From NCBI GenBank assembly GCA_002269645.1, contig NIVC01004144.1, forward strand, positions 1 through 47,539: a stretch of DNA of 47,539 nt. The letters are read 5' to 3'. Position numbers and translations under genes: made by a program. The notes below the pieces were generated by a model. It did no database searches, was not told the origin of the DNA, and saw only the letters and a list, made by a program, of their open reading frames with translations. Source of the DNA: Macrostomum lignano. Taxonomy: Eukaryota. Every line of letters begins with the position of its first letter. The first letter of the stretch is position 1. Of this stretch, positions 1 through 47,539 are shown piece after piece.

Positions 1-851
1 TCTATAGTTCTAGTCATCACTATCTTAATGGTAGCTACCGATCAATACAACTATCTAAGTAGTGAGTCTGGATATGTGAGTCTATATATGGTATATTCAT
101 GTCCGCATTTATAACGAGTGCCTCGTACTATCACGTCTCCAGTCAATCGAGCTTCTTTTCTGCACATATATCGCTCTCTCTATCTCCATCTCCCTCACTA
201 ACCATTATACACTATCTATACACTATATATCCCGTTCTTATTGCATACAATTCACTCGTAATGTCTCCCATTCTACACGTTTGATTAGGTCTGTCTAAGA
301 ATATGCATATCTCTAATTAGTTTAGTTCTGTTATATTGTGTACATAATATTATTATGATTATTAAATACACGTACGAAGTTTATGAATTCAATAAATTCT
401 AATAAACAATTCCAATCCATATATATATATAATTGATTAATTCATTAACATTCGCGGAAAAACGAGTCTAATATCGTTTGTTTGTTTGTTTGTTTATTTG
501 TTTGTTTGTTTGTAGCTTTGCATGTTTATTTGCGAGATCTGGTTGGCTGGCCGACTGGCTGGCTGGCCGATACGAGAATACAAGACAGAGCGCGAGACCA
601 AAGCGAAACTAGGAAAATTGTTATAATATAAAGAAAGCATGCACCTCGCTTCGAATATACAACAAGAGGATAACATTATTAATTACACTGATTAATATAT
701 TAGTTAGAGTATATAATATTGTCCCACAATAGGCAGACAAAAGAAACCAAATCCGGATGGAACGACAAGCGTACGGATTTGTTATATCAAACTTGAATGA
801 AATAATAACTATAAAAAAACGATTCTACCAAAAAACTCATCCACAAATATT

Positions 852-2290
852 AAGTTTGCTATTGACAACACAGCCGGGTTTATCGATATATAGAAATATA
901 CGAATATTTGAGGTTACTAGGCATACCGGAGCGGATGAATATTTTTTTATACCAGAACCATATACGAGGTGCAGTCTGTCAATGGGGTTGTCACTCACAG
1001 GATTGCTCATATTGTTAGGCAGATTTCGTGCCGAGCGATCAATGCGACATGCAGCAATTTGGACAGTCAATTGTACACGGGCCGATTTGAAGGCCTATGC
1101 GTTTGAATGAGTAGACGGCCGACAACAGCGACGTGTCGGTACGATCACAGGCTGGTCTACCTGGACCAGCAGGCGCGATACGTGTGCCAGCGCCCTGCCA
1201 TTACGACCACAGACTGGCATACACGGACTGGCGGTCGCAAATTGCCAGGTGTCGAAACCGTCCGCGGTTGGACAGCCGGTCGGTCGCGATGTGTCGTCGT
1301 CAACAGTACACACGACGACGCGCTGGACCGGAGCCAAACCGCAGCACCGTCGGGTCACCTGACACTTGGAGCGGTCGCGCACAACACGGCGCAGTTCGGT
1401 AGGCACTATACGTGTTCTAGCGCCCTGCCACTACGACCACAGACTGGCATACAGGGACTGGCGGTCGCAAATTGTCAGGTGTCGAAACCGTCCGCGGTTG
1501 GACAGCCGGTCGGTCGCGATGTGTCGTCGTCAACAGTACACACGACGACGCGCTGGACCGGAGCCAAACCGCAGCACCGTCGGGTCACCTGACACTTGGA
1601 GCGGTCGCGCACAACACGGCGCAGTTCGGTAGGCACTATACGTGTTCTAGCGCCCTGCCACTACGACCACAGACTGGCATACAGGGACTGGCGGTCGCAA
1701 ATTGTCAGGTGTCGAAACCGTCCGCGGGTTGGACAGCCGGTCGGTCGCGATATGTCGTCGTCAACAGTACACACGACGACGCGCTGGACCGGAGCCAAAC
1801 CGCAGCACCGTCGGGTCACCTGACACTTGGAGCGGTCGCGCACAACACGGCGCAGTTCGGTAGGCGCGATTCGCGTGCCAGCGCCCTGTCACTACGATCA
1901 CCGGCTGGCATATATGGACTGGCGGTCGCGAATTGTTTGAAGATTTGAATATATATGGACGAATATACATTGGACGGGTCTATATGATACATGGAAACGA
2001 CGCAGTGCGCAGCAGATCAAAACGACAGCGGACAACCAGCCGGAGGAGAGCCGATTTGAAGGTCTACACACATTTGAATATATAGAATATGCGCCAGCAA
2101 AATTATTGCTCAACAAGTCAATGATATTTCTGGCAAGTTTGCTATTGCCGACGCAGTCGGGTCTATCAATACGCAGAAATATACGATTAGTCGAGCACTA
2201 TTCTGTCAATGGGTTGTCACACACGGGACTGCTCATATTGTTAGCCTGACTAATTGTGAGCGACCGATGCGACGCATAGAAATTGGACAT
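852..2290 (+). repeat. Diverged direct duplication flanking the 230-bp array (about 852-1108 versus 2051-2290, rearranged)
   Basis: aagtttgctattgacaacacagccgggtttatcgatatatagaaatatacga (~853) matches aagtttgctattgccgacgcagtcgggtctatcaatacgcagaaatatacga (~2136). tctgtcaatgggg..ttgctcatattgttag (~975) matches ~2202, and gccgatttgaagg occurs at 1081 and ~2051. Confidence 0.8.
1170..1935. repeat. Tandem array of 230-bp units (~3.3 copies), each containing a long imperfect hairpin
   Basis: gcagttcggtagg recurs at 1391, 1621 and 1852. Nested inverted segments lie inside each unit. Confidence 0.95.
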
Positions 2291-2474
2291 ATACGCCGAA
2301 CTATTGGCGCAGTTGAGCCATATATCAATAGATTGTAGTCAATACAGTCAGTCAGTCGAATGTCTAGACGTAGTACAGGCCAAAATGACAGTAGCAACAA
2401 ACGATGCAGACGCCACAGCCGGTTGATTGTACAGATTGTACAAAAGCATACGAAATCACCGCGCATAGCATCAA

Positions 2475-2501
2475 TAGTAGCAGTAGCAGTAGCAGTAGTA
2501 A

Positions 2502-2543
<42 letters not shown>

Positions 2544-2606
2544 CAGTAGTAGTAGTAGTAGTAGTAGTAGTAGCGGTGGTAGCAGCAGTAGTATTAGCAA
2601 CAGCAA
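2475..2606. repeat. (AGT/AGC)n microsatellite
   Basis: Direct reading of the sequence. Confidence 0.97.
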
Positions 2607-3248
2607 TGGTAGTCTGGTCGAAGCCTATTACAGAAGTCGAATTATGTAGAATTAACGCGAGGTGCCCGAAGTTCGAACTAACAACGTGTTTGTCACAACA
2701 GCATAGTCGAATTTGATTCAATACGCGTTTCTTCGTCTTGATTGGACTAGTTAGCTCTCGCCAGACAGAAGGGGTCTCTTTTATAACAGCGCCGTAAGAG
2801 GGTATATGCGAAGAACTGTACGGTGTTGAAATCAAAGAGAAGACAAATAAAAAACAAACTTCGGTCTTCAATACAAACTGCAGAAAATAAAACAGGTTTT
2901 AGAGTAAGTCTGATACTGATTTGCGTAGTCTATGGTCAACCGTTTTATCGATTTTCTTATTTTCTGTGAAAAGAACGGGACAGACAGTATATTTTATATT
3001 ATATTACGCAGAAGCTACTAATGGCTAAACACAAAGCTATTCCTTGCCTGCCACACACTTCGCACCCACAAACTTATGTACACTCAACCAAACAGTTAGT
3101 GAAAAACATTACATTGACTGCGCATTTCAGGCTCTGATAAGATCGATAAACTGGCTGAACGGGTGTGATATTTGCAACAGTCTGTCTAGTTTGGACCACA
3201 GAGAAAAGAAAGCCAAAATAGCTAACCCGCCTAAACCGAACGAAAGAA

Positions 3249-3249
<1 letters not shown>

Positions 3250-3290
<41 letters not shown>
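3250..3290. repeat. (GA)n microsatellite
   Basis: Direct reading of the sequence. Confidence 0.97.
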
Positions 3291-3605
3291 CGCAGGACCA
3301 CTTATCCTGTTATTCGCCAATGACGATGAGTTCATGCGCGATGTAGAATCGACAGCCAATAATGGCAACAAAAGTGAGTAGAAACGATTATATTTTATCA
3401 ATATATCTAAGATTCGCTTTTACGTTTGATTCAACAATAAAATGCTGCTACGCACGCAGTGTACAGCAGACAGAGCATAGAACAAACAACCAAATGGATT
3501 ATAGCTGGGTTGAACGAATTACACACAGCCGACTGGAATCAGGTTAGTCATTGTTGAGCATGTCATATTCTATATTATTACAGAATACACATCGCTGTTT
3601 ATTAG

Positions 3606-3609
<4 letters not shown>

Positions 3610-3696
<87 letters not shown>
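3610..3696. repeat. (CT)n microsatellite
   Basis: Direct reading of the sequence. Confidence 0.98.
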
Positions 3697-3698
<2 letters not shown>

Positions 3699-3962
3699 GT
3701 CACATGTACAATTGTGTATGTTAGGCTAGCAATCCATTCTAAATGAATGTCTTACAGCAGCATATCGCTACCCAATCAATTTCCGACAGCGCGTGTGACC
3801 ATCACATTGGTGTGCCAGTGGATCCAACATAATGGAGTGTATTGACAATCAACGACCAACAATCCGTCAACCAGTTCATCGGACGCTGCCTCGTCCAGAC
3901 GCGGTGCCTTCTCGAACTATTTGACTGACTTTATTATGATTCAAAATAGTCTACATCTTACA

Positions 3963-4302
3963 ATACGGAAAAAATGTAAAACAATAAAAAGAATGGCTCA
4001 CATTTGTAAATATAATTTTTTTAAACTGTATTATATTTCAAACGAAAATTTTAATCAGCTTATTGACAGTTATTATCCGTTGTTCGTATGCTGGTTCGAA
4101 TTTTTACTTTTTTTTCTGTTATATCGAATATAAATCGTGTATTCAGATTTGACTCCATTGAGCAAAGCTTTGACAAACAGACGCATACACGCACACACAC
4201 GCATCACTAGCAAAGCAACATTGACAATTATAATCACACACCGTTGGCATCTATTAGGACAAGTTTGACAGTTAATTAAGATTACTAATTTGTTGATCTA
4301 TT
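3963..4302 (+). repeat. Dispersed duplicated block, copy 1 (copy 2 at 8800-9199; partial copy 3 at ~10305-10415)
   Basis: The block from atacggaaaaaatgtaaaacaataaaaa to gttaattaagattactaatttgttgatctatt is near-identical at 3963 and 8800. Both copies lead into the same minisatellite family. Confidence 0.93.
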
Positions 4303-4669
4303 GATGTGACCCGACTGACTGGTGTTGTGACCAAGTTGACTTGTGATGTGACCTTGGTGACTGGTGTTGTGACCACGTTGACTTGTGATGTGACCCGACT
4401 AAATAGTAATGTGACCATGTTGACTGGTGATGTGACCCAGTTGAATGGTGAGGTGACCCGACTGTCTAGTGATGTGACTCAGTTGAATTTTGATGTGACC
4501 CGACTGACTGGTGTTGTGACCACGTTGACTTGTGATGTGACCCGACTATCTAGTGATGTGACCATGTTGACTGGTGATGTGACACAGTTGAATGGTGATG
4601 TGACCCGACTGTCTGGTGATGTGACTCAGTTGACTGTTGATGTGACCCGACTGACTGGTGATGTGACAA
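4303..4669 (+). repeat. 21-bp minisatellite (gatgtgacccgactgactggt-like, ~17 diverged copies)
   Basis: Period is 21 bp. The stop-free frame 4306-4731 reads as LTGDVTQ-type heptads. Confidence 0.95.
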
Positions 4670-5648
4670 CTTTGTATTGTATTTGTATTGTATTGTATTG
4701 TAGCGTATTGTACAACTTTGGGCTGGGTTAATTACCATAGAAGAAACTGTAGCGATAGAATGCTTAGAGGAGATTAGTGCAAACAAACGGCATTGAATAA
4801 CGAACTTGAACTTAAATAAACTATAGTGCATCTCAGTGCGTATTGTTAATTACGTATTGTTAATTACGCATCTCAATGCGTATTGTACTTGAATTCATAT
4901 TGCGTATTGTACTGCGCCGCCGCCGCCGCCGCCATATTCGCCGATTCACAAGGCATCTCGACCGCCGCCAATGCACTCGCTCTCATCGATGTCGCAGTCG
5001 CCGTGTCTGGATCCTCGGGTTCATTAACGCCGAAGTCGCCGCATCTGCAGCCACAGTCGCTTTGGATGCCTGTCGTGACAATGCGTGTGCCCGGATACGA
5101 TTGATAGTATGCGAGCTGACACAACTATTAGAGCCACTGCTAGGAATCCTATTTAACCGGCGTCGTTGATGTGTCGGCGGAGTTGACAAATGATGTTCGC
5201 TCGACAACTGTGATGACGAAGATGCATCTGATACAATTTCGCAGTCGGAGCGCACCATCTGTTGACGTCGCCTTTTACAACTGGGTTTGCTCGTCGGCGA
5301 AGCAAACGACGCGCCATCTTGAACACTCGGCCCTGTGATAATTATTTGTAAAAAAGACGCTAATTTATACAATTTAATCCTTTCATTCAACAAATCAAGC
5401 AAACAAGCAATCAATCAATCAATCAATCAGTCAGTTCAAACGCTCATGTATAACAGACCTGTGTCTATCAGTCATTTGAACTAGTTAAGCTTAGATATAT
5501 TGATAAAATATAATCGTTTTCTACTCACTTTTATTGCCATTATTGGCTGTCTGCGACTTTGGCACTGTCGATGGCTCGTCAGCAGCGACAACAGCAGCAG
5601 CACCAGTAGCACCAGTAGCAGCATCAGCAGCAGCAGCAGCAGCAGCAA

Positions 5649-7126
5649 CAGGTATCCGAAGTTTGCAGAACAGTCGGCAACCGCTGCCGTCTCCTAGCGT
5701 GCCTCGCTGCCAGGTCGTGGGGCTGGTCTAAAGACAGTCTCCTAACTACCTTCAAAGCAATGCAACTCAGCATCCTGCACTACGCGTCACCAGCATGGCA
5801 ACCCTGGCTAGCAGACACCGCCATGTCTTATCTCCAACGCGCGCAGAACCAGGCACTCCGTATTGTCACAGGTCAGCTTCGCACAACCCCGGCTGAGGCT
5901 CTCCACCTCGAGGCTGGAGTGTGCACCGTCGCTACCATGCGCGACCAACTCTGCCTCGCGGCGTACGAAAAAGCGCTGCGCCTCCCGGAGGACCACCCGC
6001 GCCACCGCGCGGCCGCGGCCCAGGTTCCGCACCGCACGGCCAGAAACAGCTGGCGCCACCGCGCCCAGCAACTTCTGGCAAGAATGCCGGCAAACCTGGG
6101 CCGCCGCGAAGCCCTCCCACCGCTCCCCCGCTGCCCTTGGATCCACCTGGCTGCGGGCTGGACCGTGACGCGCTTGCTGTCGACCGTCGCCGTCAGACCC
6201 AGGCAGGCTGCTCACCCGACGACGCAACAAGACAGCGCTGACTTAGCCAGGGACCAGGCGATATCATCCGTCCGCACGGCGAACGCTGACCTGGTTCTTT
6301 ACACGGACGGCTCCGCCGAAGGCGGCTGCTCCGAGGGGGGCGCAGCATGCGTGGTCACCCGCCGCGGCGACCCCGCCTCCCCGCAGGTCGTCGACACCGT
6401 CGCTGCCCGCGGCGCCTCGCCGACCTGCAGCTTCGACGAGGAGCGCCGCGCCCTCGGACTGGCCATGGCCTGGCTCAACGACCATCAAGTCACCGGCCGA
6501 GTGTTGATCTGCTCCGACAGTCGCGCACTGCTCGACGCCCTCATGAGCATCGTGCCGAGATGCTCGCTCCCGGACTTGAACTGCCGGGTTGCCTCCCTCA
6601 CTCTCCAGTGGATCCCAGCGCACTGCGGCATCCCTGGTAACGAGATGGCGGACGCAGCCGCCAAGAATGCCGCATCCATCGCTGGCGCGCCAGCGAGCAC
6701 CTCGTACAGCAGCGCGGTGGCAGCGGTCAGGCGCGAGATCGGCGACCCGCCCCTGACCCACGCCCGCACGATTTCTGTGTACCGCGCGCTCAACCGGCAA
6801 CGCGACCGCGCCGAACTTCAGAATCGTCAGGATGCCGTCCTCCTGGCGAGGCTCCGCGCGGGCCACTGCAGCCTTCTCCGCGCGTACAGTCGCATCGTCA
6901 ACCCGACGGCGGACCCCATTTGCCCACGCTGCGAGGGGGGCCCGGAAGACCTCGAGCACTGGCTCGGTTGCCCGGCCCTCCGGAGGCTCCGCCTCGAGCT
7001 GTTCGACGAGGACACCCTGGACCCCGGGATTCTGACCGTCGCCCCGCGAGGTCGGTGGCGCTTGCGAGGCGAAGCCTCTGACTCCCTCGGCGCCTTTGCC
7101 CCCAACAACAACAACAACAACAACAA

Positions 7127-7130
<4 letters not shown>
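5649..7130 (+). mobile_element. 5'-truncated non-LTR retrotransposon (I/Ingi/Nimb-like): RT C-terminus, RNase H, Cys/His knuckle and (CAA)n tail
   Basis: The in-frame translation from 5649 is QVSEVCRTVGNRCRLLACLAARSWGWSKDSLLTTFKAMQLSILHYASPAW. RNase H motifs YTDGS, FDEERRAL, ICSDS and WIPAHCGIPGNEMAD are present, as is CPRCEGGPEDLEHWLGCP. The (CAA)n tail spans 7103-7130. GC content is much higher than in the flanks. Confidence 0.92.
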
Positions 7131-7183
<53 letters not shown>

Positions 7184-7663
7184 CAGCAATAACAACAACA
7201 GCATCAGTAGCAGCATGGGCATCGGTCGGCACAGACGCGCGGTTTGCATCGTCAGACTGTTGTCCAGTTGCTGTTGATAACGCAGCATCTAGATCGCAGT
7301 CGGCCGCGATTTTTCGAGTTTCAACAGCATCGTGTACATTGTCGGCCGAGGTATCCGATGCATGCACCAGTTTAGCGTACAGGTCGTTTACGATGGGTTC
7401 TAAACGAGTCGGTGTAGTTCGTTGAGCACCATCTCCACAACCGGCAACGTTGTTACTAGGCGCATTATTAACAACAACAGCAGCTGTCGACGACAATTGT
7501 TGGTCAAGTCGATGCCGCGTATTGGCAATACTGAAATCGAGGGGTTGCACCTGCTCGTAGGCATCATCGAGGACAGGGCTCGCCTTCTCGTCAGCATTGG
7601 ACAAGTCGTCGTCGACACTCGAAGCGGCATCGGCGGCGGCGGCGGCGGCGGCGTTACGCATAC

Positions 7664-7840
7664 TAAGATCCAGAGGTTGATCATAGAATGCAGCCGAATG
7701 CATGCTAAGATCCAGAGGTTGATCATAGAATGCAGCCGAATGCATGCTAAGATCCAGAGGTTGATCATAGAATGCAGCCGAATGCATGCTAAGATCCAGA
7801 GGTTGATCATAGAATGCAGCCGAATGCATGCTAAGATCCA
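7664..7840 (-). repeat. 42-bp coding tandem repeat (PLDLSMHSAAFYDQ unit; five PLDLS motifs)
   Basis: taagatcc recurs at 7664, 7706, 7748, 7790 and 7832, in frame within ORF 6264-7961. Confidence 0.95.
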
Positions 7841-8012
7841 ACGGTCGATCTTCAGCAGCAATTTCGTCACCGTCATTGTTGTTGTTGTTGTTGCTGTTGT
7901 TGATGTTGGCAGAGCGACGACACATTGTCGATTTGCGAATTGACTGTTGTTGTTGCTGCATGCTGATACACAGTAGATTGAAATAACTATGATAATAGAG
8001 AACTAGAGAACT

Positions 8013-8135
<123 letters not shown>

Positions 8136-9232
8136 TATAGAATCAGATTCTATTCGTCCTTTTTTCGAGCTAGTTAGTCGAGCTTTAAGTAGAGGGTTGA
8201 TGTCAAAATTACTCAGAGATATGTCTATGTCTTAACCTATTCAGATAATAGCCTGTCCAATGTGTACAGGATGCAATTGACAAATCGAGCGCACCACAAG
8301 TAGAGTTTTAAGTCAAAAAAATGTCTATGTGTTAACATAGTCTGATAATAAACTGTCTATGTTGTACAGTGTGCACTTGATAGATCGAGCGCGCATGTAC
8401 CAAGGAGTTCTATAGCTAGTATAATGGATTGGAATCTTGCTTTACTTTTATATGCAATATTATGTGCAAATATAGAATCCAACTGACTAACAGACAATTG
8501 TCTATGGTTCAACCTACGATAAAGCCACCCCAGAGTGTATATTATAGCATTCTATGAGTGTATGCGCCCTGTATAGGAAACTTTTGTCTATGGGTTGAAT
8601 GGAAATTCAAGCGTTTCCAAGTACAGTTTAACTTTGAAGATCAATTGAAACAGTATAGCTGCACTTGTATACTGAATCAATCATTTAATGGTGTTTATGA
8701 CTTTAACTGATTTACTAATGCCTACAAGAATGCATAGTTTGAATCAAAAGCTAGTTTGTGTTTTCCTCAGGCAGATTTTCCAAGATAGAAATGTCCAAGA
8801 TACGGAAAAAATGTAAAACAATAAAAAAGAATGGCTCGCATTTGTAAATTTAATTTTTATCTGAAACTATATTATATTTCAAACGAAAATTTTAATCAGC
8901 TTATTGACAGTTATTATCCGTTGTTCGTATGCTGGTTTGAATTTTTACTTTTTTTTCTGTTATATCGAATATAAATCGTGTACTCAGATTTGACTCAATT
9001 GAGCAAAGCTTTGACAAACAGACGCATACACGCGCACACACACGCATACATACATACATACATATATACTTACACAATGTTAGCAGTTTTGATTACATTC
9101 ATTAGCAAATCAACATTGACAATTAGAAACACACACATATTTGGCATCTATGAGGACAAGTTTGACAGTTAATTAAGATTACTAATTTGTTGATCTATTA
9201 CAGCCAAATTATTGTGTTGAGTGAGAATGAGA

Positions 9233-10296
9233 TTGACTGGTGATGTGACCGTGTTGACAGGTGATGTGAATATGTTCACTAGTGATGTGACCAAATTGAA
9301 TGGTGATGTGACACAGTTAAATGGTGATGTGACCCAGTTGAATGGTGATGTGACGAAGTTGAATGGTGATGTGACCCAGTTGAATGGTGATGTGACGAAG
9401 TTGAATGGTGATGTGACCCTGACTGACTGGTGATGTGACACAGAATGACTGGTGATGTAACCAAGTTGAATGGTTATCTGACCAAGTTGAATGGTTATCT
9501 GACCCAGTTGAATGGTGATGTGACCCAGTTGAATGGTGATGTGACCCAGACTGAATGGTGTTGTGACCCATACTGACTAGTGATGTGACCCAGTTGAATG
9601 GTGATGTGACCCAGACTGACTGGTGATATGACCCATACTGACTGGTGATATGACACAGACTGAATGGTGATGTGACCCAGGCTGACTGGTGATGTGACTC
9701 AGGCTGACTGGTGATGTGACTCAGGCTGAATGGTGATGTGACCCAGGCTGACTGGTGATGTGACCCAGGCTGACTGGTGATGTGACCCAGACTGAATGGT
9801 GATATGACACAGACTAAATGGTGATGTTACCCATACTGACTGGTGATGTGACCCCGACTGAATGGTGATGTGACCCATACTGAATGGTGATGTTACCCAT
9901 ACTGACTGGTGATGTGACCCATACTGAATGGTGATGTGACCCATACTGAATGGTGATGTTACCCATACTGACTGGTGATGTGACCCATACTGACTGGTGA
10001 TGTGACCCAGGCTGACTGGTGATGTGACTCAGGCTGACTGATGATGTGACCCAGGCTGAATGGTGATGTGACACATACTGACTGGTGATGTGACCCAGAC
10101 TGAATGGTGATGTGACCCATACTGACTGGTGATGTGACTCAGGCTGACTGGTGATGTGACTCAGGCTGACTGGTGATGTGACTCAGGCTGACTGTTGATG
10201 TGACTCAGGCCGACTGGTGATGTGACTTAGGCTGACTGGTGATGTGACCCAGGCTGACTGGTGATGTGACCCAGATTGATATGTGATGTGACCACA
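9233..10296 (+). repeat. Minisatellite of the same family as 4303-4669; 21-bp units switch to 22-bp units
   Basis: Period is 21 at 9301/9322 and 22 at 10141/10163. Confidence 0.95.
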
Positions 10297-10353
10297 GTGA
10301 CTAGTTAGCAGATTTGATTACAGTCACCAGCAAACCAACATTGACAATTATAA

Positions 10354-10354
<1 letters not shown>

Positions 10355-10385
<31 letters not shown>
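10355..10385. repeat. (CA)n microsatellite
   Basis: Direct reading of the sequence. Confidence 0.95.
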
Positions 10386-10387
<2 letters not shown>

Positions 10388-10987
10388 TTGGTACCTATGA
10401 AGACAAGTTTGACAGCAACCGGCTCTGGCTAAAACCTTGACCCATCTGAATTTGTGTGTGTGTGTACATGTCTTTGACAAAGTTTTGGCGTCAACAACTA
10501 GCAACGGAATATTGGTCAATAAACCACTTAAATATTCATACAAACAAATCTTATAACGCATGCATAACGGTAACGGCATAATCTGTACACATACAATTAT
10601 TTAACAATAATATGTACAAACCATGAGCAAAAATATAATCGCATAAATAAACAATATATATGTACAAACGATTAAAAAATGGCAGAAGCAACATATAAAA
10701 CATTGTGATCTTTCCTTACTTACTAATTAATATACAGCTTTCGGTTGGTTTATCTCAATCAATTTTCCAATTTTAACAGCCAGTCATGTGCACCAGTCGT
10801 GTGCATGTTCACCAGTGTGCATCGACCATACTCAACAATGCAGACAGTCATGTTCACCCGCATGCACCGACCATGCTCGCCACTACAAACAGCCATGTTC
10901 ACTCGAACCGAACCGTCGACCACGAGCCTCGAATAGTCACCAGTGACTCGAGCCGTCCCGTTGGAAGTAGGGAAGATATAGCGCATT

Positions 10988-13007
10988 TCATCGGGCACTT
11001 GCACTTTCTTCGAGCGCAGGCGTGACAAACTTTTCGCACCATAGAATGAACGATTTACACAATCGTCTCGGTGACAACAGTGTTGCACCACGGCCTCGCG
11101 AACCTTGCTTGTGTGGCACCTCGCTTGGTGGTAATCGCGTTATGACGGTATCCATACTGGAGCCTTTGTTTTTTAACGCGTCTTCGAGGTGATGCCGACA
11201 CAGATAGATCCACGGCAATACACGATTGCTATGGAATATTGCAGTGCCCAAGAATGCCAGCTCGCGACTGATTGGCATTATGAAATCGCGCCATCTTCCT
11301 CGCGGAGAATTCGTTTGATTGACCAGCCGCGCAATGTCGGACCAGGTACCTTCTGTTGGTAAATCTGACCAGGAATGTTTCTCGATCATATTAACCAATT
11401 TCAGTAGCCTGTTTCTTACGAGGTCATACTCTTCGACAGACAGGAACAACTCGGTGTATTTTTGTTGTCGCGCATCATCATTCAGATGGTACCGATTGTC
11501 CTGTTGTCGGCTGACTCGTCCGAGTTGCGCCTGTGTGTATTATAAGAGAAGCAAAAATTCATCTTTATGTATCATCATTATCATCATTATCGTTCTTATC
11601 ATCATCAGCATCGTCATCACCACCATCATATGCACAATCATAGTTTATAGTTCTAATCTACACATAATATAGATTATAATTTCAAAAATATAATCAAGCA
11701 AACAAACAAACAAACAAACAGGTACTTACGTAGACAGCATCGATTCGAGGTATTAGAAAAGCAGACACTGTCTTTCGATGGTATAGATTGCTGGGCAACT
11801 TCTTTACTCCGCTGGCTATTCCATGTAATAGTCTGGCCGCGGTAGTGACGTCATCTGCTGCGCCAGTGAATACGATCACGGCAAGTGGATCATCAGTCTC
11901 GCTCACACTGCTGTCGGAACCACCCGCATTGTCATCCGCTTCGTCCTGAATGTCGGCATCGGAACCAGATGACACATCGGCGGCTTGGTCGTTATCAGGC
12001 GGCGCTGGTACGACAATGACTCTGCCTTGCTGCTCCGAATCTGCAGTTTCATTGTCCTTGGCACACTGTTCGATCGCGTCCAATAAGCTGGCAACAATTT
12101 CGTCGTCTGATGTCAGATAGCCTGTTGGTTGTTTAATCGTGAAACAACACCCATTTTTACTCTATAATTAGTACACATCAATAATTGTACAATAATATTA
12201 TGCAATCCTATCTACTGATAGAGAAAAACTGAACGATTAAATATTATTACCTTGAAATTGGCGCACCTTTCGTATCATCGCATCGGTGATGCTGTTGCCG
12301 ACTGAATCACTGTTAGACGATTGATGAACACGGTCGTCGCCAGATGGTCTCTGTTTGAATCGATCCGATCCAACTTGGGTGCCATCGTCTGTGATGTACA
12401 ACTCTTCGACAGACTCGACGACACACGGTCTAACATGATCAGGTGCGGTATTGGTCGACCCGGTTGCGAACTTAGCTGCTGATTGGCGTTCGGTGTTCGA
12501 TGCCGGGGTCACCGTTTGAGCGCGGCGGCGTTCACTGTTGACTGTCTTGGTCGCAGTTTGAAAATTGGAATCCCTGCTTGGTCCAACGTCTACACCGTCG
12601 AGTAAACCACTTGTAGACGGACCAGCTGATAAACTGGCAACCGGTAGTTCAGCAGTCTGTTGAGCAATCACATCTGTCGGGCGTGCGTTTGTTGCGTCAG
12701 GCTTTCGCTTGTATGATCGTTTTATATGTCTTTCGATACATCGAACGACCCGATGGCAATGTGGACACATTGTCATGCCATATGTGTCACCATCGCGCTG
12801 CAGCCTTACCGCCTTCCAGACAGCAATCGCCCTAACAAATATTGGCAACTCGGAAGATGGACCATTCCCTTCTTCCACTGTAGCCAAGTCGAAATTGCGG
12901 ACGAATTCTATATGACGTCTTACTAGATGACGCGCCATACTCCGCTAACTAAACAACTGTGCGCAAACAGGACACGCCGCGTTGTCGTTACGGTGATTGT
13001 CGGCCAT
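10988..13007 (-). pseudogene. Three-exon gene with two spaced C2H2-like fingers, an acidic linker and an unknown C-terminal domain. Exons 13007-12251, 12121-11730, 11530-10988
   Basis: Junction G/GTAATA..caacAG/GC is phase 1 and TAC/GTAAGT..acacAG/GCG is phase 0; together they join three listed ORFs in frame (540 aa from ATG 12938). Upstream ATG 13007 gives CPVCAQLFS*RSMARHLVRRH with TAG at 12947-12945. The second finger is CPHCHRVVRCIERHIKRSY. Confidence 0.75.
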
Positions 13008-13263
13008 TATGTAGACTAGTATAATAATATAATATAAATAAATTTCTAAATTTATAGGCTTATAGCAATTAGGTTATGAACAAAGAATATGCAAAAAAGG
13101 AAGAAAGAATTCCGTATAAGGTTTGTCAATTTAAAATAACAGTCAAAACGCGAGATACAAATTCTTATATCTATGGCAAATAGGTCTAGCTGAGACCGAT
13201 TTTGTACAGGCCTTGGTGTCTGATCCATGGCGGAAAGAATAGAATGGAGTGCTAATCTGAGCC

Positions 13264-13492
13264 AGCTATTTTTATCTCGCTCAATCTCAACTTTTAACAT
13301 CCCTTCCCCCGTTCTTTCCTATCGACTCGCGACTGCCATAGACAAAGTATTTTCCGTCTCGTTTTCGTTCCCCTCTGAAATGTCTACCCCAGCATAGTAT
13401 GAGCTCGCATCAAAATATGCTTTCAGCCAATATGAAGGAACGGGGGCGAAAGGGGTGTTAAAGGCGAAAATCAAGCGAGATAAAAAATATCT
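13264..13492. mobile_element. MITE-like foldback with ~55-bp imperfect inverted ends
   Basis: tatttttatctcgct pairs with agcgagataaaaaata, and tttaacatcccttcccccgttctttc pairs with gaaggaacgggggcgaaaggggtgttaaa. No clear TSD. Confidence 0.6.
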
Positions 13493-13763
13493 CACCAGTG
13501 TTTAACCAATGTTAAAGCATACGAAGTCAAACCGCCAGTGTGTTAAAGTATATAGGTCAAAACGCCAGTATTAAAGCGTACGAGGTCAAAACCCCACCAC
13601 TAAAGCACGAGGGGGGGTGGGGGGGGGTTGAAAACATCACTGCTGAAACATTAGTGTTCAAACCAACAGTGTTAAAGTATCTGGGGTCAAAACATCAATG
13701 TGTTAAAACATAGGAGTAAATCAACCAAGTACACCAATCAATTGCGTCAGCCATGTACAATAG

Positions 13764-14162
13764 CCAAATGCACCGACCAAATGCGCCAGTCAAATGCGCC
13801 GACCAAATGCGCCAGCCAAATGCGCCGACCAAATGCGCCGACCAAATGCACCGACCAACTACGCCGACCAAATGCACCGACCAAATGCGCCGACCAAATG
13901 CGCCGACCAAATGCGCCAGCCATATGCGCCGACCAAATGCGCCGACCAAATGCACCGACCAACTACGCCGACCAACTGCACCGAGTTCTCATTGGCTTGT
14001 CTAATATATAGACCAAATACGCCGACCAAATGCACCGACCAAATACGCCGACCAAATGCGCCGACCAAATGCGCCGACCAAATGCGCCGACCAAATGCGC
14101 CGACCAAATGCGTCAGCCAAATGCGCCGACTGCTGCCAACTGCGCCGACCAAATGCGCCGAC
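13764..14162. repeat. 13-bp minisatellite (gaccaaatgcgcc)
   Basis: Direct reading of the sequence. Confidence 0.95.
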
Positions 14163-15177
14163 GAGTTCTTGTCTATGGCTTGTATATGTGCATTAGGGAA
14201 ATCTGTCACGATAGTGCTGCGTGATAGATGTTCATATATTCTATGGTCTATGGGCTAGGGAAATCCTATTAGGCGAGGGAAATCCGAAATCTAGTGGGCG
14301 CACTTGGCTGACGCGCTTGGCAGCAATCGGCGCAATTGGCGGATTGAATTTTGTCATTTTGCTGAAACCTAAAAAAAACGGTAAATGTCGAAAATTTAGG
14401 CCAGATCAGGGAGCAAGTACTGCAAGAAGTGACACTCGGCATCGCAACAACTCACTGCTTCAACAGAATTGAGTAGGCAACTTTTTTACGGTTTTGGGCT
14501 CTTGAGCTCAGCCAATCAGAGTCGATCTGACCGCCCCCGGCTCGACCAATCAGAAAAGACTGAAGTGCTAATCCTGCTCACAACCTCCAAAGAAACGCTG
14601 GAAATCAATGGATGAATGATTAGACAGAACAGTGTAAATAAAAGCCTTCTAATCCGCATTTCGGTTGTACAAAACGCAGCAGAGTTCCACTACTATGTAT
14701 TAGAAAGTAAAATATATAAGTTAGTTTTAAATATAGAAGGTTAGAAGATGCTAATCCAAATATACTAAAATTACTTAATAGTCTGATTTAACACAATGAA
14801 ACTAAAATTTTCAACTTCTGGTAAGACATAACCAAGGGCACCAACACCAAGGAAGTCGATTAATTTACTAGACCTAGATATCTATTTTTTTCTGGCAATG
14901 TGCAAAATGTCATCCTGATTCATGAGAGCAGAACTATTGATTTAAAGATGCCATGAAGTGGCATTGCTGCTTGCAACAACAATAAAGATTGTGAATTGAT
15001 AAAACCTAAAAGCGAACCTGCCTAGTCCGACTTGCGATGAGAGCGATCACTTTTTGAAATATTTCTTATCAATACAATTTATAACAAATATAGATTAAGC
15101 AATATATATAGTGTGGTAATCAATTTTTATTAGGCAAATCTTGCTATAGAAAGTATTTTACTTTATATATAAAAATA

Positions 15178-15627
15178 TCTTCTTATATCTAAAGCTGAGT
15201 GGACCGGTCGACCGGCCGGGTTTAACGCGTATCTCATCCTAGACGGCTGCCAACTGCGAATGCGGGACTTATATATTTTTTATAAAAGTCTTAGACACCC
15301 AACAATTTTATTTAGTTAAATAGCTTTATGCAAGACGTTACTATAAGTATAGGAAGTAACGAAAGTAATTGCCGAAATGTTTTCGCGACCTATGTAACGT
15401 TCATGTGACGTGTTAGCAGCGTAAATAATTGCTGTGACAGAAGTCGACTTAATGTAACGTTTCTGTGACGCAACGTTGCACGCTGGGTGGTAACACCAGC
15501 TGTACGTGTATTTAGTCCGATTAAAAACGAGTTTTTCGCGGGTATGGACCCGCTTTTTCAAAAAATACGGGCCGTGCGCAAAATCAACCGCACCGCAACG
15601 CACCGGCCTTCGAACGGTAATTTCTAG
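15178..15627 (+). mobile_element. Non-autonomous Helitron-like element (~450 bp)
   Basis: The 5' end is A/TC followed by ...tatatctaaagctga..aacgcg.atctca..acggct. The 3' end has hairpin accg-gccttcgaa-cggt then aatttCTAG/T. Confidence 0.6.
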
Positions 15628-15789
15628 TCACTTCGTCATCTGCCATTTCGTCATCTGGGGTGTCTGGGGTGCTCATCTCGACTAGGGTCACTTCGTCATC
15701 TTAATTAGCATGCACACCTCAAGAGAGTCATTTCGTCATCCGTCGGAAAAAATCAGACGGCAGAGCGCTCGGCCCCGACGAAGTCCCGG

Positions 15790-16205
15790 TCGAAGCGCTG
15801 CGGCTCCGCTATGGCCTCCCAGGCAGGTCACACAGGCGTTACAAACCGCATGCTCGCCGGCGCTCCTGCGCCCACCGAGTGGACCGTCGCGCACATCGTG
15901 CCAATCCCGATCAAGAAGGCAGGGACAACGCGGAAAGAAAACCACCGCGGGAGCTCGCTGATGTCCTGCAACGCGAAGCTCTTCAACCGGCTGCTTCTCG
16001 ATCGTCTGCAGTCGGTGCTGGACCCGTAGCTGGTCATTGTCTTCATTGACTTTCGAAGGGCGTACGTTTGACTCGGTGTTGAGAGCCGCTCTCCCCTTTG
16101 TCCTTCGAGCCTACCGGGTGCCCAGCAGCTAATCGACGCTGTCATGGCGCTGTATTGCGACACTCGAGCTGCTGTGGTGACAGCGAACGGCCTGTCCGGC
16201 CCTCC
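15790..16205 (+). mobile_element. Degenerate RTE-like non-LTR reverse-transcriptase fragment with an internal deletion
   Basis: PTEWTVAHIVPIPIKKAG..NHRGSSLMSCNAKLFNRLLLDRL, followed by VFIDFRRAY and QLIDAVMALYCDTRAAVVTANGLS. Confidence 0.85.
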
Positions 16206-16340
16206 GCAGAGCCAATGCACTGTTGAGTGAAATCTATAAATAGCAATTCTCTATGCAGTTTGCCAGTCAGCCAGGGTCAGAACACAGTAACTGAGCATCT
16301 CCCTTTCATATACTGAAGCTGTCGAATATTTAAATATTTA

Positions 16341-17687
16341 CGAGGTGTATTCAAAAAGTTCTTTTCGGTGCCCTACAAAACTGAACACAAAACAACTGGA
16401 ACTATGAAAACACTGTTAGATTGCTTAACATGATTCGGTCACTCAACATATTCACCGCCAATGTCTTTGCACTTCTGCCAGCGATTTACCAGGCCTCTGA
16501 TTCCGGAACTCACACCACTCGCGTCCGTTTGGCGAACAGCTTGATTGCATGCAGCCTCAATGTGCTCGACGCTGTCGAATCGAATGCCCCGAAGGTGCTT
16601 CTTCACAGATGGAAATAAGAAGAAGTCGCACGGCGACAAATCAGGCGAATAGGCTGGATGTTGGAGCACTTCCCATCCCCATTTGCTCAGGAGTTCCACG
16701 ACGTTGTGCTTGCGATGTGCTGGCGCATTGTCGTGCAGCAGGATCACGCCAGATTCCAGCAGATCAGGGCGCTTCTTTCGTATTGCTGGGCGCAGCTTCT
16801 CCTGCAGAATCCACTTGTAGTAGTCCCCATTGACGGTGGTTCCTTGTGGGACTGCCCAGTTCAGCAGGATTCCTTGGGAATCAAAAAAACATGACGTGCA
16901 TGATCTTCATCGCGCCCTGCTTCCTGATGGCCTTCTGAGGTCTTGGAGAATGTGCTGGAAGCCATTCGGCAGACTGGGCCTTTGTCTCAGGATCCCAGCT
17001 GTAAACCCACGTCTCGTCTCCAGCTACAATTCTTGATAGAAAATCCTCCCCTTCTCGATGGAACCGACGCAGGTGGCTGCTTGAAGCCACAGTTCGCTGC
17101 ATCTTTTGCTCACCTGTCAGCAGGTGTGGCACCCACTTGCAAAACTTTTTCTGCAGGTGAAGACGCTCCGTCAGAATGGTGTGGACGCTTCCTACTGACA
17201 CACCAACGTCTTCTGCCAACTCTTCGCAAGTCCGTCGCCGATCATCATCCAGGAGCTCTTGCACTTTCTTCACAACAGTCTCGTTGGTTGCAGTCATCGG
17301 CCTTCCAGAGCGATCATTGTCCTCAACGCTCTCTCTTCCCTCAGCGAACAGCCGGTACCATTTTCGAACTGTCTGCTCAGTTGGTGCACATTTGCCAAGC
17401 ACTTGCTGAAGCTCCCTAAACATATCCGGTGGCTTTTTTCCTTGCAGAAACTGAAACTTCATCAAGCTTCGAACGTCTTGCTTTGAAAATGATTCAGCCA
17501 TGGCCAAGAAATTGAGTGGTAGCTGATAGAAATGTTCGCTGCTCTAACATAGTTGCAAACTGAGACTTAAAACCCTAGGAACGTTTAGGCCATAGACATA
17601 ACTTGGTGAAATCGCTAAAATTCTGTTTACAAGGCTTTTTAAAAATAAATGCCAAAGGACCGAAAAGAACTTTTTGAATACACCTCG
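16341..17687 (-). mobile_element. Full-length mariner (DD34D) DNA transposon, 1347 bp
   Basis: Perfect 29-bp TIRs cgaggtgtattcaaaaagttcttttcggt at 16341-16369 and 17659-17687, flanked by TA on both sides. Confidence 0.97.
16439..17507 (-). CDS. Mariner transposase, split by one +1 frameshift in a T7 run at ~16883-16889 (355 aa if corrected)
   Basis: Motifs WVPHLL, GDETW, HDNAPAH and YSPDLSPCD are present, with 34 residues between the 2nd and 3rd Asp. Removing one T gives MFFDSQGILLNWAVPQGTTVNGDYYKWIL...ILLHDNA. Confidence 0.93.
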
Positions 17688-17931
17688 TATAGCTCGCAGC
17701 AGCAGCTCAAGAAATTGAAGTTTAGTCTATGGCCATAGACATATTGAGCTCTCACTGCGAGAAAAATACACTAATTAGATACGGAAAATACAGTTTTTCG
17801 AATATTTAATCCCCTTAGCAATGAGCTAGAGCTCATTAAAATAGCCTAAAGCCTGCTCCGGAAAATTTGCAGTTTTCCCATATAAGTTTCAACACTGAGT
17901 TGCCACTATTCAAGGAGGAGTTGTCGAAATG

Positions 17932-17975
17932 ACACACACACACACACACAGACACACACACACACACACACACAC
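17932..17975. repeat. (CA)n microsatellite
   Basis: Direct reading of the sequence. Confidence 0.95.
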
Positions 17976-18597
17976 AAACGTGCACGAGGCACTTATTGGC
18001 CAAGTGTGCAAAAACTTGCACATATTGGGACTGCTCCGACACACGAAAAATCACACACACACACGTCCCCACACAGGCAATTTTCAACCCACCAAATAGA
18101 TTTTTATTGACAACATGCTTTTGGCTTACTGAAAACAGTTGGAAAGCATTTTTCGAGGTGCATTGAACTCACAACAGATTGTACATGTATACTTGTCTAA
18201 AACAGAATTAAAAAACCCTGGTGTCTTGCTGAATTCCACTTAAGGCAATAATATCAGCACGTCAAATTTCACCAGATAATTTCAGCGATCATAGATTATA
18301 GAAGACAGGATGGTAAATGGCAAGGGACTTTAAGGTTATCGAAAACAAACGACATTGACACATATCAAAAAAATTTTACGATCTGAATAAACAAAATTTG
18401 CTACATTTAGTGCCACTGGGAAAAAACAATTCTGTAGCGAAACTCCACTGTTCATAAAAATGTACTTTATTGATTATGACACAATCACTAGAATTACTCA
18501 AAAGGTACATGTCAGCTATTCGGACCCACAGAATGCTACGTAAAAGGATGCGGAAATGAACCACACTATAGCAGAAGCCAGCACACACTATAGTATG

Positions 18598-18737
18598 GGG
18601 CTGTCCCAACAATTCCACCATAGCCAGTGTGGATAGGGCTGTCCCAACAATTCCACCATAGCCAGTGTGGATAGGGCTGTCCCAACAATTCCACCATAGC
18701 CAGTGTGGATAGGGCTGTCCCAACAATTCCAGCATAG
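18598..18737. repeat. 38-bp tandem repeat, ~3.6 copies
   Basis: ctgtcccaacaattcc recurs at 18601, 18639, 18677 and 18715. Confidence 0.95.
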
Positions 18738-18914
18738 CTTGAAAAAGAATATACACAAATACTATAAAAAGCAAATGCTAGAGCTCTACCGCGGTCATTG
18801 CACCGGATTTTATTAGAAACAGACTGCAAAAAATGCGTCCTCTAAATAATATTCCAGTGAAGCACACAACAGTTAATCGGCTTCTCGATTCAGAAAATTA
18901 AAAAAATAACCAGC

Positions 18915-19585
18915 TCCGCCAGAAAACTCATGAATTAACTGACTGCTGCACAGATAGCGGCTGCTGCTGCTGCTGCAGCTTGGCAGCAGCAAGTGAACCA
19001 AATGACGGATGCAGCGGCGAGATCAGAATGCTCGCTGCTGATCGTTAAAGCGCATTCTTGTCTCTTAGGCATGTCGCTGGCGTTGCTGACTTCAGAATCT
19101 GCGAGGAAAAGAAATCAATTAAGATAGGCTTGCTTTAGTAATCATTAATAGGCTATAAAGGAACCCTTTAATAGAACGTGTTCAACTAATGCTGGGTCTG
19201 TTTTGAAAAGTCAGAACTCAGAAGTAGTCGCGATTAGAATCAGTATTGTCCCAATAAGTGCGACCCAACAAATGCTGTTCAAAAAATAGGCCTGGCTGCA
19301 ATGTCCCAATAAATGCCCAACAAATTACTAGCCTTGAGCTAGGCTGGGCTGTGTTTACTATTCTTTGCGTTTGTAGCTTGTGTCCCAACAATGCCACTGA
19401 GATTGTTGCATTGCTTTTGAATTGTGCTCTACCAAGTAACACAAGTACTCTGGTGTACAATACTTCTACAGCAGATAATACTCACCCAAAACAGATCGTC
19501 TCTTTCTCTTTAATCCTGTGCCGGACGGGTTTTCTTCAGATCCACCAGAAAATTCACAAATAGACTGACTGCCTGCACGGATAGC

Positions 19586-19619
<34 letters not shown>

Positions 19620-20239
19620 GCTGCTGCTGCGGCTTGTGAGCAGCAAGTGAACCAAATGACGGATGCAGCGGCGAGATCAGAATGCTCGCTGCTGATCGTT
19701 AAAGCGCATTCTTGTCTCTTAGGCATGTCGCTGGCGTTGCTGACTTCAGAATCTGCGAGGAAAAGAAATCAATTAAGATAGGCTTGCTTTAGTAATCATT
19801 AATAGGCTATAAAGGAACCCTTTAATAGAACGTGTTCAACTAATGCTGGGTCTGTTTTGAAAAGTCAGAACTCAGAAGTAGTCGCGATTAGAATCAGTAT
19901 TGTCCCAATAAGTGCGACCCAACAAATGCTGTTCAAAAAATAGGCCTGGCTGCAATGTCCCAATAAATGCCCAACAAATTACTAGCCTTGAGCTAGGCTG
20001 GGCTGTGTTTACTATTCTTTGCGTTTGTAGCTTGTGTCCCAACAATGCCACTGAGATTGTTGCATTGCTTTTGAATTGTGCTCTACCAAGTAACACAAGT
20101 ACTCTGGTGTACAATACTTCTACAGCAGATAATACTCACCCAAAACAGATCGTCTCTTTCTCTTTAATCCTGTGCCGGACGGGTTTTCTTCAGATCCACC
20201 AGAAAATTCACAAATAGACTGACTGCCTGCACGGATAGC

Positions 20240-20281
<42 letters not shown>

Positions 20282-20890
20282 GCGCTTGTGAGCAGCAAGT
20301 GAACCAAATGACGGATGCAGCGGCGAGATCAGAATGCTCGCTGCTGATCGTTAAAGCGCATTCTTGTCTCTTAGGCATGTCGCTGGCGTTGCTGACTTCA
20401 GAATCTGCGAGGAAAAGAAATCAATTAAGATAGGCTTGCTTTAGTAATCATTAATAGGCTATAAAGGAACCCTTTAATAGAACGTGTTCAACTAATGCTG
20501 GGTCTGTTTTGAAAAGTCAGAACTCAGAAGTAGTCGCGATTAGAATCAGTATTGTCCCAATAAGTGCGACCCAACAAATGCTGTTCAAAAAATAGGCCTG
20601 GCTGCAATGTCCCAATAAATGCCCAACAAATTACTAGCCTTGAGCTAGGCTGGGCTGTGTTTACTATTCTTGCGTTTGTAGCTTGTGTCCCAACAATGCC
20701 ACTGAGATTGTTGCATTGCTTTTGAATTGTGCTCTACCAGGTAACACAAGTACTCTGGTGTACAATACTTCTACAGCAGATAATACTCACCCAAAACAGA
20801 TCGTCTCTTTCTCTTTAATCCTGTGCCGGACGGGTTTTCTTCAGATCCACCAGAAAATTCACAAATAGACTGACTGCCTGCACGGATAGC

Positions 20891-20932
<42 letters not shown>

Positions 20933-21540
20933 GGCTTGTGAGCAGCAAGTGAACCAAATGACGGATGCAGCGGCGAGATCAGAATGCTCGCTGCTGATCG
21001 TTAAAGCGCATTCTTGTCTCTTAGGCATGTCGCTGGCGTGCTGACTTCAGAATCTGCGAGGAAAAGAAATCAATTAAGATAGGCTTGCTTTAGTAATCAT
21101 TAATAGGCTATAAAGGAACCCTTTAATAGAACGTGTTCAACTAATGCTGGGTCTGTTTTGAAAAGTCAGAACTCAGAAGTAGTCGCGATTAGAATCAGTA
21201 TTGTCCCAATAAGTGCGACCCAACAAATGCTGTTCAAAAAATAGGCCTGGCTGCAATGTCCCAATAAATGCCCAACAAATTACTAGCCTTGAGCTAGGCT
21301 GGGCTGTGTTTACTATTCTTTGCGTTTGTAGCTTGTGTCCCAACAATGCCACTGAGATTGTTGCATTGCTTTTGAATTGTGCTCTACCAGGTAACACAAG
21401 TACTCTGGTGTACAATACTTCTACAGCAGATAATACTCACCCAAAACAGATCGTCTCTTTCTCTTTAATCCTGTGCCGGACGGGTTTTCTTCAGATCCAC
21501 CAGAAAATTCACAAATAGACTGACTGCCTGCACGGATAGC

Positions 21541-21579
<39 letters not shown>

Positions 21580-22187
21580 GGCTTGTGAGCAGCAAGTGAA
21601 CCAAATGACGGATGCAGCGGCGAGATCAGAATGCTCGCTGCTGATCGTTAAAGCGCATTCTTGTCTCTTAGGCATGTCGCTGGCGTTGCTGACTTCAGAA
21701 GCTGCGAGGAAAAGAAATCAATTAAGATAGGCTTGCTTTAGTAATCATTAATAGGCTATAAAGGAACCCTTTAATAGAACGTGTTCAACTAATGCTGGGT
21801 CTGTTTTGAAAAGTCAGAACTCAGAAGTAGTCGCGATTAGAATCAGTATTGTCCCAATAAGTGCGACCCAACAAATGCTGTTCAAAAAATAGGCCTGGCT
21901 GCAATGTCCCAATAAATGCCCAACAAATTACTAGCCTTGAGCTAGGCTGGGCTGTGTTTACTATTCATTGCGTTTGTAGCTTGTGTCCCAACAATGCCAC
22001 TGAGATTGTTGCATTGCTTTTGAATTGTGCTCTACAGGTAACACAAGTACTCTGGTGTACAATACTTCTACAGCAGATAATACTCACCCAAAACAGATCG
22101 TCTCTTTCTCTTTAATCCTGTGCCAGACGGGTTTTCTTCAGATCCACCAGAAAATTCACAAATAGACTGACTGCCTGCACGGATAGC

Positions 22188-22223
<36 letters not shown>

Positions 22224-22831
22224 GGCTTGTGAGCAGCAAGTGAACCAAATGACGGATGCAGCGGCGAGATCAGAATGCTCGCTGCTGATCGTTAAAGCGC
22301 ATTCTTGTCTCTTAGGCATGTCGCTGGCGTTGCTGACTTCAGAAGCTGCGAGGAAAAGAAATCAATTAAGATAGGCTTGCTTTAGTAATCATTAATAGGC
22401 TATAAAGGAACCCTTTAATAGAACGTGTTCAACTAATGCTGGGTCTGTTTTGAAAAGTCAGAACTCAGAAGTAGTCGCGATTAGAATCAGTATTGTCCCA
22501 ATAAGTGCGACCCAACAAATGCTGTTCAAAAAATAGGCCTGGCTGCAATGTCCCAATAAATGCCCAACAAATTACTAGCCTTGAGCTAGGCTGGGCTGTG
22601 TTTACTATTCTTTGCGTTTGTAGCTTGTGTCCCAACAATGCCACTGAGATTGTTGCATTGCTTTTGAATTGTGCTCTACCAGGTAACACAAGTACTCTGG
22701 TGTACAATACTTCTACAGCAGATAATACTCACCCAAAACAGATCGTCTCTTTCTCTTTAATCCTGTGCCGACGGGTTTTCTTCAGATCCACCAGAAAATT
22801 CACAAATAGACTGACTGCCTGCACGGATAGC

Positions 22832-22864
<33 letters not shown>

Positions 22865-23471
22865 GGCTTGTGAGCAGCAAGTGAACCAAATGACGGATGC
22901 AGCGGCGAGATCAGAATGCTCGCTGCTGATCGTTAAAGCGCATTCTTGTCTCTTAGGCATGTCGCTGGCGTTGCTGACTTCAGAAGCTGCGAGGAAAAGA
23001 AATCAATTAAGATAGGCTTGCTTTAGTAATCATTAATAGGCTATAAAGGAACCCTTTAATAGAACGTGTTCAACTAATGCTGGGTCTGTTTTGAAAAGTC
23101 AGAACTCAGAAGTAGTCGCGATTAGAATCAGTATTGTCCCAATAAGTGCGACCCAACAAATGCTGTTCAAAAAATAGGCCTGGCTGCAATGTCCCAATAA
23201 ATGCCCAACAAATTACTAGCCTTGAGCTAGGCTGGGCTGTGTTTACTATTCTTGCGTTTGTAGCTTGTGTCCCAACAATGCCACTGAGATTGTTGCATTG
23301 CTTTTGAATTGTGCTCTACCAGGTAACACAAGTACTCTGGTGTACAATACTTCTACAGCAGATAATACTCACCCAAAACAGATCGTCTCTTTCTCTTTAA
23401 TCCTGTGCCGACGGGTTTTCTTCAGATCCACCAGAAAATTCACAAATAGACTGACTGCCTGCACGGATAGC

Positions 23472-23507
<36 letters not shown>

Positions 23508-24114
23508 GGCTTGTGAGCAGCAAGTGAACCAAATGACGGATGCAGCGGCGAGATCAGAATGCTCGCTGCTGATCGTTAAAGCGCATTCTTGTCTCTTAGG
23601 CATGTCGCTGGCGTTGCTGACTTCAGAAGCTGCGAGGAAAAGAAATCAATTAAGATAGGCTTGCTTTAGTAATCATTAATAGGCTATAAAGGAACCCTTT
23701 AATAGAACGTGTTCAACTAATGCTGGGTCTGTTTTGAAAAGTCAGAACTCAGAAGTAGTCGCGATTAGAATCAGTATTGTCCCAATAAGTGCGACCCAAC
23801 AAATGCTGTTCAAAAAATAGGCCTGGCTGCAATGTCCCAATAAATGCCCAACAAATTACTAGCCTTGAGCTAGGCTGGGCTGTGTTTACTATTCTTGCGT
23901 TTGTAGCTTGTGTCCCAACAATGCCACTGAGATTGTTGCATTGCTTTTGAATTGTGCTCTACAGGTAACACAAGTACTCTGGTGTACAATACTTCTACAG
24001 CAGATAATACTCACCCAAAACAGATCGTCTCTTTCTCTTTAATCCTGTGCCGGACGGGTTTTCTTCAGATCCACCAGAAAATTCACAAATAGACTGACTG
24101 CCTGCACGGATAGC

Positions 24115-24158
<44 letters not shown>

Positions 24159-25397
24159 GTGAGCAGCAAGTGAACCAAATGACGGATGCAGCGGCGAGAT
24201 CAGAATGCTCGCTGCTGATCGTTAAAGCGCATTCTTGTCTCTTAGGCATGTCGCTGGCGTGGCTGACTTCAGAATCTGCGAGGAAAAGAAATCAATTAAG
24301 ATAGGCTTGCTTTAGTAATCATTAATAGGCTATAAAGGAACCCTTTAATAGAACGTGTTCAACTAATGCTGGGTCTGTTTTGAAAAGTCAGAACTCAGAA
24401 GTAGTCGCGATTAGAATCAGTATTGTCCCAATAAGTGCGACCCAACAAATGCTGTTCAAAAAATAGGCCTGGCTGCAATGTCCCAATAAATGCCCAACAA
24501 ATTACTAGCCTTGAGCTAGGCTGGGCTGTGTTTACTATTCTTGCGTTTGTAGCTTGTGTCCCAACAATGCCACTGAGATTGTTGCATTGCTTTTGAATTG
24601 TGCTCTACCAAGTAACACAAGTACTCTGGTGTACAATACTTCTACAGCAGATAATACTCACCCAAAACAGATCGTCTCTTTCTCTTTAATCCTGTGCCGG
24701 ACGGGTTTTCTTCAGATCCACCAGAAAATTCACAAATAGACTGACTGCCTGCACGGATAGCGGCTGCTGCTGCTGCTGCTGCTGCTGCGGCTTGTGAGCA
24801 GCAAGTGAACCAAATGACGGATGCAGCGGCGAGATCAGAATGCTCGCTGCTGATCGTTAAAGCGCATTCTTGTCTCTTAGGCATGTCGCTGGCGTTGCTG
24901 ACTTCAGAAGCTGCGAGGAAAAGAAATCAATTAAGATAGGCTTGCTTTAGTAATCATTAATAGGCTATAAAGGAACCCTTTAATAGAACGTGTTCAACTA
25001 ATGCTGGGTCTGTTTTGAAAAGTCAGAACTCAGAAGTAGTCGCGATTAGAATCAGTATTGTCCCAATAAGTGCGACCCAACAAATGCTGTTCAAAAAATA
25101 GGCCTGGCTGCAATGTCCCAATAAATGCCCAACAAATTACTAGCCTTGAGCTAGGCTGGGCTGTGTTTACTATTCTTTGCGTTTGTAGCTTGTGTCCCAA
25201 CAATGCCACTGAGATTGTTGCATTGCTTTTGAATTGTGCTCTATCAGGTAACACAAGTACTCTGGTGTACAATACTTCTACAGCAGATAATACTCACCCA
25301 AAACAGATCGTCTCTTTCTCTTTAATCCTGTGCCAGACGGGTTTTCTTCAGATCCACCAGAAAATTCACAAATAGACTGACTGCCTGCACGGATAGC

Positions 25398-25430
<33 letters not shown>

Positions 25431-25475
25431 GGCTTGTGAGCAGCAAGTGAACCAAATGACGGATGCAGCGGCGAG
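18915..25475. repeat. Tandem array of ~640-655-bp units (~10 units, 11 variable (CTG)n tracts)
   Basis: Units are near-identical. Marker gactgactgcctgcacggatagcgg recurs about every 650 bp from ~19563 to ~25375. Confidence 0.98.
19486..19752 (-). CDS. Representative symmetric phase-1 exon of the 650-bp array (DSEVSNASDMPKRQ...polyAla...GTGLKRKRRSVL)
   Basis: Acceptor tttcttttcctcgcAG and donor TTG G/GTGAGT. The exon is 267 nt (a multiple of 3) and only phase 1 is open. Confidence 0.55.
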
Positions 25476-25492
25476 TTTGAATGCGGATGAAC
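25298..25492 (-). CDS. First exon of the array, with its own acceptor (GSSAFKLAAASVIW...SVL)
   Basis: Acceptor tttttcttttgtgcgcccacgcacAG, the same GTGAGT donor, 195 nt, phase 1-1. Confidence 0.5.
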
Positions 25493-26051
25493 CTGTGCGT
25501 GGGCGCACAAAAGAAAAATAACTCATGAGAAATCGGTCTGATTTGTTTGAAAACAGATTTAAATGTCGCTGTTCTAATAAATGCTTCATTGTCAATGAAA
25601 TTTTACTGTACAATTAAAATACTCGAGGTTTGTCCCAACGCTGCTGCTTGTGTGAGTCAGATGGAGTACAATTTTCACTTTCCCGATAGTGCCGCAACAA
25701 CTTACTTTCTCACTAGCTGACTGCAGGCAGGCTTGCTTGTTTTAATAATGCCCTAGAGAACAAAACACTTATTGCAATTGAGTTTCAGTTACTAGGAGTT
25801 GCAATTTTTTGAGATCCTATCTCTTTGCTGACCGCCCATCTTTCCATTCAGATGAGCTTCTTTTTTGCTGCTGACTCTGCCCTGCTTTTCTTTCGGCGTT
25901 TGCCTTTGCAGTAAGCTTTGTTTCTCGTTCTAGAATGCTGTCATTTTTATACTGTTCTTTAGTTATGCAATAGCACTGCTTTGGGTAAAAAAATAATTCG
26001 ACTATCGAATTATAACAGTAATATATTACATTAGTTGCCCAGAAAACTCAC

Positions 26052-26846
26052 ATAGTATTTCTCCAAGTCTCTAGTACTGTGGGCGATGTGTCGTGCGAGA
26101 TTTCTTTCCCAAATGTTTTGATTGAAACTTTTAGTAAAATTTGTTCTTCCTAGAAGTGTAAATTTTGCCTACTTATGATTGCTCAACTGGCTGTTGTAAA
26201 TTAATTGATAAATAAGGTGATCGTCCCGCCTCTCTTATATTTCACTGAGCTCAGAGTATTACTAGGCTGCTTATTATTTTTTTCAACCTACAAAAAATAC
26301 GACATATACGAGTACGAGACAAGACTTACTTGACAATGAAGGCCAATCTGTTTGTTATAGAAGAAAACGGTAGCTTATCGATATCAACGTATCTGGAATT
26401 TTAGAAAAGTACATATGTAAATTCCGGTTAAGTTTTTATTTAATCATAAAATTTTAAAAAGAATTTTAAATTCTACTTACATATGTGTAATGGTTCCTAG
26501 CCAAGTCTTTTCATGCCAGGTCATGCATGGAAACTCTTGTGACGTGGCACATTTTGTCTGTGTAGTGCAGGTCTCGTAAATGAATTATATTCGTTTGAAC
26601 ATATGCAGTACGCCGTTTGTCAAAGGGAACTTCTACATGTACCTTTCCATTAGAATTGGCTCTTCCTCTTGTAGGCCTCAACTTCAGTGTAAACTTTATC
26701 CTGACTCCCTTGCGCCCGCCTCTCCTCCCCGCTTCCCCCCGCCGCGATAGGAATGTACACGTGGCCTGGGTAAGGGATTGCCTGGGTCTTGTACACGCTT
26801 GTCTTAACACTTCTGCTCTGTACGTGGGTTTATCTTTACGATCCAA
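26052..26846 (-). pseudogene. Intron-containing tyrosine-recombinase-like pseudogene (Crypton-like fold)
   Basis: Exons 26392-26330 and 26190-26052 splice in phase 2 to YVDIDKLPFSSITNRLAFIVNQLSNHK*AKFTLLGRTNFTKSFNQNIWERNLARHIAHSTRDLEKYY, which resembles YR box II (R..H..Y). ORF 26511-26846 contains QACTRPRQSLTQAT (possible box I Arg) and VEVPFDKRRTAY (possible catalytic Lys). Motif recognition only. Confidence 0.45.
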
Positions 26847-27940
26847 GATAAGCAGAATTGTTTTTCAGGAAGGCCTAGTAGTTAGTTTTGGGCCAACTAG
26901 TCATCGATTTAGACTTTACAGTGACAGTGACACTCAAACATGTGCTAGCAGTCCATGCAGTCATCTTAAGTTTCTTGGTATCTCCGTACTTTTCAGTACA
27001 CCAGACGATAATTATCATAATTCTAGGAAAAATTTTGCTACATAGTATGGCTGCCCAAACCCAGGCCAATAAGGAAGTCATTTAAAGCCTTAGAGATTAA
27101 ACGTTTCCCTTTAATACTCGTCCTTGGTTTTCTCGGGAAATGCAAAGTTTTTCTTTGCCCTTTATTTCTTTGCTCTAAAAGCGCTTCATAAGACTGTGAG
27201 AATTTCCACCGGAAAACTACCTCACTCAAAGTGTCACTTTACGTTAATGGCCTCCAGTCACTAACTTGAGTCAGTTAATACCCATTCACATATGACAAAT
27301 AGATTAATGCAGCTGACTGAAAACGAGAATTTCAGTTAAAATGGCCGAGGGCACAGGCGGATGTAACCTTAATTTGCCATGTTTCGTGTATAAGTGAAAT
27401 TGGAAGCTAATGAATTTAGATGCTAGCTGTTTCTATGCAAAAATCTAAATATACTAAATCTATAAGGTTTGTATGCTTGATTGTAATATTCTAAATCTTT
27501 ATTAAATTATTTCATATTTTATAGTAAACACGATGCCAAATGTCAGGATCCTTTCAAGTGTCGATTGGCAGCCCTGTGGAGAACCTCTATCTGTTACTTG
27601 TAGTAGACTTTCTTGATATTGTAAGAAATATTGTAATAAAACGAGAATTCCGATTTGAGACCCAATTGTTCTGTTGGATCAGACCATCAGTTCGCATAAT
27701 TTTTTAAACTTCTTAGGACACTGCAAATCATTAGATTCCCGTGTTTGATTAAAAATATGAAAAAATGACATTGATTTTTGAAAGGAGAATCGAAAGACGG
27801 TTCCAATGAATATTTTTTCATTTCAATAGAATTCATTTTTGGAAGTGTCGGGACGCACTTATTGGGCCTGGCCCAACACATTTTTGGTCCTAATAGCACG
27901 GGTCAGTTTATACACGCTTGTCCCAAGAAATGCCTAATGC

Positions 27941-27941
27941 A

Positions 27942-27982
<41 letters not shown>
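27941..27982. repeat. (CA)n microsatellite
   Basis: Direct reading of the sequence. Confidence 0.95.
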
Positions 27983-27987
<5 letters not shown>

Positions 27988-28002
27988 ACACGTGAACTTT
28001 AG

Positions 28003-28425
28003 TATAGTATTTGTCATGCTATCTCAGCCTAGAGACATCCAAACTCAGCCAGTCCCATTCCGCAATGCGTTTTTTTGGCTCGAGCTAGTCGACTTTTACC
28101 ATAGACATGCTTCTTAAGGCCATGCTATCTCAGCCTGGGACATGCAATCTCAGCCAATATAGATTTCAATTGCAAACAGATCTCAATGCTATCATTTCTA
28201 TAACGTGACATGAAATGGCAACAAACAGCAATGAATGAACGCAGCAAGAAAAGTCAGTAAGGGTACGCAACAACGCTGAGATTGCATGTCCCAGGCTGAG
28301 ATAGCATGGCCTTAAGAAGCATGTCTATGGTAAAACTTGACTGGCTTACGTAAAAAATCGCACTGTCGAGATGGGCTGGCTGAGTTTGGATGTCTCTAGG
28401 CTGAGATAGCATGACAAATACTATA
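28003..28425. mobile_element. MITE with ~150-bp terminal inverted repeats
   Basis: tatagtatttgtcatgctatctcagcctagagacatccaaactcagcc is inverted at 28425-28378. The inner ttttaccatagacatgcttcttaaggccatgctatctcagcctgggacatgcaatctcagc is perfectly inverted at ~28276-28336. TA-rich ends. Confidence 0.9.
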
Positions 28426-29154
28426 TATGCAGATATAAGATAAGAAAGAAGATAGATAGATAGAGAGACAGAGAGATAGCTTTAAAAGCAAGCAAAAATA
28501 CCTTGAAATTAAATTGAATGAACTTACAAATGAACTATCATACGAATATTATACGTACGCACAAAACAGACACAAACAAAACATTCTTTGTTAATTTGTT
28601 TTTGCACCACTCACAAATCGAATGTGGGTAGTGCATTGAGGTAAGATGAACTTAGTATAGAAGAATAAGGGAATCATACCGCAATATTTTATGCACGACT
28701 TAGACTTGATTGATCAGTGGCTTAATTTTGTTCTATTAATTCTGCACTACTCAAAAAAGCACTCCAGGATTTGATATTGCACCAAATTTTGTCCCTGGAG
28801 TCTCGGAGGGGCTCCTCTCGTGACCGAGGTGCACTTATCTCCGAGCACTGCCACCTGAAACCTGCCACCTGCAGGCACGGTGGACAGCGGCTATGCTAAT
28901 TTCTCATATATCTCTATTCATCTAATTTTGAGAAACTTTAAAGTTTTTTGTCACAAAACCTAATGGAAATGAGAATGGAACCTACGGAATCTGCCAATTT
29001 TACCATAGAATCTGCGAAGTTGACAACAGAATCTGCCAATTTCACTTGCTCCAACGAACCCCCACCCCAAAAAAGCTTTAAAACGTTTTAACACTTGTTA
29101 ATTATTATTTTATTTGTAATTTTTAACAGAAAATTAAACAACAAAATTGTTTTC

Positions 29155-29562
29155 CTAAACAAAATAGCCTAATATGGTGCCTAATGGTATGATATGGTGC
29201 CATATGGTATTATCTGGTGTTCTTCTCTGTGCTCCTCTTGAACTCGTCGCCGCATCTCTAATGCAGCCCGTCGCGCGTTTTCTGTTTGCGTGCACCGCCC
29301 GGCCTTTTTTGAGCGGTAATGGACCAGGTGGCCTAAGCGCCAGCGACGGCGGCGTTGGCGGCGTTGGTGGCGTCGGCGGCATCTCCGGCACCTGCGGGAT
29401 AGGAGTCGGGGGCGTCTGCGGGATAGGGGGAGGCGGGGGCGGGGGCATCTGCGCGGGCATCTGTGGGAGAGCGTGCGGCGGGGGCGGGCGCTGCTGAAGG
29501 TCCAACAACTCTCTTAGGGCCGCTCGCAGTTGGGCTACTGTTAACCGGTCGAGATCAGACAT
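29155..29562 (-). CDS. Hypothetical protein: SAP-like amphipathic helix, Pro-rich tract and basic patch
   Basis: MSDLDRLTVAQLRAALRELLDL, then PPTP repeats, then LKKGRAVHANRKR. The ORF is a GC-rich island in AT-rich flanks and has a paralogous motif at ~31890-31950. Confidence 0.5.
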   Translation of the reverse strand: MSDLDRLTVAQLRAALRELLDLQQRPPPPHALPQMPAQMPPPPPPPIPQTPPTPIPQVPEMPPTPPTPPTPPSLALRPPGPLPLKKGRAVHANRKRATGCIRDAATSSRGAQRRTPDNTIWHHIIPLGTILGYFV

Positions 29563-29784
29563 GGCGCCAGATGAAAAATCTTAGAGCTAAAAAAATTGAG
29601 CTCACGCAGGCAGCCAAAAAATGACAAGTCGCCTGTACTTCACAAATGCACAGTTGCTCGAATGACCAAATCGCATGACCACACTCACCTAGGCTCCCTT
29701 TACAGGGCTGCGTCAGCATCTGGGTTCCCCCAACACTAACCGCGTGCACACGACATTGGTGGGAGGGGCGGGAATCCCTCGCCG

Positions 29785-29990
29785 GATGTACACTCGCTGG
29801 AGGCCCACCCTGCTGGATGTACACTCGCTGGAGGCCCACCCCGCTGGAGGTACACTCGCTGGAGGCCCACCCTGCTGGAGGTACACTCGCTGGACGCCCA
29901 CCCTGCCAGATGTACACTTGCTGGAGGCCCACCCCGCTGGAGGTACACCTGGACCCCGCTGGAGGTACACCCCTGGGGAGGTGGTACACC
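29785..29990. repeat. 31-bp minisatellite (gaggtacactcgctggaggcccaccctgctg), ~6 copies
   Basis: Period is 31 (29785, 29816, ...). Confidence 0.95.
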
Positions 29991-30471
29991 CCGAGGGAGC
30001 ACCTTGCCGGCCGCGTCGGTGCTAGAGGCCGACATCAGCCCGACGGACCTTCGCAAAACGACCCTATCTGCCAGTTTATAGTAGTTTTGTCAAAGAGAAA
30101 AAAAAATTAATATTTTATTTGTTATTGGGTATTTATGGTAATTATTATAGTTTCAGAAATCAATTTTTTGCTTTGGTTTATTTAATTTTATTTTTAACAG
30201 AAAATTATTTGTCCTCCTGCCAAATTTTTTCTTCCTGCCGCCTCTGCCGCCGCGTCCGCCCGTGGTGCTCGTGAGTCCTTGTCGTTACTCCTGAAATGTT
30301 GGTTTACTAAAAGATTATACATTCTGTAACATAATATATGATTACATCATAATTGCTATAAGCTAAAGCTGATGTCTTGCTAATTGGGAGTCTGCTTTTG
30401 GTGTTTGTTTGCCTCATAAAAAAAGAAATACAAACTGAATATGTCAGTTTCAAGGTGCCGGGTTGAATCAC

Positions 30472-32555
30472 TCATAATGACCAATGGGTTTGTATTTTGC
30501 GTTTTTTCGAAAGTCCGGTACCCTGAGCCAATCGGAGAGACTGACAAGTATGGACTTTCCGCAAGGCACGCGTTGCCCCCCCCCTTCCCCCCCCAGAGAC
30601 CTGCGAGAATGCCAGAAAACAACTCGTAGTTGCACAGCGCGTATTTAAGTTGCGGGTTTACCTTGCGCTTCCGCTTGGCAGACCGGGCCTCCCTCGCCGG
30701 CTGCGTTTGCAGCCGTCGCTTCTCCTTCTGCGTCAGCGGCGGCGGCGGCGGCGGCGGGGGTGTCGGCGAATGCGGCGGCGGCGGAGTTGTCGGCGGCGGT
30801 GGCGGAGGTGTCGGCGGCGGTGGCGGAGATGCCGGCGGCGGCAGCGGGGGTGTCGGCGGATGCGGAGGTGTCGGCGAATGCGGCGGCGGTGGCGGAGGTG
30901 TCGGCGGCGGTGGCGGAGATGTCAGCGGCGGTGGCGGAGGTGTCTGCGGCGGTGGCGGAGATGTCAGCGGCGGTGGCGGAGGTGTCGGCGGCGGTGGCGG
31001 AGATGCCGGCGGCGGCAGCGGAGGTGTCGGCGGATGCGGAGGTGTCGGCGAATGCGGCGGAGGTGGCGGAGGTGTCGGCGGCGGTGGCGGAGTTGTCAGC
31101 GGCGGTGGCGGAGGTGTCGGCGGCGGTGGCGGAGATGCCGGCGGCGGCAGCGGAGGTGTCGGCGGATGCGGAGGTGTCGGCGGATTTGGAGGTGTCGGCG
31201 AATGCGGCGGCGGTGGCGGAGGTGTCGGCGGCGGTGGCGGAGGTGTCGGCGGCGGAGGTGTCGGCGGCGGTGGCGGAGATGTCGGTGGCGGAGGTGTCGG
31301 CGGCGGTGGTGGAGATGTCGGCGGCGGAAGTGTCGGCGGCGGTGGCGGAGATGTCGGCGGCGGCAGCGGAGGTGTCGGCGGATGCGGAGGTGTTGCTGCT
31401 GCTGCGGCGGCTGGTGCTGCTGCTGCTGCGGCTGGTGTTGCTGCTGCTGCTGCTGCTGCTCCGGCGCCGGCGGTCGCGGCGGCAGTGTGCAACAGTGATT
31501 CCGAGGAAAGTGGAAGTTTATTTTTTTTAGTAAAGAGCGCTAATTGACAATTACTTGGAAATCGAAAATATTTGTACAAATTTTAGTTTCTTATATCACT
31601 TTAGTCACAGTTGCGTCTGATACATCCTACTTCTAAGTAAGAACAGTTTAAATCCTTAAATCTGTTCTAATGCACATTGCCAGGCAATGGCAAAGAAAAA
31701 ATTGCCAAACAATGAAAAATTAGCTTTCAGCAAAAACTCTCAGCATTTAAGCTGTCAGCATTTAAGCTCTCAGCATTTAAGCTCTCAGCATTTAAGCTCT
31801 CAGCATTTAAGCTCTCAGCATTTAAGCTCTCAGCATTTAAGCTCTCACACAGTGTTCACCGAGTAAATACTCATCACCTACCAGCTGGTGGCAGCTCCAA
31901 CACTTGGCGCAGCACTTGGCGCAGCTGCGCAGCATCTAGGCGGTCGACGACCGTTGCCGCCTGATGCTGCTGCGGCTGCTGCGGCTGCTGCGGCTGTTGC
32001 GGCTGCTCCAACTGCGGGGCGAGCGACCCCTGCACTATGGCCGGCAGGTTATTGAGGTCGCCCCCCCGCAGCTCCACCCCGTGGGTCCAGAGGACAGAGC
32101 CGGCACCCACGCGCCAGTACATCCTCTGGAGTAAAATGAAATGGGATGGGTGGGATACAGCTCTCAGGTCAGCAAGAGAGCGAGAGTGTGAGCGAAAGCG
32201 AGAGTGATATCGAGAGAGCGAGAGCATGAGAGCGAGAGCGAGAGTGAGAGCAAGAGCGAGAGAGCGAGAGCAAGTGGCAAGGAAAGGGAAATAATAACAT
32301 AGGATGAGTACTTACGGAGTTCCCTCCAGAGTATTGGTAGGTCTGCGCGGCGTGCCGACGGCCGCCTGAAGCACCTCCGACGCCCAGAAGACATGGGCAC
32401 AACCTATCCCGCACCTGTGCGGGTCGGCCCTGCATGTTTACCCAGATGGCAAATTTGCCAACTGGGCAAACAAACTGAGCACCGACAGGTGCGGGCTCGA
32501 TTGTGACAGCACCCATGCCTTCTGGGCCTGCTTGCATGTAATCTTCGACCTTCAT
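30472..32555 (-). CDS. Putative four-exon gene: unknown N-terminal domain, QQP repeats, SAP-like helix, long Pro-rich repeat and basic tail. Exons 32555-32316, 32125-31882, ~31455-30662, 30600-30472
   Basis: TCC/GTAAGT..ttttactccAG/AGG is a phase 0 in-frame junction. Donor G/GTAGGT lies at 31881. AAG/GTAAAC..cattctcgcAG bounds a 61-bp intron, and the final exon is 43 codons to TGA. The acceptor of exon 3 is uncertain. Confidence 0.55.
30725..31460. repeat. GC-rich compound minisatellite (ggcggcggtggcggaggtgtc variants) encoding the Pro-rich tract on the minus strand
   Basis: All unit variants are multiples of 3, so ORFs stay open in several frames. Confidence 0.93.
31737..31846. repeat. 15-bp minisatellite (ctctcagcatttaag), ~7 copies, intronic
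   Basis: Direct reading of the sequence. Confidence 0.95.
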
Positions 32556-33606
32556 ATTGTTCTGTTGGTTGGTCCTGTTGCTGCTGCTGCAAAGTTTGGA
32601 TTTGGATTTGAATTTGGCTAACCGAATTCACACAGAAGTTCGAAGCTCGAAAAGCTGAAATGCCATAGATGATTTGCCACTTAGCCTTCGTGATAAGATA
32701 TTCATTGGTTTAATAAGCAGCTTCGGCTACTACAAGTAGCAATAAAGAAACCTACTAGTACTCCCAAAACACAAACTACAAACAAAATAAACGTTTACAA
32801 AAAGGAGTATTGTGATAAATACAATATGAATATATATTGCATGCACGATAAGCAATTTTTAGGCCCTAGACAAACCTATTTTTGGAGCGTCAGAGATTTT
32901 AAAGCTATTGGCCCTAATTGCCTATCGCCGGTCGGCGAGTTCTACCAGTCTTTCTCCAATAGTCACAGCACGGTACAAGAAAAGGAAGAACGCAGATGAA
33001 CACGAACCGAATAGATTTAGAGAGTGATAATCCTATGTGATACAGACTGATAATTGGCTAGACGATTTAATTTGATTACTTCAAGTTACAAGCTTCAATG
33101 CAACTCGCGGCGCAGATAATTTCGAACTGATAATAGCGGAAAATGATAACGAGACAACGATTAATAATAATAACTTAGTTACGCAATGGCAAGCAGATCT
33201 CAGCTGAAGAAGAAAAACCGAACACGACCACGGAGAAGACTCCTAACCCCTGGCCTAAACCAGAACCTACACTCAAACGAGAGCCCTGCCGAATTGACCG
33301 TTTAACGGAGCACTGACTAAATTCTATCAGCGCTGCCCTTCAGTGTGACACTGAGGCCCTCTGGGTCGAGGCCACGTACTTGGTCAAATCCGACAGTCTC
33401 TAACTAGACCGCGCTTAATAGCGACGACTGCAGACAGGAAATTGCCGTATCGTTACGCTACAAGACTGAAGCGGTCGGGCAAGGGAACAAAAATATGGAC
33501 CGGGGTGATGAACTCAGGCGCCTCAAAGCGCGAACCAAAGAGAGATCGGCAAACGGCCGGGAAGCCGGGACAAAAAAAATAGAAGAGAAGAGAAGGGAAG
33601 GGAAGG

Positions 33607-33795
33607 TGAGATCTGCTTGCCAAACACACTTTCATATATAGTCAGAGTCAAACCCCTCAAAACCACCCCTCAAGCCGGGTGGTGGTCGTCTGGCCGGCCG
33701 CTTGCTTAAGCCGAATTGCGCTGTGCCCGCGGCGCCGGGTAGAACTGGAACTTGCCGCGTGCCAGGGTCCAGGCCGGTTCTGATTGGCTGGCCGC
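33607..33795 (-). promoter_or_regulatory. Possible Pol II promoter on the minus strand (CCAAT, GC-rich stretch, TATA-like)
   Basis: agccaatcagaa at ~33779-33790 and tatatatgaaag at ~33630-33641 on the minus strand. Motif presence only. Confidence 0.3.
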
Positions 33796-34744
33796 GCAAA
33801 GCCGGGGTTCGCAGAGAAACTCAACCCTCCGCTGAGTCACAGTTGGCGTCTGACTTCTAGCCTGTTTACGCAAAATAAACCCTAACTAACAAGAAAAAAG
33901 TACATTGAAAACGCATGACTAAACTAAAGCAAAATAATATATCAATAACAATATAAAAACTAATACAATCAATTAACTAACAAAATACAACGCAAAAGAT
34001 GCTCACACTACAGTATACTTTTTTGTTTTTTAAACAGAGTATAACAGAGACGCAGCGCCAAAAGAGAAAGGGCGCAAAAGGAGACAACGCCTCATTGACT
34101 TAATTCAACTCACAATCGACGTGCTTTTACGTGCGAAAACATTTTTAACCTCCATTTTACGCCTCCATTTTTTAAACAACTAGAAAGTAATTGTATAACA
34201 CAGATAAACATTTCGGCAGCCAGAGTCAAAATCAAGTAAAATTCAACATCGCACTTGGAGCAAAACTTATTATTTATTATTATTGAAAATTTCTGGGTGC
34301 TGATTTTTTTATATTTTTCGATAAATGGTTCACGAAAACATATATTGGACTGCCGAGAAAACAATTGGACGACCGATCCAATTCTGGAGTCTTTACAGTA
34401 GAAACTCGAATACTTGAGTTTCGATTTTGCACGACAAAAAGTCCAAAAACCTTTTCTGGACGACCTTCTGGCGCGCTGGGACCGGCGCCATTCGACTCGG
34501 GTTGCCGAAATCTATAAGAACATCTTGTTCGCATAGCGTGAAAGCCACTCTGCAAAAATGCCAAATTGCCGACTGCAAATTGTAATCCAGGTCCACTTCT
34601 CAAATTCACGCCAGACCAAGCTGCTCATGGTAAAGATTCTGCAAGTAGTCAGGTGCTCCCGCAACCTCCAACTAATCAAAACTACCCGAGCCGCTGAGCA
34701 GTTTAGCATTGCACTGAGAGCTAAACTGGACTAGCTCTTTTTAC

Positions 34745-35037
34745 AGTTTCTACTGTAAGGACTCCATTATAGGAGTTTCTACTGTAAGGACTCCAGTATT
34801 GGAGTTTCTACTGTAAGGACTCCAGTATTGGAGTTTCTACTGTAAGGACTCCAGTATTGGAGTTTCTACTGTAAGGACTCCAGTATTGGAGTTTCTACTG
34901 TAAGGACTCCAGTATTGGAGTTTCTACTGTAAGGACTCCAGTATTGGAGTTTCTACTGTAAGGACTCCAGTATTGCAGTTTCTACTGTAAGGACTCCAGT
35001 ATTGGAGTTTCTACTGTAAGGACTCCAGTATTGGAGT
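34745..35037. repeat. 29-bp minisatellite (gagtttctactgtaaggactccagtattg), ~10 copies
   Basis: Period is 29 (34802, 34831, ...). A single inverted copy sits at 34377-34407. Confidence 0.96.
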
Positions 35038-35636
35038 CGTATTGGAGATTAATGTAGAAGTACATATGTACTGTGTACATATACAATTGGGGATAGTCAT
35101 GTACAGCTACAATTTGGGATTAATGTACATATACGAGTACATGAATTATTGTACATGGGATTAACATGTAGTATTGTTTCGAGTTGTACATGTAATCTTG
35201 GTACGCGCGCGGGCCGGCTGGGGAGGACACTGTTACATGTAGAAGTAGATTAATGTAGATCCCCAGGGCCGGAATCATGGCCAGATCATGGATGATCCAT
35301 GCATGCACCCATCCATGCATCATCCCTGATCATCTATGGACCGATCCATGTTCATAGATGGTTTCATGCTCATTCCATGGATGGCAGAATAGCCATACAT
35401 GATCATCGATGTATTACTGGACATACATACATGGACATACATGTCATACATGGACATGTATGATTGTTAATTCTGGCTGTATATACTACTCGTTAAGGCA
35501 CATTTGAGTTTTAAAGAAATAACCCAAAGAACTATAGCTCAAATTTCAGAACAAGACCTGCAACATACAAAGTACTACCACAATAATACTTCAGGCACTA
35601 CTTTAAGGTATAACTTAGAATCAACCATTGGCACTA

Positions 35637-35961
35637 TCATCACATCATCATCATCATCATCACAATCATCATCATCATCATCTTCTTCTTCTTCATCATC
35701 ATCATCATCATCATCAGCACTTCATCATCATCATCATCACAATCATCATCATCATCATCTTCTTCTTCTTCATCATCATCATCATCATCATCATCACTTC
35801 ATCATCATCATCATCACAATCATCATCATCATCATCTTCTTCTTCTTCATCATCATCATCATCATCATCACTTCATCATCATCATCATCACAATCATCAT
35901 CATCATCATCTTCTTCTTCTTCATCATCATCATCATCATCATCACTTCATCATCATCATCA
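35637..35961. repeat. Compound (CAT)n/(CTT)n microsatellite with higher-order repetition
   Basis: Blocks of the form (cat)n-cacaat-(cat)n-(ctt)n recur several times. Confidence 0.95.
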
Positions 35962-36226
35962 TCACAATATACTAAATCTCTAAGGTCTGTCTGTCTGTCT
36001 GTCTGTCTGTTTGACCGGTATTCCAGTCCACAGCCTGAATGCCTGAACCGATACTTTTCAAACTTGCTTTATTCAATTGCAAATTCTTGTGAGATTGTGT
36101 GGGTGTAATTGCATTGAAAAATTCGAATGAGAAGTTGGTTAAATATTCGAAAAACGAGTTTTTTTAATGCTATCAATGGGAGGCTAGAAAAGGTCAAAAT
36201 CACAATATAATCATCATCATTCTCAT
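35962..36226 (+). mobile_element. Truncated 5' duplicate of the adjacent Helitron-like element
   Basis: TCacaatatactaaatctctaagg(tctg)n...cctgaaccga starts at both 35962 and 36227. Confidence 0.75.
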
Positions 36227-38781
36227 TCACAATATACTAAATCTCTAAGGTCTGTCTGTCTGACCGGTATTCCAGTCCACAGCCTGAATGCCTGAACCGA
36301 TTTTTTTCAAACTTGCTTTATTCAACTCAAAATTCTTGTGAGATTGTGTGGGTGTAATTGCATTGAAAAATTCGAATGGGAAGTTGGTTAAATATTCGAA
36401 ACGAGTTTTCCCAATGCTTTCAATGGGAGGCTAGAAAAGGTCAAAATCTCACTAACTGAATAGCAATTCCAATTAAGATTGCGCCACAACTTTTCTCTGT
36501 TCACTGTGTACGCCTCAATACTGGCTGCAATAGGGGAGAGTAAAATAATGCTCAGTGGCTGCGTGTGTACATTCTGACCCTGGCTGACTGGCGGACTGCA
36601 TAGACAATTGCTATTAATAGATTTCACTCAACTCTGCATTGGCTCTGCCTGCACAACCTGTGCACACTGAGCAGCCTATCACTGCTATGTATTTGACTGC
36701 AGTGCCGAAGCATATATGGCTGATTTTTTGCGCCCTCCGATCAGTAGGCGGAATAGCCACAGTGTAGGCACTAGGACTAGGTTTAGGCTAGGCATAAGGT
36801 CCAAGGTTCGAGTCCGCCTCCCCAGCGGATAATTAAAATTAAATAAATTCATTCATTAGTAGCTTCTGCCTCGACTATTTTGAACATTTTTAGAATAATT
36901 TTTTGCTACTCGCACAAGCCAGTAAGCAAATTTGATTTGATTTGAAAAATCCAAAGATCCCATTAATTGTTATTATCTAGGTCTATAGAAGTAGATATTA
37001 CTAAACTGCAGATGATGCTGCTAAACTGCTGAGGTATTGCTAAATGCTGAGTGGTGCAAAAGATTGCCGATATGTGTCGAAAATCTATTAGTGAGCCATA
37101 AAATGCTGAGCAAATTTTTAAATCATTGAAAAGATCATTGCAGTTTGCTGAAAATATTGAGGGGCCAGCTGAGAGAACTGCAGACTGCTGAGGGGATAAA
37201 TGAGAATTATTAAGGAAACACTTGCTGACTGCAAATTAATTGACTGCAGACTACTGAGGGGAACTGCAGATTGTTGAAAGGATCATTGCAGACTGCAAAG
37301 GGGACAAACTGCAAACTCCTGACGTCGGTTAGTTTCTCGAGACTTATGAGCGTATAAGCTGCAAACTGCCGAGGGGATAGCTGCAGACTGCTAGGATAAT
37401 AATGGCAGACTTCTGAGGCGGATATCTAACTGTGAATAATTGTAGCTTGCAGAAGGGACAATTCTGGGTCCCTGAGGGATAAATGAATAATATTAATAAA
37501 AGTTGTAGAGTGCAAATGAGTTGTATGACTGCAGTCTGTTTTGCGGAATTAGAAGGGATAATTTCAGGTTGTTGTGGGGATAACTGCCAATTTCTGGGGA
37601 GGGTTTAACTTTAAACTTCTGAGGCGATAATAGTAGTCACCTTTTAGCAGTTTGGGAGTGGTGCTAATCTGGGGAGCGGTGCTAATCTAAGGGAGTGGGG
37701 CTAATATAAAGGAGTGGGGGGCTAATATAAAGGAGTGGGGGGGCTAATCTGGGGGATTGGGGCTAATCTGGGGGATTGGGGCTAATCTGGAGGAAGTAGC
37801 GGTGCGAATTTTTGCGGAGTGGTGCAAATCTGGGAAGGTGAAACTATCTGGGAAGCGGCGGTAATCTGTGGAGCGGTGCTAATCTAGGCTGAGTGCTAAT
37901 CTGGGCTGAGTGCTAATCTGGGCTGAGTGCTAATCTGGGCTGAGTGCTAATCTGGGCAGAGTGCTAATCTAGGCTGAGTGCTAATCTAGGCTGAGTGCTA
38001 TCTTAGGCTGAGTGCTAATCTGGGCTGAGTACTAATCTAGGCTGAGTGCTAATCTGGGCTGAGTGCTAATCTAGGCTGAGTGCTAATCTAGGCTGAGTGC
38101 TAATCTAGGCTGAGTGCTATCTTAGGCTGAGTGCTAATCTGGGCTGAGTGCTAATCTGGGCTGAGTGCTAATCTGGGCTGAGTGCTAATCTGGGCTGAGT
38201 GCTAATCTAGGCTGAGTGCTAATCTGGGCGCAGTGCTAATCTGGGCTGAGTGCTAATCTAGGCTGAGTGCTAATCTGGGCTGAGTGCTAATCTGGGCTGA
38301 GTGCTAATCTGGGCTGAGTGCTAATCTAGGCTGAGTGCTAATCTGGGCGCAGTGCTAATCTGGGCGTAGTGCTAATCTGGGCGCAGTGCTAATCTGGGCG
38401 CAGTGCTAATCTGGGGGAAGTGGGGCTAATCTGGGGGTGTGCGGCTAATATGGGGGGAGTAGTGCTAATCTGGGGGAAGTGGGGCTAATCTGGGGGTGTA
38501 TGGCTAATGTGGGAGAATAGTGCTAATCTGGTGAGGATTTGAAAATAACGAATAATCATAAAATAACTATAAATGAATTGACATTACAAAGTTTCAAACA
38601 TTAGGAAATGTAACATTTTAGAACTTTTTAGTCTCAGTAAAATTGGTGTACAACTGCTTAGAGATTTGCTACTGCAGAACTGCTCAGAGATTAGTGAGAT
38701 TTGCTCAGCGACTGTGCAAAACTGCTTATAGACAAGCGCTAAACTGCTAAGAAGCCACCAGGAGGGGGGCTAAATGGCTAG
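36227..38781 (+). mobile_element. Non-autonomous Helitron-like element A1 with an internal 17-bp satellite
   Basis: 5' end TCacaatatactaa; 3' end gccaccaggaggggggc-taaatggCTAG. Homologous to A2 over ~1.3 kb. Confidence 0.7.
37880..38410. repeat. 17-bp minisatellite (gctgagtgctaatctgg), with degenerate flanks 37660-38530
   Basis: Direct reading of the sequence. Confidence 0.96.
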
Positions 38782-41700
38782 TCACAATATACTAAATCTC
38801 TAAGATCTGACCGGTATTTCAGTCTACAGCCTGAATGCCTGAACCGATTTTCTTCAAACTTGCTTTATTCAATTGCAAATTCTTGTGAGATTGTGTGGTT
38901 GTAATTGCATGGAAAAATTCGAATGGGAAGATGATTAAAAATTCAAAAAACGAGTTTTCCCAATGCTTTTAATGGGAGGCTAGAAAAGTTCAAAATCTCA
39001 CTAACTGAATTTCAATTCCAATTAAGATTGCGGCACAACTTTTCCCTCTTCATTGTGTAGTAGGCCTCAGTACTGGATGCAGTGTGCAAGGGAGAGAAAA
39101 ATGCTCAGTGGCGGCGTGTGTACATTTTGCTCTGGCGGACTGCATAGACAATTGCTATTTAAAGATCTCACTTAATTGTGCATTGGCTCTGCCTGCATAC
39201 AACATGTGCACACTGAACAGCCTATCAATGCTATGTATTTGACTGCAGTGCCAAAGCATATATGGCTGAGTAGCTGCAGTGTAGGCACTAGGACTAGGTT
39301 TAGGCTAGGCGTAAGGTCCAGGGTTCGACTCTGCCTCCTTGGTGGATGATTAAAATTAAATTTATTCATTTATAGCTTTCCCTCAACTAATTGGAATATT
39401 TTTGTTGAATTCGCAAGGCACACTTAATGAATAATTTTTGCCATATACAAAATTATTCAAATTCTCTAAGCAAATTTGATTTGTAAAAAAACTGCTTCGA
39501 GCATTACTTATCGCATCAATGGGTATTGCCTACTAGCTCCAAGAAAGTATGAAATTGCTAAGCTGCTGAATTGGGTGAAAAATGAATTGGCTGAATTGGG
39601 AAAAAAAACTGCCGATATGTATCAAAAATTGATTAGTGAACTGTAATAAATGCTGGGAAAAAATTAAGATTCTTGAAAGGATCCTTTATTTCAGTTTGAT
39701 AAGTATACTGAGGAGCCCGCCGAGAGGAGAACTGCAGACTGCTGAGGGGAACTGCAGATTGGCGAAAGGATCATTCATGCAGACTGCAAAGGGGACAAAC
39801 TGAAAACTGCTTAGGTAGTTCTTCCAGACTTATAAGGCTATAGCTGCAAACTGCTGAGGGGGACTGCTTCGAGGATTGGTAGACTTCTGAGCTGTTGTTT
39901 GCTGAGGGGACAGTTCTAGGCTGCTGAGGAGATAAATGCTTAATAATTGTTATAGACTGCAAGGGGATAACTCCAAGCTGCTAAGTTAATGACTGCAGTC
40001 TGTTTTGTAGGATTAGAAGGGATAATTTCAGGTTGTTGTGGGGATATCTCAGGAATTGCTAAGATGTACTGGCTCTTTGGGGCAATTTCTGAGATTTTAA
40101 GGCCCTTGGAGCATTGCTGATATGCCATGTCTTACTGGAAGAATTGCTTGAATTGAGGTTTCAAAGACTTATGAGGGGAAGTGTTGAGATTACAAAGCTG
40201 AAGGGGGGGAAATGCTGCGATTGCTTTCTTTTGGGGGATGCTTGCTATTTAGGAATTTAAAATGCGTATTTGTGCCAAGACTGCCGATATGTATCGAAAA
40301 GTAGTGAACCGATTAGATAATCGTACTAAATTGTTAGCAAATTTTTTTTGTAGAAAATATCATTGCAGTTTGCTAAGCAGGAGACTGAGAAGCTGGCCAA
40401 CAGGAGAACTGCAGATTGTCAAAAGGATCATTCATGCAGACTGCAAAGGGGACAAACTGCAAACTGCTAAGGTAGTTCCTCCAGACATTTCGATCATATC
40501 GTCTGAACGATCATATCATAGATGTAAAGATGTGAGATGTGCAGACGGAGTTCCTCCAGACCATATTCAGAAGCAATGATATGATCTTTGCTCCAGACTT
40601 ATGAGCGTATGGCTGCAAACTGCTGAGGTGGTAATTGTGGACTACTGTGGACTGCTGAGTAAATTATTGTTTGCTGTTGGGACAACTCTAGGCCGCTAGA
40701 ATGACTGCAGTCTGTTTTTTGGGATTGGAAGGGATAATTTCAGGTTCTTGTGGAGACATCTCAGGAATTACTGAGATGTCAAGGCTTACTGGTTGAATTG
40801 CTGAGATGTCATGGCTGTTTGGGGTAATTTCTGAAAATTTCAAGGCTCATGGGAATTTCTGAGATGTCAAGGCTTACTAAGGAAATTCTTGAGATGTTAA
40901 GATGTCAAGGCTTATTGAGAGAATTACTGAGATGTCAAGGCTTATTGGGGGAATTTCTGAATGGCAAGGCTTATTGGTAGAATTGCTGAGATTTGATGGC
41001 TTTTTGGGGTAATTTCTGAGACTTCAAGGCTCACGGAGAATTGCTCAGATGTCAAGGCTTACTGGGGGAATTACTGAGATTTCAAGGCTTACTGGAGGAA
41101 TTTCCGAGATGTCAAGGCTTACTGGCCTAGGAGAATTGCGTAGATGTCAAGGCTCAAGTTTAATTGCTGATGTCGATGCTTACTGAGGGAATTTCTCAGA
41201 TGTCAAGGCTCGTGGGGGATGGCTGAATTGTTGAGATATCAAGGCTCATTGGGGAGTGGCTGAATTTTTGGGGGGAGGGGGTTAGGTTGTTGAGCGATTG
41301 TCAGATCGTCAAGTAGTACGGCTCAAGTGGATCATTTAATTTGATGATGGAATAGTACACAAAAATAATGCCCATTTCTGCTAATAGGAAATAAAGAAAA
41401 TCAGAGATTGGCATATTGAGCTCCTGCTGCAGACCAGAATATGCCCAAGCCAATGAAGATATGCACTAAGAGTTTGTGCTTAAAAGGATAAGCACTATTT
41501 GCTGATTGAAAAAGGGTTTTAGGCTGATGAAGGAAATATTTTAGGCTGGTGAAAGTCTTGATTCATTGCAATTTATTTTTGCCAGTAAGCGAAAAAGTAA
41601 CTTTTGATTAATGGAAATTGAAATTAATGGTTATTCTTGGGTCAAAATAAAAACCACTTGGTGTCAATTTTAAGGCCCCCAGCGGGGGCTAAATGGCTAG
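38782..41700 (+). mobile_element. Non-autonomous Helitron-like element A2 with an internal duplication and degenerate ~30-bp repeats
   Basis: Starts TCacaatatactaa immediately after the CTAG of A1. Ends with hairpin gccccc-agc-gggggc then taaatggCTAG. The tgccgatatgtatc block is duplicated at ~39610 and ~40281. Confidence 0.75.
40755..41245. repeat. Degenerate ~30-bp repeats (gagatgtcaaggcttactggggaatt-like)
   Basis: gatgtcaaggct recurs many times. Confidence 0.85.
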
Positions 41701-42177
41701 TCTATATACTAATTTTGCGCTGTATTCGTGCGTGCGTGCGTGTAATTGATTTTTTCGAGAATGGCTCAACCGATTGTCTTCAAACTTGCACCATTCGATC
41801 AGAAATTTTCCTGGGATGGTGCATCATGCATCTTGGCTAAGAAAGTGATCAATATTAAAGGGATTAAATATTCGAAAAACAGGATTTTCTGCAAAGGTCA
41901 AGCAGCTCTTTCGACCTGAAATGCATTGTAAGAATGCTAGAGAAAAACCTGACTGACTGAATTTCAATTCTGATAAAGATTGCATCACAGCAAGTTGAAA
42001 ACAGTGCCAAAGAAATGCACACACGACTTGATTTAAATTGCGTAACCGTAATGCTAACTTAAATTGAGACTGATATTGGCTGACTGAGAAATTGATTATG
42101 TCATAACTTTTTACTCTAACCGATTTGCCATAAGAATTGAATTATAAGGGCCACAATTCATGTTCTCCAATCGACAA

Positions 42178-42244
42178 GAGATAGCCTAGATGCGAACAGA
42201 CTGGACTGCTAATTCAGCGACCTGGGTTCGAATCTTAGTAGTGC
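42178..42244 (+). other. tRNA-derived remnant (Ser-GCT-like anticodon arm and T-loop/B box); not a functional tRNA
   Basis: ctgga-ctGCTaa-ttcag stem-loop, GGTTCGAATC and an A-box-like tagcctagatg. No intact acceptor stem seen. Confidence 0.5.
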
Positions 42245-42317
42245 AAAATAATTTTTCATTAAAACATCTTAAAAAATAAATGTTAAACATAAAAGAAGCA
42301 CAATGTCAAACAAAAAT

Positions 42318-42470
42318 GGCACCATTTCAAACATTAAAGGCCACCATGTCAAACATATATGTGACTCCATGTCTAACGTTAAAGAGCCACCATGTCAAAC
42401 AATAAAGAGCCACCATGTCGAACATAAAAGAGCCACCATGTCAAACACAAAACAGCTACCATGTCAAACA
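42318..42470. repeat. ~22-bp degenerate repeats (aaagagccaccatgtcaaacat)
   Basis: Direct reading of the sequence. Confidence 0.85.
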
Positions 42471-42474
42471 TAAA

Positions 42475-43605
42475 TGGGGTGCCTACTATCTTGGAGTGCT
42501 TGCTATCTGGAGATGCGTGCTATCTGGGGGTGCTTGCTATCTAAGGGTGCTTGCTATTAGGTGGATGCTTGCTATTAGGTGGATGCTTGCTATCTAGGGT
42601 GCCTGCTATGTTGGAGTGCTTGCTATCTGGAGATGCGTGCTATCTGGGGGTGCTTGCTATCTGGAGATGCGTGCTATCTGGGGGTGCTTGCTATCTGGGG
42701 GTGCTTGCTATTAGGTGGATGCTCGCTATCTGGGGGTGCTTGCTATTAGGTGGATGCTTGCTATCTGGAGATGCGTGCTATCTTGGAGTGATTGCTATCT
42801 GGGGGTGCTTGCTATCTGGGGGTGCTTGCTATCTAAGGGTGCTTGCTATCTAAGGGTGCTTGCTATTAGGTGGAAGCTTGCTATCTTGGGGTGCTTGCTA
42901 TTAGGTGGATGCTTGCTATCTGGGGTGCCTGCTATGTTGGAGTGCTTGCTATCTTGAGATGCGTGCTATCTGGGGGTGCTTGCTATCTCGGGGGGATGCT
43001 TGCTATCTTGGGGGTTCTAGCTATCTGGGGGTGCTTGCTATTAGGTGGATGCTTGCTATCTGGGGTGCCTGCTATCTTGGAGTGCTTGCTATCTGAAGAT
43101 GCGTGCTATCTGGGGGTGCTTGCTATCTGGGGGTGCTTGCTATCTGGGGGTGCTTGCTATCTAAGGGTGCTTGCTATTAGGTGGATGCTTGCTATCTGGG
43201 GTGCCTGCTATCTGGGGGTGCTTGCTACCTGGGGATGCTTGCTATCTAAGGGTGCTTGCTATCTTGGGGTGCTTGCTTTCTAAGGGTGCTTGCTATTAAG
43301 TGGATGCTTGTTATCTTGGGGTGCTTGCTATTAGGTGGATGCTTGCTATCTGGGGTGCCTGCTATCTGGGGGGTGCTTGCTATCTGGAGATGCTTGCTAT
43401 CTAAGGGTGCTTGCTATTAGGTGGATGCTTGCTATCTTGGGGTGCTTGCTTTCTAAGGGTGCTTGCTATTAAGTGGATGCTTGTTATCTTGGGGTGCTTG
43501 CTATTAGGTGGATGCTTGCTATCTGGGGTGCCTGCTATCTGGGGGTGCTTGCTATCTGGAGATGCTTGCTATCTGGGGGTGCTTGCTATCTGGGGGGTTG
43601 CTTGC
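42475..43605. repeat. 15-16-bp minisatellite (ggggtgcttgctatct variants with higher-order order)
   Basis: Direct reading of the sequence. Confidence 0.96.
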
Positions 43606-43789
43606 TGTCCTGGGATGTTTTCTTTTTGCATTGCACTTCATTTGAGCAGTTTTTCTATTGTCTATGTGAAGGCTTTATTTGGCCGTCTTTTTGATACTTG
43701 TAGAGAGCCAGAGATTCTATCTAGATGCCCCCCATCGGGGGGCGAAGATTGCTAGTGTTTTCTAAAACAAAACGCTTTCCGCAGGGGAA

Positions 43790-44056
43790 TGGGTAGAGTG
43801 AGGTGAGGAGGTGAGGGAGTGGGGTAAAGTGAGGAGAAGGAGTGGGGTAGAGTGAGAAGAGGGAGTGGGTAGAGTGAGGAGAGGGGTGGGGTAGAGTGAG
43901 GAGAGGGAGTGGGGTAGAGTGAGAAGAGGGAGTGGGGTAGAGTGAGGAGAGGGAGTGGGTAGAGTAAGAAGAGGGAGTGGGGTAGAGTGAGGAGAGGGAG
44001 TGGGGTAGAGTGAGGAGAGGGAGTGGGGTAGAGTGAGGATAGGGAGTGGGGTAGAG
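43790..44056. repeat. ~23-bp purine-rich minisatellite (gggagtggggtagagtgaggaga)
   Basis: Direct reading of the sequence. Confidence 0.95.
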
Positions 44057-44956
44057 TTTGCAAACAATATTCCTAACAAAAAACATAACGATCCTACCTA
44101 CATCGCCGAAGAGGTTTACATTATGCTGGTCTGGACCCCTTCTCTTCGGTGGAAAAAATCAGAAGTAAAAATGCATTTACACACGGGATTTAAAAGAAAG
44201 GGCAATCTAACAAACAGTCGGAATCATGTAAATAAATTAAACTAAAAAGTCAGGCTCATCTGGATGGAATGGTAAGAGATGAGCTCTCCCAGCGAAACAA
44301 GTCCACGTGTCACGACTCACCAGCCCTCCCCCATTGTGAAACTTAAAATAAAAACGCAGTAAATCAAGGCTGGTCAAGACTTGAGTTATTTAAATCAACA
44401 CAGAAGAGCCAAAACTTTGCCATATATTTGTCCTTCTACAGTTGCCAACAAACCCTCCTCCTTTCTCATCCGGGTTTTTGTAAAGACTTCACTTTAAGTG
44501 GATGAACGACCCTTTGCGAGAACACGCTAAACGACACAATATACATTTTCAGTCGATGCCGAAGTGTGCACGTAACGATTGTGCAATGGATTAGGGGACT
44601 GCAAGTCAACGCAAGTTGCAAAGTGATAGAAGCGCACCCATGACAAGTCAGTTGAGGGGGGGAAACTAAGCCATAACACGAGGTGCATAGAGTACATTAC
44701 ACACGCAACCCCACCCGCAGCGCACAAGCCAAGTCACCACAATTTTTACCTCTTATTTCACAGTATATGAATTCACTATCAATGAAAAGGAACGGAAGAG
44801 GTAATCGTCAAGAAGAAACTAACCTCTATCGCTGTACTATAGAGTGTCGTAGTCGTATCCAAATCCGAGTCCAAATCCTCATCGGCCATACTAAATCTGA
44901 AGAGATAAGTGAGATAAATTCCCGTATTCATCGATACATCGGTCATCGCGAAATCG

Positions 44957-45088
44957 ACCCTCCCTCCTACCCTCCACCCCTCCCTCCTACCCTCCACCCC
45001 TCCCTCTTACCCTCCACCCCTCCCTCCTACCCTCCACCCCTCTCTCCTTCCCTCCACCCCTCTCTCCTTCCCTCCACCCCTCCCTCCT
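44957..45088. repeat. C-rich pyrimidine repeat (ccctccctcctaccctccacc)
   Basis: Direct reading of the sequence. Confidence 0.93.
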
Positions 45089-45325
45089 TCCGGACGGTCC
45101 GGACGGTCATTGAGTTTTAAGTTTCGGTACGTCCGCTCAAGTACCTCTTACAACTGCCTGTCATAGGCCTTGGCTGTAAACCCATGGATGTATAGGGCAT
45201 AGGGCAAGTGCCATTTTCCTAGCGCACGGTGTATGTTCTTGAGCCCTTTCGGAGTCTATTAACTTTCAGGCGGTGCATCGTTGCGAAGCTGGGACACAAT
45301 CTTTTTGGATCAACCGCGGCCGCCT

Positions 45326-45675
45326 CTACTCCACCCATTCGGCGTGAAATTGGGTGGTCGGGCAGGCAGTGACGTGAGGTGCGCCCCGCAGGTAGGGCCC
45401 GAACTTTATAGAGATGTCGGGGCCCTGGACGACAACGTCTACCTTAGTAATGTATTTTCGTTTGGCATAGGGCTTGCACTTTTGTTTGACCTCTAATTCA
45501 GCCTCCTCCTCTTCCGAATCACTCCCGCTGGCCTCTTCTGAATCCGCGTCTGCCTGCTCTTCGGAGGCCTGGTTGTCCGTTTCGGGTTCGTAGTCCGCAT
45601 CAAGATCCACATCGTCCATTTCGTGGTCCTCCGACGAATCAGAGTCAGGAGGTACAACAGCCTTGCGCTTGGTGC
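45326..45675 (-). CDS. Putative internal exon encoding an acidic tract flanked by basic patches; product unknown
   Basis: Strong acceptor ttttttcttccttccaattcattgcAG in phase 1, in frame with GTKRKAVVPPDSDSSEDHEMDDVDLDADYEPE...KRKY. ORF 45781-46026 may be the upstream exon, but I could not make the phases match. Confidence 0.45.
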
Positions 45676-46343
45676 CTGCAATGAATTGGAAGGAAGAAAA
45701 AAGTCTATATATGAATGTAGTGGACTAACAGGGCTTACTAGGGTCAATAAAGTGAGCAGAACAATCTACTTATGCCCATGTTAAACCATAAGTTGCAGCA
45801 TCTTGTGAAGCCGGGCCAGCTTATACCGGCCTTCTTCAGTGTTTGGGTAAAGGGCCTCAAAAGCCGTTTTGAAGGCCTCATTACCGGACAGCAACGTGGA
45901 GAGCACGGGCGTGTAAACACTGAGGCACGTAGGCACTAATTTAATCAATTTCCAGCATTTATCCACAAAATAATTGTGTGTTGTGCCTACTATTTCAAAG
46001 ATTGAAGTTTCGGTACGTGCGCTCATTTATCGGGATGTCTGGATTGCTGCGTTGATTTCTGTCAGAATTGCTGCGTGGATTGCTGTCTCTGCATTGTTGC
46101 GTTGAAGTTTGCCTTAGTTGCTGCTGGGTATATTACTGCCTGGATTGCTGTCTAATTGCTGCGTCAATCCGTGCCTCAATTGCTTCTTTATTAATCTAAT
46201 ACACTGACCAAAACGGGCTCTCTAAATCTTATACTTATACCAGTAAAAACGAAAATCGAAAACGAAAAATTTAAGAGGTCAATTTTCCAAGGAATTTAGA
46301 GGGTCAAAATTTCCAAGAAAAATCAGTCTAGATTTTTCATTAT

Positions 46344-46765
46344 CCGGACTCAGTAGCTGGGGCTGATGGCTGCCGGACTCAGTAGCTGGGGCTGATGGCT
46401 GCCGGACTCAGTAGCTGGGGCTGATGGCTGCCGGACTCAGTAGCTGGGGCTGATGGCTGCCGGACTCAGTAGCTGGGGCTGATGGCTGCCGGACTCAGTA
46501 GCTGGGCTGATGGCTGCCGGACTCAGTAGCTGGGGCTGATGGCTGCCGGACTCAGTAGCTGGGGCTGATGGCTGCCGGACTCAGTAGCTGGGGCTGATGG
46601 CTGCCGGACTCAGTAGCTGGGGCTGATGACTGCCGGATTCAGTAGCTGGGGCTGATGGCTGCCGGACTCAGTAGCTGAGGCTGATGGCTGCCGGACTCAG
46701 TAGCTGGGGCTGATGGCTGCCGGACTCAGTAGCTGGGGCTGATGCACCGCCGCCGGACTCAGTAG
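46344..46765. repeat. 29-bp minisatellite (ccggactcagtagctggggctgatggctg), ~14 copies
   Basis: Period is 29 (46344, 46373, ...). Confidence 0.97.
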
Positions 46766-47539
46766 ATAGTGATCGTTTTTCTAGTGTTCAATTGTAACAA
46801 TGAAATAGTATTTTATATTAGCACATATAATGTTTCCTGGCCAAATACTACCTTTATAATAAGAGTTGCGTTCCTCGGGATTTATTCAACATAGTGTTAA
46901 AGATGACATAGAATTGAACCTGTGTTGAAACGAAAAACGAAAATTAATTAATGACCCAGTCTTGGAACTTTTGTTCTACACTATTTCAAACCTTTAAAAC
47001 CCTCTATAGTTATCCATGAATAACAATTGTTGATTTTATTCACGAAATCGAAATCTGAATGCGTTTTCCTTAAGTCATGGCGATTTGATTTACACATGTG
47101 CATTTTGGAAAGTTAAAGCTCAGATTTTGGTGAGCATAAAAAATTAAAAATTGTACTTCTGCCGCGAGACCGCTCTGAACGACTGGAAATGAAGTGAATA
47201 AGCACTGTACGAAGTACCGCAGTTGAACTCATTATATTAAGGCTAAAAATGGGATTCTTCAAATTTCACCGTCACACATAATTGACCGGCATAAATAAGG
47301 GGTCAATCTTTGACCCGGTGATTCTCGAAGTTGAAGCCATTGTAGTAATGCAGAAAATGGGCTGTTCGGATTTGACCCGTCGCAAAATTAACTGGCATAA
47401 TTAATGCGCGAAATATTGAAACAGTAAAATGTGCTTTATATTTCATAATATTTCACAGTTTGAGAAGGATTCAATTCCCAGAATGTTAGTGTATATACAG
47501 TTAAAATAACAAACGAACATGAAGCTTTTCCAAATGAGT

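Follow-up and report, generated by a model that had tools for sequence, protein, structure and literature searches.

A tandem array of PLDLS motifs in a probable, transposon-interrupted orphan gene and its possible role as a multivalent CtBP ligand

The window analysed here, a stretch of DNA of 47,539 nucleotides, contains on its minus strand an open reading frame in which a 42-bp coding minisatellite provides five exact copies of PLDLS, the form of the CtBP-docking motif found in E1A, CtIP and ZEB. The frame is a probable young, disordered and lineage-restricted gene, disrupted in this particular copy by a retrotransposon. If translated and nuclear, the disordered protein of this young orphan gene might, by analogy with RAI2, be a ligand that sequesters or cross-links CtBP, a reading that we favour tentatively and with less than even confidence.

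The PLDLS minisatellite and its reading frame

Tandem Repeats Finder reports the array as a single row (7658-7840) with a unit of 42 bp, 4.4 copies and 99% matches, and the consensus has four full copies with at most one mismatch, compared with zero expected from shuffles. The copies lie head to tail, the unit length is divisible by three and the frame stays open throughout. In these respects the array is like the coding minisatellites (VNTRs) of disordered proteins, which also have near-identical copies and more diverged edges, whereas the defining property of VNTRs is copy-number polymorphism and what we have here is a single sequence. Read on the minus strand from the ATG at 7961-7959, the frame gives MQQQQQ...EDRPLDLSMHSAAFYDQ, then three copies of PLDLSMHSAAFYDQ and then PLDLSMRNAAAA; the fuller reading from 7961 gives MQQQQQSIRKSTMCRRSANINNSNNNNNNDGDEIAAEDR, four copies of PLDLSMHSAAFYDQ and PLDLSMRNAAAAAAA. 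Within the array PLDLS recurs with a period of 14 residues, leaving linkers of nine residues. A 42-bp unit with five PLDLS followed by a diverged QPLDFS had already been described in the first-pass annotation, and both the repeat analysis and the minus-strand translation bear it out. The limits proposed there (7400-7962) enclose the start codon, the array and the PLDFS, but not the whole gene.

The three inner copies of the array are identical in their DNA and the edge copies are slightly diverged. Edge copies and core differ at four positions, one of which lies immediately outside the motif and replaces Q with R, while the three changes inside the PLDLS codons (CCT to CCG, CTG to TTG and AGC to AGT) are all synonymous. 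The chance of such a synonymous-only outcome is ~0.02, the synonymous fraction for these codons being 0.27. Since the inner copies are identical and the edges diverged, as is usual in a recently expanded minisatellite, the fivefold valency must be young; it arose by recent replication slippage and is by itself no sign of selection. The number of PLDLS copies is probably variable between alleles. Elsewhere in the window (19.0-25.4 kb) there are ten near-identical 645-bp satellite units in which an internal (GCT)10-16 is the main difference, and this length variation provides an indirect hint of active slippage in the genome.

The QPLDFS is found 44 codons downstream of the PLDLS array. Its nucleotide differences from the core SAAFYD--QPLDLSM are nearly all at third positions, although the comparison was picked at the peptide level and is biased for that reason. 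Judged from its sequence, this is an older, diverged unit of the same repeat.

The upstream part of exon 1 consists, in this order, of a Gln/Asn-rich N-terminus, the PLDLS array, the PLDFS, a unique acidic and Ala-rich stretch and a poly-Ala tract encoded by (GCT)n (Table 1). When the flanks of the inserted element, whose boundaries are not exactly fixable within the triplet repeat, are joined in CAG-repeat phase (7130 to 5651) the Ala frame is kept, and 41 further codons follow until a consensus donor, AAAA/GTGAGT, at the exon end (5529). An acceptor (TCACAG/) is located 196 nt past this donor, and in the putative exon 2, beginning at 5332, the sole long open frame is the phase-compatible one. 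The joined model encodes a protein of 434 residues (21% Ala, 12% Ser and 9% Asp). The three exon segments have a GC content of 0.51-0.55, whereas the intron is at 0.287 and the flanks are at 0.36-0.40. No AATAAA or ATTAAA was found after the stop codon of exon 2 down to coordinate 4200. We rejected the ORF of 565 aa (6264-7961) as one protein, its residues past ~277 being antisense retrotransposon. The first-pass annotation had overlooked that only ~277 of the 565 codons belong to the host, as well as the two-exon model and the lack of any homologue or Pfam domain.

In an AlphaFold2 single-sequence model, with no alignment behind it, residues 1-99 have a pLDDT below 50 and the mean is 47, and helices of low confidence are predicted for the Asp/Ala-rich unique stretch past the array. 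The PLDLS motifs sit in the predicted disordered segment, a weak indication from a model of this kind that is nevertheless consistent with the earlier description of an otherwise disordered protein.

Table 1 Features of the PLDLS frame and of the element inserted in it (window coordinates; a slash marks the splice junction)
Feature	Position	Strand	Remarks
(AG)60 / (CT)60 microsatellite	8013-8132	.	~50 nt upstream of the start codon
Start codon of the PLDLS frame	7959-7961	-	A at -3; first ATG/GTG/TTG past the upstream in-frame stop
Exon 1, upstream part (host)	7130-7961	-	Open frame; GC 0.51
42-bp coding minisatellite	7658-7850	-	Unit PLDLSMHSAAFYDQ; Tandem Repeats Finder and translation
Five PLDLS	7844-7830, 7802-7788, 7760-7746, 7718-7704, 7676-7662	-	
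Diverged unit QPLDFS	7530-7547	-	P codon starts at 7544; context DDAYEQVQPLDFSI, compare SAAFYD--QPLDLSM
(CAG)n of the plus strand	7130-7215	-	(GCT)n, poly-Ala, in the PLDLS frame; tract of the insertion
5'-truncated non-LTR retrotransposon	5652-7129	+	RT end, RNase H, CCHC knuckle; GC 0.67; own (CAA)9 tail 7103-7129
Exon 1, downstream part (host), beyond the insert	5529-5651	-	AVAAAAAAADAATGATGAAAVVAADEPSTVPKSQTANNGNK; ends at donor AAAA/GTGAGT
Putative intron	5333-5528	-	196 nt, GT...AG; GC 0.287
Putative exon 2	4983-5332	-	Phase-compatible; Ser/Arg-rich tail with KRRR and RRR clusters; TGA 4985-4983

Coding signal and the search for relatives

We rate the frame as a probable gene because of the strong coding signal of exon 1 and because the edge copies changed only synonymously inside PLDLS; that it is protein-coding, really or until recently, appears rather likely to us. 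The non-repeat part of exon 1 (7216-7657, 442 nt or 147 codons) is free of stops in frame, as against 2-11 in the other five frames, and a stretch of these 147 codons is open in 0.3% of shuffles. Over 360 repeat-free nt (7251-7610) the period-3 signal reaches 8.0, compared with 0.5-0.7 in intergenic sequence and 14.5 in the retrotransposon ORF, and the fraction of RNY codons is 0.46 in frame vs 0.18 and 0.23 out of frame.

These 360 nt, whose period-3 and RNY signals equal those of a real ORF in strength, and do so in this frame only, argue against the reading that there is no gene at all and that the frame is open by chance, its DNA being made of decayed triplet repeats ((CAA/CAG)n, (AAC)n and (GCC)n) and a minisatellite; on this reading PLDLS would be accidental, copied by slippage and untranslated. 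The context makes such an origin conceivable. Tandem Repeats Finder gives 89 rows of mini- and microsatellites in the window, where many ORFs of at least 110 aa are pure repeat read-through and repeats commonly give rise to ORFs of 110-400 codons, and over the array itself three of the six frames are open. Shuffled windows translated in six frames should contain 0.13 exact PLDLS each, or roughly one in eight windows, and the loose CtBP pattern also produces an "array" in the plainly non-coding 22-bp satellite at 9623-10261. A single seed PLDLS is unremarkable, and its five copies represent one type of event (slippage) and not five independent occurrences. What does stand above chance is the diverged QPLD[LF]S unit, the synonymous-only changes in the motif and the coding signature of the adjoining unique sequence. 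Besides, the exons (GC 0.51-0.55) are set apart from the intron (0.29), and the splice sites are of consensus type with compatible phase. The coding signal of exon 2, on the other hand, is weak, the poly(A) signal was not found in the stretch scanned, homologues were not found in the searched collections and the retrotransposon lies within the ORF with no sign of counter-selection. Overall, we find the absence of a gene doubtful, although this is the most serious of the competing readings.

Searches for relatives of the probable gene gave a uniform picture. Exon 1 (248 aa) had no homologue in a word-indexed search of 5.8 billion proteins, in which candidates were probably swamped by poly-A/N/Q words, and none was found there for exon 1b plus exon 2 (137 aa). 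An exhaustive HMMER search of exon 1 against 1.84 billion representative proteins returned 29 matches, all of them within query residues 16-138; we rejected them as homologues, as they are unrelated proteins with ~14-residue repeats of their own, among them PVDLS, PLDLG and PLDLK arrays. Back-translated peptides (MHSAAFYD and three unique stretches) retrieved no relative from the JGI metagenome contigs, and the exact 565-aa ORF was absent from the assembly index. Pfam, run on this ORF, the 434-aa model and ten other ORFs, recognised only RNase_H, in the insert, and mariner HTH domains. A PDB sequence search with the 434-aa model found nothing, and scanning the window with Rfam and for tRNAs gave no hits. 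The PLDLS frame is an orphan within the searched collections, and evolutionary conservation of the frame or of the motif is without support. A search for homologues that conserve PLDLS and the reading frame had been suggested as a check on the first-pass annotation; having found none in these collections, it decides the matter neither way.

A candidate CtBP ligand and its known counterparts

CtBP forms tetramers, and motifs of the PxDLS type, with the pattern P[LVIPME][DENS][LM][VASTRG], dock in a cleft of its subunits. PLDLS or a near-identical pentapeptide docks CtBP in E1A CR4, CtIP, ZEB1/2, Kruppel and Knirps, and ZEB proteins carry several CtBP motifs. The five exact PLDLS fit the pattern, and their description as canonical stands. 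PLDFS fails on account of the F at position 4, usually L or M, and is probably a weaker CtBP site or none. The FSIANTR that follows PLDFS was considered as a motif of the eh1/Groucho kind (FxIxxIL) and dropped, since it is without the I-L. E1A, CtIP, ZEB, Kruppel and Knirps all differ from the protein predicted here in having DNA-binding or other functional domains, motifs conserved across species and no tandem DNA repeats. The motif makes docking to CtBP plausible. The mariner/Mos1-type fragment of the window and the relatives of the inserted non-LTR element point to an animal host, and from these animal-type transposons we infer that it possesses CtBP.

If the protein is made and nuclear, every PLDLS would dock in the PxDLS cleft of a single CtBP subunit. 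One tetramer could not serve all five sites at such close spacing, so that the protein would bridge tetramers and CtBP would be sequestered or polymerised, as happens with RAI2 and its two ALDLS motifs. The predicted role is that of a titrating or inactivating ligand and not of a DNA-tethered repressor, a preference that we base on the lack of a DNA-binding domain; in agreement with what had been noted before, Pfam finds none, nor any other domain in the host part.

RAI2 is the closest precedent. This disordered protein carries two ALDLS motifs with 21 residues between them and binds two CtBP subunits simultaneously, with an affinity gain of only ~five-fold and no cooperativity (PMC11187106). 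It stacks CtBP tetramers into filaments, giving rise to nuclear foci and relief of repression, and a variant minus 11 linker residues keeps binding, stoichiometry and filaments (PMC11187106). The modest gain does not sustain the claim of the first-pass annotation that CtBP oligomers favour multivalent ligands, and it is more accurate to say that multivalent ligands cross-link CtBP tetramers. Like RAI2, the protein predicted here would have no folded domain and would repeat an identical CtBP motif with a short linker (nine residues) in between. Unlike RAI2, it has five canonical PLDLS instead of two non-canonical ALDLS, and these come from a near-perfect 42-bp DNA repeat; moreover, RAI2 is conserved and experimentally characterised, whereas the ORF described here is an orphan, interrupted by a transposon and known from sequence alone. 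No homology to RAI2 was detected by the exhaustive HMMER search or the PDB sequence search, and the likeness would be functional and not familial.

The second counterpart, MCRIP1, is a small competitive ligand of CtBP regulated by ERK and, like the predicted protein, is domain-less apart from PxDLS. Its motif is single and conserved in vertebrates, in contrast to the repeat array found here, and there is no homology between the two proteins. MCRIP1 has 97 aa, with PxDLS as its only feature, and competes CtBP off ZEB1 and Foxp1/2 (PMC6586819).

The protein could also be real and disordered without its PLDLS acting via CtBP, the expansion being neutral or structurally irrelevant, or directed to another partner. 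Matches to short linear motifs are often false positives (the loose pattern appears here 0.29 times per 1000 random codons), but PLDLS corresponds exactly to the high-affinity CtBP motif and is no loose match. The identity of the inner copies speaks of a recent expansion, untested by selection, and yet PLDLS was kept in the edge copies despite three synonymous changes. PLDFS departs from the L/M of position 4, and the case for nuclear localisation leans on the basic clusters KRRR and RRR, which lie in exon 2, an exon joined by prediction. The motifs fall, however, within the segment predicted to be disordered, and their spacing is compatible with the linker-deletion variant of RAI2 that still cross-links CtBP. 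Taking these points together we regard it as unlikely that a real protein would carry the array without binding CtBP.

A repressor adaptor, the non-repeat parts of which would bind a DNA-bound transcription factor while the PLDLS array recruits several CtBP to the targets, appears very improbable: many PxDLS proteins do bring CtBP to DNA (PMC6586819), and the Asp/Ala-rich stretch past the array, with its low-confidence helices, might offer a binding surface, but no domain, homologue or partner-binding module was found by HMMER, Pfam or PDB sequence searches, and the closest studied domain-less PxDLS proteins, RAI2 and MCRIP1, relieve CtBP repression and do not direct it. Of the two roles proposed in the first-pass annotation, the multivalent CtBP ligand has thus a precedent in RAI2 (PMC11187106) and the DNA-bound adaptor is disfavoured.

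Should the protein be produced and bind CtBP as the titrating ligand that we prefer, it would be an independent and non-homologous counterpart of RAI2 and MCRIP1, indicating that domain-less PxDLS "sponges" arose repeatedly. The idea of a domain-less sponge or polymeriser of CtBP is not new in the literature, and the novelty would be a pentavalent version obtained via a coding minisatellite in an orphan gene. Minisatellite slippage would then set the valency of the motif, tying a fast-mutating DNA feature to the dosage of a co-repressor, and the case would serve as an example of how new disordered genes gain function via short motifs. A more specific version, which we find improbable, holds that an orphan gene, either de novo or very young, got one motif and that the minisatellite turned it into a pentavalent CtBP cross-linker of VNTR-tuned valency, with the insertion allele as a natural knock-out; if this were true, the strength of co-repressor sequestration would differ between individuals. 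For the present the value of the finding is modest, as it is a prediction at the level of a motif, in an orphan ORF split by a transposon and in a genome rich in tandem repeats.

The inserted retrotransposon and the state of this copy

The element that interrupts the frame is 1.48 kb long and lies, in antisense orientation, within the (GCT)n that encodes poly-Ala in the host frame. Pfam recognises an RNase_H domain in it (E 7e-11). It is 36-44% identical to RT and RNase H proteins from ENA metagenome contigs, in one of which the relative adjoins Ig-domain genes, and ~30% identical to named proteins from molluscs, an ant and a tick. The alignment with a 632-aa relative containing RT and RNase H (42% identity) starts at residue 168 of the latter, and the insert is therefore 5'-truncated. 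Just past the stop codon there is a (CAA)n in three of the relatives (L001, L003 and L004) and a (GAC)n in another (L002), so that the (CAA)9 at 7103-7129 can be taken as the element's own tail. The PLDLS region lies past this tail, and we rejected the possibility that it is part of the retrotransposon. Stretches of (CAG)n flank the insert on both sides (5613-5651 and 7130-7215); both junctions fall in CAG/CAA repeats, where a target-site duplication is not delimitable.

Because the element is GC-rich its antisense frame is open for ~290 codons, hence the 565-codon length of the ORF. Conceptually translated, the insertion allele comprises 277 native residues with the entire PLDLS array, nine Val from the antisense (CAA)n and ~280 residues of antisense transposon. 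Its stop codon (6264-6266) is ~735 nt upstream of the exon junction, which would leave the basic exon 2 untranslated, and the transcript may undergo nonsense-mediated decay. The insertion allele is probably null or altered. The match of the insert to its relatives extends over 480 codons without interruption, which makes a recent insertion probable, and alleles free of it may exist.

Several non-LTR lineages are known to integrate specifically into microsatellites (PMC4640811). The insert resembles such microsatellite-associated elements in being 5'-truncated, with RT and RNase H, a simple-repeat tail at its 3' end and a site in a matching microsatellite. It differs in that a (CAA)n tail with a CAG/CAA target is seen here in five copies only; the present copy lacks its 5' half. 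The window also contains a fragment of a mariner/Mos1-type transposase, recognised by the mariner HTH domains of Pfam.

Repeats around the PLDLS locus

The locus whose minus-strand ORF encodes five PLDLS motifs lies between two direct repeats, at 3969-4674 and 8807-10293, each consisting of a head of ~330 bp, 94-96% identical, and a 21-22-bp satellite (TGATGTGACCC...) after it. A partial third head was found at 10304-10446, after the second satellite array. This combination of head and satellite resembles either a mobile element that carries a satellite or a segmental duplication. In addition, the (AG)60 and (TC)45 microsatellites listed in the table form an inverted repeat of 90-106 nt that encloses the entire locus.

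At a smaller scale, a 65-bp segment is present in two inverted copies 2.1 kb apart with 95% identity, one at 3351-3414 (plus strand) and the other at 5487-5551 (minus strand). The latter reaches from the end of exon 1 of the host gene model across its GTGAGT donor into the beginning of the intron. No alignment was found between the sequences flanking both copies. The inverted copy could be a fragmentary paralogue, or the segment a small repeat that fortuitously provides the donor site.

Location of mobile elements, their tails and microsatellites
Feature	Sequence	Position	Strand	Remarks
Triplet-repeat-tailed retrotransposon	Window	5652-7129	+	Splits the PLDLS ORF
3' triplet-repeat tail of relative	L001	2949-2996
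3' triplet-repeat tail of relative	L003	2451-2500
3' triplet-repeat tail of relative	L004	4177-4210
3' triplet-repeat tail of relative	L002	11620-11660
(AG)60 microsatellite	Window	8013-8132		~50 nt upstream of PLDLS start codon
(TC)45 microsatellite	Window	3606-3696		4.3 kb from (AG)60
Mariner/Mos1-type transposase fragment	Window	16881-17507	-	HTH_48, E 7e-10; supports the window being of animal origin

Tails and possible targets of the retrotransposon

A triplet-repeat tail is common to the copies of the clade of the inserted retrotransposon, being (CAA)n in three of the relatives found in metagenome contigs and (GAC)n in one. CAGCAG... comes after the tail both in the window copy and in contig L003, and the 5' junction of the window copy is likewise within (CAG)n. 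This clade may have a preference for CAG/CAA repeats as insertion targets. Repeats of this kind are frequently coding (poly-Q or poly-Ala).

Repeats, reading frames and slippage

The strongest period-3 signal of the window corresponds to a GC-rich 21/42-bp repeat at 30380-31579, which contains a Pro/Thr-rich minus-strand ORF of 399 codons together with overlapping plus-strand ORFs rich in Gly or Arg, showing that coding periodicity here can be mimicked by repeat read-through alone. The 22-bp satellite at 9623-10261, when translated on the minus strand, gives a regular PVS[LM][GS] array that matches a loose version of the CtBP-docking motif, a warning that minisatellites yield "tandem motifs" by chance. 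Another satellite (~645 bp, 19000-25450) has ten copies in tandem, mostly 95-100% identical, and the variation in unit length (635-654 bp) comes mainly from a (GCT)10-16 microsatellite inside the unit, where the rapid slippage of this genome can be observed directly.

Finally, three successive minus-strand ORFs at 10988-12938 (233, 129 and 153 aa), with a moderate period-3 signal and no Pfam match, may represent exons of a further gene, either an orphan or one derived from a transposon.

Follow-up and report, generated by a model that had tools for sequence, protein, structure and literature searches.

A spliced exon-intron cassette array on a dispersed repeat block of Macrostomum lignano

A repeat search of the window, by which we mean the whole stretch of Macrostomum lignano DNA analysed here (47,539 nucleotides, contig NIVC01004144.1), returned a tandem repeat of ~645 bp in 10 copies with spacings of 635–654 bp. 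Homology between units runs from 25484 down to 18911 (~10.2 units), and the minus strand of 18911–25492 is the span of an array of exons and introns, which lies within a dispersed block of ~10 kb. The features, in gene orientation, are as follows (a slash marks a splice site).

27940..27991, unstranded: (CA/TG)n microsatellite at the 5' end of the block (TRF; boundary alignment)
17969..27965, minus strand: dispersed repeat block of ~10 kb, in which the array is preceded by 2.5 kb of 5' unique sequence and followed by a 3' part of 0.95 kb; homology to L001, L003 and L004 stops at its sharp, TG-rich ends, beyond which the flanks are unrelated
25493..25520, minus strand: pyrimidine-rich tract and CAG acceptor of the first exon, sequence conserved in all 4 loci compared
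25298..25492, minus strand: first exon, 195 nt, a partial unit, start ...SSAFK-LAAASVIWFTCCSQ(A)n...KRKRRSVL, poly-Ala frame open
24911..25297, minus strand: intron 1, 387 nt, GTGAGT...CGCAG
24662..24910, minus strand: internal exon 1, 249 nt, intact, phase 1-1
24015..24275, minus strand: internal exon 2, 261 nt, intact, preceded by the intron at 24276–24661
23373..23629, minus strand: internal exon 3, 257 nt, frameshifted by the 1-bp deletion CCCGT[C]CGG; in the spliced RNA, the poly-Ala frame ends in this exon
22733..22986, minus strand: internal exon 4, 254 nt, with a 1-bp deletion identical to that of internal exon 3
22088..22345, minus strand: internal exon 5, 258 nt, intact
21441..21701, minus strand: internal exon 6, 261 nt, intact
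20791..21053, minus strand: internal exon 7, 263 nt, frameshifted by the 1-bp deletion CAGC[A]ACG, also found in L002 unit 16
20140..20404, minus strand: internal exon 8, 265 nt, out of frame through one additional G bordering the (GCA)n tract
19486..19752, minus strand: internal exon 9, 267 nt, intact
18935..19098, minus strand: coding part of the terminal exon, ending ...FTCCCQAAAAAAAAICAAVS, with TAA at 18937–18935
18809..18814, minus strand: AATAAA polyadenylation signal, conserved in L001 and L003
18598..18738, minus strand: 38-bp minisatellite, 3.7 copies, with the block-specific TTGTTGGGAC motif (TRF)
17932..17976, unstranded: (AC/TG)n microsatellite at the 3' end of the block (TRF; boundary alignment)
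25298, 24662, 24015, 23373, 22733, 22088, 21441, 20791, 20140 and 19486, minus strand: donors, given as the final exon base, exact TTTTGG/GTGAGTA
24911, 24276, 23630, 22987, 22346, 21702, 21054, 20405, 19753 and 19099, minus strand: acceptors TTTCTTTTCCTCGCAG, given as end positions, 10 exact matches

Every tandem genomic unit held one complete exon and one complete intron, as in an exon-intron cassette gene. The minus strand of the array carries 10 identical G/GTGAGT donors, whose longer match TTTTGG/GTGAGTA is exact in 10 of 10, together with 10 tttcttttcctcgCAG acceptors, and these delimit GT-AG introns of 385–387 nt. The sites agree with the consensus of the species, donor GTGAG and acceptor CAG (PMC8629364). 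Each exon, ~250 nt long, contains a (GCA)n microsatellite. These observations bear out the preliminary description of the ~650-bp unit as a cassette with an acceptor, a donor and a phase-1 frame, as well as its remark that the first unit has an acceptor of its own (...cgcacag/GT, exon start 25492) and the last unit a stop. The terminal exon has a 1-bp deletion relative to L001, which gives a shorter C-terminus. The partial first and last units fit an origin by unequal crossing-over between two segments bearing LAAASVIWFTCC.

The open exons can be read in one frame only, with the two leading bases completing a codon begun by the last G of the previous exon; they are thus phase 1 at both ends, or phase-symmetric. 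Five of the nine internal exons (1, 2, 5, 6 and 9) are intact multiples of 3, and with the first exon they make up the six intact donor-bearing copies counted previously. Their translation is (D/A)SEVS(N/H)ASDMPKRQECALTISSEHSDLAAASVIWFTCCSQ(A)n IRAGSQSICEFSGGSEENPSGTGLKRKRRSVL, and each module carries NAS, which resembles an N-glycosylation sequon, and the multibasic motif RKRR. When exons were shuffled with composition kept, 2% of trials left that specific frame open and 6% left any forward frame open; each frame of the intron contains 5–9 stops. Taken by itself, the open frame is modest evidence; in combination with perfect splice signals and symmetric phase it exceeds chance. The four broken copies (units 3, 4, 7 and 8) contain 1-bp indels, as had been noted. 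The earlier suggestion that these could be sequencing errors is unlikely because indels recur both between units and between loci, one being common to neighbouring units 3 and 4 and another recurring in L002 unit 16.

Evidence for splicing came from deposited gene models. The GenBank proteins BOX15_Mlig026960g1 (P0004), Mlig003618g1 (P0005), Mlig029855g13 (P0008) and Mlig033615g2 (P0029) all contain the KRKRRSVL(A/D)SEVS junction, and P0005 and P0008 were recovered exactly when L002 and L003 were spliced at the predicted GT..AG sites, where GTTTTGG is joined to (A/C)TTCTGAAG. The Mlig_3_7 annotation was derived from RNA-seq, by StringTie/TACO and mapped de novo transcripts (PMC5730564). The RNA-seq-derived models thus support cis-splicing of the units head to tail and in frame, as had been proposed; all of them are partial and none shows a 5' end or a start codon, and since reads multi-map among copies that are 97–99% identical, the expressed copy is not assignable from them. 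Related arrays, in which the preliminary description would have expected splice signals to be missing were its proposal wrong, keep them in 40 of 40 units examined. P0025, P0026 and P0028 begin exactly where the first exon does, on the base next to its acceptor. Together with its conservation, these starts suggest that the pyrimidine-rich tract and CAG at 25493..25520 may be a spliced-leader trans-splice acceptor.

The idea of a modular repeat protein held in part: units are spliced in frame, but a 10-module product is ruled out in this copy, whose spliced poly-Ala frame runs for 311 codons and ends within internal exon 3 (~3 units). The longest ATG-initiated open reading frame of the spliced RNA encodes 238 aa. 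Among the 4 loci compared, exon 1 has no conserved start codon for the poly-Ala frame, and the upstream ATG of the window is not kept in the others. With the spliced-leader sequence of PMC8629364, the leader's ATG would open another frame, a 57-codon poly-Gln stretch that stops before the first junction. We found no conserved N-terminal signal peptide in exon 1 and no Pfam or PDB relative, and every protein relative is from Macrostomum lignano. UniProt labels some models ‘Secreted protein’.

The array was seen at five loci, with 5, 7, 10, 10 and at least 17 units, and is therefore not satellite DNA in the strict sense of hundreds to thousands of copies. The surrounding block, which the preliminary description had not noticed, occurs in at least four unrelated contexts (a count that leaves out a fifth copy): its sequence and ends are common to the window, L001, L003 and L004, and the flanks are not. 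In L003 it sits within a TIR-domain gene model. The unique parts of the block are 96.7–99.4% identical between copies. Units diverge by ~0.6% between loci versus 1.6–3.3% for the unique parts, a difference that could reflect conversion together with selection acting on the unit as a whole. Variant haplotypes are array-specific, with a pi of 0.006–0.011 over 40 units; read with the varying copy number, these sequence patterns show concerted evolution.

We also examined the integrity of the exons across copies. Over four loci, 21 of 40 internal exons are intact, the others having 1-bp indels or a nonsense codon; as Mlig_3_7 was assembled from long reads, the 1-bp indels may in part be errors, and decay may be overstated. 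The intact fraction reaches 8 of 9 in L003 and 5 of 6 in L001, and in L002 a TGG>TAG nonsense codon has spread over 11 units. Variable columns per site are as frequent in exons (0.040) as in introns (0.036; Fisher p=0.83), a test that is low in power at a pi of about or below 1%. Exon substitutions comprise 7 nonsynonymous and 4 synonymous changes, versus 77% nonsynonymous expected under neutrality. From these data we infer that the frame of the array is under weak or relaxed constraint and that the present copies are decaying.

A diverged paralogous array family, A0A1I8HX90, has 50% protein identity and retains the frame, the junction and the C-terminal tail, together with the NAS sequon, PKR, SEHSD and GLKRKRRSVL. 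Its units each have ~80 codons open in the common frame with in-frame indels only; this family comes from MAKER models of the older ML2 assembly, a type of model biased towards open frames. It does not keep the hydrophobic poly-Ala segment, and the protein stretches best conserved between the two families flank the splice junction. Because so diverged a family retains frame, junction and tail, the poly-Ala frame appears to be ancestral and to have once been protein-coding.

A fully functional modular protein is one alternative, and we consider it rather unlikely. The product would be either an RKRR-cut secreted precursor of ~80-aa glycopeptides or a nuclear protein with KRKRR signals, array length and exon skipping would set the number of modules, and the frameshifts would be assembly errors or be skipped. 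The symmetric phase-1 exons of 3n length agree with it, since phase survives the skipping of a broken exon, as do the sequence elements kept in the sister family, the mostly intact arrays of L003 and L001 and the UniProt label on some models. RKRR is present in every unit and kept in the sister family, and exon 1 shows neither a conserved initiator Met nor a signal peptide. Against a functional protein, the L002 nonsense codon is a substitution rather than an indel and is homogenised over 11 units, one frameshift is common to neighbouring units and another to two loci, and exon diversity equals intron diversity. The missing conserved start codon and signal peptide, the lack of conservation of the hydrophobic poly-Ala segment in the sister family and the lack of a Pfam or PDB relative also argue against this interpretation.

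Another explanation, to which we give little credence, is a splicing-competent non-coding repeat, namely a transcribed tandem array belonging to a mobile or duplicated element, in which splice sites inherited from a dead gene would yield a spliced lncRNA or small-RNA precursor and the open frame would be a relic. Exons no more conserved than introns and broken in about half of the cases would suit such a repeat, as would the absence of a conserved start codon, the spliced-leader ATG frame that stops before the first junction, and the location of the array on a dispersed repeat marked by a short motif specific to the block. The frame could be open by chance (p ~0.02–0.06), and conservation flanking the junction between families is also expected from selection on splicing. 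However, ~80 open codons per unit with in-frame indels only in a diverged family are unlikely without past coding constraint, and L001 and L003 are mostly intact.

The block itself raises the question of mobility. Like non-autonomous transposable elements with internal tandem repeats, it has two common ends at unrelated loci (the window, L001, L003 and L004), no long open reading frame, and a short block-specific motif found again close to each end and within the array. Unlike transposable elements, it shows no terminal inverted repeat, LTR, evident target-site duplication or transposase/RT remnant, its open reading frames have no domain that we could find, and a transposable-element class is not established. 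We regard as improbable the further proposal that the block is a mobile element carrying a self-contained trans-spliced mini-gene with an expandable array of symmetric phase-1 exons, which would donate in-frame exons to host introns (cf. L003) and act as an exon-shuffling vehicle, with TTGTTGGGAC / CCAATAAGTGC as the recognition motif. Finally, an annotation or mapping artefact, in which RNA would be unspliced and the ‘introns’ would result from aligners gapping reads or collapsed de novo transcripts over the tandem repeat, is highly improbable: spurious gapped alignments are frequent in tandem repeats and the UniProt (ML2/MAKER) models switch frames via weak sites such as ACCC/GTCCGG, but in four independent GenBank models the gap is exactly GTGAGT...polyY-CAG, a stop-rich 386 nt and not the 645-bp period, whereas repeat slippage would drop whole periods at arbitrary offsets.

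Comparable architectures are known. In spider silk genes (Argiope MaSp2; flagelliform spidroins) a protein module consists of one exon and a near-identical ‘repetitive intron’, and within a gene both introns and exons are homogenised, while between genes they diverge, with unequal crossing-over as the proposed driver (PMC9779670). The M. lignano array resembles them in its iterated exon-intron pairs, the poly-Ala in its exons and its within-array homogenisation. Spidroins, however, are long, abundantly expressed structural proteins whose N- and C-terminal domains are conserved and whose repeats are clearly under selection, whereas the M. lignano product is an orphan without terminal domains, about half of its exons are broken and its gene lies on a dispersed 10-kb repeat. 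In human LPA, the KIV-2 tandem unit comprises whole exons and introns and stays in frame at any copy number, so that the highly variable array length determines protein length. Our unit is likewise a whole, phase-symmetric exon and intron of varying copy number; it measures 645 bp with one exon of low-complexity sequence, in contrast to the ~5.5-kb KIV-2 unit with two exons and a folded kringle domain. The coding macrosatellites D4Z4/DUX4 and RS447/USP17 are also copy-number-variable arrays, but there each unit is a separate intronless gene with its own open reading frame, and in M. lignano a unit contributes one exon to a shared spliced transcript. Multipeptide precursors with furin-type spacers (insect apidaecin, Baramicin), like neuropeptide polyproteins, have modules split by multibasic R-K-R-R, a fast-evolving module count, an N-terminal signal peptide and repeats usually in one exon; the M. 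lignano modules are similarly separated by R-K-R-R, but a conserved signal peptide and start codon were not found.

Taken together, the array is a real spliced exon-intron cassette array of the spidroin and LPA KIV-2 kind, and no new mechanism is involved. The reading that we favour and consider probable, though with some reserve, is that it belongs to a lineage-restricted (orphan) M. lignano gene on the minus strand, a spliced cassette array on a dispersed block with a weakly constrained frame. The mini-gene extends from the acceptor at 25493/25492 to the stop and the AATAAA near 18810, its body formed by tandem cassettes of ~645 bp, each a symmetric phase-1 exon and a 386-nt GT-AG intron, and the gene models show indirectly that the array is transcribed and that consecutive units are cis-spliced head to tail. 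Copying has placed the ~10-kb block with the mini-gene at four or more unrelated sites. Unequal crossing-over or gene conversion would enlarge, shrink and homogenise the array, so that exon and intron evolve together. In the copy studied here, any protein made would be of low complexity and have no more than ~3 modules (238 aa, counted from the first ATG) or, if the RNA is trans-spliced, the spliced leader's ATG would open the poly-Gln frame instead.

The tandem array extends over 18911-25484 of the window and consists of 10.2 copies of a ~645-bp unit at spacings of 635-654 bp. On the minus strand, the donor TTTTGG/GTGAGTA and the acceptor TTTCTTTTCCTCGCAG/ (slashes mark splice sites) are identical in every unit and divide it into a 385-387-nt stop-rich intron and a 249-267-nt exon, whose length differences arise solely from a (GCA)n microsatellite and four 1-bp indels. 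A single open frame, in phase 1 at start and end, runs through five of the nine internal exons and the first exon; this poly-Ala frame reads (D/A)SEVS(N/H)ASDMPKRQECALTISSEHSDLAAASVIWFTCCSQ-polyAla-IRAGSQSICEFSGGSEENPSGTGLKRKRRSVL, with SQSICEFSGGSEENPSGTGLK as an example peptide. Shuffled exons kept it open in 2% of trials and left any forward frame open in 6%. The array is bounded by the following features:

25492-25298, minus strand: first exon, open in the poly-Ala frame
18937-18935, minus strand: terminal-exon stop TAA, downstream of the last acceptor
18814-18809, minus strand: AATAAA, 3' of the TAA stop

Since the unit, donor and acceptor, frame and terminal-exon stop were all recovered, the preliminary description of the units, splice sites, phase-1 open frame and first and last exons was correct throughout. 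Its core reading of a tandemly amplified, splice-competent exon-intron cassette holds.

Searched against 5.8 billion protein clusters, the conceptually spliced product matched 28 proteins, every one of them from Macrostomum lignano, a free-living flatworm. When 1.84 billion representatives were scanned exhaustively with phmmer, the gain was limited to more M. lignano entries plus one chance match. Splicing of the array RNA is predicted to create the junctions GTTTTGG/ATTCTGAAG and GTTTTGG/CTTCTGAAG; the corresponding peptide, KRKRRSVL(A/D)SEVS, was present in four Mlig_3_7 annotation proteins in GenBank (BOX15_Mlig026960g1, Mlig003618g1, Mlig029855g13 and Mlig033615g2), whose loci were fetched as sister loci L001-L004. 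When the genomic DNA was spliced at its main GT..AG sites, Mlig003618g1 (P0005) and Mlig029855g13 (P0008) were reproduced exactly, and BOX15_Mlig026960g1 (P0004) and Mlig033615g2 (P0029) save for details. STAR-mapped RNA-seq, StringTie/TACO and BLAT-mapped de novo transcripts underlie that annotation, a genome-guided transcriptome (PMC5730564), and the array donor and acceptor agree with the species splice consensus, GT[G/A]AG and CAG, respectively (PMC8629364). Because the junction-bearing models come from an RNA-seq-built annotation and the sites match the consensus, the proposed head-to-tail splicing of the cassettes gains independent, RNA-derived support, which belongs to the family rather than to any one copy since reads multi-map.

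Among the UniProt entries, many that derive from the older ML2 assembly (MAKER) switch frame through weak alternative sites (GGCA/GTCAGT, ACCC/GTCCGG and cagcag/CGAGC). We rejected these models as proof of alternative splicing, as the frame hops look like work-arounds by the predictor. Several repeat-derived entries (P0015, P0023-P0028 and P0035) carry UniRef names referring to UCH, Rho-GAP, BAF250_C domain-containing or Dymeclin proteins. Pfam found no such domain in the stored sequences; the names were therefore set aside as evidence for host-gene fusion and have the look of mis-annotation or of fragments from fused models. Pfam analysis of the unit proteins, the poly-Gln peptide (from another frame of the same spliced RNA) and the ORFs of the surrounding repeat block gave only sub-threshold low-complexity matches (e.g. 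Bd3614_N). A PDB sequence search revealed no relative, and Rfam recognised no RNA family anywhere in the window. Full texts and the PMC5816591 supplements contained no expression data by gene ID, and the literature search turned up no relevant description of a Macrostomum satellite. The repeat accounts for about 35 odd M. lignano entries, labelled "hypothetical" or "secreted" or misnamed, all of which are readings of it.

Selection on the exons was assessed in 40 complete units from the window, L001, L002 and L003. Outside the microsatellite, the frequency of variable columns per site was 0.040 in exons versus 0.036 in introns (Fisher p=0.83), and indel densities were similar. The exon substitutions comprised seven nonsynonymous changes, including one nonsense (TGG>TAG), versus four synonymous, where the neutral expectation is 77% nonsynonymous. 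Internal exons were intact in 21 of the 40 units (L001, 5/6; L002, 3/16; L003, 8/9; window, 5/9), and the TGG>TAG codon was homogenised across 11 L002 units. Copy-specific variants include A/D, N/H, W>stop and the indels. Haplotypes are array-specific, indicating that exon and intron evolve in concert. The suggestion that the indels could be sequencing errors fails for at least two of the alleles: a deletion is common to the neighboring window units 3 and 4, and that of unit 7 recurs in L002 unit 16, so that these are real alleles rather than random errors.

The fully spliced RNA of the window would be 2.84 kb, and its poly-Ala frame comprises 311 codons before a stop that falls within internal exon 3; among ATG-initiated ORFs, the longest encodes 238 aa. 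Other copies have ATA and an indel in place of the ATG (MSYFSF...) that the window carries just 5' of its first acceptor. Three protein models start at the very first base after the first-exon acceptor, a start that spliced-leader trans-splicing would explain. The 35-nt spliced leader of M. lignano ends in ATG (PMC8629364), and joining it in silico at 25492 opened the poly-Gln frame, giving a peptide of 57 aa that ends before the first junction is reached. For the modular repeat protein envisaged earlier, a ten-module product is impossible from this copy as assembled unless the broken exons are skipped.

A diverged sister array, represented by UniProt A0A1I8FV09 and A0A1I8HX90 (unit ASKVSNASDMPKREDSTSTINSEHSDIADALATSCLLAAQEQQQTLLMQTGCSQSIDDLSCGAKDNSSGKGLKRKRRSVL), was compared at the protein level. 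Its unit is 50% identical to the unit described here, with in-frame gaps only, and shares the junction RRSVL/A/S. The C-terminal tails also match (GAGFFIVSES versus GRAGYFLSF of L001), and the NAS sequon, PKR, SEHSD and GLKRKRRSVL are kept between the families. Because the sister family keeps frame, junction and tail, the poly-Ala frame was probably once coding. That family does not conserve the hydrophobic poly-Ala/VIWFTCC segment, which, judged from sequence, looks like a microsatellite by-product. A second homology search, for the diverged family (P0031/P0033), found no GenBank-located member.

Homology among the window, L001, L003 and L004 was confined to a ~10-kb block consisting of a 2.5-kb upstream part, the array and a 0.95-kb downstream part. 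The copies are located as follows:

Window 17969-27965: block copy
L001 4420-12458: block copy
L003 6200-16049: block copy
L004 from 6075: block copy

Both block ends are sharp, TG-rich and identical between copies, and the flanks outside are unrelated in every pair, so that the block sits in unrelated surroundings at no fewer than four places. L002 has the upstream part of the block and then runs off its contig. The unique parts are 96.7-99.4% identical between copies, and the arrays hold 5 (truncated), 7, 10, 10 and at least 17 donors. In L004 (NIVC01003014.1), the array stops mid-intron at 11385 after five donors, with unrelated sequence beyond, which could reflect an insertion or rearrangement. 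In L003 (NIVC01000257.1), a 981-aa TIR_2-domain gene model on the opposite strand (L003 1-20371, minus strand of the locus) spans the entire block; no TIR-domain exons were found among the L003 ORFs near the block. A Helitron, TIR or LTR element was considered and rejected for lack of hallmarks: the block showed no terminal inverted repeat, no LTR, no obvious target-site duplication and no long ORF with a domain. A reading of the sister loci as polyploid homeologues was dropped because their flanks are unrelated.

The block-specific motifs TTGTTGGGAC and CCAATAAGTGC had 46 and 23 matches, respectively, where about 1-3 were expected by chance, and 68 of the 69 lay inside the block. They occur four to five times in each intron, in a 38-bp minisatellite (18598-18738) and near both block ends:

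Window 18603-25203: matches to TTGTTGGGAC/CCAATAAGTGC
Window 27846-27929: matches near a block end, orientation reversed
Window 17989-18028: matches near a block end, orientation reversed

The window as a whole is dense in minisatellites and microsatellites. A 505-aa ORF at 5760-7277 (plus strand) lies in a 70% G+C stretch, has an RNase H domain (E=7e-11) and ends in poly-Asn/poly-Ser microsatellites; it probably represents a piece of a retrotransposon. At 16881-17507 (minus strand), ~430 bp outside the block's 3' TG repeat, is the N-terminal portion of a transposase of Mos1/mariner type (HTH_48, E=7e-10). Minisatellites at 4302-4674 (a 21/42/147-bp hierarchy) and 9230-10293 (49 copies of a 22-bp unit) have the core TGATGTGACC...GACTGG in common and are likely one repeat family in two places. 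A 230-bp tandem repeat (3.3 copies, 95% identity) occupies a G+C-rich stretch at 1171-1936. The 399-aa proline-rich open frame (PPPPTPPPP...) at 30380-31579 (minus strand) overlies a 21/42-bp GGCGGnGG minisatellite where every frame of either strand is open, so that it is probably a repeat artefact rather than a gene. G-rich minisatellites (units of 17-30 bp, e.g. GTGCTAATCTGGGCTGA and TGGGGTGCTTGCTATCT) extend over 6 kb at 37654-44057 and show strong positive GC skew.

The locus is best explained as a young orphan gene with a repeat array evolving through unequal crossing-over; it is carried on a dispersed 10-kb repeat, and its ancestrally coding frame is weakly constrained today. Human LPA KIV-2 is another case of such exon-array architecture, and unequal crossing-over also gave rise to spidroins and LPA. 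The same architecture is known in spider MaSp2 and flagelliform silk genes (PMC9779670). Novelty is modest, since the gene models are already public as hypothetical proteins. The array is a clean, very young case in which one exon-intron pair has become an exon array that varies in copy number while still being spliced in frame. With exon and intron homogenised jointly and several independent copies (5 to at least 17 units) present, the copies form a natural series, in a flatworm amenable to transgenesis, for studying concerted evolution, exon definition in a perfectly repeated pre-mRNA, and how orphan repeat proteins arise or decay.
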